DNA of 62,340 bases, the filler included. It is 8 parts of 8 records of this genome, joined end to end, with 100 filler letters (N's around TTAATTAATTAA, not from the genome) between each part and the next. Parts side by side here need not be neighbours in the genome. Positions count along the whole stretch, not along the records: positions 26,897 to 34,142 come from SRR31147125_25443; positions 34,243 to 39,821 come from SRR31147125_25476; 6 more parts are not named here. One strand, 5' to 3'. The stretch's first letter is position 1. Each line of letters begins with the position of its first letter. The translations under genes and the position numbers were made by a program. The notes beneath the pieces are model-generated. The model was not told where the DNA came from. It made no database searches and was given only the letters and a program-made list of their open reading frames with translations. Below are positions 1 to 62,340 of the stretch, one piece after another.

Positions 1-52
1 TATCCTGAATTTTAATTTGTTCAGGTGTCAATTCATTATGCTTTACGCTCAT
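1..52 (-). CDS. 5' end of the next operon gene (MSVKHNELTPEQIKIQD...), truncated by the window edge
   Basis: ATG at 52 overlaps the stop of the upstream ORF; frame stays open to position 1. Confidence 0.35.
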   Translation of the reverse strand, partial: MSVKHNELTPEQIKIQD

Positions 53-626
53 TCCTTTGTTCCTCCTCTGTTTGAAGCCTTACTAAATAAGTCATTTGAT
101 CTTCAAATACGCCATTCTGTCTTCTAGCTATTAATACAATAATTACTGCCATAATTGCACTTAGTGTATCTGTTGTGAAATATCGAATCATTGTTTCAAT
201 AAATGGTCTGTAACCTAATATTAAAGCCAATATACCTCTGCCAAAATTCATCAATACATATCCTGATACAACATATAAGATTATTAAAGTTACATCTTGC
301 CTAATCTTCTCTTTACCTTGTTTTCTGAACCATAATAAGTTAAATACTATGAAACTGTTTCCCAATATGTATATTAAATAAACATCCCACTGTGCAGCAT
401 TAACTATGCAGCAAACCAGTCCGCCTATTGCTCCAGTTATAGCTCCAACTTTGCCGTGGCGCATCATCGCAATTAGTGTAATAGGTAAAACGATAGAAAA
501 CACAAACAGTTCTTTGGGAAAAATATCAAGCGCTATTGTGCTTGCCCATTCCAAAACACACATTATTATTGTCAGTATTAGCATATCGATTAAAACATAT
601 TGTTCTTTGCTTATTTGCTTATTCAT
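36..626 (-). CDS. Multi-pass membrane protein, probably sugar-transport associated
   Basis: About 5-6 hydrophobic segments; ATG at 626 preceded by AAGGA; directly downstream of the ABC ATPase. Confidence 0.6.
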   Translation of the reverse strand: MNKQISKEQYVLIDMLILTIIMCVLEWASTIALDIFPKELFVFSIVLPITLIAMMRHGKVGAITGAIGGLVCCIVNAAQWDVYLIYILGNSFIVFNLLWFRKQGKEKIRQDVTLIILYVVSGYVLMNFGRGILALILGYRPFIETMIRYFTTDTLSAIMAVIIVLIARRQNGVFEDQMTYLVRLQTEEEQRNERKA

Positions 627-641
627 ATCCAATTCCTTCAA

Positions 642-1780
642 CTAGGTATTTTTTATGCTGCTTTCTGAGCCCCTGCATTTGCTGTAAATTATCTCTCCAT
701 TCTTACCGCCGAACAAATAAACACATCTATATGGAATTGCAACCCTGATATAGCTGCCTATATCAGGAATTTCATACGGCGAAACTTTTACAATTACTCT
801 TTGCTCCCCAAATTCTGCATATACATTCACATTGTCTCCTAATAGTTCTGTTAAGATAACTTTTAATTCCATTTCTATATATTCAGAATTTGTATCAACT
901 TCAGAGATTAACACTGCTGCTTCTGGTCTAAATCCAAAATCAATTATTTCACCTTCATACTCAGATGATATACCTTTTTCAATATCTTCTAAGTATAATG
1001 TTGTTTTGCTGCCAGATGGATATAACCTTCCGCCTTTATAATTACATGGGATAAAGTTCATAGGTGGTTCACCTATAAATCCGGCTACAAACTTGTTTTT
1101 AGGAGCAAAGTACAGTTCACGAGGTGTACCAACCTGTTGTACTACTCCTTCGTCCATAATTACAATACGGTCGCCATTGTCATAGCTTCCGTTTGGTCGT
1201 GAGTAACGTAAATCGTGGTTGCACCTATGCGATTATGTATTTGCAGTATTTCACTTCGCATTGATACCCTTTGCTTTGCATCAAGGTTTGATAATGGCTC
1301 ATCCATCAAAAAGACTTCAACGTGCCTGATTATGGCACGACCTACAGCTACACGCTGTCTTTGTCCGCCAGATAGCTCTCTCGGTCTTCTTTTCAAATAG
1401 TCAGTAAGCCCTAATATTTTTGCTGTTTTTAATACACGCTGTTCTATAACGTCTTTGTCCATACCTCTTAATGTAAGACCGAAAGACATATTTTCATAAA
1501 CAGTCATGCTAGGATAAAGTGCATATGATTGAAAAACCATTGCCACACCTCTATCTCTAGGGGTTCTGTTGTTGGCGAATATATCATTAATATATAATTT
1601 ACCTGCTGTAATATCTTCAAGCCCTGCAATCATTCGTAAGGTGGTTGACTTTCCGCATCCTGACGGATATACGAACACTACAAATTCACCTTTTTCAATG
1701 TCAAGTGAAAAATCATGTACAGCATGAAAACCATTGTTTTCATATATTTTGTTGATATTTTTTAGTCTAATGTGTGCCAT
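642..1780 (-). CDS. Sugar ABC transporter ATP-binding protein (MalK/MsmX family), split by a 1-nt frameshift near 1172
   Basis: [38 protein letters not shown]; adding one base restores ...DRIVIMDEG joining ORFs 1160-1810 and 642-1157; GGAGG before ATG 1780. Confidence 0.9.
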
Positions 1781-1819
1781 TATATCGTCCTCCAAACAAC
1801 AGTACTGCAAAATTTTTAC

Positions 1820-2659
1820 CTAAGCCTTTTGCCATTTTTCTATTAAAAATTTAATACTATTTTTTATGTAATCTTTTTTTGTTCCTTCCAATATTAACAC
1901 TGCCTTTTCATCATACTTTTTAATCATAGGTATGATGCTGTCAAAATCCAAATCACCTTTTCCTACGGCACATTGTTTTAAGCCATTGTGAGAAAAAATA
2001 CAATCCTTAATATGAAAACAATGTATCCTTCCTTTAAAAGTATATAAACCTTTTTTTAATATTTTAAGATAATTTTTGTAATTATTCATATCTAAGAAAT
2101 TATATAGATCAAAAATTATCTTTAAGTTTCTACGTCCAATAAGCTTTGTTGCCCTATCTAATGCTTCAACATCGTAGCAAACATGTCCGCTCGCTCCTTC
2201 TATTCCAACTTCTGCATTATATTCAGCCGCATAATCGCATAATTTAGTGAAAATCCCCGCAACTCTTTCAAGTGCTTCGTCTGTACGATTTTTAGGATGA
2301 TATATCCACGGTTCATCATTGTAAGAGCCTGTTTCAGAGCCAACAATTCTGCATCCTAAGCTGCTGCTTAACCTAAGGTAATTACGGAATATTTCTATTC
2401 CACTTTCTACTTTACCTTCATCACTATGTACAGGATTAAAGTATGCACCTATTAATTTAATATAAAGGTCTTCTTTTTTAAACTCATCCCCTATTTTCTT
2501 TGCCTGCTCTTTATTAATGCCTTCAGGTACTTTTTGAATATCCTCAAATGACTTGTAACATACTAGCTGAGCGCCATCTGCTCCAACTTGCTTAAGCCCG
2601 TTTATTATCTGCGTGATGCCTTTTGTTTCTAAATCATGTGCTCGTACACAAATCTGCAT
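1820..2659 (-). CDS. Sugar phosphate isomerase/epimerase (xylose-isomerase-like TIM barrel)
   Basis: GIEG, IFDLYN, FHIKD, GKGDLDF and LILEG metal-site pattern; position in a uronate operon. Confidence 0.8.
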   Translation of the reverse strand: MQICVRAHDLETKGITQIINGLKQVGADGAQLVCYKSFEDIQKVPEGINKEQAKKIGDEFKKEDLYIKLIGAYFNPVHSDEGKVESGIEIFRNYLRLSSSLGCRIVGSETGSYNDEPWIYHPKNRTDEALERVAGIFTKLCDYAAEYNAEVGIEGASGHVCYDVEALDRATKLIGRRNLKIIFDLYNFLDMNNYKNYLKILKKGLYTFKGRIHCFHIKDCIFSHNGLKQCAVGKGDLDFDSIIPMIKKYDEKAVLILEGTKKDYIKNSIKFLIEKWQKA

Positions 2660-2700
2660 CTATACCCTCCAATACTTCCGCTTATAACAAAGCATTATTA

Positions 2701-4101
2701 CTAAAATTCAAAGTAGTTCTTGGCATTTTTGTAGCTTATCCCCTCTACTATAGTTTTTAAACTTCCTTCATCATTCGGGTACTCGCCGTTTTCCACCATC
2801 TCGCCAATAAGATTACACAAAATTCTTCTAAAATACTCATGTCTTGTGTAGGACAAGAAACTTCTGGAGTCCGTTAACATTCCAACAAAGTTACCAAGCA
2901 CTGAAATGTTGGCTAAATTTTCAATTTGTCTTATCATACCAAGCTTTGTATCATTAAACCACCATGCTGAACCATGCTGAATTTTGCTTTTAATACCCTC
3001 TCCTTGGAAACAACCAATTGTACTGCAGATCATTCCATCGTCATTAGGATTTAAAGAATATATTATAGTCTTAGGAAGAGCGGATTGTCTCTCCATCTCG
3101 CCCATCAGCCTTGCTAGACCAGAAGAGGAATTCTGGGTAGAAATACAATCATATCCAGTATCAGGACCTAATATATCATACATTTTCGTATTAACATCTC
3201 GTATCGCTCCATAGTGGAATTGCATTGCCCAATTGCGCTTTGCATATTCTTTTGCTAAAAATAAAATTATAGCTGTTTTATACTTTTCTACTTCATCAGT
3301 AGTTAAACTGTCTCCATTTGCTTTTTTTGCAAATATAATTTCAATTTCTTTATCAGATGCAATATTGCATACCATATATTCAAAAGCATGATCGCTAACC
3401 TTACAGTTTAATTTATCAAAATACTCTATTCTATTAGTGATTGCATTTTTAACAGCTGCGAAACTATCAATTTTAATGCCGGATGCATCCTCTAACTTTT
3501 TTATATATTCCAGATACTCATCTTTATCGATATTAACTGCTTTATCAGGTCTGAATGCTGGAAATACCTTAACATCAAAACTTTTATCCTGTTCTATCTG
3601 CTTATGGTATTCTAGAGAATCTATTGGATCATCTGTTGTGCAAATAATCTCGACATTTGAACATTTTATAATATCTCTGACTGTCATTTCAGCCAACTTT
3701 TTATTGCACAAATCCCAAACTTGTTTTGCACTTTCCATTGATAAAATACCATTGTAATCAAAGTATTTTTTTAATTCAAGATGAGTCCAATGATATAATG
3801 GATTGCCTAATAGCATAGGTAGTGTTTCAGCCCATTTTTCAAATTTCTCATAGTCAGTTGCATCGCCAGTTATAAATCTTTCTTCCACTCCGCAGTTTCT
3901 CATAGCTCTCCATTTGTAATGGTCGCCATACAGCCAAACTTGAGTTATGTTCTCGTAGCTTTTATCCTCTGCTATTTCCCGAGGATTGATATGACAATGA
4001 TAATCAATTATTGGCATAGATTCTGCAAAATCAAAATATAAATTTTTTGCAGTTTCTGTTTTTAGTAGAAAATCTCTGTCTAAAAATTTCTTCATACTCA
4101 T
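2701..4101 (-). CDS. uxaC: Glucuronate (uronate) isomerase
   Basis: PIIDYHCH, GDHYKWRAMR, CTTDDP, GSAWWFND, GMLTDSRSFLSYTRHEYFRRILC. Confidence 0.97.
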   Translation of the reverse strand: MSMKKFLDRDFLLKTETAKNLYFDFAESMPIIDYHCHINPREIAEDKSYENITQVWLYGDHYKWRAMRNCGVEERFITGDATDYEKFEKWAETLPMLLGNPLYHWTHLELKKYFDYNGILSMESAKQVWDLCNKKLAEMTVRDIIKCSNVEIICTTDDPIDSLEYHKQIEQDKSFDVKVFPAFRPDKAVNIDKDEYLEYIKKLEDASGIKIDSFAAVKNAITNRIEYFDKLNCKVSDHAFEYMVCNIASDKEIEIIFAKKANGDSLTTDEVEKYKTAIILFLAKEYAKRNWAMQFHYGAIRDVNTKMYDILGPDTGYDCISTQNSSSGLARLMGEMERQSALPKTIIYSLNPNDDGMICSTIGCFQGEGIKSKIQHGSAWWFNDTKLGMIRQIENLANISVLGNFVGMLTDSRSFLSYTRHEYFRRILCNLIGEMVENGEYPNDEGSLKTIVEGISYKNAKNYFEF

Positions 4102-4110
4102 ACCCTTTTC

Positions 4111-5589
4111 TTATAGGAAAACTCCGTCTTTAAATATGGATATTTCCCTTATTCCTCGCTTTTCTTGTTGTGTTTCAATTTCACCGCTGGATAGTTTAAT
4201 AACATACGACAGTAACTCTTGAGCACATTTTTCAATGCTCTTTCCGTTTGCTATATCTCCTGCATTAAAATCAATCCAGTTGCTTTTCTTTGCAAAAAGC
4301 TCATTATTAGTTGATATTTTCACTGTAGGTGCCGGTCCTCCAAAAGGTGTACCTCTTCCTGTTGTAAACAGTACCAATTGTGCCCCTGATGCTATAAGCG
4401 CTGTTGTAGCAACCAAATCGTTGCCTGGAGCCGATAGAAGAACTAATCCTTTTTGATCAACAGGTTCTCCATAATCATAGACACCCATTACTGCCATACT
4501 TCCACTCTTTGTCGTGCAGCCTAATGACTTTTCCTCTAATGTCGTAATACCGCCTTCCTTATTTCCCGGGGAAGGATTCTCATAAATTACCTGACCATGA
4601 GAAACAAAATACTCCTTAAAAGAATTTATCATATCAACTGTCTTTTCAAACAATTGTCTATTATGGCATCGCTCCATAAGTAAAGTTTCGGCACCAAACA
4701 TTTCAGGAACTTCAGTAAGTATAGATGTTCCTCCCTGCTTTACCAGCAAATCAGAAAACATGCCAACCATAGGATTTGCAGTAATCCCAGAGTACCCATC
4801 AGAACCGCCGCACTCTAGTCCTACTATTAATTCAGACACTGGAACTGTTTCCCTTTTAAAGGTCTTTACATAATCAATTAGTTCTAAAACCAGTTCATAT
4901 CCAGCTTCAATTTCATCTTCTATTCTTTGGCATTCAAGGAATTTAACCCTGTCTGTATCGATATTGCCAATTACCTTTTTAAAATCCTTTATTAAGTTGT
5001 TTTCGCATCCCAGTCCTAAAACCAAAACGCCGCCTGCATTCGGATGATTAACTAATCCTGCTAAAACCTTTTTAGTATTTTCCAGATCATCCCCCAGCTG
5101 AGAACACCCAAAAGGGTGAGTGAAAGCATAAACGCCATCAACACCTTCTAAGTTCCTCGCCATGTTTTCAATATTATGAGCAATTCCGTTTACACAACCT
5201 ACAGTCGGGATTATCCATACTTCATTTCTTATGCCAACCTTGCCGTTTTTACGCTTATATCCCAAGAAAGTTTTATCAGTTTTAATTTCGTATCCGCTAT
5301 TAATGGGGTTATAATCATACTCAGAAATATCACCTAGATTCGTCTTTATATTATGAGTATGAACATGTTTCCCCTTGTCTATATCTTCAGTAGCATGACC
5401 TATAGGGTTCCCATACTTTATTACATATTCACCCTTTTTAATGTCAGTGATTGCCACCTTGTGAGCCTGTACAATGTCATCCAGCAATTGGATGCTGTTT
5501 CCATCAGCATTAGGGATTTCCCCTTTGTTCATATTGCCAATAGCTACTGCGACGTTATCCTTTTCATTTACCTTTAATAAAAATGACAT
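4111..5589 (-). CDS. uxaA: Altronate dehydratase
   Basis: N-terminal SAF domain; HPFGCSQLGDD, GLGCENN, CGGSDGYSGITANP, ENPSPGNKEGG, FTTGRGTP. Confidence 0.95.
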   Translation of the reverse strand: MSFLLKVNEKDNVAVAIGNMNKGEIPNADGNSIQLLDDIVQAHKVAITDIKKGEYVIKYGNPIGHATEDIDKGKHVHTHNIKTNLGDISEYDYNPINSGYEIKTDKTFLGYKRKNGKVGIRNEVWIIPTVGCVNGIAHNIENMARNLEGVDGVYAFTHPFGCSQLGDDLENTKKVLAGLVNHPNAGGVLVLGLGCENNLIKDFKKVIGNIDTDRVKFLECQRIEDEIEAGYELVLELIDYVKTFKRETVPVSELIVGLECGGSDGYSGITANPMVGMFSDLLVKQGGTSILTEVPEMFGAETLLMERCHNRQLFEKTVDMINSFKEYFVSHGQVIYENPSPGNKEGGITTLEEKSLGCTTKSGSMAVMGVYDYGEPVDQKGLVLLSAPGNDLVATTALIASGAQLVLFTTGRGTPFGGPAPTVKISTNNELFAKKSNWIDFNAGDIANGKSIEKCAQELLSYVIKLSSGEIETQQEKRGIREISIFKDGVFL

Positions 5590-5593
5590 AATA

Positions 5594-6446
5594 TTAATCT
5601 TTCATGCATTCTGTCAGCACTATCTTAACATCTTTTTTGTCAAATGCTTCCACATGCTTGCAGACTGTATCGTAGAATCCGTCAAGCTCTGTTAAATCTA
5701 TACCCCAAAGTTTTGTGTCGGTCATAATAATTTTTATAAGTTCATCCGAGGTCTTATTAGTGTTTGTACTATATAATTCCAATGCATATTCATCATCAAA
5801 CACTTTATATCTTTGACCATCTCTTAAATTGAAATATCCATCTTCATCTTTTTGAATACCTTTATAAAATGCTATGTACATTGCAAATGACAAAGTAAGC
5901 ATTTGAGGAATCTTCCCCTGTGATTTGTAATAATCAACAAAGGATGGCATTACTCTCGCACGCCATTTAGATGTAGAATTTAACGAAATATCCAATAGCT
6001 TATGGTTAAGGAATGGATTTTTAAATCTTTCTACCACACTTGCAGCAAAGTCTTCAAGCTTATTTTTATCTAGGTCAATATTAGGGATAATTTCATCATA
6101 GATGCATGAAAGCATATATTGCCTTATTATATTATCGTGCATACATTCATCAACAATGTTTTTGCCGTATAAATATCCTCCCATTACAGTAGATGTATGT
6201 GCGCCGTTTAATATTCTAACTTTACGTTGTTTATAGGGTTCTATATCCTCAGCTAATATTATTTCGACTCCAGACTTCAAAGTAAGCTCTTTTTTAACTT
6301 GCTCTATCTTTTCGCTGCCAATTGCCCAGAAGCCAAATGGTTCACCTGTTACCATAAGCTCATCTTTATATCCCATTTCCTGCCATAATGTTTCTTCCTC
6401 CGCTTTAGGATAACCAGATACTATTCTGTCAACCAAAGTATTGCAG
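5594..6446 (-). CDS. uxaB: Tagaturonate reductase, 5'-truncated at the contig end
   Basis: VDRIVSGYP, KVRILNGAHT, ERFKNPF, ISLNSTSKWRARV; adjacent to uxaA. Confidence 0.9.
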
Positions 6447-6546
6447 NNNNNNNNNNNNNNNNNNNNNNNNNNNNNNNNNNNNNNNNNNNNTTAATTAATT
6501 AANNNNNNNNNNNNNNNNNNNNNNNNNNNNNNNNNNNNNNNNNNNN
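6447..6546. other. Artificial contig spacer (N-run, TTAATTAATTAA, N-run); repeated at 15452-15551, 26797-26896, 34143-34242, 39822-39921, 49570-49669 and 55598-55697
   Basis: Seven identical 100-nt spacers whose 12-mer has stops in all six frames; composition and gene style change across each. Confidence 0.98.
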
Positions 6547-6642
6547 TAAAATTACTGTGCAAACCGTTCAAGCGTTTAATTTTATTTCAAAGACCAAAAG
6601 TACCTTTTTAGAGAAAAAGCACATTGTGCCAACTGGAATCCC

Positions 6643-9089
6643 TTAATTATTATTCCATGGAATGTTCAGACCGATCTCTTTTGGTGATTTTGGAATATAA
6701 TACAAATCAAAATTCATCCAATCCCGGCCGCCGGGTACATCATAGAGATATATTTTGGCAGTATAATTGTTTTTTGCTGTAGGTTGTTCCAATACAAACG
6801 GATGCATGGGACGTGACTGAATGTCCTTTGGAATAACGGTTACAGGTTTTTCCGGTAAGGCATTAAACTGTTGCTGGACTTTGATCGTAGGATGATCCCA
6901 GCGCAGATGCTCAACATTCAGCGTGTTTCCCTTTATTGTCAGAATATCCCGACCGTCAATCTGCCCTTCCCAATGCACTATTTTCACTGCTTCTTTTGCA
7001 TATTCTGTTAATAAAGCAGCGTATTTTTTCTGCTGTTCTGTGATGGTGCGTTCGATTTCTTTTACATCAGGAGAATTGGCTAATAAAAGTTCCGCTGCGT
7101 TCACATCATCAAGAGCTTGTTCGACATTTTTTATGATCTGATCTACGCCAAAGAGTTTGTAGCCAAATCCTGGTGTATTTCTAAAATCCTGACGGGTTTG
7201 TTTTAATTCTGTAAAGAGAGTAGCCAGCTGTTGCCTGTTTTCAGGAGTTGGATTATCCCGATAGGCAAAATAGGCAAAAACGGTTTTTACATAGTTGTTA
7301 TTTGTTTGTATTAAGAATCGGGTCATTTGGAGCGAATGTTCTACTTTTGATGCACGTTTTGTATCTTTTATTTGGGATTTAATAGCTTTAAAGTTTTCAT
7401 TCATGCTATTGGCTATATCCAGTCCATGATCCAGTTCCATATAGGTTTCAAAGAGCCATGGTTTGCAGCGCAGATAGATCTCACGCCAGAACTCCAGGTG
7501 CTGTTTACCATTATCAATAGCCGGATAACCCTGAGCAGGAAATGTGCCTACACGAATATGAGGAAGGGAATTAAAGTGGCCATAGGCGACAGGTTCGATA
7601 AAAAGTCCGTATTTATAGGCTACTGGTGAGAGCATATAAATTTCTGCCATTTTTTCGGCAACATTTTCCCCAAAATAGATCGAACAAAAATCCCTGGCAA
7701 TCTGTAAAGGGTCTTCCATATAATCCCATTCAAGCCGGTACACAGTATAAGCTGTCAGATTATATGTGCGATGGTCATCAGCAGTACGAAAGTCAAAACT
7801 GGCGCCTTTTAAATTACTTTTCTTAACTTCCAGAACCGATTGTAATCCGGCCTGGAAATAGATACCCGGATAGGTTGGAAAAATATTTGAGCTGGAGGCT
7901 TCATAGTAGTTCATGGGTTCCAAAACAGCCATCATGTTATGAGGTGTGATATTAAACGTGGGATTATAACGTTGATGCCACCAACGGTCATGTTGTGTAA
8001 AGCTGGGTACGAGATAGAGGTTTTTACCGGCACATCGTCGGTAAATATTTTTTCATACACTTCCGGTCGGGCTTGTTGCTCGAACTCGTTGGTATTCCAT
8101 GTTCTATGAAGTAAAACCTTGTTAAATTCACCGGAGACAACACTGTGAACCTTTTTTACAAAGGTCCTGTAGCGTTTTTCATAAGGCCATTCACAACCTT
8201 CGCCGTCTTCCATGACATTAAAAGTCCGGTAGTTTCCCCAGAAATGCTGTTCCGGGCCGGTAAAGGTGGCAATACCATCCAGTTCCGGCAGCGCTTTTAA
8301 TAACCGCCTGTATTTCGCCTGAAGTGCATCCCAGAAACTGGGATCACAGGGAGTTAATGACGCGCCGAATTCTTTTAATATGGATGGATGATAAGTAAAA
8401 TCCGTTCCAAAAGCAAAGACTTTGAGATGCAAAGAATGAGCATACTGGATTAATTCACGTACCTTGCGACGGTTCAGCTCGTTTTCGCTTTTTTCAGGCT
8501 CGCTGTCCCAGGGCACCAGGTCTAATAGTCTTTGTACATATACGGTGTTTAATCCATAACGCAGAGTTCTTTGAATGTCCTGTTTGTTTTTTACGGCAAT
8601 TCTGGTGTAGCGCCATTCAAGTGCTGGTTCGCGCAGAACGTTTATGTCCGGTATTCTCTTGCTGACACGTAATCGGTCCCATAGCCAATATAATCCATAC
8701 ACATCTCCAGGGAGAGAACCTCCGGCAATAACAAGAACCTTTTTTCCTTTTATGGTTGTTGTGACTATTTCATAACCCTCTGGATTTATTTGAGCTGTTA
8801 GCTTGATTTTGCCCTGTTTTTGCAGCTGAGCTGTGAGTCTGTTTCGCTCGGGTGCACCAACAATAATAGAATTACTGCTGATGCCGCTATTATCCATCCT
8901 GGTTTGAAAAGCCAGGCCAATTGGTGCACCTGTTTTATTCAGGTCCGTAATCGCTGTTTGGATGGCCTCATCTTTATTCAGCTTATTGCTTAAAAGAACA
9001 TACCATGTTTGTTTTGCCTGTCCAAACGTGAGGGTGCTGCAACATATTAAAAATAGCTCAACAAATAGGTAAACGCGAAATGAATTCAT
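6643..9089 (-). CDS. Large secreted glycoside-hydrolase-like protein (about 815 aa once joined); frameshift in the homopolymer at 8021-8025
   Basis: Signal peptide; PEGYEI...IAGGSLPGDVYGLY resembles the GH20/GH67 N-terminal domain; one extra A gives VPVKNLYLVPSFTQHDRW continuing into ORF 6643-7935. Confidence 0.6.
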
Positions 9090-9142
9090 CTTGCACCTCA
9101 AGGAATTGTAAAGTTTTACAATGTTATGCCGGATTTTTTTAA

Positions 9143-12100
9143 CTAACGATTACCCTTAACATACGTCACTCTACCGAGATTATCCCAAGCCAATATCATC
9201 CATTCAGCCTGTGAGGCGGGAGGTAAAACCACGTGTGCGGAATGACTTTTTGCTGCCGGACAATCGCAACTCTGCCAATTTTCCGTGCCCATGAGCCGAT
9301 AAAGCAGTTTGGCTGAAGATGTATTGTTTGTTTTAAAAAGGACTGTCAATTTTTGATCGGTACATTTTGATGTAATATCCGTGATGTAGAGCGGTTTGTC
9401 TTTTGCCAGGTCCGTGGCTGTTTTAATGAAATTCAATCTGGTAGATTGTGCCAGATCCATGTTTAAAGGACTATCTGCCACCTGCTTAATATCCTTTTGG
9501 ATTTGTTCCTGGAAAAGTTGTTTTTGTTCAGAATGTTGAGCTAATTTTTGCGTTAATCGGATGATCTGCCAGTCTTCAATACCTTGTCTGGAGGCTTCCC
9601 AACGTCTTGATGTGACTGGTGCATGAGCACCATTATACACCACTCCGCAATCCGCAAAAAAAGTACCACCAGAAAGAGGGCCATCATAATCATTCCAGGG
9701 ATCACCGCGCCAGGAATTATAGGCCCAGTAAAAGACACCATCCAATCCAAGGTTGGCTGCTTTCCATGGTTTGAGCAAGTGATAGTCATAAGCCGGTTGA
9801 GATTTCATGTTAATATTGCATGTATAGCAATACACCGGCTCGCCCAATGATTTATACGTTTTTAGCAGGTTTTCGCGGTTTTTGCTGTTTTGCAGCTCAT
9901 CCAGAGAGGGAATCCACACATCGATATAGGGATCCAGGCGTTTCACTTCGTTCTCCTTTTGCGTTCCATCCATGACTAATCGTACTTTTGGATCAATTTC
10001 CCGAAGCAGTTTGCAGCCTTTAACTGTAAAATCCAGCTCTTCTTCCAATGCTTCATCCCAGACTTGCACGCAGAAATCATCATATGTAAAACCAAGTTCT
10101 TTCAAGTGATTGAGCCAGTGTGAGTAGGTGTATGTAAAAGCCTTATCCCAGGCTGCATCACGATATTCAAAGCCATATTTTTTACCAATGTTCGTGTGAA
10201 AAGATTCCAACAGTCCATAGGAAAATAAAATTTGTCCATGTGCTTTTTTCGCGTATTTTTGTTTTATCCGCAGCATGCGGTCATAAGAGGAATAATCTAT
10301 TTCTCCCTTTGGATTGCCGTTTTTATCAAATTCCGGTGCCGGGAGATTTGTGTGAATGAGAAAGAAATTTACTTTATGATCGAATAAATCCTGTACGTAG
10401 GATTCTTCACTGGCATAATCCCAGTTATAAACAGCAAAATCCGGACTGGTCGATATTCGCAAAGGTTGAACTGAAATTTGAATTTTGACAATTTTCCCCC
10501 TGGCAACTGCTTTCATCTCATGAGTTCCAAGAGGTTTAAGATTCAATTCACATTCATACGTTCCTGGTGGCAGATCCTGAGCAGGTGTTGTTATCCAGAT
10601 TTGACGGCTTTCACCTACCGGGACATCCAGTCTGCCTGAAATTCCAAGTGGTAATAGTGGGTCTGCCATGGCTTTTCCTGTCACCACTTCCTGCCAATCA
10701 GCAAGAAAAAGCTCTGGTGAAACGCCGGCGAATTTGATTTTATCACCATTATCTGCTATCCAGGTAAAATCACTACTGCTGGCACGAAGTCGCAAGGGTT
10801 TGTTGGTGAGATTGGTAATGATTACATTGGATTGTTCATATTCGTTTAACAGAGAAGTTAGCTTTATAGTGGATATATCCTCAAACTGTGCCGGGAACTC
10901 ATGACGGCCCACATTTGCCCAGTTGTTTTTACTCCACAGGATCCATTTTTTTTGGTTTAATTTTATCTCTTCATCCTGAACTTTTTTATTCAGTAGCCGG
11001 TATTGTTCTGTGGTTAGTGATTTTTTCTGCTTTATACTTTGTGTTATAGCCTCAGTCAGCATGGCTTCGGAATCCCGGGCGCTTGCCAGGGCTGTTTGTA
11101 ATGTCTGCTTGAGTGGATTATCTTCTGTCAGAATATCCGGGGTGTCGATCAAGGCTGCCATGACGTGTTGTAATTTTTCAAGGGCTGGTGTATCACCAAT
11201 ATTACCCGGGAACACTCTTCGCCAGACTGGTCGTCCACTCATTTCTGCTGTCAGGATGACCTCTGTATCAGCCAATCCCAGTGGATAGGCAAAATCAACA
11301 GGTTTTTTGCTGCCTGGATTTATTTTATAGAATGGCCCGCCTGCTCCATAGAGTGTGCCTGCGTTATTATCCGGAAGTTCCAGTTGCACTCTGGCAGAAT
11401 TATAACCAGGTGCTGGCTTGAAGATTTGCATATCATGTTCAATGACGGGTTTCGACTCAAAGAGAATTCTTCCAAATCGGGTGGCATTTGTAAATGTTCC
11501 ATAAGTGGCATTCCAGGCAGAACGTTCAATTTCCACCTTGCGTTGTCGGGTAAAATTGATGGACCAGGAGTCTCCGGTTTTTGGAGTAGTGCCAAACTCA
11601 GACCATGGAATAGCCAGTTCAACGCCCCATTTCTGTTGCTCTTTGTTTTTAAATGTAGCCACGTCAAGTTGTGGATCCCATCCATAATTACTAAACCTGG
11701 AGTCACTGCTCAGACCGTTACTATTTAAAAGAATATGGTAAATTGAGATGTCGTTTGGTATTTGCAGCCAAATTTCAACACAATCATCCTGCCAGACACC
11801 ACGATCGCGCATGGTACGGTCAGCTACAAGTTTTTCAATATGAGGTTCATCGCATATAAAGGAGACATAAAGGTTTTCTTTATTATAAAAAACTTTTACT
11901 TTTGTTTGAGCTTTTGCAAAGCCATTACCCATGTTTTCAAGAAACGGAGTTATCTGCGCACAATGCTGCCATCCTGCATCGTTTAGCTTTCCGTCAATGA
12001 CAGGATTTGGTCCCTGACCAATTTGAACCAGGGGAACGGCGGCATAAAGTTCAAATCCCAGGAGCAGAATAAAATATAAACTATAGTAAATGGTGCGCAT
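9143..12100 (-). CDS. Secreted protein with N-terminal CBM9/DOMON-like sugar-binding domain and C-terminal DUF4091/GH123-like region
   Basis: Signal peptide from ATG 12100; PVIDGKLND..W, DDCVEIW, VELAIPW; later VWDEA, GVFYWAY, SRRWEASRQGIEDW. Confidence 0.65.
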   Translation of the reverse strand: MRTIYYSLYFILLLGFELYAAVPLVQIGQGPNPVIDGKLNDAGWQHCAQITPFLENMGNGFAKAQTKVKVFYNKENLYVSFICDEPHIEKLVADRTMRDRGVWQDDCVEIWLQIPNDISIYHILLNSNGLSSDSRFSNYGWDPQLDVATFKNKEQQKWGVELAIPWSEFGTTPKTGDSWSINFTRQRKVEIERSAWNATYGTFTNATRFGRILFESKPVIEHDMQIFKPAPGYNSARVQLELPDNNAGTLYGAGGPFYKINPGSKKPVDFAYPLGLADTEVILTAEMSGRPVWRRVFPGNIGDTPALEKLQHVMAALIDTPDILTEDNPLKQTLQTALASARDSEAMLTEAITQSIKQKKSLTTEQYRLLNKKVQDEEIKLNQKKWILWSKNNWANVGRHEFPAQFEDISTIKLTSLLNEYEQSNVIITNLTNKPLRLRASSSDFTWIADNGDKIKFAGVSPELFLADWQEVVTGKAMADPLLPLGISGRLDVPVGESRQIWITTPAQDLPPGTYECELNLKPLGTHEMKAVARGKIVKIQISVQPLRISTSPDFAVYNWDYASEESYVQDLFDHKVNFFLIHTNLPAPEFDKNGNPKGEIDYSSYDRMLRIKQKYAKKAHGQILFSYGLLESFHTNIGKKYGFEYRDAAWDKAFTYTYSHWLNHLKELGFTYDDFCVQVWDEALEEELDFTVKGCKLLREIDPKVRLVMDGTQKENEVKRLDPYIDVWIPSLDELQNSKNRENLLKTYKSLGEPVYCYTCNINMKSQPAYDYHLLKPWKAANLGLDGVFYWAYNSWRGDPWNDYDGPLSGGTFFADCGVVYNGAHAPVTSRRWEASRQGIEDWQIIRLTQKLAQHSEQKQLFQEQIQKDIKQVADSPLNMDLAQSTRLNFIKTATDLAKDKPLYITDITSKCTDQKLTVLFKTNNTSSAKLLYRLMGTENWQSCDCPAAKSHSAHVVLPPASQAEWMILAWDNLGRVTYVKGNR

Positions 12101-12542
12101 GGTGGATCCTTCCGAGTTTTTTAATTTAATAGAGTAAATAGAATAATCTAATTTATTTAACTGGACTTTAGACAACATTCTCCCAAGATGGCGGGTGGCT
12201 TTAGAAACGGTAATTAATAAAGCCTGAAGTGTCTTTGCGATTAATTGATTCGGGAAAAAACAAATGGATTGTTATATAGTATACAATTGTAGGGAAAATA
12301 TCAAGATAGAATACTAATTGTTTTTATGTATTGTCAGCAGGTATTTTTTTAGTGTTGATATAATCCGTCTTTGCGATACAAAAAGCAGAATTTCCTGTGA
12401 ACGAGTGAGAATGGATATAAAATCAGTGGTAATGACCTTAATTGTTACTTCAACCGTTTTATTCCTTCTGTAACCGCGGCAAAACGATCAAAATTTACGA
12501 CCGGACCACTCACTTTAAACGTCATGTTAAAATGAGGAAAAA

Positions 12543-13274
12543 TTAATCTACTTTTAGATTGGAGAGCAATTTTTTTAAATAAAAAAGCTCCTGCAAGACA
12601 CTTTTAAAATGTTTTAAAGCTGATAATCGACTGTCCCGATCGGCAGTCCAGTCAATTGGGAATTCCAATATACGAAAACCATGTTTTTGGGCGCGTAAAA
12701 TTATTTCCACATCAAATAAAAATCCATCTGTGTTGCATTGTTTATATAAGCGTCTTGCAATATCTCCTTTGTATATTTTAAATCCGCATTGTGTATCGGT
12801 CAAATAGGGCGGTATTTTTAACCAATATAGTAGAATACTTTTAATGATTTTACTCGAGAGTTTTCTGGACCAGCTTTGTTGAATATGGATGATACTGTCT
12901 TTGAGTTTTCTGGATCCATGGGCGATATCGGATTGATCGCTTTTGATTAAAGATAGGCCGTCCAACACTTTTTTGTATGGGACGCACAACCCACTGTCAG
13001 CAAACATGACATAATGACCTTTTGACGATTCAATACCCTTTTTAACAGCAAATCCCTTGCCGCGATGTTGCTCGTAACGAATCACATTTAGCGCTATGTC
13101 CTCTGGCATTGGAACCTGTTGAGCGACGATGGCTGTATTATCCTGACTGCCGTCATCGACAACAATAATTTCACCTGCCATGTGATTGTTTTTCATAAAC
13201 GCTGAAGCTGCCTCGATATCCAATTCGATTTTTTTGCTTTCGTCATATGCGGGTATTACAATTGAAATGTCCAT
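12543..13274 (-). CDS. GT2 glycosyltransferase (polyprenyl-phosphate glycosyltransferase-like)
   Basis: ISIVIPAYDE, VVDDGSQD, GKGFAV, DTQCGFK, FLFDVE. Confidence 0.9.
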   Translation of the reverse strand: MDISIVIPAYDESKKIELDIEAASAFMKNNHMAGEIIVVDDGSQDNTAIVAQQVPMPEDIALNVIRYEQHRGKGFAVKKGIESSKGHYVMFADSGLCVPYKKVLDGLSLIKSDQSDIAHGSRKLKDSIIHIQQSWSRKLSSKIIKSILLYWLKIPPYLTDTQCGFKIYKGDIARRLYKQCNTDGFLFDVEIILRAQKHGFRILEFPIDWTADRDSRLSALKHFKSVLQELFYLKKLLSNLKVD

Positions 13275-13345
13275 GAAAGTTATGCTTGCCAGGTTAAAAT
13301 GTGATAATTGTTTGTGGATGGGGATTTACATAACGCGTGGTTCAA

Positions 13346-14317
13346 CTAAAAGAAATTACTTTCAATTTTACCCCAATTCCCACACTGAATAACGTCGTTT
13401 TTATGCTCTTGTGAGCGGATAACCAACGCCTGTGTTTCCGGATTTAAATCACAATAATGATGAATTTCTTCCAAACTCATTACCATAAAAGCGGTGGATA
13501 GAGCATCACTTTCTGCTGCTGTTAGTGAAAAAGCCCATGCCGCAAGGTGTTCTTCCACAGGATAGCCAGTTCGGGGGTTGATAATGTGCTGACCTTTGCG
13601 TAATCCTGAACCACTAAAAGCCTGATTTTGCAGATAGATATAGGCTATTAATTGATTGTGCTTGCCTGGATGACTTGTCGTTATTGGCCAGCCAGGTTTT
13701 CCTTTTGGGGGTTCAAGGGCCATAACAGAACTTTGGCCACCATGTATCAGCGCTTGTTCAATGTCCCATTCGATAAAAAGCTCGGCGATTTGGTCCAGCG
13801 CATAACCTTTAGCAAATCCACCCAGATCAATTCGAATTGAATCAGATAGTATCTTAACTGTATAGTTTTCCGGATCTAATTCCACATGTTTCATGCCAAC
13901 AGCTGAACAAGCCAGATCAATTTCTTCTTTTGACGGATTTTGTGGTGTTTTATCTGTGTTCAACCAACAGTCCATTAACGGGCCAATCGTCACATCAAAA
14001 GCTCCACCAGTACGTTCGTAAAGTGCTGCACATTGTTGCAAACATTCAAATGCAGGTAATCCGACACGTATGGATTGATTTGATTCCAGACTGTTAATCC
14101 TGGCAATATCGCTGTTTTCAATAAACTTGGAAAGGTCTTCTTCAAGTTGATCTATTTCTTTAAAGGCTTCCCAAGATGCCTGTTCAGCATAAGCTGGATC
14201 TTCATGTATGATAAATACCTCAAAAATGGTTGCCATAGCTTTATGGGTAAAACGTAAAGTGCCAGGCGGTAATGTGTTACTTTGAGGTGATGGATTTGCG
14301 GAATTAGAATGTTCCAT
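13346..14317 (-). CDS. apbE: FAD:protein FMN transferase (ApbE family), no evident signal peptide
   Basis: GAFDVTIGPL, DLGGFAKGY, HIINPRTGYP, DALSTAF. Confidence 0.9.
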   Translation of the reverse strand: MEHSNSANPSPQSNTLPPGTLRFTHKAMATIFEVFIIHEDPAYAEQASWEAFKEIDQLEEDLSKFIENSDIARINSLESNQSIRVGLPAFECLQQCAALYERTGGAFDVTIGPLMDCWLNTDKTPQNPSKEEIDLACSAVGMKHVELDPENYTVKILSDSIRIDLGGFAKGYALDQIAELFIEWDIEQALIHGGQSSVMALEPPKGKPGWPITTSHPGKHNQLIAYIYLQNQAFSGSGLRKGQHIINPRTGYPVEEHLAAWAFSLTAAESDALSTAFMVMSLEEIHHYCDLNPETQALVIRSQEHKNDVIQCGNWGKIESNFF

Positions 14318-14351
14318 TTTAACTCAAACTGTGTTTGGAATAAAAATATTG

Positions 14352-15451
14352 TTACTGATTTTGCATAAAACTGTCCCATAAATCTTTCACAACATAACCT
14401 CGTAATTCGATGTTAGGTCGTAATTCGGTAACAGTATCAAAGAGGGGCAAGTATAGATTTTTTTCTCCCGGAGGAGGTAATTCATACAGTTTTGTTAACA
14501 CATCCGGCTCTACTTTTGGCGATGCAATGATAATGGATCCCGGAGATATGTTCATGTCAACTGCGTTCCACCATCCAACATTGGGATAGGCGCGTAAATA
14601 CCAGGGAAGTGGCCAGTAATCACCACCCGGACAAATAACTTCAATGAACATATTTTTTCCCTGTGGATGCACAAGGGAATAGTCATCTATTCTTTCAGCG
14701 ATATCGATAATATCCTTAACCGGATGAGCATAGACATATGGATTTGACGGACTTGCCTCATACTTGAAATTTAGAAGAAAAGTCTGCCAACCAAGATGAG
14801 AGATACCGGTAAAAAGAACAATAAGGGATATTGTTTTTAAATGTCTGGTGCTGATCTTTTTGAAAAAGGTCACAATACCAATGGCTGCCAGCAAAATGAA
14901 TCCATGAAAAAATCCTAACATGCTCCAGGGTGTTTTGTAGGGAATGGCGGAATAAATCAGGACCATGATAATGGAATAAAATGCAATAAAACGAACCAGG
15001 CCTTTATCGGCACCGCCTGGATTTTTACGCCGGATTGATACGATAGCACCATAAACAGCACATAAAACAATAAAGGCTTCGCTAAACAGGGGCCCCGGAT
15101 TTTTAAAATAGACAAGAAGTTTTATATAGTAATACCAGGGGTGAATATGCCAATCATTATGCCCGGCTCTATTGAGATAGGTTGAATACGTCAGAAACGA
15201 ATCAAGGATCCCTTTGGGATTGGTAAAAAAGGACGAAAAGAACAGGGCTGATACAAATAAACCAGCAACGATAACCATTAAAAAATGTAATGGATTTAAT
15301 TTCTTTACATTTTTAAAAAGAGAATTGTTCCATTGGCTAACAACAAGAGCCAGTACAAAAGATCCATAGGCAATTATACAGGTTTCTTTTGTTGCGTGCA
15401 TGAGGCCGAGGAAAAGCCCGGTCGAGATAGCCCACATGAAATGAGGTTTTT
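14352..15451 (-). CDS. GT-C-type membrane glycosyltransferase-like protein (TIGR03663/Agl23-like), 5'-truncated
   Basis: Multi-pass membrane; ATKE, HPWYYY, YSAIPYKTPW, YWPLPWYLR. Confidence 0.7.
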
Positions 15452-15551
15452 NNNNNNNNNNNNNNNNNNNNNNNNNNNNNNNNNNNNNNNNNNNNTTAAT
15501 TAATTAANNNNNNNNNNNNNNNNNNNNNNNNNNNNNNNNNNNNNNNNNNNN

Positions 15552-16502
15552 GAAGAGTTGATCAATAATTTAAAAAATGAATTTCCAGATCGCAGGCAAC
15601 CTAGCTATATGGTATGCTATCGCAATCCGAACAGAAGTGTGAGGTTTAACAGTTATAGCAAAGAAGATGGGTTGCGTATGGTATATATGGACCCGTATAC
15701 CGGTGAGATATTAAAAGATGATGGAACAATTAATTTTTTCTATGTGTTGGCTCATTTACATAATTCTTTGTTAATGCACGATGTTGGCCCGTGGATAATT
15801 GATGTCGCCACCATAATTTTTATTATTGCATTAATTACGGGATTGGTACTGTGGTGGCCAAAAAAGTGGGACAAGAAAAACAAGAATGCCGCATTTACAA
15901 TTAAGTGGAAAGCTTCAAAAAAGCGATTAAATTTCGACTTGCATAAAGTTTTCGGGTTTTACGCTTTGGGAATCTGTTTGGTAATTTCCATTACCGGATT
16001 GTTAATTGCGTTTAAACCATTTGCGTCTTTTACAAAAAATGCATTTGGTGGAAATGCAGAGATTCAAATGAAAAACGTTCTGGTAAAATCAGAAAAGGAT
16101 ACATTAAGTTCGTTAATTCCTATAAATGATGTAATTGACAAAGCTTTTGTATCATACCCTTCGAAACAACAACTAAAACTGATAACTTACCGATTACATG
16201 AATGGGATTATTATTCAATTATAATGGCCAATAAAATTGGTATTAAAAGTGCCATGAATGCTGAATATTTAGCCTACGATAAAATTACAGGTTCGCCTTA
16301 TACTTTTCCGGAAGAATTAATTGTTAACGAAAGGGTTGAAGATATATACTGGAGCTTGCATTTGGGAAATTACATGGGATTGTTTGGAAAAACATTAACC
16401 TTTCTGGGCGGATTAATAGCATCTATGTTAACAGTTACCGGATTTGTAATTTTGTTAAATAAGCAGAAAGGAAAAAAGAACCGTAGAAAAAATGCAAACT
16501 AA
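15552..16502 (+). CDS. PepSY-associated TM helix protein, 5'-truncated
   Basis: VYMDPYTGEIL, LHNSL, ITGLVLWWPK, DLHKVFG, SLHLG. Confidence 0.9.
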   Translation, partial: EELINNLKNEFPDRRQPSYMVCYRNPNRSVRFNSYSKEDGLRMVYMDPYTGEILKDDGTINFFYVLAHLHNSLLMHDVGPWIIDVATIIFIIALITGLVLWWPKKWDKKNKNAAFTIKWKASKKRLNFDLHKVFGFYALGICLVISITGLLIAFKPFASFTKNAFGGNAEIQMKNVLVKSEKDTLSSLIPINDVIDKAFVSYPSKQQLKLITYRLHEWDYYSIIMANKIGIKSAMNAEYLAYDKITGSPYTFPEELIVNERVEDIYWSLHLGNYMGLFGKTLTFLGGLIASMLTVTGFVILLNKQKGKKNRRKNAN

Positions 16503-16528
16503 CATCGTTTTTAACTTAAATAAAATCG

Positions 16529-16568
16529 AAAAAAACTCTGAACATATCAAAAGTTCAGAGTTTTTTTT
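16529..16568. terminator. Bidirectional intrinsic terminator
   Basis: A-run, CTCTGAAC, 9-nt loop, GTTCAGAG, T8, between convergent genes. Confidence 0.85.
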
Positions 16569-16597
16569 GTTATTAATCTATTATGATACTAAAAAGG

Positions 16598-17860
16598 CTA
16601 TTCGTCTTCAGTAGCTTTTAAAATTCCAACGGCTTTTACACCTTCCGCAATTACTTGCGATAATTTAGTTGATGCATAAGTCGATGGGTCAATGGCATAA
16701 ATAAAGTTTTTATTATCAGAAGTAACAATTGGTACCAACAATACACTTTCAGTTTTGTCGATAAATGGCGTGCCAACAGAGAAAGGATCGTCTTCTATGC
16801 CAGAAGCAGTAGGGAAACCAGTTACCCAGTTAAATGTTTTTGCTGCAACATCAACAACTGCAAAACGGTCGGCATCAACTCCAAATGAAGCTTTCGAATC
16901 TTTTCCCGGATACATTTTCAGCACAAAAGTAGTACCTCCCATATAAAATGTCCTGAAAAGGTTGTAACCGCCAGATGCATCTGTTATGTTGAAGAAATAG
17001 TCGTCGTCAAAGTCGAATTCGCCTTGGTTAATTTTTAAAACACCAGAAGGCATTGTAGCGGTATCAACGTAATTGGTTATACCAGAAGAAAATACATATA
17101 AGTCTCCGCTTTCAACAACTTCAAGTCCCGTTTCGCCTTGCGAATATTTTTGCCCGGCAACAAAACCAGTCCTACCTTCATCTTTAATAACTTGCTTAAC
17201 AGTATAATCAGAATTAAAAACAACCACGTAGGTATTATTATAATATTCTGAAGTAAATGAACTTGAAGAAATACTCCGTGCACCCGCAATCATATATCCC
17301 TCATAAAACGAAATATCTGTAAAATACGCAGCTTCGCCATCTTCCAATAAATCGTCGGTTACTACATTGTACAACGTTGAAGCATCTGTTACAGGATCTA
17401 CTTCATAGAAATAACCTTTTTGTGCTACCGTAGTGTCTCTGAGCCTGTCAGTATAAGCGATAACTAGTTTATCATCGACAATCCCCCGGGTTTGAATCCC
17501 TACCTCCAGAGAAATTTCGTTTCTTCTCTCAATGGTTCCATCGCTTTTTAATATATACGAGGCAGTTAACCCAGCTTCGGTTTGATTATAAACAAAGCCA
17601 TAAACTACTTCATCTCCATAAAATGTCCAGGTTCTGTCGCCTACAGCCTGTAACGCAAGTGCAGATGTTGCATCGTAATTACTGTCAGCAGCAATTGCGT
17701 TTCCAGTAACCAGGTAATCGTTTTCACCAGAAGTGGCGGCAACAATATACTTTTGTTTTACATCGTCTTCACCGTCTTTTGGATCATCTTTTTCGCAAGA
17801 TACCAATGAAAATATTGCCAATGCAGCAAATAATTTTAAGAATAGATTTGTTGATTTCAT
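16598..17860 (-). CDS. DUF4374-like surface lipoprotein
   Basis: Lipobox LVSC after ATG 17860; GDLYVFS and FDDDYFFNI; directly downstream of a TonB receptor. Confidence 0.75.
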   Translation of the reverse strand: MKSTNLFLKLFAALAIFSLVSCEKDDPKDGEDDVKQKYIVAATSGENDYLVTGNAIAADSNYDATSALALQAVGDRTWTFYGDEVVYGFVYNQTEAGLTASYILKSDGTIERRNEISLEVGIQTRGIVDDKLVIAYTDRLRDTTVAQKGYFYEVDPVTDASTLYNVVTDDLLEDGEAAYFTDISFYEGYMIAGARSISSSSFTSEYYNNTYVVVFNSDYTVKQVIKDEGRTGFVAGQKYSQGETGLEVVESGDLYVFSSGITNYVDTATMPSGVLKINQGEFDFDDDYFFNITDASGGYNLFRTFYMGGTTFVLKMYPGKDSKASFGVDADRFAVVDVAAKTFNWVTGFPTASGIEDDPFSVGTPFIDKTESVLLVPIVTSDNKNFIYAIDPSTYASTKLSQVIAEGVKAVGILKATEDE

Positions 17861-17874
17861 ATCTGTTATTTTGA

Positions 17875-20232
17875 TTAATTTTTGTGAAAATAGAATCTGA
17901 ATTTCGCTGAAAAACTCCTTCCGGGTTTTTGCAGGGTGAAATTGTCGTATAATTTCGCGTCGAAAATATTTTTGCAACCTAACGATATATTGTAGGTTCC
18001 CTGTTTCCATGAATATACAATGCTAACATTGTGACTCCATTGGGTGGGTATCGATTCTGCTGCCCGGTAATTGGACCAATCGTTCATAAATTCTTTAATG
18101 TATTGCAGGTTGTAGGTCAGGCTCATTTTACTTTCTTTTATACCTAGATCGTTAATAAAATAGGTCGCATCGGCGTTTCCAAAGAAATTAGGTTGATTGG
18201 GAACAATAGACTTATATAAAGATGCGTGGTAATTAGTTGTATCGTAATTCATTGGTTTTTGATACGATATATTTCCCCCGCATGTAAACCGGTTAGCGTA
18301 AGAATATCGAATTTCAGCATCAATTCCTGTTGTTCTTACTAACGATATATTTTCATATGTTTGTTCTCCTTCATTACGGTCAACATTTCTCTTGATGAAG
18401 TCGGAGGTGTTTCTGTAAAATAAATTTACATCAGCATTCAGAAAATTTCTTCTATTGAGTGGCTGGTTTAAATTAAATCCGATATTGAAATTTTGGCTTG
18501 ATTCAGGTTTTAAATTAACATTTATGATCGGTTCAAGAAATGGCAATCCGAATAATTCTTCGCTTACGGGCATCCGGTGTGTTAATTCGAAATTTGCCTT
18601 TAATTGTAGGTTGTTGTTAACAAAATAGGTTGTTGTAAATCCATACCCCCATTTTGATCTACGTTGTGTAATTTCCACATAATTATCTCCGTCGTTTATT
18701 GTTGTGTCCATATGGGCAGAAGCCTTAAACGAATACATCTTCGCGAATATTGATGTACTTAACTGGCTGCTAAAATCGCTGTTTAAGCTAATACCTAAAA
18801 TATTTCGGTTGTTCACCTGTGGGTGTTGATTCATAAAATCATCATTCACAGCCCTGTCATCCCCTTCACGGGATAAGAAATTTGTGACATTGTTAACGGT
18901 AATTCTTTGATTTTTTAGAAGTCTGTAGTTTATGTTGGCGTTTATGGTACCGTTGTTATCTTTATACAAATAATCAGAATGTTGCATTTCTCCCTTGGTA
19001 GGGTTAGCAACGGAAAAAGTATCTATCTCGCCAAGCCAGTTGTAATCAAGGAGTGAAGTGTCAACATTGTGCCCGTTTCCTAAATTAAAATTTGCTGCCA
19101 GCTTTATATCAAGGTTTTCAATAAAAAGATTCTCTTTTGAGTACAAAAAAGATGGCATAACAGTGGTTGAGGTGTAAAATTTTTCTCCAAATACATTGTT
19201 GATATATGCCGGGTGTTGTATATCACGGTATTCTTGCCCAAGTGTAAAACCAAACAGGAGTTGGTCGGCAAATGGTTTATTAACAAATCCGATTTTAGCA
19301 ATGGCGGTTTCGTTGTGGTACGTGTCATGAAAACGTCGTACATGTTGTTCTTCTTTTGAAGTCAACCGCGTGCTAAAATCTACAACATATACATCTACAA
19401 AGTAATTGTTGTCAGAATAATTCTGATAAGCACTTAATTGTACAGTGAAACCATTTTTTGAAGTATGTCCGGCATTTAAAAAAGTTAAATGTGTATTAAA
19501 GGAACCGTAAGAATATGATGCATCTACATAGGTTCCGGGTGTTTTTTTTGTAACAATATTTACGGCACCCCCTAAAGCATCTGAACCAAAATTAACAGGC
19601 ACAACACCTTTATAAACTTCTATTCGTTCTGCCATATTAACCGGGAGGTTGTTTAGCTGAAAAGCTGAGCTCATCGCATCCATGGGCATACCATCAATAA
19701 AAAAGCGAACATGGCGGCCACTTAACCCATTAATGGTTACATTGCTGTTAGAACCTAATCCACCTTCCTGGTTTATCTTCACTCCAGGAGTGCGATCCAG
19801 TACCTGCGATAAATTTACTGTTGCATTATGATAAGGTGTCGCATCAATGGCTACCACATTGAACCCCGTTTCTTCGACCAGGCGTACATTTGATTTTCCA
19901 ATAATCACAGCATCATCAAGGGTAGTTAATGGATCGGCTTTCAGAACGATGTTTAGTTCTTTTGTTGTATTTGGCTTAAGATCTATTGTAAATTCTTGTT
20001 TTAAATAACCTATGTAGGAGAATACTATGGTTTTCTTACCATGTGATAAGGTAAGTTCGTAATAACCGTTATTATTTGAATAAGTAGCATTACTCGTGTT
20101 TTTTTCGTGGATTGTAGCAGATATTAACGCTTCTCCGTTATCATCACGAATTATTCCTTTTACTGTTGTATTCTGGCCAAGTAATTCTGCAATGGACAAA
20201 ACTGTTAATACTAAGACAATGCCTACCCTCAT
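17875..20232 (-). CDS. TonB-dependent receptor
   Basis: CarboxypepD-like N-terminus, plug ERIEVYKG...DALGGAVNIVT, C-terminal QKPGRSFSAKFRF. Confidence 0.92.
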   Translation of the reverse strand: MRVGIVLVLTVLSIAELLGQNTTVKGIIRDDNGEALISATIHEKNTSNATYSNNNGYYELTLSHGKKTIVFSYIGYLKQEFTIDLKPNTTKELNIVLKADPLTTLDDAVIIGKSNVRLVEETGFNVVAIDATPYHNATVNLSQVLDRTPGVKINQEGGLGSNSNVTINGLSGRHVRFFIDGMPMDAMSSAFQLNNLPVNMAERIEVYKGVVPVNFGSDALGGAVNIVTKKTPGTYVDASYSYGSFNTHLTFLNAGHTSKNGFTVQLSAYQNYSDNNYFVDVYVVDFSTRLTSKEEQHVRRFHDTYHNETAIAKIGFVNKPFADQLLFGFTLGQEYRDIQHPAYINNVFGEKFYTSTTVMPSFLYSKENLFIENLDIKLAANFNLGNGHNVDTSLLDYNWLGEIDTFSVANPTKGEMQHSDYLYKDNNGTINANINYRLLKNQRITVNNVTNFLSREGDDRAVNDDFMNQHPQVNNRNILGISLNSDFSSQLSTSIFAKMYSFKASAHMDTTINDGDNYVEITQRRSKWGYGFTTTYFVNNNLQLKANFELTHRMPVSEELFGLPFLEPIINVNLKPESSQNFNIGFNLNQPLNRRNFLNADVNLFYRNTSDFIKRNVDRNEGEQTYENISLVRTTGIDAEIRYSYANRFTCGGNISYQKPMNYDTTNYHASLYKSIVPNQPNFFGNADATYFINDLGIKESKMSLTYNLQYIKEFMNDWSNYRAAESIPTQWSHNVSIVYSWKQGTYNISLGCKNIFDAKLYDNFTLQKPGRSFSAKFRFYFHKN

Positions 20233-20667
20233 TAATTTTATTTTTTGCTTCTTAAATGAAGGGTGTAAAGCTAGTTGCACAATTATGCTTAATCAATCCC
20301 AAGATATTGTGATTTTGAGGTGGTCTGGTAAATATTATATGCCAATTAATATGATAATTTGTAAAGGTTGATAATTAGAAATTCGTGTTGTTTTGTACTT
20401 GAATTAAAATTGTTGGCAAGTGCATCGTTGCCTGAAAAATGTAACTTATAAGATGTTGAAATGGATGTAAGAATAATGTAATTCTCTCTCTTGTATTAAG
20501 CTATTTGCTTAGGCAGGTATCATTGAATTAGAAATTCAAAAATGAATATGGTAATCCCAAGATATAATCTTTAAATTATGCGAACTAATAAGAATTAAGG
20601 ACTCATTTAATACCTATCAATTCCAAAATCACCATTTTTAGTGATTGCATACTGGTTAATAGCCACA

Positions 20668-20675
20668 TAATTTTG
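20668..20675 (+). promoter_or_regulatory. Possible Bacteroidota -7 promoter element
   Basis: TAATTTTG matches TAnnTTTG, 37 nt before the flavodoxin ATG. Confidence 0.4.
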
Positions 20676-20712
20676 AAGTGCAAAAAGTAACTAAATGTAA
20701 AATATAATAAAT

Positions 20713-21219
20713 ATGGAAAATACAGCCATTATTTTTGGTTCAACTGGTGGAGTAACCGAATCTGTAGCAAGACAAATTGCGAAAAAAATGAATAATGAAA
20801 ACGTAAAAGTATTGGATGTAGCCAATATTTCTCCAAGTGATGTGGAAAGTTACCAAAATCTGATTTTAGGAACATCAACATGGGGTATCGGCGATTTACA
20901 GGATGATTGGGAAGGTTTCTTGCCAGATCTTGAAGCTGCTGATTTAAGTGATAAAACGATTGCGTTATTTGGTTTGGGTGATGGTATATCTTATGGCGAT
21001 TCGTTTGTTGATGGGATTGGTACCATATATGAAGCCATCAAAGATAAAGGATGTACTGTTGTCGGTCAGGTTGATGCAGAGGGATATGAATTTGATGATT
21101 CAAAAGCTGTTTATGATGGGAAATTTGTTGGTCTGGCTTTAGATGAAGATAATGAAAGTGACTTAACAGAAGGTCGCATAGATAGTTGGCTGGAACAAAT
21201 TACATCTCAATTAAAATAG
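20713..21219 (+). CDS. fldA: Long-chain flavodoxin
   Basis: GSTGGVT, LGTSTWGIGDLQDDW, ALFGLGD, FVGLALDEDN. Confidence 0.93.
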   Translation: MENTAIIFGSTGGVTESVARQIAKKMNNENVKVLDVANISPSDVESYQNLILGTSTWGIGDLQDDWEGFLPDLEAADLSDKTIALFGLGDGISYGDSFVDGIGTIYEAIKDKGCTVVGQVDAEGYEFDDSKAVYDGKFVGLALDEDNESDLTEGRIDSWLEQITSQLK

Positions 21220-21279
21220 ATAAGTCTTTTCCCTGGTGTTATGTCAGATATTTCTGACAAGATTAATTATTGTTATAAT

Positions 21280-21313
21280 GCCCTGTGTTGATATAATTTA
21301 GCACAGGGCTTTT
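21280..21313 (+). terminator. Stem-loop with short U-tract after flavodoxin
   Basis: GCCCTGTGTT...AGCACAGGGC followed by TTTT; second hairpin TGTCAGA/TCTGACA at 21242-21259. Confidence 0.55.
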
Positions 21314-21329
21314 ACTAATAAAATAGGAT

Positions 21330-21686
21330 ATGAAAATATTATGCCATCATATATATGAATATAAAAAGGGTCTTCGAAACCTTGTTTTGCATACCATGCA
21401 TTCATCGTTTACAGAAGAAGTAGAACAAAAACTGGAGAGTAACAATATTTCCTATATTATAAGGAATGTTACACCCTACAAAATAAATATATTTTTTGGG
21501 GCACCACAATGTATTGAAGTAATTAAGCATTTTGGTGACAGGGGATTGAATGAATTTACACCGGAACAAGACTTTATTCTTGGTGTAATGCTGGGGTATT
21601 CACGAATACAGCAGTGCAATAGGTATCTTAAACGTGTTGGAACCGTAAACAAGAGTTTGTTGGAATTGTGCTTATCTCAAGAATAA
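21330..21686 (+). CDS. DUF2023 family protein
   Basis: HHIYEYKKGLR, INIFFG...C, TPEQDFILGVMLGY...QCNRYL; flavodoxin neighbour. Confidence 0.85.
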   Translation: MKILCHHIYEYKKGLRNLVLHTMHSSFTEEVEQKLESNNISYIIRNVTPYKINIFFGAPQCIEVIKHFGDRGLNEFTPEQDFILGVMLGYSRIQQCNRYLKRVGTVNKSLLELCLSQE

Positions 21687-21929
21687 ATATTGGCAAAATT
21701 ATTTTTTCTATTCTTTAATTTTAATCCGTTATACTTATTTACCAGGCGTTCTAAATTGGAAAATGAAGTGTTTGTTAGATATGGGCTAAGTTAGCATAGG
21801 TTTTAAATAATAATGTTGAGGAATGTTATAATAACGATAAATAAGTTACACTTCAGTTAGCTTTATAAACTAACTTAATTTAAAGTCTGATTTTCCAATT
21901 TTAATTCTTTACTTTGCTTGCGATAATAA

Positions 21930-22280
21930 ATGGTTATGTTCAGTTTTGGTATATTTTCTTCGTGCTTACCTTGTTTGCTGATAATCGCAGTACAGATTTT
22001 TTATTTTGCTGCTTTTACCTTTAACAAGCTTAATGGTAAAGAAGAAAATCCAATTGCCAAAAATGAAAATAACCAAACATTCATTGATGGTATTCATTCC
22101 TCTGAGAATGCAATTTTTTATGATGAAGTTTCTTATACCGAAGAGGTTTCTTCAGAGCTTCTTGAGAAGCCCCCAATTATAACTGCAAATAAGGAAAAGT
22201 TTTCACTGTCTAATGAATTTCCAGATAGTCAGTTTTTTTTCCATTCAATCCTTTCCCGTCCTCCTCCAATAAATTGTTAG
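21930..22280 (+). CDS. Small protein with N-terminal hydrophobic segment and C-terminal RPPP motif; candidate arrest/leader peptide
   Basis: 116 aa ending ...ILSRPPPINC*, 72 nt upstream of a TonB receptor. Confidence 0.6.
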   Translation: MVMFSFGIFSSCLPCLLIIAVQIFYFAAFTFNKLNGKEENPIAKNENNQTFIDGIHSSENAIFYDEVSYTEEVSSELLEKPPIITANKEKFSLSNEFPDSQFFFHSILSRPPPINC

Positions 22281-22352
22281 TAATTGCTTTAGTTGTTGGT
22301 ACAACTATTTCTGCACATCATTTTTAATTAACAATTTTCAGGAACAAATAAA

Positions 22353-24437
22353 ATGCTTAGAAAAACCTATTCAATTTTAACAATGCTATCAGCGTGTATA
22401 GCGCTGATGTCTCAAGATATAATTATATTCACAGACAGCACAGAAACACCAGAAGTTTCTCTGGGGGAGATAGTAATCTCTGCATCACGTGATAATTCCC
22501 AATTAAAAAAACTCCCTTCATCAGTATCCATTATTTCATCCCGATCGATGAAAAATAACCAGGTTTCAACATTGGGTGATATAACAGGAATTGCACCGAG
22601 CTTTGTTATGCCCGATTATGGTTCGAAGCTCACATCGCCGGTTTATATTCGTGGCATTGGCTCACGTATCAATTCACCATCTGTAGGACTTTACGTTGAT
22701 AATGTTCCCTATTTTGAAAAAGCATCTTTCAATTTTGATTTTTTTGATATTGAACGGATTGAAGTCCTTAGAGGACCACAAGGTTCTCTCTATGGGAGAA
22801 ATAGCATGGGTGGATTAATCAATATAAAAACCCTCTCACCAGCCGATTATCAGGGTACAAAATTGAAAGTATCTGCTGGTAATTATGGCTTGTATAATTT
22901 CAATATGGGGCATTACCAGAAACCAGGAGAGCGATTTGCTTATTCGCTAAGTGCTAATTATAAACATAACGACGGCTTTTTTACCAATAAATATTTTGAT
23001 GAAAAGGTTGATGACATGAAATCGATTAGCCTTAAGAACAGAATGTTATTTAAAATAAGCAAACACATTACTATTGAAAACATTGCAGGATTTGAGGATA
23101 GCAAACAAGGGGGGTATCCATATGCTGTTTACAACGATTCACTTGCCCATGCCGAAGATATTAATTATAACCAGGCCAGTTCTTACGATCGGTTCATGTT
23201 TTCAGATGGTTTAAAACTTTCTTATTCTCAGCCATCCTGGGAACTTACAAGTACATTCTCATATCAACTTTTAGATGACGAACAGCAAATTGACCAGGAT
23301 TTTACGGCAGACTCCTTATACTTTATAATACAAAAACAAAAGCAGGATATGTTTTCGGGCGAAATTGTTGTCCGCTCAAAAGGAAATGAGAAATACAACT
23401 GGTTATTCGGCGTTTTTGGTTTCAACCAAATATTTGATCGCACGGTAGATGTTGATGTTTATTCCAGAGATATGTGGTATAGAAAAGGCTATGATCTTAC
23501 AGTTTCCAGTCTTGGAGTATTTCACCAATCAATATACAAACCTATAGAGAACCTAACAATAACAGCCGGGATCAGATACGATTATGAGGTTTCGGAATTG
23601 GATTACTTATATCATCTTAAAATGGCAGGGAATACGGCCACTAAAACCGATACAATTTATCCCAAACTTGAGGACAATATAATTTTGCCAAGAGTCGCAT
23701 TAAGTTATCAGCATAATAATATCAATTTATACTTATCTTATGCAAAAGGCTACAAGCCAGGTGGATATAATTCTACTTTTGAACGCCCGGAACATTTGAT
23801 GTTTAAAAATGAAACCAGCCATAATTATGAGGTGGGTGTTAAGTCATCTTTATTAAATCAAAAGCTTTACACAGATATGGCTGTGTTTTATACAGAACTC
23901 GAAGGCCAGCAAATTTACAGAACAGTGCCAAGTGGGAGGGGGTCTTACCTTGATAATGCCGGAACATCTGAAAATAAAGGTGTTGAGTTAACCGTAAAAA
24001 ACAGCCCTATACTTGGTTTTGAGGCAATGCTGACCTACGGTTATACGCATTCAAAAATTATTGAATACGTAAAAGACACAACTACTAATTACAATGATAA
24101 TTTTACACCGTACATACCCCGTCATACATTCGCAGCTTCAATTACAAAAATGTTTGATGTCAGAAATATTTCTTTTATTGATAGAATTTCAGTTAACATA
24201 CTTTACAGAGATATGGGAGTACAATATTGGAACCTTGATAATTCATACAAACAAAAGCGATATGGGGTGTTAGATTCCCGGATTTCGTTTATGTATAAAT
24301 CTTTCAGCTTCGATATTTGGGGAAAGAACCTTACAAATACTGAATACAATGCATTTCTTTTTGAGGCATTGGGTAATACATATGTACAAACCAACAAACC
24401 TTTGCAAGTAGGAATTAATTTATTATATAATTTTTAA
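22353..24437 (+). CDS. TonB-dependent receptor
   Basis: VYIRGIG, DIERIEVLRGPQGSLYGRNSMGG plug motif; terminal YNF. Confidence 0.93.
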   Translation: MLRKTYSILTMLSACIALMSQDIIIFTDSTETPEVSLGEIVISASRDNSQLKKLPSSVSIISSRSMKNNQVSTLGDITGIAPSFVMPDYGSKLTSPVYIRGIGSRINSPSVGLYVDNVPYFEKASFNFDFFDIERIEVLRGPQGSLYGRNSMGGLINIKTLSPADYQGTKLKVSAGNYGLYNFNMGHYQKPGERFAYSLSANYKHNDGFFTNKYFDEKVDDMKSISLKNRMLFKISKHITIENIAGFEDSKQGGYPYAVYNDSLAHAEDINYNQASSYDRFMFSDGLKLSYSQPSWELTSTFSYQLLDDEQQIDQDFTADSLYFIIQKQKQDMFSGEIVVRSKGNEKYNWLFGVFGFNQIFDRTVDVDVYSRDMWYRKGYDLTVSSLGVFHQSIYKPIENLTITAGIRYDYEVSELDYLYHLKMAGNTATKTDTIYPKLEDNIILPRVALSYQHNNINLYLSYAKGYKPGGYNSTFERPEHLMFKNETSHNYEVGVKSSLLNQKLYTDMAVFYTELEGQQIYRTVPSGRGSYLDNAGTSENKGVELTVKNSPILGFEAMLTYGYTHSKIIEYVKDTTTNYNDNFTPYIPRHTFAASITKMFDVRNISFIDRISVNILYRDMGVQYWNLDNSYKQKRYGVLDSRISFMYKSFSFDIWGKNLTNTEYNAFLFEALGNTYVQTNKPLQVGINLLYNF

Positions 24438-25648
24438 TGAAATCACATTCTCATAATTGGTCTAAATTTTCAACTCTTTTTACTTTATACATCGCTCAAT
24501 CTATCCCGATGAGCTTTTTTTCCACAGTGGTTCCAATAATCATGCGCCAGGAGAATTATTCCTTGGTTTCAATTGGTTTGCTTCAGTTGGTTAAGCTACC
24601 ATGGATTTTTAAGTTTCTGTGGGCTCCATTAGTGGATAATAATACTCGTAGCAAAAAGCAGATTAGAAGTTGGATTATCCTTTCAGAATTGGTATATGCT
24701 GGAATTATTTTATCGGTAAGTTTTTTCGATTTACAAACCGATTTTAAATTAATAGTGGGCTTTATTATTGCTGCCTTTATTGCTTCAGCTACACAAGATA
24801 TTGCAGTTGATATTTTTGCAATTTTTATTCTTGGAAAAAAGGAGAGGGGAACAGGAAATGGTATTCAGGTGTCGGGTTCTTTTATCGGGAGTTTATTTGG
24901 AACAGGTGTTTTGGTTATTGCATTTTACTACTTAGGTTGGTCAGCAATTCTTATAGCACTTGCAGCGTTTGCAATAATTGCTCTCATTCCATTAATCGCA
25001 TATAAGCCAGAAGTAAAAGTTGAAAAAAGTGATAGAATCAGGTTTGTTGAGATATTTACCTTTTTTGGTAATAAAGTACTCCGTAGGAGGATTTTATTTC
25101 TGGTAACGTATAACGCAGGAATTATTGGCATATTGGCCATGCTTAAACCGTACCTGGTAGATTTAGGATATTCAACAAAAGAAATTGGTTTCATGTACGG
25201 AATAATGGGAACATCTTGTGCTGCTATTGTTTCCCTGGTATTAGGTCATACTTTGCGATATATTGGTAAAATAAGGGCTGTTTATATATTTTCATTTATA
25301 GCCTTGTTAGCACCCCTTTATTTTTTATACTTAAGCAAAATTGAACCTACCAACCTAATGGTATACATCGGTATATGTTTGATATGGGCTACTTACGGAA
25401 TGCTCGCAGTTGTTTTATATACAACATCAATGGATGCCGTTAGAAAAGACAGGGAAGGAACTGATTTTACAATGCAAATTATGCTATCTCAATTAAGCAG
25501 TATGTTTGTCGCAATTTTATCAGGCAAAGTAGGCGATATGCTTGGATATTCAGGCATTCATATGTTTGAAATAGGATTGTGTTGTATTGCTATAGCTATG
25601 GTATTTTATGTTTATCCTATAAGAAAGATTAAAAATGGAAATAGATAA
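24437..25648 (+). CDS. MFS transporter (AmpG/RhtX/FptX-like)
   Basis: LYIAQSIP, LPWIFKFLWAPLVD, SATQDIAVD; start overlaps the receptor stop. Confidence 0.85.
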   Translation: MKSHSHNWSKFSTLFTLYIAQSIPMSFFSTVVPIIMRQENYSLVSIGLLQLVKLPWIFKFLWAPLVDNNTRSKKQIRSWIILSELVYAGIILSVSFFDLQTDFKLIVGFIIAAFIASATQDIAVDIFAIFILGKKERGTGNGIQVSGSFIGSLFGTGVLVIAFYYLGWSAILIALAAFAIIALIPLIAYKPEVKVEKSDRIRFVEIFTFFGNKVLRRRILFLVTYNAGIIGILAMLKPYLVDLGYSTKEIGFMYGIMGTSCAAIVSLVLGHTLRYIGKIRAVYIFSFIALLAPLYFLYLSKIEPTNLMVYIGICLIWATYGMLAVVLYTTSMDAVRKDREGTDFTMQIMLSQLSSMFVAILSGKVGDMLGYSGIHMFEIGLCCIAIAMVFYVYPIRKIKNGNR

Positions 25649-26796
25649 AAACTTACTCACTAAATATAATGTTCCCTTGCCACGCTACACCAGTTATCCT
25701 CCGGCAAATCATTTTACAAATGAATTTACAGGGGGCGATTACAAAAATATGGTTATCAATTCCAATAAAAGTGATTCTAACCACATATCTTTTTATGTGC
25801 ATATTCCGTTCTGTGACAGGATATGTTTTTACTGTGGATGCAATGCCATGCGCTTAACAGGGCAAGATGCAGTAAAAAAATACATTGATTCGGTAAAAAA
25901 GGAAATAGACATTGTTATTGCAGATATTGATAAAAACAGAAAAGTATCACAGATTCATTACGGAGGCGGAACACCTAATGCTATTGATGCAAAATACCTG
26001 GCAGAGATCAATAAAATATTTTTTGATAACTTTTCTTTTATTGATGAGCCTGAGATAGCTATTGAGTGCCATCCCGCTTTACTTGATGATGATTACCTGA
26101 AACAATTATACATGGCAGGTTTTAATCGGTTCAGTTTTGGGATACAGGACTATAACGAGGATGTATTAAAAAATGTAAACCGCAGGCCATCATCAATACC
26201 TGTTATAGATTTAATTCAAAAAGTAAAGACCGAAAACAGCAGCTATGCTGTTAACCTTGATTTTATGTATGGCTTGCCAGGTCAAACAACTCAAAGCTTC
26301 TCAAATACTATAAAACAAGCAATTGAGGCCAAACCCGACAGGCTTGTGACGTTTTCTTATGCCCATGTTCCATGGATGAAAGAACACCAAAAAATACTCG
26401 ATAAAAAGGGCTTACCCTCTCCTGAATCAAAAATGGATATGTTCCTTTTAGCTTATAATTTGTTGAAAAGTGCAGGTTATACTTCAATTGGGCTGGATCA
26501 TTACGCTTTGCCTTCGGATGAACTAAGCATTGCCTTAAAAGATCATCAACTAAATCGAAATTTTCAGGGATATTGTACACGTCGCACCACAGGGCAGGTT
26601 TATGCATTTGGGGTATCAGGTATTAGTCAGTTAATGGGAGGGTATTCTCAAAACACAAAAGACATTTTTAAATATCATACGGCACTTAACAATAACCAAC
26701 TTCCAGTTGAAAAAGGTTATCAGATTTCCGGACATCAAAATATAATCAAAGAAATAATTACAGAACTAATGTGCAATAAATATTTAAGCTGGAATA
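25635..26796 (+). CDS. hemN: Oxygen-independent coproporphyrinogen III oxidase (radical SAM), 3'-truncated
   Basis: PRYTSYPPA, HIPFCDRICFYCGC, HYGGGTP, IGLDHYA, RNFQGY. Confidence 0.92.
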
Positions 26797-26896
26797 NNNN
26801 NNNNNNNNNNNNNNNNNNNNNNNNNNNNNNNNNNNNNNNNTTAATTAATTAANNNNNNNNNNNNNNNNNNNNNNNNNNNNNNNNNNNNNNNNNNNN

Positions 26897-26925
26897 CGGC
26901 AGTTCGATTCTGTCCCTCGGCACCA
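26897..26925 (+). tRNA. 3' portion of a tRNA, probably tRNA-Leu; candidate attachment-site core
   Basis: T-arm GGCAG-TTCGATT-CTGTC, acceptor strand CCTCGGC, discriminator A, CCA; anticodon cut off so identity is inferred. Confidence 0.75.
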
Positions 26926-26937
26926 TTTGTTAAGATG

Positions 26938-26968
26938 AAGCCCCTACTTTCAGGGGCTTTTTCTTTTT
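26938..26968 (+). terminator. Intrinsic terminator after the tRNA
   Basis: AAGCCCCT, 6-nt loop, AGGGGCTT, then a T-rich tract. Confidence 0.85.
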
Positions 26969-26986
26969 GTCATCGTCGATTGTCGG

Positions 26987-27012
26987 TGTGGGTCACAAAT
27001 GTGGGTCACAAA
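26987..27012 (+). repeat. Perfect 13-bp tandem repeat TGTGGGTCACAAA x2; candidate integrase arm-type sites
   Basis: Copies at 26987-26999 and 27000-27012, between the att core and the integrase RBS. Confidence 0.75.
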
Positions 27013-27024
27013 TGGAGGTCGATG

Positions 27025-28671
27025 ATGGCAGTCCGGGTTCCTTCCTACCTGATGAAAAAGCGCTACTCCTACTACGCGCGCATACGAATTCCCAAAAACA
27101 TACGGCACAGATTCTGCAGTAAACATGAGTTCCGGTTTTCGTTGAAAACGAATCAACTCTCGAAAGCCAGATCCAGAGCGCGATTGATTGCGGGACTGCT
27201 CCAGTGGGTGTTCAGAAACGTGCAACGTGGGGGGTATACTTCTGTGCTCAGCGACGAACAACTCGATAAACTCATCCGTAAATACATCAAAGACCTTTTG
27301 GAACACGACCTTGAAGAACGCATCATCTTTTCCAGCCTGCAGCCCAAGGACGAATGGTTTCAAAATCAAGTCTATGGGGAGATGCAAACACTTAAAGGAA
27401 AAACCGAGAATCAACTGGTAAGCTACGATTTCTCAGAGGTTGAGGAAGAGGTCGAAAAGATTCTTCAGGATGCTAACGAAGAGGTCCCAGACAACGCCAT
27501 CCTTTACAGTAAAATCTGTCAGAGGGTGCTACAGGCCAAGATCGGGTATTGGGAAATATTGGCTGAACGTTCGCTTGGAGAACACCTGTTGGCTCCAGAA
27601 GATCATCAGAAGAGGATAGAGGCCTTGTGTGGCTTCTCTTCGCCACCAGTTCCACAACAGGCTGATCCCCCCTCCCCTCCACAACCGATGGTCACTTTCG
27701 GCGAGCTGGCTGACCGCTACTGGCAGGAACGCGTCAATCATTTAAAACCGAGATCAAAGCAGAATTACCGCACTTACCAGAAACGCATCCTTGAGTTTTT
27801 CGGCGATGACACTCCAGTACACACCGTAGACTATTACAAAGCAAAAGAGTTCAGAGAGTTCGTTCAGAAAAGCCGCACACCCGAATTGTCGGTAAAGAAG
27901 GTCAACGATTACCTTGACTACTTAAAAGGTATGTTTGGCTTCGAAATGAAGACGACAAGGGCACTCACCAACAATCCGGCTGACGGTTTACATCTGAAAG
28001 ATACCCGCTCGAAGCAGGATATCAAAGGGGTGTTCGACCAAAATGATTTGGAGTTGCTTTTCGTCCGGTCGAAAGAATACGTCAAGGACACTCACCGTAG
28101 CGCATCGAAATTCTGGGTGCCGCTTTTGGGACTGTACACTGGCGCTCGACTCGAGGAGCTGTGCCAGGCAAAGGCATCAGATGTCAAGAAACATGATGGT
28201 CTGTGGATATTTGACATCCATGAGTTCGATGAGAAACAATCTGTCAAGACCGGAGAAGTTCGTAAGGTCCCGATCCACCCTTTCCTGCTGGATCTTGGGT
28301 TCAACAGGTACGCACAAAGCCAGAATGAGGATGCTCGGCTCTGGCCGGAATTAAGATATGTTCAAGAGCGCTGGAGCCATGGAATCAGCCAATGGTTTAC
28401 AAAGTTTAAGAAAAGAGCCGGCATTGACCCTGCGCCCCGCTACAAAACATTCCACAGTTTCCGCCACACCGTAGCGACTTACTTGAAAGACCAAGAAGTC
28501 CCGGAGGTGAACACCGCTGAACTTATCGGTCACAAACATGGCAGCATCACGTATGGTCGGTATGGAAAGAAGTGGAAGCCTCAGCAACTGCTTGAAAACA
28601 CGGTATTGAAACTCGATTGGCATGAACGGATGGATTTTAGTCATTTAGCAAAGTCGAAGTGGACAGTTTAG
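27025..28671 (+). CDS. Tyrosine integrase with DUF6538-like N-terminus
   Basis: GGAGG at 27014-27018; YYARIRIP...RFSLKT; catalytic YTGARLEE, VKT, FHSFRHT, IGH...TYGRY. Confidence 0.92.
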   Translation: MAVRVPSYLMKKRYSYYARIRIPKNIRHRFCSKHEFRFSLKTNQLSKARSRARLIAGLLQWVFRNVQRGGYTSVLSDEQLDKLIRKYIKDLLEHDLEERIIFSSLQPKDEWFQNQVYGEMQTLKGKTENQLVSYDFSEVEEEVEKILQDANEEVPDNAILYSKICQRVLQAKIGYWEILAERSLGEHLLAPEDHQKRIEALCGFSSPPVPQQADPPSPPQPMVTFGELADRYWQERVNHLKPRSKQNYRTYQKRILEFFGDDTPVHTVDYYKAKEFREFVQKSRTPELSVKKVNDYLDYLKGMFGFEMKTTRALTNNPADGLHLKDTRSKQDIKGVFDQNDLELLFVRSKEYVKDTHRSASKFWVPLLGLYTGARLEELCQAKASDVKKHDGLWIFDIHEFDEKQSVKTGEVRKVPIHPFLLDLGFNRYAQSQNEDARLWPELRYVQERWSHGISQWFTKFKKRAGIDPAPRYKTFHSFRHTVATYLKDQEVPEVNTAELIGHKHGSITYGRYGKKWKPQQLLENTVLKLDWHERMDFSHLAKSKWTV

Positions 28672-28700
28672 TTGAAGCTCATAACAGAAAAGGAGAATTA

Positions 28701-29413
28701 ATGGCCAAGAAAAAGAAAAATTTTTATGCTGTGGCAAGGGGTCGAAAACCAGGAATCTATACTGATTGGTCTGGTGAAAATGGTGCTCAAAGGCAGGTAA
28801 TCCGCTTTAAGGGGGCAGATTACAAAGGATTCGTTACACGAGGAGAAGCTGAATCTTGGTTTAAGGCAAATTCTTCCAAAAATGGCAATGGGAAAGATGA
28901 GACTCAAGATAATAAAACAAACAAAAAGTCAATTAAAGATAGGACTATTATTTACACCGATGGATGCTCGATAGGCAATCCAGGTCATGGTGGTTATGGC
29001 GTCTTGATACCTAATAATGGAAAGTCGAAAGAAATATCGTCCGGTTACAAACTTACGACGAATAATCGAATGGAAATGATGGCGTGCATTGCAGCGCTAA
29101 AGTCATTCAAAAAAGAACTCTGGTAGTAATTCATAGTGACTCAAAATATGTGATAGACGGAATTGAAAAAGGCAGGGCAAAAAACTGGCGAAAAAACAAA
29201 TGGAAAACATCAAGTGGTCAACCTGCAAAGAATGTTGATCTATGGATAGAATTGCTTGAGCAATGTGATAAGCACGATGTCGTATTTCAGTGGGTTAAAG
29301 GGCACTCAGGGGTTGATGGAAACGAGCGGTGTGATCAATTGGCGAATAAAGCAGCTATACAAGAGGATCTTCTCAGAGATAGAGGCTACGAGAAAACGGT
29401 TAATTATAAATGA
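28701..29413 (+). CDS. rnhA: Ribonuclease HI with N-terminal hybrid-binding (Cauli_VI) domain; frameshift in A6 at 29109-29114
   Basis: FYAVARGRKPGIYTDW; YTDG...GNPG.GG, TTNNRME, HSDSKYV, KNVDLW, WVKGHSG..GNERCDQLA; AGGAG before ATG 28701. Confidence 0.92.
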
Positions 29414-29564
29414 TGAGAATGGATTTATTCTATAGTCAACTCATACATGGCAGTGTGTCACATTTCTCTCATTTACTGAAAAAATTAGCAATTTTTCTAA
29501 ACAATTTGTATTGTGAAGAGTTGGGGTTTTTACTCCGTCGCTCACGGGATTATAACTGACTCAA

Positions 29565-29582
29565 TCCTTTGCCGGCAAAGGA
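29565..29582. promoter_or_regulatory. Perfect 18-bp palindrome TCCTTTGCCGGCAAAGGA; possible operator
   Basis: Read directly; 56 nt upstream of ORF 29639. Confidence 0.45.
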
Positions 29583-29638
29583 CATATTCTCAGCATAAAC
29601 TTTGTTCCAAAGGTTAACACTAAACCACGGAGGCAGCT

Positions 29639-29929
29639 ATGGAAAAAGATCATGACAAGAGAGGTCGTCCTATGTTCATGTTGAGCGAGGAGGATCAGCG
29701 AAGCGTGGGGATCGAAAAGTGTGAAAATATGGCCAAGCAGTTGATGGGTGATTTTATTGAACATAAAAATGTGGTGAAGAAGGCCGATCCCGAAATGGTC
29801 GATAGTCGTATATTTGAAGCCTGGGCGATCCAGATGATTGCCAACTTCCAGGTTACCATTGAATATATGTATGGCGAGATTCAACGACTGCATTATGTCA
29901 AACAGAATAAGCCGCAATCACAGTTGTAA
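29639..29929 (+). CDS. Hypothetical protein, 96 aa
   Basis: GGAGG before the ATG; followed by a GC hairpin. Confidence 0.6.
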   Translation: MEKDHDKRGRPMFMLSEEDQRSVGIEKCENMAKQLMGDFIEHKNVVKKADPEMVDSRIFEAWAIQMIANFQVTIEYMYGEIQRLHYVKQNKPQSQL

Positions 29930-29959
29930 TCCCTTTAACTTAACTTAACGAATATCTTA

Positions 29960-29980
29960 GCCCCGGCCTTGTACCGGGGC
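29960..29980. terminator. GC-rich hairpin between convergent genes
   Basis: GCCCCGG, 7-nt loop, CCGGGGC. Confidence 0.5.
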
Positions 29981-30091
29981 GTTACTCTTGTTTGTGGCTT
30001 TTGGATTATATTTTATACGGTTTGTTGTCGTTCTCTTACGATGATGCATCGCATGCCAGATCTCATTGGATAACGCCACCTCATGTATGCT

Positions 30092-30732
30092 CTACAAGCC
30101 ACTAATGTCGAATGACTGACACATTTTATGGTGACACTCCCGTTTCTTCAATTCCGCGCGTTCAACACTTCGGCAAATATTTACAAGCAGCGAACCAATC
30201 CCTTGTCTGATCTGATGCCCTATTTGCCGATATTTTTTGGGGATACATACTTGATGCCATTCATTTTCCCAAAGTGGACAACTGCGTTTCCGGAAAGAGA
30301 TGTAAGATGATTATCGTTTTTGATGGCTCTCCGTATTTCATCTCTCTGATCAAACAACCATAACCCTGCGAGCCGGCTTAAAAGCTCGGCAGCGTCTACC
30401 TCCTGGCTGTGCAGATTTGCCCAGTACATTGAACCACGAATGTTGGCACCTTTGGCACCAGCAGCCATCATCTTCGAGAGCCATTGCAATCCGTATTGGA
30501 TGCCCTCGTGGCCTTCGTTCCGGGAAAGCAATTTATTTACGGCCTCGATTTCATCGGCGTAGATATAAGGTTTCACCGAGCCGGCTTCAGGGTGGCCCCA
30601 TCGGTAAGCCCTGGCCCTGTGCCGACTGCAGTACTGGCTTTTTCCGGTACGTTTGTTGTCACAGCCTCTGACATTGCACTGAAGACCTTTGTTGACTGCC
30701 AAGAACTCGTTTAGGCTCTGGTATTTTGACAA
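30092..30732 (-). CDS. Hypothetical protein with N-terminal C-x4-C-x10-C-x2-H zinc finger; probable frameshift near 30233-30238
   Basis: CNVRGCDNKRTGKSQYCSRH; GGAGA before TTG; one extra A extends the frame (YRQIGHQIRQGIGSLLVNIC...) to TAG at 30092. Confidence 0.65.
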
Positions 30733-31012
30733 TGGATATCTCCGAATTTTTGTATGGGACCAGTTCCCAAATGGAAATCTTGAGTACTACCCCCAGAAGG
30801 CATGAACAGGAAAAAAGAAGGTCCGTTGGTGCTGACACAATTGACCTGCTTACGGGCATCGTTCCTATCGGAACTCAACCCTTTTGCCGGAGGATAGACT
30901 TACCAGAATACTTTTCAGTGTGCTGAAATAGCCTACTCTAAAACTGTTCATCTTTAGGGAATTGGGGTACCACACAACCAATTGTTATTTCAATACAATC
31001 CTTTATCATCGA

Positions 31013-33114
31013 TCATTGATCAATAGGGGTACCACCTTCATCCTGGACAAGGAACCATGAATCTTTTCCCTTAGGATCAGGCAGTTTCCTGACTTCTACC
31101 CCCAACTTTTTCATCAGAACCTTATAGCGGCTGTTATCCTTTGAAAGAGCAGATCGGATCTTGTTAGAATGCTCCTTTTTTAAGCCCAGCTGCATCGAAA
31201 CACTATAAATAGTTTTCTTAGAGAGGCCCGAATAATGAAACCACCATATAGCTGCATCAATGTTGTTTGAGGCTTTCTGGTATGCTCTCTGTCGATGGGC
31301 TTCGATTTCTTTTGAATCTGCATCGAACTGGCCTGGGTCTGCTTTTAGACCCTTTACAAAACGCCAACCCGAGTCAACGTAGTCCACACCGTAAAAATGC
31401 TCTCGGATTTGCCTTTCCAAGAAGGAAGCCAGGGCATAGTTTTCGTCCATAGTTATTCGGATCGTTGTTGGCGCACAGTTTCCTTTGTTATCAACGACCC
31501 GCCTATTTCGTGCTCTCCCAATCGTCTGAATGAGATCTCTTGCCAGCTCGTGATCCTGAATCGTTCTCGAATCCAGTTGCGGTAGGTCCTCCGCCATAGA
31601 TTGGATGAGGTCATAATCCATGCTGTACTCCGGTTCTTCCTTCAAATTCCCAACGTATCTCTCAGTAGTGGCAATGATGTCGGAACCGTAGTCTGGTGAA
31701 CGGTGGTTCTGCCCGATGATGTACAGCAGGTCACAATCGCGAAAAGCATTGGAACCAGTCACTCCACCAATGTTACCGAAGATCACTTTGAAAGGGTAAT
31801 GCAGTCGTTTCGCTTTTACGGCATCCACGATATCTTTGAAGGTGATTACTCCCACCTGTTCCCATTGGGCTGCATCAAGGGATAGGAGTTCGTCTACAAT
31901 GAGATCGACAAACCTATCAACGTTCTCCCCTTCCCTGCCCACAAGTGTGGCTCTGCCCGTCCTTGTTGTTCGATCAGCCTCAATGCGAAGGTTTTTATAG
32001 TTACGGACCCTCCCAACTTTCACATCTTCGATGGTTCCATAGGCTTCAAGCAGCTTCGATGTTCTTGCTGTGGCGTCAAGGACGAAAACCCCTCGGTTTA
32101 ACCTATCAAGGACAAACTCCGACTTTGAGAAATGGTGCAGATCTCCCCTTTTCTTGTAGGAAACCGGGCCAGTTTGGAGGTACCATACAGTTATCAGGTT
32201 CTGGAGATCTCTCCATCTTTGCAAATATTCTCTTTTGTCCTCTTTGTAACTTCGGAGTGCATTGATCAGAGGTATTACATTAGGAGCGGTCTCTTGCCAC
32301 TTACCGAAAATGGATTCCTCTCCCCCCGTACTGAAACGGCGGACAATTCGAAGCTCATGGCTCAGGTTAATGAGGCCCATTACAATGCCTTCATATTGTG
32401 CTGCCAATTCGCCGGGTATGTTGTCGATGAGCTCGTCCAGAGAGTCTGATGACAGCGAAAATGTAGCAAAGGGGTCCAAAGCCTCATCCATCAAAATCAT
32501 ATGACGAGAGTTTGATTCCTCCCAACCAAAGGTAGAATCATACGCCAAGAAACTCGGTAAACGGTTCCAAAACAACCCTTTAACATCTTGCTCGATGAGT
32601 CCTATCAGCAGTCCTTTTTGGGTGGTTGCAAGGAAGGGCCATTCCTTTAACTCAGAATGTTTGACAGTCCTTTTATTCGTTCCGGAGTGATACGAAACTG
32701 CCATAGGCATCTTCATTCCGTATCGCTTTCCGAGCTTATTAACCTGAGTCTGGAAATAGTCGCAATCATCCTTGCGTTGTGCAGTTATCAATGCGCCAGG
32801 ACAATTCTCAGCCACTTCAGCGATAGCTCCAAGCATGGCGAAGTAGATATGTAACCCTGTAGACTTTCCACCCCCGTTTCGAGCGCAAACCTGTACATCA
32901 ATCGATGGTTCAGTGTTTGGTGGTCGTGAAGGTGTGAATTTAGTTCGGCGGCAAATGTACCCCAAGCAGACTTGAGTTTTGCTGAAGGAACATTACCGTG
33001 TTCTTTCCACTGCTTGACCATCTCATCAACGAATAGAGACGGCGGGACCCCGAGTTCCGGATCAACATGGTGAAGGTCAGGTGTCACTTGTTCGGGCCTC
33101 TCATCAAGATTCAC
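31013..33114 (-). CDS. Divergent SF2 helicase-like protein (about 700 aa once joined); frameshift in the homopolymer at 32871-32875
   Basis: One extra G yields FALETGGGKST (Walker A); ILMDEAL (II), VLDATA (III), GVTGSNAFRDCD (V-like), LIQTIGRAR (VI). Confidence 0.75.
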
Positions 33115-33273
33115 GAGTAGGTTAATGGTCTATTATCGGCCGATTCCACCGAGAACTTGATTGGTCAGTATCTCGTTAACTTTAGTACAATAGTTAGCGT
33201 GTTTGATTTGTATTGATTGGTAATGATATTAGATGTTTAATGGTGAAATGATGTAATTTGGCTGAAATAAGTG

Positions 33274-33302
33274 TTGACATCTGGTTAAGTTTTATACACA
33301 AT
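33274..33302 (+). promoter_or_regulatory. Sigma70-like promoter for the small recombinase
   Basis: TTGACA, 17 nt, CACAAT in the AT-rich divergent intergenic region. Confidence 0.5.
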
Positions 33303-33342
33303 AACTGCAAATGTTTACTACAATTCAATAAGAGGTCAGCGC

Positions 33343-33987
33343 ATGCCGACACCGTTTGACAATCCTTTCGCTGAAGCTTTTCAAAAAGTACCAAGCCAGC
33401 GTAAAAGCAATCCCAACCACCCCAAGAAAGGCTCGACCATCAAGGTGGATCCAATCAAAAGGACCAAGGACATCAGAGCCATTAAGACACTCCTCCAGGG
33501 CAAACCACGGGATCTGTGTCTTTTCACTCTCGGGATCAACACCAATCTCAGGGCATCGGACCTGCTCCAAATTACAGCAGGGATGGTCAAGGATTTGAAG
33601 GCAGGTGACGAACTGGTGCTGAAGGAAAGGAAGACAGGGAAACACCGTCGAATCACCCTGAATAAAGCTGTGACAGCCTCAATCCAGACACTTCTCAATA
33701 GCAGAGACTACAAGGACGACCAACCCCTTTTCACCGGCCAGAGAGGACCATTGACGGTCCCATCAGTGAACAGATTGGTAAAGGGATGGTGTCGGTCAAT
33801 TAACCTGAAAGGAAACTACGGATCCCACACCCTACGCAAGACGTTCGGATACCACCAGCGTGTCACTTTCGGGAGAGGCATTCCAGAGCTGATGGTTGTG
33901 TTCAATCATAGCACGCAAAGACAGACCCTGGACTACCTTTGTATTCAACCAGACGAAGTGCGGGACATCTACCTGAATGAACTGTAA
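33343..33987 (+). CDS. Small tyrosine recombinase, essentially catalytic domain only
   Basis: GINTNLRASDLL, ERKTGK, GSHTLRKTFGY, FNHST...TLDY. Confidence 0.92.
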   Translation: MPTPFDNPFAEAFQKVPSQRKSNPNHPKKGSTIKVDPIKRTKDIRAIKTLLQGKPRDLCLFTLGINTNLRASDLLQITAGMVKDLKAGDELVLKERKTGKHRRITLNKAVTASIQTLLNSRDYKDDQPLFTGQRGPLTVPSVNRLVKGWCRSINLKGNYGSHTLRKTFGYHQRVTFGRGIPELMVVFNHSTQRQTLDYLCIQPDEVRDIYLNEL

Positions 33988-34310
33988 TTCTTCAAACATG
34001 CTGGTTAGTATAGAATCAGGGTGCGAATGTATATATATATGACAGTAGCTTGGAGGAGACCGTCTTGTCCGAGGATGAGGCCCTGACTCTTGTTGCCACA
34101 TCCGATCCTGCCGAATAGACCGCCCCCAAGGAGGGGGAAAAANNNNNNNNNNNNNNNNNNNNNNNNNNNNNNNNNNNNNNNNNNNNTTAATTAATTAANN
34201 NNNNNNNNNNNNNNNNNNNNNNNNNNNNNNNNNNNNNNNNNNTTTATGGTTAACCAGACAATTAAATAAAAAATTATACGTTAATATTGTAGCCCAAAGA
34301 ACTATAGTCT

Positions 34311-35600
34311 ATGAAGAGAAGTCTTTATTTATTACTTATTCAGATATTATTTTCAACCGCTGTTTTTGCCCAGATTTCGGCACCTACAGCCGATGGAACC
34401 GATGTTACCAACTATCCTGTATTTTCGGAAACCGATGACATTTTTGTGTTTTGCACGGCCGATTCGTTGGCCGAAACTGCCACGTTAACCGTAAGTACAG
34501 AACTAAGCGGTACAAAAACATTTTTGTGGGAAAAATACGATGAAGGTTCGGCTTCTTTTGAGTTCTATTACCAGGAGAGTTCTGCAGGTCAGTCATCGCA
34601 AATAAATAATCTTGCCGATGGTTGTTATCGGGCAACTGTAACACTCGGGGGAACCACAGAGATAGATCGTGCATGGGTTTTTAACAATTGGATTTTTGCA
34701 GAAGCTTCAATTACCGATTCGAATTGTGAGTCATTTAAATTGAGTGGTTCATTTACATCAGCAGATCTGAATTATTACGACCTGAGCAATAATGCCCAAT
34801 TGGAAGTTTATAAGGATGTTAAAGCAGAATGGCAGGTTGATGGAGCTTCCTTAAGTTCTCTAATAAACCTACAGATTTACAGCCCACCAGCCGAAGATAA
34901 AATTTACACTTTACGAATTTACGATATATTGGGTTGCGAAGGAACAGCTGATATTATATACGAATCGATGGTTACTGAGGCTAGTTTTACTGCCGACCCG
35001 GCAAGTGGAGAAGCGCCATTAACTGTAACGTTTAGCAATACTTCTGAAAACGGAACTTCCGGATATTACGAGTGGTACTTTTACCGCGACATAAGTGAAA
35101 TTAAAGAGGAGGCTGAAAGTACGACAGAAGAAATTGACAGCATTATGCTGGTTGCTTACGACGATTCGCCTACTTATACCTACGAGAATACGGGAAATTA
35201 CCTTATTAAACTTATCTCGAAAAAGGTGACCGACTATTCAGTTTGTGCCGATACTTTTACCATAGAAGACTATATTGAAGTGGACTCATCTTATGTGCTT
35301 GCTCCAAATGTTTTTACACCCAATGGAGATGGTGTAAACGACGAATTTGTTGTGAAATTCTGGTCGATGGAGAGTGTAGAAATAAGTGTCTTTAACCGTT
35401 GGGGGAAACGTGTTCATTTTTGGCAAAGCGGTGATGTGCAAGGTTTCGAAGAAAGCCGCACCGAAAGTGTTTGGGATGGACGAATTGGTGGCCGGTACGC
35501 CAGCCCGGGAGTTTATTACTGGAATGTGGAAGGACGTGGCCGCGATGGTGAAAAAAGACATGAGCACGGTTTTGTCCATGTTTTTCGAGGGAAGGATTAG
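34311..35600 (+). CDS. Secreted PKD-like protein with gliding-motility-associated (T9SS type B) C-terminal domain
   Basis: Signal peptide; GEAPLTVTFSN; PNVFTPNGDGVND, VFNRWG, WDG, GVYYW. Confidence 0.88.
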   Translation: MKRSLYLLLIQILFSTAVFAQISAPTADGTDVTNYPVFSETDDIFVFCTADSLAETATLTVSTELSGTKTFLWEKYDEGSASFEFYYQESSAGQSSQINNLADGCYRATVTLGGTTEIDRAWVFNNWIFAEASITDSNCESFKLSGSFTSADLNYYDLSNNAQLEVYKDVKAEWQVDGASLSSLINLQIYSPPAEDKIYTLRIYDILGCEGTADIIYESMVTEASFTADPASGEAPLTVTFSNTSENGTSGYYEWYFYRDISEIKEEAESTTEEIDSIMLVAYDDSPTYTYENTGNYLIKLISKKVTDYSVCADTFTIEDYIEVDSSYVLAPNVFTPNGDGVNDEFVVKFWSMESVEISVFNRWGKRVHFWQSGDVQGFEESRTESVWDGRIGGRYASPGVYYWNVEGRGRDGEKRHEHGFVHVFRGKD

Positions 35601-35606
35601 GGCTTC

Positions 35607-35894
35607 TTACGATCCTGAAATTAAAATAGAATCGCACATAGCTCCGTTTAACCTGTGTTTTAAAATTTTCTGGTATTCATCAGAACAATACCATGCTTTA
35701 AAATCTTCTTTCGAAGGAAATTCTATCAATACAATCCGAGCTTCATCCCAATAACCTTCAAGGCACATGGGCGTGTCGTCTACTGCCAGGTATTTTCCTT
35801 TGTACTTTTTAAATATTTCGCCGGCTGTATCAAGATAATGTTGATAAACCTTCTCGTCGTTAATTTGAATCTGGGCTATAAAATATACACTCAT
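35607..35894 (-). CDS. DUF1330 domain protein
   Basis: KYKGKYLA, LEG.W, VLIEFPS...AWYCSDEYQ. Confidence 0.85.
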   Translation of the reverse strand: MSVYFIAQIQINDEKVYQHYLDTAGEIFKKYKGKYLAVDDTPMCLEGYWDEARIVLIEFPSKEDFKAWYCSDEYQKILKHRLNGAMCDSILISGS

Positions 35895-36019
35895 TGTTAT
35901 TCTTTTTAGTGAACATCCGCATAATGGCATATACACGATTGAATATGTCATTACATCGAGGACATTCAAATTATTTTACATCAAAAACTTAAACGTATAT
36001 AATTCGGCAGCAAAGTGTT

Positions 36020-36955
36020 TTATGTGGGATCTGTTTCAATAATATCGAATCCTTTGGGTTGAAATACATTGTAATCGTCGCCAAATTGTGCTAAAAATTC
36101 TATGCTGAAGGCCCTGAAAGTATAACTAACAGGAAGTAGAATTACCGCCCCAATATAAGGGATAGCTAATAGAAGCAGGCCAACGCAGCAAGTAATAACT
36201 GCAAGAAAAATGACTCCGATTGCAACACCTATTCCCAGTATAAAAATAAAAAGTCCGTAAATAATAAACGTGAAAAAACGTTTCCCCAGAAGCGATAAAA
36301 ATTTGCTCCATGCTTTGAAAACATTTACTCTGTTTTTATACATAATCGGCACAACAAAATCTTTTAAGAATAATGATACATAACCAAAGACGATTATGTA
36401 AGCAAAGAAAAGTAAAATCATTTGTGCTACGGCGGCAAAAATCAGTGCTCCCGATGCATCGCTGTTATAAAGCTCTTTTCCCCATTGAAAACAGTGGATG
36501 AAAAAAAGTACGAATACCGCAAATGCCAGCCAGCCAAAAATAAATTCGAAAAGAAAAAGCGAGTTCCCTTCTTTTTTATACTCGTGCCACGGATAGCTAA
36601 TGTCCGATTTTTCGCAAGCGACATTATGCAGAAACATAAATTTTCCTCTTGAGCTTACCCAAATCATAATCGTTATAAAAGCAAACAAAAGGATGATTCC
36701 AACGAGTATTAGGTTGGCCCATAATGGATTATCAAAAAGCCATTCTTGTGCGGTTTGCGGAAATGCGAAAAATTCGTCCCAATCGGCGTTGCTGGTGTTG
36801 TTTCCACTGCCTCCGTTGCCATGGCAGTCGGTTAATGCTGCAAGCCAGGCTGTAAAACCTATTTTAAACCATTTTGAAAGATCGAAGGGGTGGAAAAGGG
36901 CGCTTTTCATTCGGTTAAAACCCTGTCCCAACGGGCGGCTGTAACTTATTGACAT
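36020..36955 (-). CDS. Conserved membrane protein of unknown function
   Basis: 311-aa ORF with several TM segments. Confidence 0.65.
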   Translation of the reverse strand: MSISYSRPLGQGFNRMKSALFHPFDLSKWFKIGFTAWLAALTDCHGNGGSGNNTSNADWDEFFAFPQTAQEWLFDNPLWANLILVGIILLFAFITIMIWVSSRGKFMFLHNVACEKSDISYPWHEYKKEGNSLFLFEFIFGWLAFAVFVLFFIHCFQWGKELYNSDASGALIFAAVAQMILLFFAYIIVFGYVSLFLKDFVVPIMYKNRVNVFKAWSKFLSLLGKRFFTFIIYGLFIFILGIGVAIGVIFLAVITCCVGLLLLAIPYIGAVILLPVSYTFRAFSIEFLAQFGDDYNVFQPKGFDIIETDPT

Positions 36956-37236
36956 GGTATTGATTTTTTATACAAGTTACTTTATTCAAAATTACAAATC
37001 AAGTGAACCCAACTAAAATAAAAGCCCGGCTTTGTTCGTTTCATATCTGTTTAAACAAACACAATGTTTATTTCTGTATGATTATTTATTAAGTTTTTTT
37101 AATTTCGACAATCGCAGGAGAAGCATTAGGTCTGTTCTGAAAAATGTAATTATAACAGCACTGTAATTGTGTTTGTTGGAGAATGACAACTGTAAAACCT
37201 TGCTACTGCAAATGTTAATCGAATAAAGAATAGAAA

Positions 37237-37829
37237 ATGAAAAGAATAACAATATCACTAATTTTAGTTGCAGCGTTTGCTTTAACAAGCGCGGCAAAAA
37301 AAGATTTAAATGCGTGGAAGAAGGAAGAGAATCTGAAAAATCAGTATGAGGTATTTAAAACTAACCTTAATTTTTGGAACGGCTCTTACTTTTTAAAACC
37401 ACCACAGCTCGATGAATTTTATAAAGCGTTGACTGATTCTATGGCTGGATTCGAAAGCGAACTTAATTCAAACAGGCAGGAAATGACATCGTTAAGAACC
37501 GACCTAAATGCACGAATTAAAGAAGCAGAGGATACCCAAAAAAGCTTGACGAAACTATTCGGCAGCAAAATTCAATTAAATTACTGGGATTTTGGGTGCA
37601 AAAAAATAGTTATTCTTTAATAATGACCTCGCTAATTGTTGGACTTTTGGTGGTGCTTGGCATAGTATTTTTAATGTTTAAACGCAGCAATCGTATTACT
37701 GTTAATACAAAACGCGAATACGAAGAGCTGAAAGAAGAGTTCGAGGTTCACAAGAAGAATTCGCTGGATCGCTATACCAAAATGAATATGGAGTTACATC
37801 ATCTCAGGATGGAGCTGAAAAAGAAGTAG
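37237..37829 (+). CDS. Coiled-coil protein with signal peptide and C-terminal TM; frameshift near 37538-37543
   Basis: ORFs 37237-37620 and 37596-37829 join across an A6 run. Confidence 0.65.
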
Positions 37830-37863
37830 CATTTTTAATCTCCTTTTTAGAAGATAAGAATGG

Positions 37864-39324
37864 TTACAATCCCACTCCCGTTCCCTGCATACTCGAATCA
37901 TGATCCCACATAATCAGCCACGGGTCGCGGGTGTTTTTCTGAAAGGTTTTCATTTTCGTTTTCATATCTTCCAGCACTTTGGCATATTCTTTTTTATCGG
38001 CCAGGTTTATTGCTTCGCCCGGATCTTTTTCTAAATCGAATAATTCAAATTCGGGGTGAAAAAGGTAATCTTTTACTTTACGCTGACCATAAACCTGAAT
38101 ATCGTTGCGATAAATACTTTGCCAGGTAGATGCTGCCCATAAATCGGATGCGAAAGGATATTCCAATCGCCAGGCAGGATTAAAAATCAGTTTGTACTTT
38201 CCGTCGCGAACCACACGCATTGGGTAATACATGGTTATTTCGTGAAAGGTATGCGAGGCACAAATCTGGTTCCAGCCTTCAGGATTTTCTTTACCAATTA
38301 TATTTTTAAACGAGCGGCCATGAAATTTTTCGGAAGACTTTACTCCTGCGTAATCCAAAAGGGTAGGAGTAAGGTCAACCCACGAAATCATGGCGTTATT
38401 TACAGCACCGTGTTTATTTGTTTTTGGGTCGCGAATTATGCAAGGCAATTTAATACCCGGCTCGTAAACAGTAGTTTTGGCTCCGGGCATTGCAATTCCG
38501 TTATCCGAAATATAAATAACCAGCGTATTTTCTTTTTTACCGGTTGCTTCCAGCATTTTCATCAGCTTCCCAAATCCCTGGTCAATACGCGAAATACTTT
38601 GGTAGTACTGCGCCAATTCTTCGCGGCATTCTTTTGTGTCGGGCAAAAATGGTGGTACAATTACATCTTTTGGGTCGTACACTTTTGTATCAACGCCCGG
38701 GTAACCATCCGCTTTATTTCCAAAGTTGTTAGGTAAATACCACGGATCGCTTTGGAATGGTGCTCCACGGTGCGGATCGTCGGTACAGAAATACAGGAAA
38801 AATGGTTTTTCAGAGTTTAATACTCCTTCACAAGCTTCGGCCATTTCTACCGTACTGCGCGGGTCGGCTTCTAACGCCTGGTTGAAATGATACACTTTTT
38901 CCGGCGCCAAATGGTATTTTCCAATGCGTGCAGTTTCGTAACCGGCATTTTCCAACATTACCGGCAGCGATTTTACATTATCGAAAGTACTGAAATGATG
39001 GTAATCGTGAACGTGTCCGTAAGAGCCGGTGGCATGGCCAAACATTCCCGATAAAATAACCGAACGGCTGGCAGCGCAACTTGCACTTGTACAATATGCA
39101 TTTGTAAAACGTACTCCTTCGGCAGCCAGTTTGTCGAGGTTCGGCGTTTCAATTACCGGGTTTCCATAACAACCAAGCGCATCGGTTCCGTGGTCGTCGG
39201 CCACAAAAAGAATAATATTTGGCGCATTCTTACCTGTATTTGCGTTTCCTTTATCGTTGTTTTTGGCAGAACATGAAAAAAATGCAATTGCCAAAATCAT
39301 TGTAAGCAGGGATAAACTCTTCAT
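37864..39324 (-). CDS. Sulfatase (S1, sulfamidase-like), lipoprotein
   Basis: Lipobox FFSC; PNIILFVADDHG, CAASR, GKYH, DPH, SDNG. Confidence 0.92.
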   Translation of the reverse strand: MKSLSLLTMILAIAFFSCSAKNNDKGNANTGKNAPNIILFVADDHGTDALGCYGNPVIETPNLDKLAAEGVRFTNAYCTSASCAASRSVILSGMFGHATGSYGHVHDYHHFSTFDNVKSLPVMLENAGYETARIGKYHLAPEKVYHFNQALEADPRSTVEMAEACEGVLNSEKPFFLYFCTDDPHRGAPFQSDPWYLPNNFGNKADGYPGVDTKVYDPKDVIVPPFLPDTKECREELAQYYQSISRIDQGFGKLMKMLEATGKKENTLVIYISDNGIAMPGAKTTVYEPGIKLPCIIRDPKTNKHGAVNNAMISWVDLTPTLLDYAGVKSSEKFHGRSFKNIIGKENPEGWNQICASHTFHEITMYYPMRVVRDGKYKLIFNPAWRLEYPFASDLWAASTWQSIYRNDIQVYGQRKVKDYLFHPEFELFDLEKDPGEAINLADKKEYAKVLEDMKTKMKTFQKNTRDPWLIMWDHDSSMQGTGVGL

Positions 39325-39358
39325 GGTTAAATACTTTTTTCTGATTTGAGTTTTGAAA

Positions 39359-39821
39359 CTAAAATTTTATTCTGAAAGCATAGGCAGCTTCACATGGCTT
39401 TTTGCCTTTTAGCTTAATTTTTACCCCATTTTTGCTTTGTTTCCAAGTCATTTTATTGGAGCCGCTGATGAATTCAATCGATTTAATCTTTCCATCGGTA
39501 AATTCATTCCCTTTTGCCAACGATTCTATGTTGAACTCTCCGTTGGCAGGCCACGCTAAAGAAATTGCATAAAGAACTCCGTCTTTTTCAGTAAAACGTA
39601 TATCAGCTGCAACGTTTTCTTTATTTTGCTTTTCTGAATGATGCCCGGTGCTCACTTTGGTTGGTCCTTCACCAAATATTTTCCACGGACGGGTTTCGTA
39701 AATTGCCTCGCCATTTAAGCTCAACCATTCACCCATTTCCATAAGAATATGTTTGGCTTCTTCAGGAATAGTTCCGTCGGCTTTTGGCCCGATATTCAGC
39801 AATAAACAACCGTTTTTACTT
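39359..39821 (-). CDS. Alpha-L-fucosidase (GH29) C-terminal part
   Basis: [33 protein letters not shown]. Confidence 0.85.
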
Positions 39822-39921
39822 NNNNNNNNNNNNNNNNNNNNNNNNNNNNNNNNNNNNNNNNNNNNTTAATTAATTAANNNNNNNNNNNNNNNNNNNNNNN
39901 NNNNNNNNNNNNNNNNNNNNN

Positions 39922-40187
39922 GGGTTGCCGATGTGGTGGGGAAGAAGTTGGCCGGCCTTGCGAACCATCATCAAATTTTGTGCATCACTCACCTGCCGCA
40001 GATAGCGAAGTATGGCAAACATCACTTCCGCATCGCCAAAAGCATAGCCCGGGGGCGCACCCGGACTACCATTACGCCATTGACGCCCGAAGCGCGCATC
40101 GAAGAGATGGCTCGCATGCTGGGAGGAGAAGATATTACGGCCACCACCCTGGCCCACGCTCGAGAAATGCTCTCATCCGGCCGTTAA
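39922..40187 (+). CDS. recN: DNA repair protein RecN, 3' end
   Basis: QILCITHLPQIA...H..IAK...RIEEMARMLGG. Confidence 0.92.
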
Positions 40188-40420
40188 CCTGCGGCCTTTT
40201 GGATACGGCGTTCGCCGGTAGAGTACGCGTCGAAGATCTCAGATATATCAATGTATGAGATCGCCCGCCTGTTTTGGGATAGGTTCAGAAACCATATGAA
40301 AATGCCGCTCGCATGTGATTGTATCCGCCTGCATCTGATTTGATAAGAAGAATTTGTGCTGTGGTATCCCCATGCCTGGATGGGTTTTGGCCATTATCGT
40401 AATGAATCGAAGAGGTAGAT

Positions 40421-42623
40421 ATGCTCACGGGGAAGATTGTATACAGTTTGCCGCCCTTATTCACTGCTTTGCTGCTGGCTGCTATGGCGGCCGCCGCCGC
40501 TTTGCGCAGAAGGCGAGGCCGGGCGGATTCTGTTTTTGTGGCGCTGTGTCTGTTAGGTAGCCTGCTGTATGTCGAGATGCTGATCAATTTCAATGCGCCC
40601 TCGGCTCGGGTCGCATTGATCACCTGCCGTATCGGCCATATCTTTCATCCGTTTCTATTGCCGCTCTTTATCCATTTCTTCCACGCCTATCTGGGCATAT
40701 CGGGCCGGCAATGGATCGTTCGGTTTGCATATGGGTATGCCGCCGTTGTGGCGCTGTGCGCTTTTGGCGGAGATTGGGTCATAGCGGATGTCAGCCGATT
40801 TGCTTTTGGTTATTTTGGCCAGGGCGGTTCGCTTTTCTTTTGATGGGAGTGGGGGCCGTCTTTGCGACCCTTTATAATGTTTCCATTCTGATAAAGGCGA
40901 TTCGTCTTGAATCGCGCAGCATTCATAAAAACAAGCTTCGCTATCTCTTTATCGGCTTTGGCGTGCTGGGAATGTTGAGTACATTGAACTGTTTGACCCT
41001 TTTGGGCATACCCATCTATCCCCCCGGGGCGTTTGGTTTCATACCGTTGCTATTCTTTGCGGCTGGTTTTTTCGGTATGATCTGGCGGATGCGGGTGAGT
41101 TGTTGCGCAAGGGTGTGATCTGCACACTGTTGCTGCTGATGGTTACGGTGGCCTGCCTACTGGGTTTTTGGCTATTACAGGCCTCATTCGAAGAGATCCG
41201 TTTCAGTTCGACCGACCTTGCATTCTTTGCGATCCTAATTCCCGCAGCCCTGGTTGCCGGCCCGCAGATATGGAAGCTGCAGCAATACTTGGATCGTTTG
41301 TGGGCAGGGGCGTCATGCGACTACCAGATGACGCTCGAACGAGTGAGCCAAACCATTGCTACCGTACTTGACCGGAAGAAGATCACCCGGCTTATGCAAG
41401 AGACCATCGTCGATGCCATGCGGGTGAAACAGTGTGCGTTCTATCTCGCTGATCCGGCCGGCCGGATCTATCGGGCCATTGCGACGGCCGGTGAAGCGAC
41501 TGGCGGTTGGTACGATGCGGCCATCGACGAGGAGGCTCATCTGGTGGTTGCGATGAAGAGGGGCGCGCAACCGGTTTTGAAACAGAAGCTACTTGGAGCG
41601 TCCCGCGACGGCGGCCACAAAACTGTTCTAACGGAGATGGCCTGGCTGCAGGCGGAGGTGGTATTGCCCATGTGTTTCAAAGATCAATTGAAAGGGTTCC
41701 TGGTTCTGGGAGAAAAGCGTTCCGGAAGGACCTATTCGACCCGCGATATCGATTTGTTGGTACCGTTGTGCCATCAAAGTGCCGTGGCGATTCAAAATAC
41801 CCAGACTTACCAGGCACTCAGGGAGTTGAACGATACACTTGAGACACAGGTTGCCGTGCGTACGAAGGAACTCAAGGCCACCCTGGCGGAAAAGGAGCGC
41901 TCCCAGGAGCATCTGATCCGTTCCGAGAGTCTGGCGGCACTGGGGCAACTGGTGGCCGGCGTGGCCCACGAGATGAACAATCCCCTTGCCAGCGTCACCA
42001 GCCTGCTGCAGTCGATTGCCGAAGAGCTGGCTGAGTGGGATACGGGGCAGCCATTGGACGAGGATCTGCTGGACGATCTTCGTTTTGCCGACAAGGAGTT
42101 GGCGCGTGCCAAGTCCATCGTGGCCAGCTTGTTGGGGCTATCGCGGCAGACGCAGACCTATGAAGAGTCCGTGGATTTGAACATGGTGGTCCGTGATTCA
42201 CTGCGTGTGCTGCATAACCAGTATAAACACAGGCCGTTGAAGGTCCAAGAGACACTGGATATCGAGTTGCCATTGCTGCGGGGGAATTTTGCCAACTTGG
42301 GACAGGTGGCGTTGAATATTATTAAAAACGCGATCCAGGCGGTAGAGGACGATGGGGGAGAGGTCACTCTTGCAACTTCCTACGAGGCCGAGTCGGAGCA
42401 GGTGCTCTTCCGATGCCGTGACAACGGACCGGGAATTGCGCCGGATTCGCACCAGGATGTGTTCAAACCATTTTTCACCACCAAGCCCGTCGGACAGGGG
42501 ACCGGCTTGGGACTTTACGTCTGCCATCAGATTGTTCAACGCCATAAGGGGGGTATCGAGCTTGAGGCCGTGCAACCCAGCGGCACGCTGGTGACGGTGC
42601 GATTGCCGGTCGATCAGATGTGA
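40421..42623 (+). CDS. Membrane sensor histidine kinase (multi-TM, GAF, HisKA, HATPase); two T-run frameshifts near 40835-40841 and 41067-41072
   Basis: GFLVLGEKRSG (GAF), AGVAHEMNNPL, NIIKNAIQA, DNGPGI, PFFTTK..G.GTGLGL. Confidence 0.85.
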
Positions 42624-42709
42624 TGGGCCGGTGTGACGGGTTGACAATGTCCCGGTGTTGATAATAAAAAGAAAAGTTCTATTTTTATAGCTAAAAATAA
42701 GGAGCAGCA

Positions 42710-42958
42710 ATGCCGATATACGAATTTAAGTGTCTTAAATGTGAGACTTTCATGGAGATCCTGGTGATGGGCTCGGAGGATGACCAGGTGTCGATGAAAT
42801 GCAGCAAGTGTGGGGCCGAGGATCTGGAGCGGGTGATTAGCGCCACCAATTTCAGCATGCCCGCGGGGAGCGGCACCCAGCAGGGTCCATCAACCACCAA
42901 CCGTACCTGTTCCGGCGGATCGTGTACGACCTGGAGCCTGCCTGGTCACAGCAAATAG
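42710..42958 (+). CDS. FmdB-family zinc-ribbon protein
   Basis: MPIYEFKCLKC...CSKCG. Confidence 0.88.
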   Translation: MPIYEFKCLKCETFMEILVMGSEDDQVSMKCSKCGAEDLERVISATNFSMPAGSGTQQGPSTTNRTCSGGSCTTWSLPGHSK

Positions 42959-43012
42959 ATCGTTTTTTGCGGGCGCATATTCAGGCTGAGAAGCTGAAGG
43001 GGTTGTACGGCG

Positions 43013-43733
43013 ATGACGCAACAGGCTATCCATAAGCGGGAGCGAGAGCAGTTTGTCAAGCTGTTCAAGGATGACCGCATTGAGCGTTTTGAGGATCGGC
43101 TGGCGGTCCTGGAGGTTTTTCTGCGCACCGAGCACCATGTGACGCTGCCGGAACTGGCCGAGGCGGTGCGTGATAGCGGTTTCCATCTGGAAGATGACTT
43201 TGTCCGCGATACCATCGATCTGATGTGCCATTATGGCTTTGCCATGGCCAATCGCTTTGACAACGGCCAGATTCGTTATGAGCATCACCACCTGGGGCAG
43301 CATCACGACCACTTGATCTGCACCAAGTGTAAGAAGATTGTTGAATTTGAAAATGAAGAGATCGAGCGCCTTCAGCGTCAGATCGCTTCGAATTGCGGCT
43401 TTCCATATGCTGCAGCACAAGATGGAGTTGTATGGGATTTGCCGTGATTGCCTGGCCCATCGAGATGTGGTGCTTGCCTTGGATAGCGCACGCTCGGGTG
43501 AGCGGTTGAAGGTGGTGGCCTTCAACGGCGGTGCGCGTTTCAAGCTTCGGCTGCTGACCATGGGGTTGCGTATCGGCGACGAGATCGAGGTGATCACCAA
43601 TATCCATAGCGGCCAGGTTGTGATTGCGGTCGATTTCAACCGGCTGGTCCTGGGGCAGGGGCTGGCGAGCAAGATCATAGTGTCGCCGGTTACCGGCCAG
43701 TCCCAGCCAGCTACTTTGCGGGCCAAGTCTTGA
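43013..43733 (+). CDS. Fur-family regulator fused to a C-terminal FeoA domain; 1-nt insertion near 43400-43404
   Basis: HHDHLICTKC, then HKMELYGICRDC and RLLTMGLRIGDEIEV...LVLGQGLASKI in the next frame. Confidence 0.82.
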
Positions 43734-43767
43734 TGAGGGCGACGACTCTTTCAATGGAAATGGAGAT

Positions 43768-44214
43768 ATGAGCATATCCCGGATATCAGGCGTTTTTCTC
43801 CTTCTTACCTGCTTCATCATCACGGCTGGTGATGCGGTTGCTGCCGAGCGAATGGCCGCAAAGGGTGATATCGCCAACATCCGTTCGGGGCCTGGTACCA
43901 AACATGAACTGCTTTGGCAGATCGAGAAGTACCACCCGGTATTGGTTGTTGAGAAGAGAGGGGTGTGGTATCGGTTCAAGGATTTTGAAGGCGACGAGGG
44001 GTGGATCCACGCCTCCTTGCTGGATAAAACAAGTACGGTTATTGTTCGCGTTCGGCGCTGCAATGTTCGATCAGGGCCGAGTACCGACACCGAGATCGCG
44101 TTTACCGTAGACCGCGGTATTCCTTTCAAAGTGTTGCAGAAAAAGGGGCGCTGGTTTGAAGTGGAACATGCCGATGGCGATAAAGGATGGATCTTTGAGA
44201 CACTGGTTTGGTAA
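43768..44214 (+). CDS. Secreted tandem bacterial SH3 domain protein
   Basis: Signal peptide; two copies of NxRSGP...W...DGxxGWI-like motif. Confidence 0.88.
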   Translation: MSISRISGVFLLLTCFIITAGDAVAAERMAAKGDIANIRSGPGTKHELLWQIEKYHPVLVVEKRGVWYRFKDFEGDEGWIHASLLDKTSTVIVRVRRCNVRSGPSTDTEIAFTVDRGIPFKVLQKKGRWFEVEHADGDKGWIFETLVW

Positions 44215-44217
44215 AAA

Positions 44218-45221
44218 ATGAAAAGAATATACGATAGACTCAACCCCCAGCGGCAGAAGGTGACCGGCGTCGGATCGGCGCTGGTTGATATCTTGGCCCG
44301 GGAGGACGATGCATTTCTGGAGCGGTTGGGCGCCGGCAAAGGCGGCATGACCTATGTAGAGAAACATTTCATCGATCAGACGGTTCAGCAGGCGACTTCG
44401 CCACCTCTAATCGTACCGGGCGGCTCAGCCTGCAACACGGTGGTGGGGATCGGCCGTCTGGGCGGCCAGGCGCAATTTGTCGGCAAGTGCGGCAATGGCC
44501 CCATGGGCCGTTTTTTCCGTGACGATTTGGCCAAACAGGGGGTTGCCTCCTTCTTGCTCAATTCGGAATCCCCACCGGCCGGGTACTCTCCATCGTTTCC
44601 CCGGATGCCCAGCGATCGATGTTCACTTTTCTGGGCGCCTCAGCCGAAGCCCTGCCCGAGGAGATGACCACGGCGTGCTTCGATGATGCCGCCATCGTTC
44701 ATATCGAGGGGTATCTCCTGTTCAACCCCGATTTGATAAAGGCGGCATTGAAGGCTGCCCGCGATGCCGGCGCTTTGATCTCTCTCGATCTGGCCAGTTT
44801 CAACGTGGTCGAAGAGGCCGGGGAGATGTTGCCGGAGCTGATCTCCGAGTATGTGGACATCCTGTTGGCCAACGAGGATGAATCCTACGCATACACCGGC
44901 ACCAGGGATGAGCGCACGGCGGTGTCCAAGCTGGCAGCGGAGGTGGATTTGGCTGTGTTGAAGCTTGGTGCGCGGGGCAGTCTGATCGCAACGGATGGTG
45001 ATGTGTTACCCGTGCAGGCCCTGGGAAACGGTCAAGCCCTGGATACGACAGGTGCCGGTGACTTGTGGGCATCGGGGTTTCTGTATGGTCTGGTCAAGCG
45101 CATGCCGCTGGACCGATGTGGTAAGATTGGATCGATGTGCGGCTATGAGGTGTGCCAGGTCATGGGCGCAAACCTGCCCGAGGAGCGCTGGTCGGCAATT
45201 CGAAAAGAGATGGAGGCGTAA
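44218..45221 (+). CDS. PfkB-family (adenosine-kinase-like) kinase; frameshift in C4 at 44570-44573
   Basis: GSALVD, GGSACNT, ANEDE, DTTGAGD. Confidence 0.88.
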
Positions 45222-45910
45222 TGGCCAAGAAACGGCTCACACGTAAGGAGTTGGTAAAAAAACCGGATGAATTCATAACGTTAACAGGTACCGTGATCCA
45301 GTGGGCGCGGGGCAATGCCAAGGCGTTAACCTATGGCGCGGTTGCTTTTTTTGCACTGATCCTCCTGGTGGCGGCATACAGCTATTATAGTGAAAATCGC
45401 GAGCGCGCGGCTGCGGCGTTGTTGAGTCAAAGCATAACCGCCTATGAAGAAGCGCTGCGGGCGCAGAAAAGTCCGGCCGACGCCCTGGCGATGGTTCAAC
45501 CCGATTTGGAAGAGCTGGTTGCCACCTTTGGAAGTTATGATGCCGGTAAACTTGGGCGCCTCTTCTATGCCCACATCAGCCTTGCCGCGGCAATGCCGGA
45601 TCAGGCCATCGATTTATATAACATCTTGCTGGACGGTGTTATGGAGGGGGATGGTCTGGGCAACACCATTCTCAACGGATTGGCGATGGCCTATATGCAA
45701 AAAGGTGACCGTGCCGCCGCCATTGGCCATTTTGAGAAGGTGCTCGATGGTGCCAGTAATGTTTTCAAAGATTCCGCCCTCTTCAATCTGGGCCGTCTCT
45801 ATATGGATGAAGGGGATGCACAAAAGAGTTTAGATGCCTACAAACGGCTGAGTACCGATTTCCCCAACTCCATCTATGCCAATATCGCCCGGGAAAAGAG
45901 TGCCGGATAG
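45221..45910 (+). CDS. Membrane-anchored TPR protein (YfgM-like)
   Basis: ELVKKPDEF, single TM, TPR helices; ATG overlaps the upstream stop. Confidence 0.75.
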   Translation: MAKKRLTRKELVKKPDEFITLTGTVIQWARGNAKALTYGAVAFFALILLVAAYSYYSENRERAAAALLSQSITAYEEALRAQKSPADALAMVQPDLEELVATFGSYDAGKLGRLFYAHISLAAAMPDQAIDLYNILLDGVMEGDGLGNTILNGLAMAYMQKGDRAAAIGHFEKVLDGASNVFKDSALFNLGRLYMDEGDAQKSLDAYKRLSTDFPNSIYANIAREKSAG

Positions 45911-45970
45911 TTGATCTTCCCGTCACCGGATTTAGTATCGATCTGCTGGAGGGATGCCCACCCAGCTGAT

Positions 45971-47374
45971 TCATTGACTGTTGGTTTGAGTAAACGCCGA
46001 AACGTCGATCCCGTATTTTTTCAGTTTCTGATTCAATCCACTTTTACCGATCCCCAGCAGAGACGCGGCGTGGGTCTGGACATAGCCGGTCTGCCGGAGT
46101 GCCTGCAGGATCATCTGTTTTTCGACGTGGGCCAGGGTTTCATAGAGGGTGGCTTTGGGTGAGAGGTCGGAAATATTTAATTTGCTATTTTTATTTACAT
46201 TTTTCTTAAAGTCGGTAGGGAGGTCATCTACAGTGATGACATCTCCGGCGCACATCACCATGGCGCGTTCGATCACATTTTCCAGTTCGCGGACGTTGCC
46301 CGGCCAACTGTAGTCATAAAACAGGCGTTCCGCCCCTTTCTCTATTCTGGAAATCGGTTGCTCCTCCGGCCTCTCCTCTGCATATTTGGCCACAAAATGG
46401 TTGGTTAACGGCCGGATATCTTCCAGGCGGTCTCGCAGCGGCGGTAAAACGATATGGACGACATTGAGACGATAGAAGAGATCTTCGCGAAATCGTCCTT
46501 TGGCAATCTCATGCCTAAGAGATTTATTGGTCGCAGCGATGAGTCTGATGTCGACGGAAATGGGTCGAATGCCGCCCACCCGCTCGAAGGCTTTCTCTTG
46601 TAATACGCGCAGCAGTTTGACCTGCAGGGCGGGGGACAACTCGCCGATCTCATCCAGAAACAGGGTCCCCTGGTCGGCCAGCTCGAATCGCCCTTTCTTC
46701 ATTGATACGGCCCCGGTGAAGGCACCTTTTTCGTGCCCGAACAGTTCGCTCTCCAAAAGGCTCTCGGCCAGTGCAGAGCAGTTGACCGCCACAAAGGGCT
46801 GGTTTCGGCGCGGGCTGTTGAAGTGGATCGACTTGGCCACCAACTCCTTGCCGGTACCGCTTTGGCCCTCTATCAGCACTGTGGCTGTGGCAGGGGCCAC
46901 TTTGCGGATAGTTTCGAAGATATCCTGCATCCCTTTGCTTTTGCCGATCAGATTGCCGAAGCTGTATCGGTCCTCCACAGCACTGCGCAACAGCCGGTTT
47001 TCCTTGACCACGCGAAACATGGTTACGGCTTTATTGACGTAGAGGATGAGCTGCTCGTTGTCGAAGGGTTTGAGAATATAGCTGTAGGCCCCTTTCTGCA
47101 TTGCCTCGACTGCTTTTTCCACGGTTCCGTAGGCGGTCATCATGATGACCGGCAGCTCGGCATCGATGGTTTTAATCCGCTGCAGCAGTTCAATACCGTC
47201 CATCCGGGGCATCTTCATATCGGTCAACACCAGATCCACATCCGAGCGGTCCAGAACGGAAAGGGCCTCTTGCCCGCTGTTGGCTGTGAGGGTCTCGAAG
47301 CCCTCCTCCTCCAGCACCGCGCTGAGAACCAGCGGGTAGTTCTTTTCATCGTCTACGATGAGAATCGTCTCCAT
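45971..47374 (-). CDS. Sigma54-dependent response regulator (NtrC family)
   Basis: ILIVDDE, DMKMP, GQSGTGKE, ELFGHEKGAFTGA, WPGNVRELEN, C-terminal Fis-type HTH. Confidence 0.95.
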   Translation of the reverse strand: METILIVDDEKNYPLVLSAVLEEEGFETLTANSGQEALSVLDRSDVDLVLTDMKMPRMDGIELLQRIKTIDAELPVIMMTAYGTVEKAVEAMQKGAYSYILKPFDNEQLILYVNKAVTMFRVVKENRLLRSAVEDRYSFGNLIGKSKGMQDIFETIRKVAPATATVLIEGQSGTGKELVAKSIHFNSPRRNQPFVAVNCSALAESLLESELFGHEKGAFTGAVSMKKGRFELADQGTLFLDEIGELSPALQVKLLRVLQEKAFERVGGIRPISVDIRLIAATNKSLRHEIAKGRFREDLFYRLNVVHIVLPPLRDRLEDIRPLTNHFVAKYAEERPEEQPISRIEKGAERLFYDYSWPGNVRELENVIERAMVMCAGDVITVDDLPTDFKKNVNKNSKLNISDLSPKATLYETLAHVEKQMILQALRQTGYVQTHAASLLGIGKSGLNQKLKKYGIDVSAFTQTNSQ

Positions 47375-47378
47375 GATG

Positions 47379-48832
47379 CTATTCCTCATCTATCGGCAGT
47401 CGGATAGAGACGCGGGCACCACCCTCTGCACGATTTTCGATCCGGACATTCCCCTGGTGGGCTTCGATAATGTTCTTGACGATACCGAGGCCCAACCCGG
47501 TCCCCTTATCCTTTGTCGTGAAAAAGGGGTCCCATATCTTTTCCATATCCTTATCCGTAATACCGTTGCCTTGATCCTCCACGGCGATCCAGACACTGTT
47601 GTTGGAGGATTTGGCTTTGACCGTGATGTCGCCGCCGTTGGGCATGGCCTGCATGGCGTTGATGAAAACGTTCAAAAAAGCCTGGTAGAGCATGTCCGTG
47701 TCGGCCATGATAATCGGAAGCCCATCTTCGAAAAAGGCATGGATTTTAAACCCTTCGGCTTTGGTATGGGTCTCCAGAAACCGAATGTTTTTATCGATCA
47801 CGTCTTCGATTCGGCAGGCAAAGCGATTGGGCTCCTTAGGCCGGGCGTAATTTAGAAAATCGGAGATAATATCGTTCAGACGCGTCGATTCCTCGATGAT
47901 GATCGTCGGGATCCTGGTCATGGGATCATCGGTCGCCATCTTTTTTTGCAGCAGTTCAGCCGAGCTGCTGATGATGCCCAGCGGGTTTCGGATCTCATGG
48001 GAAACGCCGGCCACCATCTCTCCCAATGAAGAGAGGTGTTTGGCGCGGCTGAGCTGCTCCTTGAGTTTGAGCTGCTCCTGGGCTCTTTTGTGGATGATGC
48101 CCTCACCCCGCTTTACCACCACCGTCATGATAAAAAAGAGAATCATCATCACGCCACTGACGGTGACAAGGGTCAAGATCTGGTAGCGGAAGATATCCTC
48201 GTAATCGTGCGACAGGTCCTGCACGATCTCCACAACGCCGAGCACCTCCCCTGAGACGGGGCTCAGCGGTTTCTCCATCCTCAAAGGTGCGAATGTGACG
48301 ATCCTTATCTCTTCGGGTACACCGAAAAAGAGCTCCCAGAAACTCCCTTTCTGGATCAGTCTTGATGTGGGTTTGCCGTCCAGTGCATTCTGATGGCTCG
48401 TTCCACCGAGATTTTCCAGCCCGATCAACTCCTTGGAGTAGCTGTAGGCAATGACGTCGCGAACACCATAGATGTTGACCGTGTCCACTTTGAAACTGTG
48501 CAGCGTACTGCGCACCACTCTATCCATGCGTTCATACTGGTCCTTGTGGCGCAATTCGATTTTTCTGTATTTAATCCCCACTGGAAGGATAAATTGCATG
48601 AACACTTGGTGGTTGAGGTTCTCGATCAGCAGGAGCGCATAGGCTTCGCTTTTAGAGAACTGCATGGTCCGTATCCAGTGGGTGTTGAGAATCGACAGAA
48701 CAATGGTGCCGAAGAAAATGAGGACCAGACTTGAGAAAGAAAATACTTCACCAGCCGAAAGGGCTTGGAGCGCTCGGCGAGGGGTGGTGTCTTGGTCGCT
48801 TTGATTTTTGGTCCGTTGACGAATGATTGCAT
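47379..48832 (-). CDS. Cognate sensor histidine kinase; frameshift near 48735-48745
   Basis: SHEIRNPL, NAMQAM, DQGNGI, PFFTTKDKGTGLGL; first TM lies upstream of the tracked ORF. Confidence 0.88.
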
Positions 48833-49475
48833 AGGGATCCGGTCAAGTGCTGCGCAATATAAACCGCGCAACGGGGTGTCATAAAAAACTACGAAGGCAC
48901 CTGATTATTGACGCTCTTCCGAAATTGTGTCCATTTGTTGACCTTCTACAGCCGAATTGCGTTGTTGTACGAAAATATACGCTTGTGACACCTATTTATA
49001 TATAATTGAGTCATCTCTGGTGTATCAAACCTCGATAATTAGCTCTATTTAACGTTTGTTATAAAATGGCCTAAAGTTTGCAGATTCCAAACCGATGTTT
49101 TGATTATACGGTAAGCCGACGCTTTAATTACTGACAACGGATTCTTTTGGTCGGCTCTTTCACAAGTTTCATCGTGATGGATAATGCGCTCCTTTTTTAA
49201 CGGAATTAACGTTACCCAAGCTCTGGAACCGAATACAATGCAACAAAAAGATATTAGCGCATCAGATCAAAGGGTACAATATATTGTTGTGTCAAAAAAT
49301 GTCACACAATATAGCTTAAATAAACTAAATTATATATAAATTATGCATAATTTCACTTGACAGTCATATTTGCTTCCATGAGGATAAGGATAACATCAAG
49401 AGATCGTTAAAGGAGATAGGTTTGGTCGATGGCCAATACACCAATTCTAAATTACGGGTAGGCAGACAATTGAAC

Positions 49476-49569
49476 ATGGCGAAGAATTCACTAAAAAAAA
49501 TTCGCGAATCTCTTTTGATGAGCAAATCCGAATTAGCCAGAGAAGCAAATGTGTCACCGATCACCATTA
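49476..49569 (+). CDS. XRE-family HTH protein, truncated
   Basis: NSLKKIRESLLMSKSELAREANVSPITI. Confidence 0.75.
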
Positions 49570-49669
49570 NNNNNNNNNNNNNNNNNNNNNNNNNNNNNNN
49601 NNNNNNNNNNNNNTTAATTAATTAANNNNNNNNNNNNNNNNNNNNNNNNNNNNNNNNNNNNNNNNNNNN

Positions 49670-49870
49670 GATGACGAGGATGACGAGGACGACGAGGACG
49701 AGGACGACGAACGACCTTGTAAGAACTGGGCGAGATTTGTGAATTTAGGTACAGCATTCTCCTTGCCCGCAGAGAGATGGGAGGGAATTGCCAAACGGGA
49801 CGAGGTGTGGACAGGAGTTGAAGTTTCGCAGGACTCAGATGGTTGTTCCAGTGCCATTGCGCATGTATAA
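49670..49870 (+). CDS. Possible last exon of a eukaryotic gene with an acidic tract
   Basis: Open frame DDEDDED...SAIAHV* from the contig edge; no family recognised. Confidence 0.3.
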   Translation, partial: DDEDDEDDEDEDDERPCKNWARFVNLGTAFSLPAERWEGIAKRDEVWTGVEVSQDSDGCSSAIAHV

Positions 49871-50599
49871 ACGTGTGTGTGGATGTGTGTGCACACGTAA
49901 GCGCGAGCACGCACAGCGAGGAAGAAGTGTGTGTGGAAAGAGGAGGGGAAATTCATAATTCAAAATTCAAATATTTGAACCGGCTGGGCGCGTACTCTCT
50001 CTTTCTCTTCCTCTCTCCCAAATCATCATTACGACCACGGAGACACTTGATTCTTTCCTCATCGGAATCCCCACGAGGAGAAGAGAGCAAGAAAGATATC
50101 CTGCTGTCACGTGACCGATCGAGAGGACACGTGGATTGATCTGGATGGATACGATCTACCCCTTCCCCACCTCCCCGCTTCCCCACTCCATCTCCGGTTC
50201 TCCATGGTGACGATGACACCCAGGAACACTAAGCGGGAAACACTGGTGACGTTCCATGCCTTACCCTCAACTGCCACCGCCTCTGCTACCGCCTCCGCTT
50301 CTTCTTCTTCTTCTTCCATTGTGACACGTCCCCGTCGTGATTCTGATCACTCTCAGACACCTACATCGATTCGAATGGAAGAAGAGACAACGAGTTCTGG
50401 TGGTCGTCTATCTCCTCTTGTGTTTGAGCCTCGTCCCCCACGTCCCAATCCCGACTCCTCTGTGTTAGTACCACGTTGGGGATCCAAGCCGCTACACCCT
50501 ACAGTGGTGTCCTCGTCCTTGTAACGTCACACGTGGATCACACGTTACGTGTGAAAAATGTCTAAAGTCATTTCTTTGTTGTTATCCTTTCCTTCTTCA

Positions 50600-52248
50600 A
50601 TGGAGGCGGGAGTGGAGTCTGCGGGACCGTCGTCTGCACAAGACAAAGGCCCTGGTGTGTGGGAAAGGAGAGAGACCAGTGACATTGTTTCACCCCCAGA
50701 CACACAGTGCAAGGTGAGGCGAGAACAAAGGCTCCTATTGTTCTGTTGGTGGTGGGCATGGCAGGAAGTGGAAAAACCACACTGCTCCAGGTGTTGTGGA
50801 ACGGAGGGCCGTCATCTCTCATCCCTTTCTCACTGACCCCAAGCGTCTTAACGCACACGTACACGAAAAACGCCTGCCATCATACGCCATCAACCTTGAC
50901 CCAGCCGTTCGCGACATCCCCTTTGGGTGTAACGTGGACATTCGCGACACAGTCAACTACAAAGAAGTCATGAAACAGTATCCATGGTTCTCGTCGATCC
51001 CTGGTTCCCCTTCATTCATCGGGCGGACAGATACAATCTGGGACCTAACGGTGGAATTCTCACAGCTGTGAACCTCTTTGCAACACGCTTTGATCAAGTC
51101 CTGACGCTTATTGAGAAGCGACAAGCAACAACAAAGTGCGTGTACAGTGGGATTGTGCTCCTGTGTGAGAATGGATGGGTCGATCAGGTATGTGCTGGTC
51201 GATACGCCCGGACAGATCGAAATTTTCACGTGGTCAGCGTCCGGTACGATCATCACGGAATCATTGGCCCAGGTAATCACGACCTTGGCGCGTGTGTGTG
51301 TACGTGAACTGATTGTGGGGTTGTAGTCGTGGCCTACTGTTCTTGTGTATGTGGTGGATACACCGCGCACGACCAGCCCTGTCACGTTCATGTCCAATAT
51401 GCTTCATGCATGCAGGTGGAGTGCCTTGCTCCCTTGTCCCTGTGTTTGATTGTGGAATTCTCCTTGTAGCATGCTCTACAAGACACGCCTTCCCTTTTTG
51501 CTTGTTTTCAACAAGACTGATGTTGTGTCCCACGAATTTGCTGTACAGTGGATGCGTGATTTTGAGGCATTTCAAGATGCACTAGCAAGTGAAAAGACGT
51601 ATGGGTAGGGGTGCGGATTCAACGCTGCCTGACGCCGTTCTCCAGATACTTATCCGATCTCATGCGCTCCATGAGTCTCGTTCTGGATGAGTTCTATGGT
51701 ACCCTAAAGGTGCGAGGAGGTGTGCTTTGGATCTGTTGTCTAAGGGAGGAGACTTCTGTTGTCGCAGAGTGTAGGTGTATCAGCGGTTACGGGGGCCGGG
51801 GTGGATGGTTTCTTTGAAGCAGTGGATCGTGCTGTGGACGAATACTACGTGTGCGTGGTACGGCCTGATGAATGCGTTCAGTCTTTCATTTCCTGGTCCA
51901 GTCACTATGTACAAGACCTCGAACGACGAAAGGCCAAGCGCGTACGTCTCTACAATGAATGGGATGCGTTTATCCACTCATTTTCCTGCCTCCAGGCAAG
52001 GGAAGAACAGGAAGCACAAGAGAGGGACATGGAACGATTACGCCATGATATACGTGCAGGCAAACGTTTTGAGAAAGACGGTGGAGAGGACGAGGACGGG
52101 GACGAGGACGAGGATGACTACAACGATGGCGTGGGAGAAGGTGTGTGTCCTCTCCCTTTCGTACACCTACTCATGTATCTCAGAGGAGGAAGAAGACAGA
52201 AGGGAGTATCTTGCCTTCAAGGCGATGCTGGATCGTTCCGCTCCCTAA
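50600..52248 (+). CDS. GPN1: Eukaryotic GPN-loop GTPase 1, 12 exons
   Basis: Manual GT-AG splicing gives [53 protein letters not shown] and an acidic tail. Confidence 0.93.
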
Positions 52249-52262
52249 ACACATATACATTT

Positions 52263-55200
52263 CTACACAGGAAGTGCCTCGTCTGCCTCCCCATCCGATA
52301 ACGCTTGTAGAAGGATAGGTTTGCGTCCCTTCATGGAACGACCGGGATTCCTTCGTGGTGTTGCATTCATCTGTCCAATCAATCGATTCTCCTGATCCGA
52401 TGGGCCCTCCTCCTCTTCTTCTACCACCTCCTTCTTTCGTCTCCTCTTTGTTCGCTACATCCCATAACGTCAATTGGGATACACACAAAAAGCAATCCTG
52501 AAGTACCTGGGTCCTCACTCTTGAACGTGATGCAGTCGCACGCGCACGAGGGGCCGCCGTGGAAACACGAATCGGTGTCGAGGGGGGAGGCCTCTTGGAT
52601 GTGGTGGTGGTCACAATGGGTTCTGGTTTTTCGACTTGCACCGAGTGGACATTGTTCACCTAGCATACATCCGTCGATTTGCAGTGGGGAACACGCACTA
52701 CACCATCTCACCTTCTCCTCGAACTCATCAAGGGCGGCCTTTGTTTCTGCGCGGGCAAATTTTTTCGCCTGGAGACAAAGGATGAGGGAGGAATACACCC
52801 CCCACACACACACACACATGCACACACCTTGGTAACGATGGTGCGGAAGGAAGCATGAACTTCCTCGTCAATGAGCTTATCTTTGTAGCACTTGCTTAGC
52901 TCCGTTAGCTTTCGAATGCCTCTCTCGCTGTAGTTGAGAAGAGAGAGCGAATAGGCCAGATCTGCCCATTGTTTGCGTTCTGCAGACATATCAGCCCATC
53001 TATCACCTTTGAGTGTGTTAGGATCGCTAACCTCCTGTGGCATAGAACCGGTGGCACAATTTCTCAATCAGACTCTCTGTCTGCTTTTCCTGAACAGGTG
53101 TTATGCACGCTGCACGCTGCGCACGCCACCCACTCCACACCTTATCAATGAATCCCACAAGAAACTTTGTGATGGATCGGAATGACTCCTGCGACACGGT
53201 TGGGTTACTGGAGAGGCGCGTGATGGTTTCAGGGAGGATGTTGTAGACCATGTTCGACCCTTTGAGAGGGCATGGTGAGGACACACACAGCCTCGGAACA
53301 TCACACACACCTTTGCGTGCGAGTTCATGGAAGAAAATCCGCGCAAGGTCTGCAATTCTCTGATCTTCATCTTCCAGACACAGTGCCATGTCTCCAACTT
53401 GTCCTCGCACCTAAAACACCCTTCTTGATCAGTACAGAGCACTTCACACGTGAGATATGCACCTTAGTCATATCATTCATGATCAAATGGGTCAGTACAA
53501 GCAGTGTGTTCTTGCGGACACGCGTATCGTAGTCCTTTAGTCGTGCGAATCTAACGGAATGAGTGTAAGTCATATTCTCTTCTTCTTCTTCTTCTTTTTC
53601 CCTCACAAATGATCAATCCAGGGTTGCAGCATATTGGGAAAGCGAAAAGCAAGATCTCCCAGGGTGATGACAATGTTGGCCCGAATTTCTGCATCCTGGG
53701 AGGACTGAAGAACAGAAAAGAGCAGTTGAAGTTGTTCCTCGCTTTGGTGCATTTGTTCATGTGAGCATAGATCAATCTACACATCACTGTCGAAACGCAC
53801 CAGAACTCTGAACTGATGGTCATGCACTTGCATAAAGTAAGAACGGCGGTGGATTGAAGCCGAGGATACTCCTGAGGAAGAGTGGTGTGACGGGATACAA
53901 TCACGCATCAGGAACGCGTACTTGATAGCGTGTGGTACGAATCACATGAAGAACGAGGGGAAGGAAGGCACCCACGAGGTTCCCCGACACGATCTCCTTC
54001 TCAGCGATTTGCAAGATGTGTTCACTCTCCTGAGTGCTCTGGGTGGCGCCGTGATCCTCTTCCGTGGCTGTATCCAGTAAGAAGACGGATCCTATGCTGA
54101 TACCTCAACACACCACTGTCTTCTTGGACTTTGCGGTGTCCTGAAGAACGCGCCTTGCGCCATAGCTTGTCCATGTCCTCCATGTGCACGAATTCCTTGA
54201 GTGCCGTGTGACCAACAACGAAAAAGAGACGTGATAATGCATGACAAGGAATAGTGGGATTCCCATCCACTGTGAGGAGTGAGAGGGGGAAATGTCGAGA
54301 AGAAGGACGCACACACCTTCCAGACAGAGAGATCCCGTCATCTCGCGAAGAAGTGTTCCCGCAACAATCTCAGGTTCTTCGCACAGGGAGAAGATGGCAT
54401 TAAGGGCCTCCTCAGCTGCTGAGAACCTGGAAGAGAGTGAGGGACGCACAGAGGAAGCAGCCCGATCCTCTTAACACACCATGAATCCTCACAAAGATGA
54501 GAACTCTTCACAATCCCCGCAAGCATCTCAACAACGGTGTGGTTTGCGTGGAGGCGTACTGCAAAACAAAAAAAAACAGTGAGGATTGGAGCGGAAGAAA
54601 CACTAGACACACACCGTGTTCCTCGGCCCGAGCGAGTTTCTGGAGGGCGATGCAGATGTAGCGAACGACGACCCCATCATTCTGTCAACAAGTCAGGAGT
54701 GAAGACGTGACAGCCCAGTGCAAACACGAACTCTAAGGGGTGTTCCCAGTCCCGTTGATGTCAACACAGTGATATTATTCTTGACAATGCTTGGATCGCC
54801 GTTTGCAATCATGGAAAGAAGCATCAATGCTCCCCGCCGCTGTACCACTGAGAGCTTTCCTGCCCGTTCCACTTCAATGCAGTATGAGTAGGAGTCATAC
54901 GCAATCCCTCGTCATGACGTACAGAAGGTCTCCCAGAGATGATGCACAACAGGTGGAGAGACAATACGCTTGCGTGTCATCTCTGTCACGATTTCCTCCA
55001 GGGATGCTAGTTCAGCCGATGAAATGGAGTCCGTAAGTCTGGTGACGAACAATTGGATAAGAAACAAGACACGGGAAGCTCGAGATGAGACAGAAAATCA
55101 CCCAATAAGGCGAGAAGCAACTTCGGCTGCTTCTCCGCGATGGCCATCCGTCTTCAGGTAGAGGTGCTGGAATGCGTCGAACAGTGCATCTCGTATCCCA

Positions 55201-55597
55201 GCCTCGGAGGACCATACGAGCATCAGCATCTTTCGTAGACCCGTCTACACGTCCACACGGGATTCAGCGTACACCACAAATCCATCGACCTACCTCTGCG
55301 GATTCAATGCCGAACAGGTGAGCACCACAGAAAAAGTTGATCGCCTCTGTTACATCGGTGTTGTTTTTTGAGCCCAGGAGTTGTGTTGCGGTTGACACTC
55401 CCTCGTGAATCATCTGAATGAATTCCACAGCAGATGCATAGAACTCGTCAACTACTCTTGTGGAGACAGTGACAGGGTTCACGGGGGGCTGTTCGTGTGT
55501 TATTCATTGTTTGGAGGCACCGTAACCAATGCACTGTACCTCCTCCTCCTCCTCCTCGTCGTCGTTATTGTTGTTGTCGTTGTTGTTGTTGTCGTCG
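52263..55597 (-). CDS. NCAPD2: Eukaryotic condensin I HEAT subunit (CND1/NCAPD2), 5'-truncated, multi-exon
   Basis: RVRKNTLLVLTHLIMNDMTKVRGQVGDMALCLEDEDQRIADLARIFFHEL, VYNILPE, LLGSKNNTDVTEAI; last exon ends at TAG 52263. Confidence 0.9.
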
Positions 55598-55697
55598 NNN
55601 NNNNNNNNNNNNNNNNNNNNNNNNNNNNNNNNNNNNNNNNNTTAATTAATTAANNNNNNNNNNNNNNNNNNNNNNNNNNNNNNNNNNNNNNNNNNNN

Positions 55698-55888
55698 TGG
55701 GTGATTATCAAAAAGCTTTAGATTATTTTATAAAATCATATAAAGTAATGCTTAATGTTCTAGGGGAAAACCACCCAAATACAAAAACTGTTTTTGACAA
55801 CATAAAAGTGTGCTACCAAAAATCTGGTGCAGATATGGATAAATTCGAAGACTGGCTAAAAGAAAATTTAGGCAATCTTGAAAACTAA
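55698..55888 (+). CDS. C-terminus of a TPR protein
   Basis: GDYQKALDYFIKSY...LGENHPNT TPR pattern. Confidence 0.7.
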
Positions 55889-55925
55889 CCATCCTTCCCC
55901 ATAACATCACACTTGCGTGATGTTT

Positions 55926-57194
55926 TTATATCTTCTCCAACGCTTTTATAACCCTATCCAACTCAAAGTCTTGGTTATACAGCGCCATACTTATCCTTAC
56001 AACGCCTTTAAATGGGCTGTCTTGGGTTAATTTCTGCACATATAAATTCGCCCCGCAGTAGCCATGCTGAACAATAATTCCATATTTATTATATAAATAT
56101 TTAGCCACCTCTTCATCGGTTTTCCCTTTAACATTAAATGATACTATCGGTATCCTATCGACTAAATGCTCAGTATCCCCGTATAGTATTATATTAGGGT
56201 TTTGCTTGAATGCTCGTGTGGCATATGATAGCAAGTATGATTCGTGCCGTCTGATATTGCTCATGTTTATTTGAATAATTGATTGAATAGCCACAGATAG
56301 TGCTATCACTCCTAGGATATTGTTCGAGCCTGCTTCATAGCGTGTAGGGCTATCCTTCAGTATTACTTCTTTGTCATTTGCCACCTTTGTAATGCCTGCG
56401 CCAAAGCATAGTGGATACCCCTTGTTAAGCACTGCTTTATCACCAACTAATGCCCCAGTAAAAAACGGAGCATATGCCTTGTGTGCGCTAAATGCTATAT
56501 AATCAATACGTTCCATCGAATTAGGTGGATTCATATTAATAGTACGGTGCTGTATTAACTGTGCTGAGTCAATTAAAACCTGTGCACCATACTTGTGGGC
56601 AAGCCTTGCAATCTTGTAGATAGGGTTAACATAACCTGTCACGTTGCTTGCACCAGTTATAGCTACAAGTCCTATTCTGCCTTCATACTTTGTTAGCTTC
56701 CTTTCCAAATCTGCCATGTCAAGCCTGCCATCTGGCATCAGATCAGCCAACACAGGCTCGCACCGATATTTCCATGGAAGATAATTGGATAAATGCTCCA
56801 TGTAGGATGTTATTATCACAGGCTTTTCCACGCAGCCTTGCATGCTTGGGCATATAACATTGCTTAATGTGTTTATGGCTTCTGTTGTGTTTTTTGTGTA
56901 AACCACTGTATCTCTATTTAGGTCAGCATTTACAAAGTTCATTATGCTTGTTCTGCCTTTCTCATATAGAGCTGAAAGCATCTTTGCTTTTTGAGATATG
57001 TTGGATAAATATTTATACCATGGTCTATATTTCTCTAGCTCGCTGACTACAGAGTTGAATGCTGGTGTAGTACCTGCATTGTCAAAATATATGCTGTTTA
57101 ACGTGCCATTTTCAGTAGGTATTATAGTGGATATGTCTTCCACAAGTTCTCTTAATGTATTCCCTAAATAGTTTTGGTAGCTATCTGTACTCAT
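55926..57194 (-). CDS. Class V PLP-dependent aminotransferase (cysteine-desulfurase-like)
   Basis: YFDNAGTT, NTTEAIN, MEHLSN, ASNVTG, DSAQ, FSAHK. Confidence 0.88.
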   Translation of the reverse strand: MSTDSYQNYLGNTLRELVEDISTIIPTENGTLNSIYFDNAGTTPAFNSVVSELEKYRPWYKYLSNISQKAKMLSALYEKGRTSIMNFVNADLNRDTVVYTKNTTEAINTLSNVICPSMQGCVEKPVIITSYMEHLSNYLPWKYRCEPVLADLMPDGRLDMADLERKLTKYEGRIGLVAITGASNVTGYVNPIYKIARLAHKYGAQVLIDSAQLIQHRTINMNPPNSMERIDYIAFSAHKAYAPFFTGALVGDKAVLNKGYPLCFGAGITKVANDKEVILKDSPTRYEAGSNNILGVIALSVAIQSIIQINMSNIRRHESYLLSYATRAFKQNPNIILYGDTEHLVDRIPIVSFNVKGKTDEEVAKYLYNKYGIIVQHGYCGANLYVQKLTQDSPFKGVVRISMALYNQDFELDRVIKALEKI

Positions 57195-57422
57195 TTTTTC
57201 ACCTTCTAAATACCAGCTGACATTCAAAAGATATTAAAGCCAGTTAGAATAATATTTCTTGTTTATAATATGTGTATTTTATACAAATGGTTATAAACAC
57301 CCCATTGACTCTCCCCTAACCGGAGACTTCTTTGCCTAATCAAAATTTTAGTATCCTTATAAACATACTCGTAATATAACTTGAAAATATGATATAATAA
57401 CTTAAAACATGCGAGTGATTAA

Positions 57423-58163
57423 ATGAACAATTTATTTATAAGTAAAATACAACTAATAAAAGATAGCATTCAAAGCTTCAATCCATATCCTTTTTCTTTG
57501 CCTATAATAAAAAACTTTTCCACCATGGAAGTTTCAAGCCCAGTTACATTTATTATGGGTGATAACGGAAGCGGCAAGTCCACCTTGCTGGAGGCAATAG
57601 CCCTAGCCTATGGATTCAATCCAGAGGGCGGCTCAAGGAACTTTAACTTTTCTACAAAGGATACCCATTCCTGCCTGCATTCTCACCTGAGATTATCAAA
57701 AGGTATAAAGCGTCCTAAAGACAGCTTCTTTTTAAGAGCTGAAAGCTTTTATAATGTAGCATCAGAGTATGATGAATTATATGAAGATGAATTAAGCCTA
57801 GGCATTAAAACATCATTCGGCTCAAAGTCTCTACATAATCAATCCCACGGCGAAAGTTTTCTTGCACTTATGCAAAATAGGTTAAGGGGCAATGGGCTAT
57901 ATATCTTTGACGAACCAGAAGCAGCACTATCAGCAACTGGTCAGCTAAAAATGCTAAGCATAATGAAAAATTTAGTGGATAATAACTCCCAGTTTATAAT
58001 AGCCACCCACTCGCCAATTATTTCCGCTTTCCCTAATGCTACAATCTACGAAGCAATTGGGGATGAGTTTGAAATAAAAGACTACACCGATACAGAAAAC
58101 TATACAATCACCAAATACTTTTTAAATAATACAGATAGGATGATTAAGGAGTTGTTTGATTAG
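57423..58163 (+). CDS. ABC-type AAA ATPase (COG3910-like)
   Basis: GDNGSGKST, FLRAESF, QSHGESF, FDEPEAALS, IATHSP. Confidence 0.88.
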   Translation: MNNLFISKIQLIKDSIQSFNPYPFSLPIIKNFSTMEVSSPVTFIMGDNGSGKSTLLEAIALAYGFNPEGGSRNFNFSTKDTHSCLHSHLRLSKGIKRPKDSFFLRAESFYNVASEYDELYEDELSLGIKTSFGSKSLHNQSHGESFLALMQNRLRGNGLYIFDEPEAALSATGQLKMLSIMKNLVDNNSQFIIATHSPIISAFPNATIYEAIGDEFEIKDYTDTENYTITKYFLNNTDRMIKELFD

Positions 58164-58232
58164 ATTAGCAAAAAACATTGAATAAATTAACTTAGTATGA
58201 TAGAATACCCAAAACAAAAAAGGAGCACTTGT

Positions 58233-58589
58233 ATGCGTCCACGTGAAGTAATAGAAAAATGGGTAAAAGCTTTTAACAAAGCTGATGTAGATGAGTTAAT
58301 ATCCTTATACAGCGAAGATGCAATTAATTATCAAGTTCCAAATACGCCTATAGTAGGAAAACAAGCAATAAAAAATATGTTTATTGAGGAATTTGCACAA
58401 GCCAAAATGGTATGCATCATTGAAAATATCTTTGAGGATGGAGAATGGGCAATCCTTGAATGGAAAGACCCCTTAGGATTACGAGGATGCGGTTTTTTCC
58501 ATGTCGTTGACAGCAAAATTGTTTTCCAGCGAGGATATTGGGATAAGCTAAGCTTTCTTAAACAGCATGGGTTACCAATACTAGATTAA
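58233..58589 (+). CDS. SnoaL-like/NTF2 family protein
   Basis: WAILEWKDPLGLRGCGFF...QRGYWD; AGGAG before the ATG of MRPREV. Confidence 0.85.
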   Translation: MRPREVIEKWVKAFNKADVDELISLYSEDAINYQVPNTPIVGKQAIKNMFIEEFAQAKMVCIIENIFEDGEWAILEWKDPLGLRGCGFFHVVDSKIVFQRGYWDKLSFLKQHGLPILD

Positions 58590-58627
58590 ACATAATTAAC
58601 TAAATAATCTGCAACAGGCTATACAAT

Positions 58628-59040
58628 ATGGAATATACTTTTATACAACAATTTATGAATAATATCGATGTAATCTGCCCTAGATGTAATTCAAGGGCAA
58701 AAGTTTCACGTGAAGAAAATAAAGAAAAAAGCTTATATGCACAAACTGCGGATTAATAACAAGTGCGCCATGCTTAAATATTACATCAAGTTATACATAC
58801 TGTAGTTTACAATACCCATTATGGTATACAGCAAACTATAAAGGAAAAACATTCTATGCTTACAATATAGAACATTTAATGTTCTTAAAAAAATATATAG
58901 CAGATACTAAAAGAGAAAGAGCGAAGTCCCAATGTGGATGGCGTAATTCAAGTATTCAGAGCCGTCTGCCTAAATGGATAAAGAGTAAGAAAAACAGACA
59001 ATACTTGTTAGACTTAATAAGTAAACTGGAATGTAAATAA
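58628..59040 (+). CDS. Zinc-ribbon hypothetical protein missing from the ORF track; frameshift near 58725-58730
   Basis: CPRC...CTNC, then PLWY...YAYNIEHL...RER...SRLPKWIKSKKNR after adding one A. Confidence 0.65.
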
Positions 59041-59292
59041 TTTTACTCTTCTCAAATTACTTTCCCTCGCAAACGCTTACTTGCCTAATTATACCATATC
59101 GATTGGTGCTTATATCATATTTCTATGTTATAATGAAAACCGTATTTTTTAGAGTAATATTAATCTGGCACTTTTGGGGGTATTATTTGAGATATTTATA
59201 TCATTACTTAAAATATATTGAAGCCCAGGTTTGGAGTAACAATCTAAGTTCACTAATAAAATAATGCCAATAAAAATTATAAGCAGGAATAT

Positions 59293-60870
59293 ATGTTAAA
59301 TCTAAATAATGAAAAATACCTACGGAAATTATTTAATGAAATAAACTCAAAAGAGCATGTCAAAGCTAGCGATATGTATAGTCTTTTCATATGTTTATCA
59401 TCAAGCAATATTCGCATAATCAACTATGCAAGCAATAAAATAAATGAAAAAATCCACAATTCAAACAGTACATTCCTAAATAAGGTTTCTTCTCTATTTA
59501 AAGAGCGTACATTAACTACAGTGTATAATTACGATTCATGGACAAAACTACCCCTAATCAAGTTTACTCACAATACAAAAAAACAAGATGATATAATAAA
59601 TATTTTAGGTCTTGCTACTTTTATTTGCAATGGCTATTTTCGTGAGCGTGCGCTAGAACAACTATTAAAAACTAAAAATCCTAAGGCTTTCCCGTACATC
59701 CTAATAGCGACAAATGATTATGTTGACGCAATTAGATGCAAAGCAACAAATGCATTACGCAAAATGCTATCACCAGAAAATTTTACAACAATTATTACTA
59801 ACTATTCTCTAATAGAAATGTCCAAGCATTGGAAGCATAGTATCTATAATGAAATTAAATCTCAGCTTGCTATTATCGTAGATATTTTGAATAAAGAAGC
59901 CATAGTTAATGCAATTAACTATGCAGATAGTAACGGTAAAGTATTTTGCTACAATGTATTAGCTGAAAAAAACTACTTTTCTAATATTGAAGTATGCAAA
60001 ATGCTTCTAGCAGAAAAAGATATCACCGCTGGATACAAAGGCCTGCATTTACTAATAAATAGTCTTTCATCGTCAGAATTATTTGAATACAAAGACAAAT
60101 TACTCACAGTCAAAAATCCTAATATCAGGGCTAAAATAATTGACAGACTGTGCACAGACGGATTTATAAGCAATCAGTCAGATTTAGAATTTACTTTACT
60201 AGATAAATACTCAAAGGTCAGATTTACTGGTGCATACTATTTAAGCAAAATAGGGTATTTTGATTTTTCCAATTATTATCACAATATACTCAAGCAAAAC
60301 CCGGAAAACCTCACAGCCATTTACGGTTTGTGTGAGCATGGAAAATCATCAGAATTTAAATTCTTGAAAAGATATTTAAAAGATAAAAGAGTTAGCGTCG
60401 TTAAAAAAGTATTAGACTTCATTTCAAAAGAAGAGTCTACTGGCTATATCGATATATTAACCGAATATTTAGACGATAACAGAATAGGCGTCAGCAACAA
60501 AGCTAGAAGAGTATTATTTGAGCATAGAATGAGTATAAATAAAGATGCTGTTTATCAAACATATCTCAATAGCAAACATTTACATGTTAAGCATAACTGC
60601 ATGATTTTACTTTGCAATTTACAAAAATGGGATGCAATTTGCTATATTATTGAGTTTTGCTGTAATAGTGATGATAACATATCCCAGTTTGCAAAGTTCA
60701 GCTATGATAAATGGAAAGCTAAGTTCAATAAATCATTTATCAGTCCCACACAAAATCAAATATGGGCAATTAGAAAATATGTTTCTAAATATCTGAAAAA
60801 TATTGCAGGTAACAATAAATATCTAAATGAAATTAAAAAACAAATTTCTTTTATTCTAACCACATTGTAA
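59293..60870 (+). CDS. HEAT-repeat protein
   Basis: GYFRERALEQL, NDYVDAIR, repeated L.D....V helical units. Confidence 0.7.
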   Translation: MLNLNNEKYLRKLFNEINSKEHVKASDMYSLFICLSSSNIRIINYASNKINEKIHNSNSTFLNKVSSLFKERTLTTVYNYDSWTKLPLIKFTHNTKKQDDIINILGLATFICNGYFRERALEQLLKTKNPKAFPYILIATNDYVDAIRCKATNALRKMLSPENFTTIITNYSLIEMSKHWKHSIYNEIKSQLAIIVDILNKEAIVNAINYADSNGKVFCYNVLAEKNYFSNIEVCKMLLAEKDITAGYKGLHLLINSLSSSELFEYKDKLLTVKNPNIRAKIIDRLCTDGFISNQSDLEFTLLDKYSKVRFTGAYYLSKIGYFDFSNYYHNILKQNPENLTAIYGLCEHGKSSEFKFLKRYLKDKRVSVVKKVLDFISKEESTGYIDILTEYLDDNRIGVSNKARRVLFEHRMSINKDAVYQTYLNSKHLHVKHNCMILLCNLQKWDAICYIIEFCCNSDDNISQFAKFSYDKWKAKFNKSFISPTQNQIWAIRKYVSKYLKNIAGNNKYLNEIKKQISFILTTL

Positions 60871-61016
60871 TATGCATCTCATTTCCTTCTATCTCCCCGT
60901 ATTATCACTACCCCGCCTGTTATCTGCACATATGCTTGCTTGAACGACAATATCAGTTTCTAAACTTGAATTAAATACAGAATAGAAAAGCCCTAAGTAA
61001 TCAAAATCTTTTTTAG

Positions 61017-61453
61017 CTAAACAACTTTAATCTTTTTTTTTGGTTCAAAACTAACTAAATCAACATTTTCTATTAATGCACCTAGAAATGAAATAGTTTC
61101 TAATGAACCAATGTCTTGTGGTCTAATCCATTTATAGTCCTCATGTTCTTCATTTAATTTAACTGTATCATTTTTAAATTTACACAAATACACAATTTGT
61201 ACAGTCTGCCTTTTGGAATTTGTGAAAGATTAGAATATGCATATATTGGCTTAACTATGTTAACACAAATATTTACTTCCTCCATTATCTCTCTATTCAA
61301 ACACTCTTCCACAGTCTCGCCCACTTCAACTGTGCCTCCTGGAATGTCCCATAAAAGTGGCATATAATCATCATCTGCTGCCCTTTGTGTAACTAATATG
61401 TGTCCTTGTTCATTTACTATTAATGCATGTGCTGCAACATAAAAAATAGACAT
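61017..61453 (-). CDS. NUDIX hydrolase; frameshift near 61211-61214
   Basis: WDIPGGTVEVGETVEECLNREIMEEV box; one extra A restores ...LNEEHEDYKWI to TAG at 61017. Confidence 0.85.
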
Positions 61454-61455
61454 TA

Positions 61456-62340
61456 CTATCCCTCCTTTAAAAAGCTTTCTTTTTCTTTTAATATCTTTTT
61501 ATACAAAATCTCATTCTTAGAGTATATATCGAAATCGTCAGAAATAGACCACAAGAAATCAAAATAATCAGATGAATACTCATATAAAGACGATTTTTTA
61601 GAAACTTTCATTTCAAAAGTAATCATACTTCTCTGATGCCTTAATATATATTTTATAGGTAAATAAGGTTCAAAAAAACATTCATTATCAGCAATCAATA
61701 TTGAAGCTGGCACATCATATCTTACAAGCTTTAGCTCAATCTTGTCACCATATTTTTTCCTCAATTCTTTATATCCAGTAATACTGTTTGCAAATTTGTC
61801 ATTATACCATCGAGTACCCTCCAAAACATCAATTATTTTTGAAAAACTTTTAATACCATTTTCGTTATAATCACATGATTTCTGCAATGCTTCTTTATCT
61901 TGTTCATCTATTGCAAAATAAAAACCGCTGTCACTCCATGGATTAGTTAAAATAATCTTAAATTTAAACTTTCCAGTTTTTAATTTTTCTTCAATATCAT
62001 ATCTATATCTTTGCGAAAGTGGTGCAATAAACGAAAATCCAGAGTGAGCTATTAATTTTAATTCACCAGTACTACTTATGCTTGTTTCCTTTTCTTCATT
62101 CCTTATATGATTAGTTTGAGCAGTAAATATTTTTTCAAATCCATCCGGAAATCTACTACCATCATTTACTTTTACAGGTGAAGACTGGTGCTCGCTATAT
62201 CTTTTAAATACATCTCTTAGAATCGCACTCCTAACCAGCTTCTCGAATTTGGGTCTTGTATTAAATTCAGAATACAAACCTTGGTACACTTCTTTAGCTT
62301 TAAACTTATTAAAAAATCTTTTTACTTTTTGAAATTGTTT
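61456..62340 (-). CDS. DUF5919-like (PLD-fold-like) protein, 5'-truncated
   Basis: KIILTNPWS, ILIADNECFFEPY, YFDFLW pattern; frame open to the window edge. Confidence 0.5.
   Translation of the reverse strand, partial: KQFQKVKRFFNKFKAKEVYQGLYSEFNTRPKFEKLVRSAILRDVFKRYSEHQSSPVKVNDGSRFPDGFEKIFTAQTNHIRNEEKETSISSTGELKLIAHSGFSFIAPLSQRYRYDIEEKLKTGKFKFKIILTNPWSDSGFYFAIDEQDKEALQKSCDYNENGIKSFSKIIDVLEGTRWYNDKFANSITGYKELRKKYGDKIELKLVRYDVPASILIADNECFFEPYLPIKYILRHQRSMITFEMKVSKKSSLYEYSSDYFDFLWSISDDFDIYSKNEILYKKILKEKESFLKEG

Follow-up and report, generated by a model that had tools for sequence, protein, structure and literature searches.

What kind of element joins a tyrosine integrase at a tRNA end to RNase HI, a zinc-finger protein, an SF2 helicase and a second, small recombinase is the question raised by positions 26897–34142 of the window (the whole stretch of DNA that was analysed, 62,340 nucleotides with its filler). 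Small tRNA-inserted elements that lack capsid and transfer genes are common, and their persistence and spread are poorly understood. The best explanation, which we hold with moderate confidence, is that the locus belongs to an integrative element that encodes a replication and maintenance module of its own and has a layout closest to that of the Thermus element ICETh2. In a Desulfosarcina-like bacterium, this element probably occupies the 3' end of a tRNA-Leu gene, and the contig is probably its left ~7.2 kb. An earlier note had reported from the letters a tRNA 3' end, a terminator, a tandem 13-mer, a DUF6538-type integrase, RNase HI, a small ORF, a convergent zinc-finger and helicase-like pair and a divergent small recombinase; all of these were recovered, with the coordinates given below.

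Positions 26897–34142 are one complete contig of 7,246 bp. Artificial linkers (N44-TTAATTAATTAA-N44) that are not biology lie at its left (26797–26896) and right (34143–34242) ends, and the record is a chain of contigs joined in this way, so the sequence beside 26897–34142 is unrelated to the element. The GC content is 0.41–0.48 within the contig versus 0.33–0.34 in the left flank and 0.37–0.40 in the right flank; with a linker on either side, the flanks are uninformative about the element. The right end of the element is absent because the contig stops at 34142, as the earlier note had remarked, and a search of the window for another copy of the tRNA end (attR) found none. One contig of run X1, an independent contig set, is 4,967 nt long, overlaps positions 33627–34142 and extends 4,451 nt past 34142. 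The comparison with run X1, which covered sequence short of the element's right end, showed no attP junction of an excised circle. BLASTN analysis of the whole contig against plasmid and phage collections did not provide a match, and neither did Rfam analysis of the contig at E ≤ 1.

The first 29 nt of the contig (26897–26925, plus strand) are the 3' end of a tRNA gene, comprising the T-arm, the acceptor strand and CCA, and are taken as the attL core. ARAGORN identified no tRNAs in the window because the remainder of the gene lies outside the contig. The acceptor end of the fragment is similar to tRNA-Leu genes that adjoin related integrases, and five other run X1 contigs have only 29–31 nt of the tRNA end in common with it and diverge thereafter. 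Just past the tRNA end there is a terminator-like 9-bp hairpin followed by a T-run (26937–26960, plus strand); the whole scan returned 10 such sites versus 6.7 ± 2.6 in shuffles, which is no enrichment. An exact tandem 13-mer (TGTGGGTCACAAA x2; 26987–27012, plus strand) ends 10 nt before the integrase gene begins and is a possible arm-type or operator site.

The first gene encodes a large tyrosine integrase of 549 aa (27022–28671, plus strand) with a DUF6538 N-terminal domain (PF20172, E 9.6e-11), a SAM-like domain and a catalytic domain (PF00589, E 1.5e-13), and it matches the PHROGs profile phrog_1 (E 3.3e-39). The gene follows the tRNA 3' end in the same direction, which is a feature of tRNA-targeting integrative elements, and this arrangement is common to the related loci L002, L008 and L025; the integrases of L002 and L008 are 30% identical to that of the window. 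The next gene (28701–29413, plus strand) encodes an RNase HI whose N-terminus is a hybrid-binding domain (Cauli_VI, PF01693), and the window copy lacks one A near 29108. The two halves of this protein cover positions 3–56 and 58–140 of PF00075, which together make up the RNase_H domain over its full length, and the reading frame is whole in the run X1 contig. The following ORF (29639–29929, plus strand) is a putative gene of 96 aa for which no homologue was identified in Pfam, NCBIfam, PHROGs, PADLOC or the related loci. A GC-rich hairpin of 7 bp, all of them G-C (29960–29980), separates these genes from the convergent block on the minus strand.

The larger gene of the minus-strand block (31013–33114) encodes an XPD/DinG-like SF2 helicase of about 700 aa, and its window copy lacks one G near 32870. 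The true start of the gene lies ~150 nt before that of the 650-aa ORF, and the 108-aa ORF at 32788–33114 encodes the actual N-terminus of the helicase. The window protein has no Pfam or NCBIfam match at E ≤ 0.01, and its best PDB profile match has an E-value of 0.098. The AF2 model (pLDDT 84, pTM 0.78) was best matched by XPD (2vl7; Z 14.7, rmsd 5.5, 381 residues aligned), and further matches were DinG (9ii8, Z 13.3) and CasDinG (8e2w, Z 12.9); Foldseek gave an E-value of 2e-8. The window helicase has in common with XPD/Rad3, DinG and CasDinG two RecA-like lobes, an Arch-like insertion in the first lobe and SF2 motifs I, II and VI, and the matches reach Z 12–15 over about 380–430 residues, yet sequence identity is 10–14% and the window protein features an additional C-terminal domain (model residues ~510–620), which appears winged-helix-like in the model. 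Motifs I (GxGKT/S), II (DExx) and VI (Q..R...R) are all present in the helicase family, and G1, G3, K4, D130, E131, Q450, R454 and R458 are each invariant or conserved to 90% or more in alignment A2 (93 sequences). In XPD and bacterial DinG, a 4Fe-4S cluster domain contains four conserved cysteines. This quartet is absent from the helicase family, in which a single cysteine, C467, is near-invariant among the 93 sequences.

The helicase family comprises 2,117 cluster representatives, again without a Pfam or NCBIfam match. TBLASTN analysis (E ≤ 1e-3) of the helicases of the window and of locus L004 against 72,556 plasmids and 50,697 phages returned no match, and a pattern scan of IMG/VR with alignment A1 gave 41 pattern matches, none of which was confirmed. 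Closer relatives of the helicase were not found in the class of G001 (1 of 209 genomes, the centre genome itself) or the phylum of G002 (2 of 401).

The zinc-finger gene (30092–30732) lies after the helicase gene on the same strand, convergent with the plus-strand genes, and encodes a CCCH zinc-knuckle and all-helical protein of about 213 aa; the window copy lacks one base near 30232. The helicase and zinc-finger genes form a conserved pair. Foldseek provided no match to the zinc-finger protein at E ≤ 0.001, and its best VIA Z-scores were 7.1 (the N-terminal domain of T7 RNA polymerase) and 5.3 (lambda Q), both under the chance level of helical bundles, and the protein was therefore given no fold. 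The predicted complex of the two proteins scored 0.36 versus 0.00 for the best control, in a range (scores up to 0.60) that holds just 5 of 78 solved complexes but all 4 passing mismatches (of 180). At least 72% of contacts agree between the prediction runs, with a partner pLDDT of at least 73, and 51 of 78 solved complexes attain the mark set for such predictions, against 2 of 108 mismatched pairs. The predicted complex weakly supports a partnership of the two proteins. A metagenome scan with the zinc-finger alignment identified six loci of at most 5.2 kb each; the helicase lies upstream of the zinc-finger gene in three of them, and the other three have less than 650 nt upstream. None of these six short loci represents a close relative of the window element in full length.

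The final gene (33343–33987, plus strand) is divergent from the helicase gene and encodes the second tyrosine recombinase of the contig, a small enzyme of 214 aa that consists of the catalytic domain only. It is 67–70% identical to the copies in loci L002 and L007. Between this gene and the helicase gene, a search for an invertible promoter found weak inverted repeats only (13–18 nt, 83–92% complementary). The small tyrosine recombinase was also considered as a part specific to the module and rejected as such: its family was found in 22 of the 401 genomes sampled and the helicase in 2 of 401, which makes it about ten times commoner, and none of 14 other loci with the small recombinase carries the helicase or the zinc-finger protein.

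The neighbourhoods of the helicase and zinc-finger homologues, which the earlier note had proposed to compare, were inspected in eight genome loci (L001–L008). These were chosen by a helicase search, so the constancy of the helicase among them is by construction, and the homologues are distant (22–25% identity). Six loci (L001, L002, L003, L004, L006 and L008) are small elements bounded by exact direct repeats of the tRNA end, from 15 to more than 45 nt in length, with element sizes of 9.5–15.6 kb, and the same six encode a large tyrosine integrase. The integrase of the window adjoins the tRNA end just as in these relatives. Homologues of the DUF6538 integrase share one tRNA-bounded element with helicase homologues in L002 (integrase match E 5e-75) and in L008 (E 6e-71); the earlier note had named a lack of any such co-occurrence as a refuting outcome, and this outcome was not observed. 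The zinc-finger partner is present in six of the eight loci: its gene immediately follows that of the helicase in L002, L003, L004 and L007, lies at most 4 kb away in L005 and L006, and is missing from L001 and L008. An RNase HI gene follows the helicase/zinc-finger pair in three loci (L002, L003 and L007). A small recombinase is located near the helicase in five of the eight loci as well as in the window, and is a tyrosine enzyme in the window, L002 and L007 and a serine enzyme in L003, L004 and L008; the occurrence of two unrelated recombinase families at the same position suggests that the position serves one function. The set of helicase, zinc-finger protein, RNase HI and small recombinase recurs in other phyla with a changed gene order. 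The window and L002 encode the same five families in a different order, which is more readily explained by a functional link than by inherited synteny.

In two proteins the helicase is fused to an N-terminal Prim-Pol domain, P0004 of L003 (E 5e-27) and P0007 (E 1.3e-22), the latter a 942-aa representative that is probably the 942-aa ORF of L007. The fusion is rare: it was seen in these two proteins, and a scan of the 10 longest family members found it in just 1. No Prim-Pol (AEP) domain, and no other primase or polymerase, was identified in the 7.2-kb contig.

A replication and maintenance module would account for these genes as follows. The integrase would insert and excise the element, after which the XPD/DinG-like helicase and its CCCH zinc-finger partner would open the DNA of the element for replication or maintenance. 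The RNase HI, acting through its RNA:DNA-hybrid-binding domain, may process or remove RNA primers or R-loops, and the small recombinase may resolve multimers of the circular form. In the subclade that carries it, the fused Prim-Pol domain would provide priming; in the window element this domain would be either absent or encoded past the contig end. Against this reading, XPD/DinG-type helicases are not known to serve as replicative helicases, the fold searches also returned the defence helicases CasDinG, DdmD and Hna, and the empty plasmid, phage and IMG/VR searches are odd for a replicon module. The rarity of the Prim-Pol fusion, the two loci that lack the zinc-finger partner, the wider distribution of the small tyrosine recombinase and the dispensability of Ppol for replication in ICETh2 (PMC7693054) also weigh against it. 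A bolder version, which we consider unlikely, is that the helicase, the CCCH partner and RNase HI constitute a new bacterial replicon initiator that works without Rep, a DnaG/TOPRIM primase or a polymerase of its own. The SF2 helicase would then bind the origin and open the DNA in the manner of UL9, and the hybrid-binding RNase HI would trim a transcript into a primer in the manner of ColE1. If so, the elements would represent a widespread but rare integrative plasmid-like class that never appears as free plasmids in collections.

The strongest alternative, possible though on the doubtful side, is that the helicase/zinc-finger/RNase HI block is cargo, a defence or anti-invader function directed against foreign DNA or RNA:DNA hybrids and carried on small tRNA islands. 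The structural neighbours of the helicase point in this direction, since CasDinG, Hna (Z 9.3) and DdmD (Foldseek E 1.2e-4) are defence helicases, as do defence-like genes in the variable parts of two related elements (Fic/DOC, DUF6339 and Vsr with a C5 methylase in L001; AbiTii and a weak SduA_C match in L008). In the available portions of PMC7693054, the Ppol protein of ICETh2, encoded beside Hel, is dispensable for replication and limits uptake of, and transformation by, external DNA. The L025 island carries a DUF6538 integrase and a rec214-type recombinase without the helicase, which indicates that the block is exchangeable. However, PADLOC-DB 2.0 (2023 library) matched no family to the six proteins tried. 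Defence systems usually spread on many kinds of mobile element, whereas the helicase here lies in small tRNA-bounded elements in six of eight loci and in none of the plasmid, phage or IMG/VR sequences searched. The Prim-Pol fusion and the adjoining small resolvase also suit a replicon better than a defence cassette.

Very unlikely is the alternative that the contig is a piece of an ordinary prophage, satellite (P4, PICI) or ICE/IME with its hallmark genes past the contig end. The missing right end, with the further sequence in the run X1 contig, leaves room for such genes, and L002 contains a Bro-N/ANT antirepressor-like gene in the interior of its element. Yet the complete repeat-bounded relatives are no larger than 15.6 kb, and the statement of the earlier note that no capsid, terminase, relaxase, T4SS or primase gene is visible was upheld by Pfam, NCBIfam and PHROGs analysis of the contig, whose proteins match integrase PHROGs only. 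In these relatives, Pfam analysis of the scanned ORFs identified no capsid, terminase, portal, relaxase, T4SS or P4-alpha match, and PHROGs gave no match to ten uncharacterised ORFs of L003 and L004. The ICE/IME hallmarks (relaxase, coupling protein and T4SS) were likewise absent among the scanned ORFs of the contig and of loci L001–L004 and L006–L008, a scan that took in part of the small ORFs. These results support the proposal of the earlier note that the element is a compact integrative one outside the P4, PICI and ICE gene sets; its terms 'self-replicating' and 'satellite-like' describe properties that we infer.

Three of the six genes carry a 1-base gap in the window, in RNase HI (A6), the zinc-finger gene (A6) and the helicase gene (G5). 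A decaying remnant with three frameshifted genes, or programmed frameshifting, is scarcely credible as the explanation of these gaps in coding regions, because all three lie in homopolymer runs, homologues read through in a single frame, and a 6,707-nt run X1 contig supplies the missing base in each case and shows no other difference. The RNase HI, zinc-finger and helicase genes are thus intact, and pseudogenes or a programmed frameshift were rejected. A record with homopolymer errors and unrelated chained contigs calls for caution with all other findings in the window.

Two families that match nothing in Pfam or NCBIfam, the XPD/DinG-like helicase (more than 2,000 cluster representatives) and the helical CCCH zinc-finger protein (no significant structural match), are now linked to small tRNA-inserted elements in several phyla. 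Together with RNase HI and the small recombinase they form a defined, testable gene set, which bears on whether primase/helicase modules serve self-replication or defence against incoming DNA. No published description of this gene set was found in a limited literature collection, in which there was likewise no publication on DUF6538 and, among the matches listed, nothing relevant on YonV.

P4-like satellites and PICIs are compact, often located at tRNA genes, and combine an integrase with a replication module and often defence cargo. The element resembles them as a compact island with an integrase and few other genes, and differs in that none of their hallmarks (the P4 alpha primase/SF3 helicase, Pri-Rep, Psu/Sid/Delta, a small terminase or capsid-remodelling proteins) was found among the proteins of the contig or the ten ORFs of L003 and L004. 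The SCCmec replication operon, in the portions of PMC7581432 available, likewise sits in an integrative element that lacks capsid and conjugation genes and supplies its own helicase, primase and site-specific recombinases, but its helicase and primase belong to different families, its recombinases are of the large serine type and its host is from another phylum. The All3500 family, as covered by part of PMC5862659, consists of Prim-Pol fused to a remotely SF2-like helicase in elements located mostly in tRNA genes, and Kazlauskas et al. 2018 (part of PMC5862659) predict a new virus/plasmid helicase family resembling herpesvirus UL9. Compared by description in that part, these proteins and the window helicase have a common domain logic of an SF2 motor with a C-terminal DNA-binding-like domain; most members of the helicase family described here, including that of the window, differ in being stand-alone and paired with a zinc-finger protein. 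One Atlas cluster in which 10% of members carry YonV_C (score 0.92) is a tentative lead toward All3500-type helicases, and the survey, to judge from that part of PMC5862659, may already include members of the helicase family.

The closest layout is that of ICETh2 from Thermus thermophilus HB27, whose relatives measure 7.6–12 kb in the portions of PMC7693054 available. Both elements are small, located at a tRNA gene and equipped with a tyrosine integrase for mobilisation, and ICETh2 is flanked by repeats of the tRNA 3' end, as the window element would be (PMC7693054, as far as its available portions extend). In those portions ICETh2 combines hypothetical genes with a 'replication-like' module of a primase-polymerase and a helicase, and no capsid or conjugation genes are described there (PMC7693054). 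The Prim-Pol is absent from the window contig, whereas the small second recombinase, the zinc-finger partner and RNase HI of the window have no counterpart in ICETh2 as described in the same portions (PMC7693054). The ESM Atlas cluster that resembles the window helicase is commonest in Deinococcota (score 0.94), a tentative lead that the ICETh2 helicase Hel (TTC_0657) may belong to the same helicase family.

The contig at 26897-34142 carries a real, intact and recurrent gene set on a compact element inserted at a tRNA gene. The region corresponds precisely to a single 7,246-bp contig, one of eight into which the window is split by seven N44-TTAATTAATTAA-N44 linkers (6447-6546, 15452-15551, 26797-26896, 34143-34242, 39822-39921, 49570-49669 and 55598-55697). 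Its GC content is 0.41-0.48, against 0.33-0.34 in the left neighbour and 0.37-0.40 in the right, and 1-kb values across the window contigs range from 0.29 to 0.57; the assembly behind the window is probably mixed or binned. Because the contig is bounded by linkers and is unlike its neighbours in GC content, the flanks are uninformative on the element, and whatever spans a linker is artefactual. In the left neighbour, the final ORF (25635-26852) enters the linker, and its listed C-terminus, an X run and then LIN, was created by the joining of contigs.

All of the features that the earlier note had listed were located. The contig starts with 29 nt of a tRNA 3' end including the CCA, and ARAGORN makes no tRNA call in the window because the remainder of the tRNA gene is absent from the contig. 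A terminator-like hairpin with a T-run follows, then an exact tandem 13-mer. The integrase is 549 aa with DUF6538 and Phage_integrase domains, and 3' of it lies an RNase HI gene whose product has an N-terminal hybrid-binding domain. The small 96-aa ORF exhibits no relative in any search (domain and profile libraries, genome loci and metagenome loci). The 650-aa and 170-aa opposite-strand ORFs, belonging to the helicase gene (31013-33114, minus strand) and the zinc-finger gene (30092-30732, minus strand), have no match in Pfam, NCBIfam, PHROGs or PADLOC. The last gene of the contig is divergent (33343-33987) and encodes a 214-aa tyrosine recombinase, rec214, consisting of the catalytic domain alone. 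Desulfosarcina supplies the best named relatives of both the zinc-finger protein and the small recombinase, a host hint consistent with the contig GC.

Three of these genes are broken at homopolymer runs. The RNase HI ORF is interrupted at an A6 run, and the helicase at a G5 run, its true N-terminus being an overlapping 108-aa ORF. In the zinc-finger ORF, an A6 run leads to termination 46 codons too early and the next frame carries on, matching 213-aa homologues; with the frame restored, the 170-aa ORF is about 213 aa. Comparison was made with contigs assembled separately from sequencing run X1, which contains 0.98 of the contig's sampled words and may be the source sample, and so is not independent as a sample. 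A 6,707-nt contig of this run exhibits no substitutions relative to the window and three single-base insertions, no more, one each behind 29108, 30232 and 32870; these positions coincide with the predicted frameshift sites (three in 7.2 kb). The RNase HI, zinc-finger and helicase genes are therefore intact and the frameshifts are assembly errors; gene decay is rejected since the frameshifts are missing from the run X1 contig, as is programmed frameshifting since that contig reads through all three sites. Similar false frameshifts may be present in other contigs of the record. Five further run X1 contigs have only the tRNA end of 29-31 nt in common with the element contig and diverge thereafter, which accounts for the assembly break at this position, and a 4,967-nt contig extends 4,451 nt past 34142. 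An 86-nt piece inside the rec214 gene (33571-33656) forms a separate run X1 contig with a depth of 18.4 versus 14.1, which fits extra recombinase copies in the same sample.

A word-indexed search with the 650-aa protein returned only six relatives, two of them 55% identical and four 22-24%; one of the six bears an N-terminal Prim-Pol domain. A seven-sequence profile compared with 1.84 billion cluster representatives identified 2,117 proteins at E <= 1e-3, of which 584 reach E <= 1e-30; the family is large, with the window member at its edge. Invariant or nearly so in a 93-sequence alignment are the Walker A glycines and lysine, a DE pair, a DATA motif and a Q..NR...R motif, along with just one conserved cysteine. 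The sequence profile provided no significant hits to the PDB (best E 0.098). The AF2 model (pLDDT 84.2, pTM 0.78) is structurally most similar to XPD, DinG and a CRISPR-associated DinG (Foldseek E 2e-8), with VIA Z of 14.7, 13.3 and 12.9, respectively, over 381-410 aligned residues, whereas the remaining SF2 motors reach Z of at most 11.2 over about 283 residues. Residues ~510-620 fall outside these matches, and the arrangement of helices and strands modelled there resembles a winged helix.

One genome per species was scanned with a pattern derived from the helicase alignment, and 86 pattern matches yielded eight confirmed loci (L001-L008) from Nitrospinaceae, Syntrophobacter, Syntrophobacteraceae, Desulfatiglandales, Desulfohalobiaceae, Piscinibacter and two unclassified proteobacterial MAGs. 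In six of the eight, exact direct repeats of a tRNA end flank the helicase: L001 (tRNA-Thr, repeat of at least 45 nt, element of 12.7 kb), L002 (tRNA-Ala, 20 nt, 11.5 kb), L003 (tRNA-Asn, two full tRNA copies, 11.85 kb), L004 (tRNA-Met, 17 nt, 9.5 kb), L006 (tRNA-Gly, 15 nt of the 5' end, 15.6 kb) and L008 (tRNA-Leu, 15 nt, 13.8 kb). The same six encode a large tyrosine integrase. The earlier note would have been contradicted had homologues never co-occurred with this integrase type; L002 and L008 carry integrases homologous to the DUF6538 type of the window (E 5e-75 and 6e-71; 30% identity). L005 is a 7.3-kb contig, and L007 has no tRNA and no large integrase within its 21.5 kb. Among sampled genomes the helicase profile matched 2 of 401 in the phylum of G002 and 1 of 209 in the class of G001, the latter being the centre genome of that scan itself.

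The neighbourhood comparison that had been proposed for the helicase and zinc-finger proteins found the pair recurring. Six of the eight loci encode a zinc-finger homologue, in four cases immediately downstream of the helicase; RNase HI comes next in three of the eight. A small recombinase is found near the helicase in five: L002 and L007 have the rec214 tyrosine type, and L003, L004 and L008 have a serine resolvase. A Prim-Pol domain is fused to the helicase in L003 and in P0007, a 942-aa family representative that is probably the 942-aa ORF of L007. Six short metagenome loci found via the zinc-finger protein (65-70% identical to the window's) include three with a helicase upstream, 23-24% identical where enough is present. 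The helicase and zinc-finger protein form a conserved pair that RNase HI and a small recombinase often accompany; in some cases a Prim-Pol is fused to the helicase. The variable genes include Fic/DOC, DUF6339 and Vsr with a C5 methylase (L001), IS21 and Bro-N/ANT (L002), TonB_C and HNH (L003), and AbiTii and a weak Shedu-like match (L008). The scanned ORFs of the related elements contain no capsid, terminase, relaxase or T4SS match, and none of ten L003 and L004 ORFs of unknown function matched a PHROG. Insertions are also present: the L008 helicase gene is interrupted by a DDE transposase (7210-11017), and IS21 (IstA/IstB) lies within the L002 element at 6245-8196.

For the zinc-finger protein, 44 close relatives are 58-78% identical, and the best match comes from an uncultured Desulfosarcina sp. 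When six distant relatives from the helicase loci are added, only M1, C19, C24, C35 and H38 are invariant, a pattern predicted to form a CCCH zinc knuckle (C-x4-C-x10-C-x2-H). The model of a 78%-identical homologue (pLDDT 87.9) features the knuckle followed by an all-helical body, and provided no convincing structural match. Prediction of a complex with the helicase scored 0.36 against 0.00 for the best control (contact agreement at least 72%, partner pLDDT at least 73), a score at which calibration showed more false than true passes unless the guess is already likely; it weakly suggests that the two proteins touch.

Between the window and its relatives, identity is 67-70% for the small tyrosine recombinase (L002, L007), 43-56% for RNase HI, 30% for the integrase, 25-34% for the zinc-finger protein and 22-25% for the helicase, making the recombinase by far the best conserved of the five. 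Its family is very large and conserved to an unusual degree, with at least 4,480 clusters of proteins of ~192-201 aa; the best 120 relatives are 73-86% identical, the named ones from Desulfosarcina and Desulfobacteraceae. The neighbours of rec214-type genes vary by locus. Since 22 of 401 sampled genomes have such a gene, and neither helicase nor zinc-finger protein is found at any of 14 further loci (L016-L029), rec214 is rejected as a marker of the helicase module. It is a widely shared small recombinase recruited by this element type. At L025 (3798-6488), a tRNA-Leu(gag) is followed by a 583-aa DUF6538 integrase and a convergent rec214-type gene on a ~7-kb island of ORFs with no Pfam match and with the helicase module absent, which suggests that integrase and small recombinase are a reusable backbone. 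L028 carries two rec214-type genes in perfect 1,710-nt inverted repeats (5640-7349 and 13499-15208) 6,149 nt apart, an arrangement that may represent a mobile segment, either invertible or composite.

An integrase gene lies beside the tRNA end of the contig, and relatives of the contig's helicase reside in complete, repeat-bounded small elements. We give an even chance to a reading in which the integrase would excise the element as a circle, the helicase with its zinc-finger partner would replicate or maintain that circle, RNase HI would process RNA:DNA hybrids and the small recombinase would resolve multimers. Several observations count against this reading. The Prim-Pol fusion is rare, and repair and defence are the better known roles of XPD/DinG-type helicases. 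Members of the family are also missing from the plasmid and phage collections searched: two members found nothing in 72,556 plasmids and 50,697 phage records, and a pattern scan of IMG/VR gave none. In the Thermus element ICETh2, which shares the layout, the excised form is reported to be no less abundant when Ppol is lost, and transformation by external DNA to rise 100- to 1,000-fold (PMC7693054). For these reasons the main rival is that the helicase block is defence cargo, which we consider unlikely.

The earlier note's view that the element fits no P4, PICI or ICE gene set is supported, as the tested hallmarks of P4-like satellites, PICIs and ICE/IMEs are absent from the contig. No paper in the limited literature collection searched describes a helicase together with a CCCH partner, RNase HI and a small recombinase. 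YonV_C is present in 10% of members of an Atlas look-alike cluster of the helicase, a possible lead towards the Prim-Pol proteins fused to remote SF2-like helicases resembling herpesvirus UL9 that Kazlauskas et al. 2018 describe (PMC5862659). The closest layout is that of ICETh2, an 11.3-kb element at tRNA-Val with a 47-nt repeat that encodes Int2 and Exc2 as well as Ppol followed by Hel (PMC7693054). The window element belongs with the small integrative elements that have a helicase-based module.
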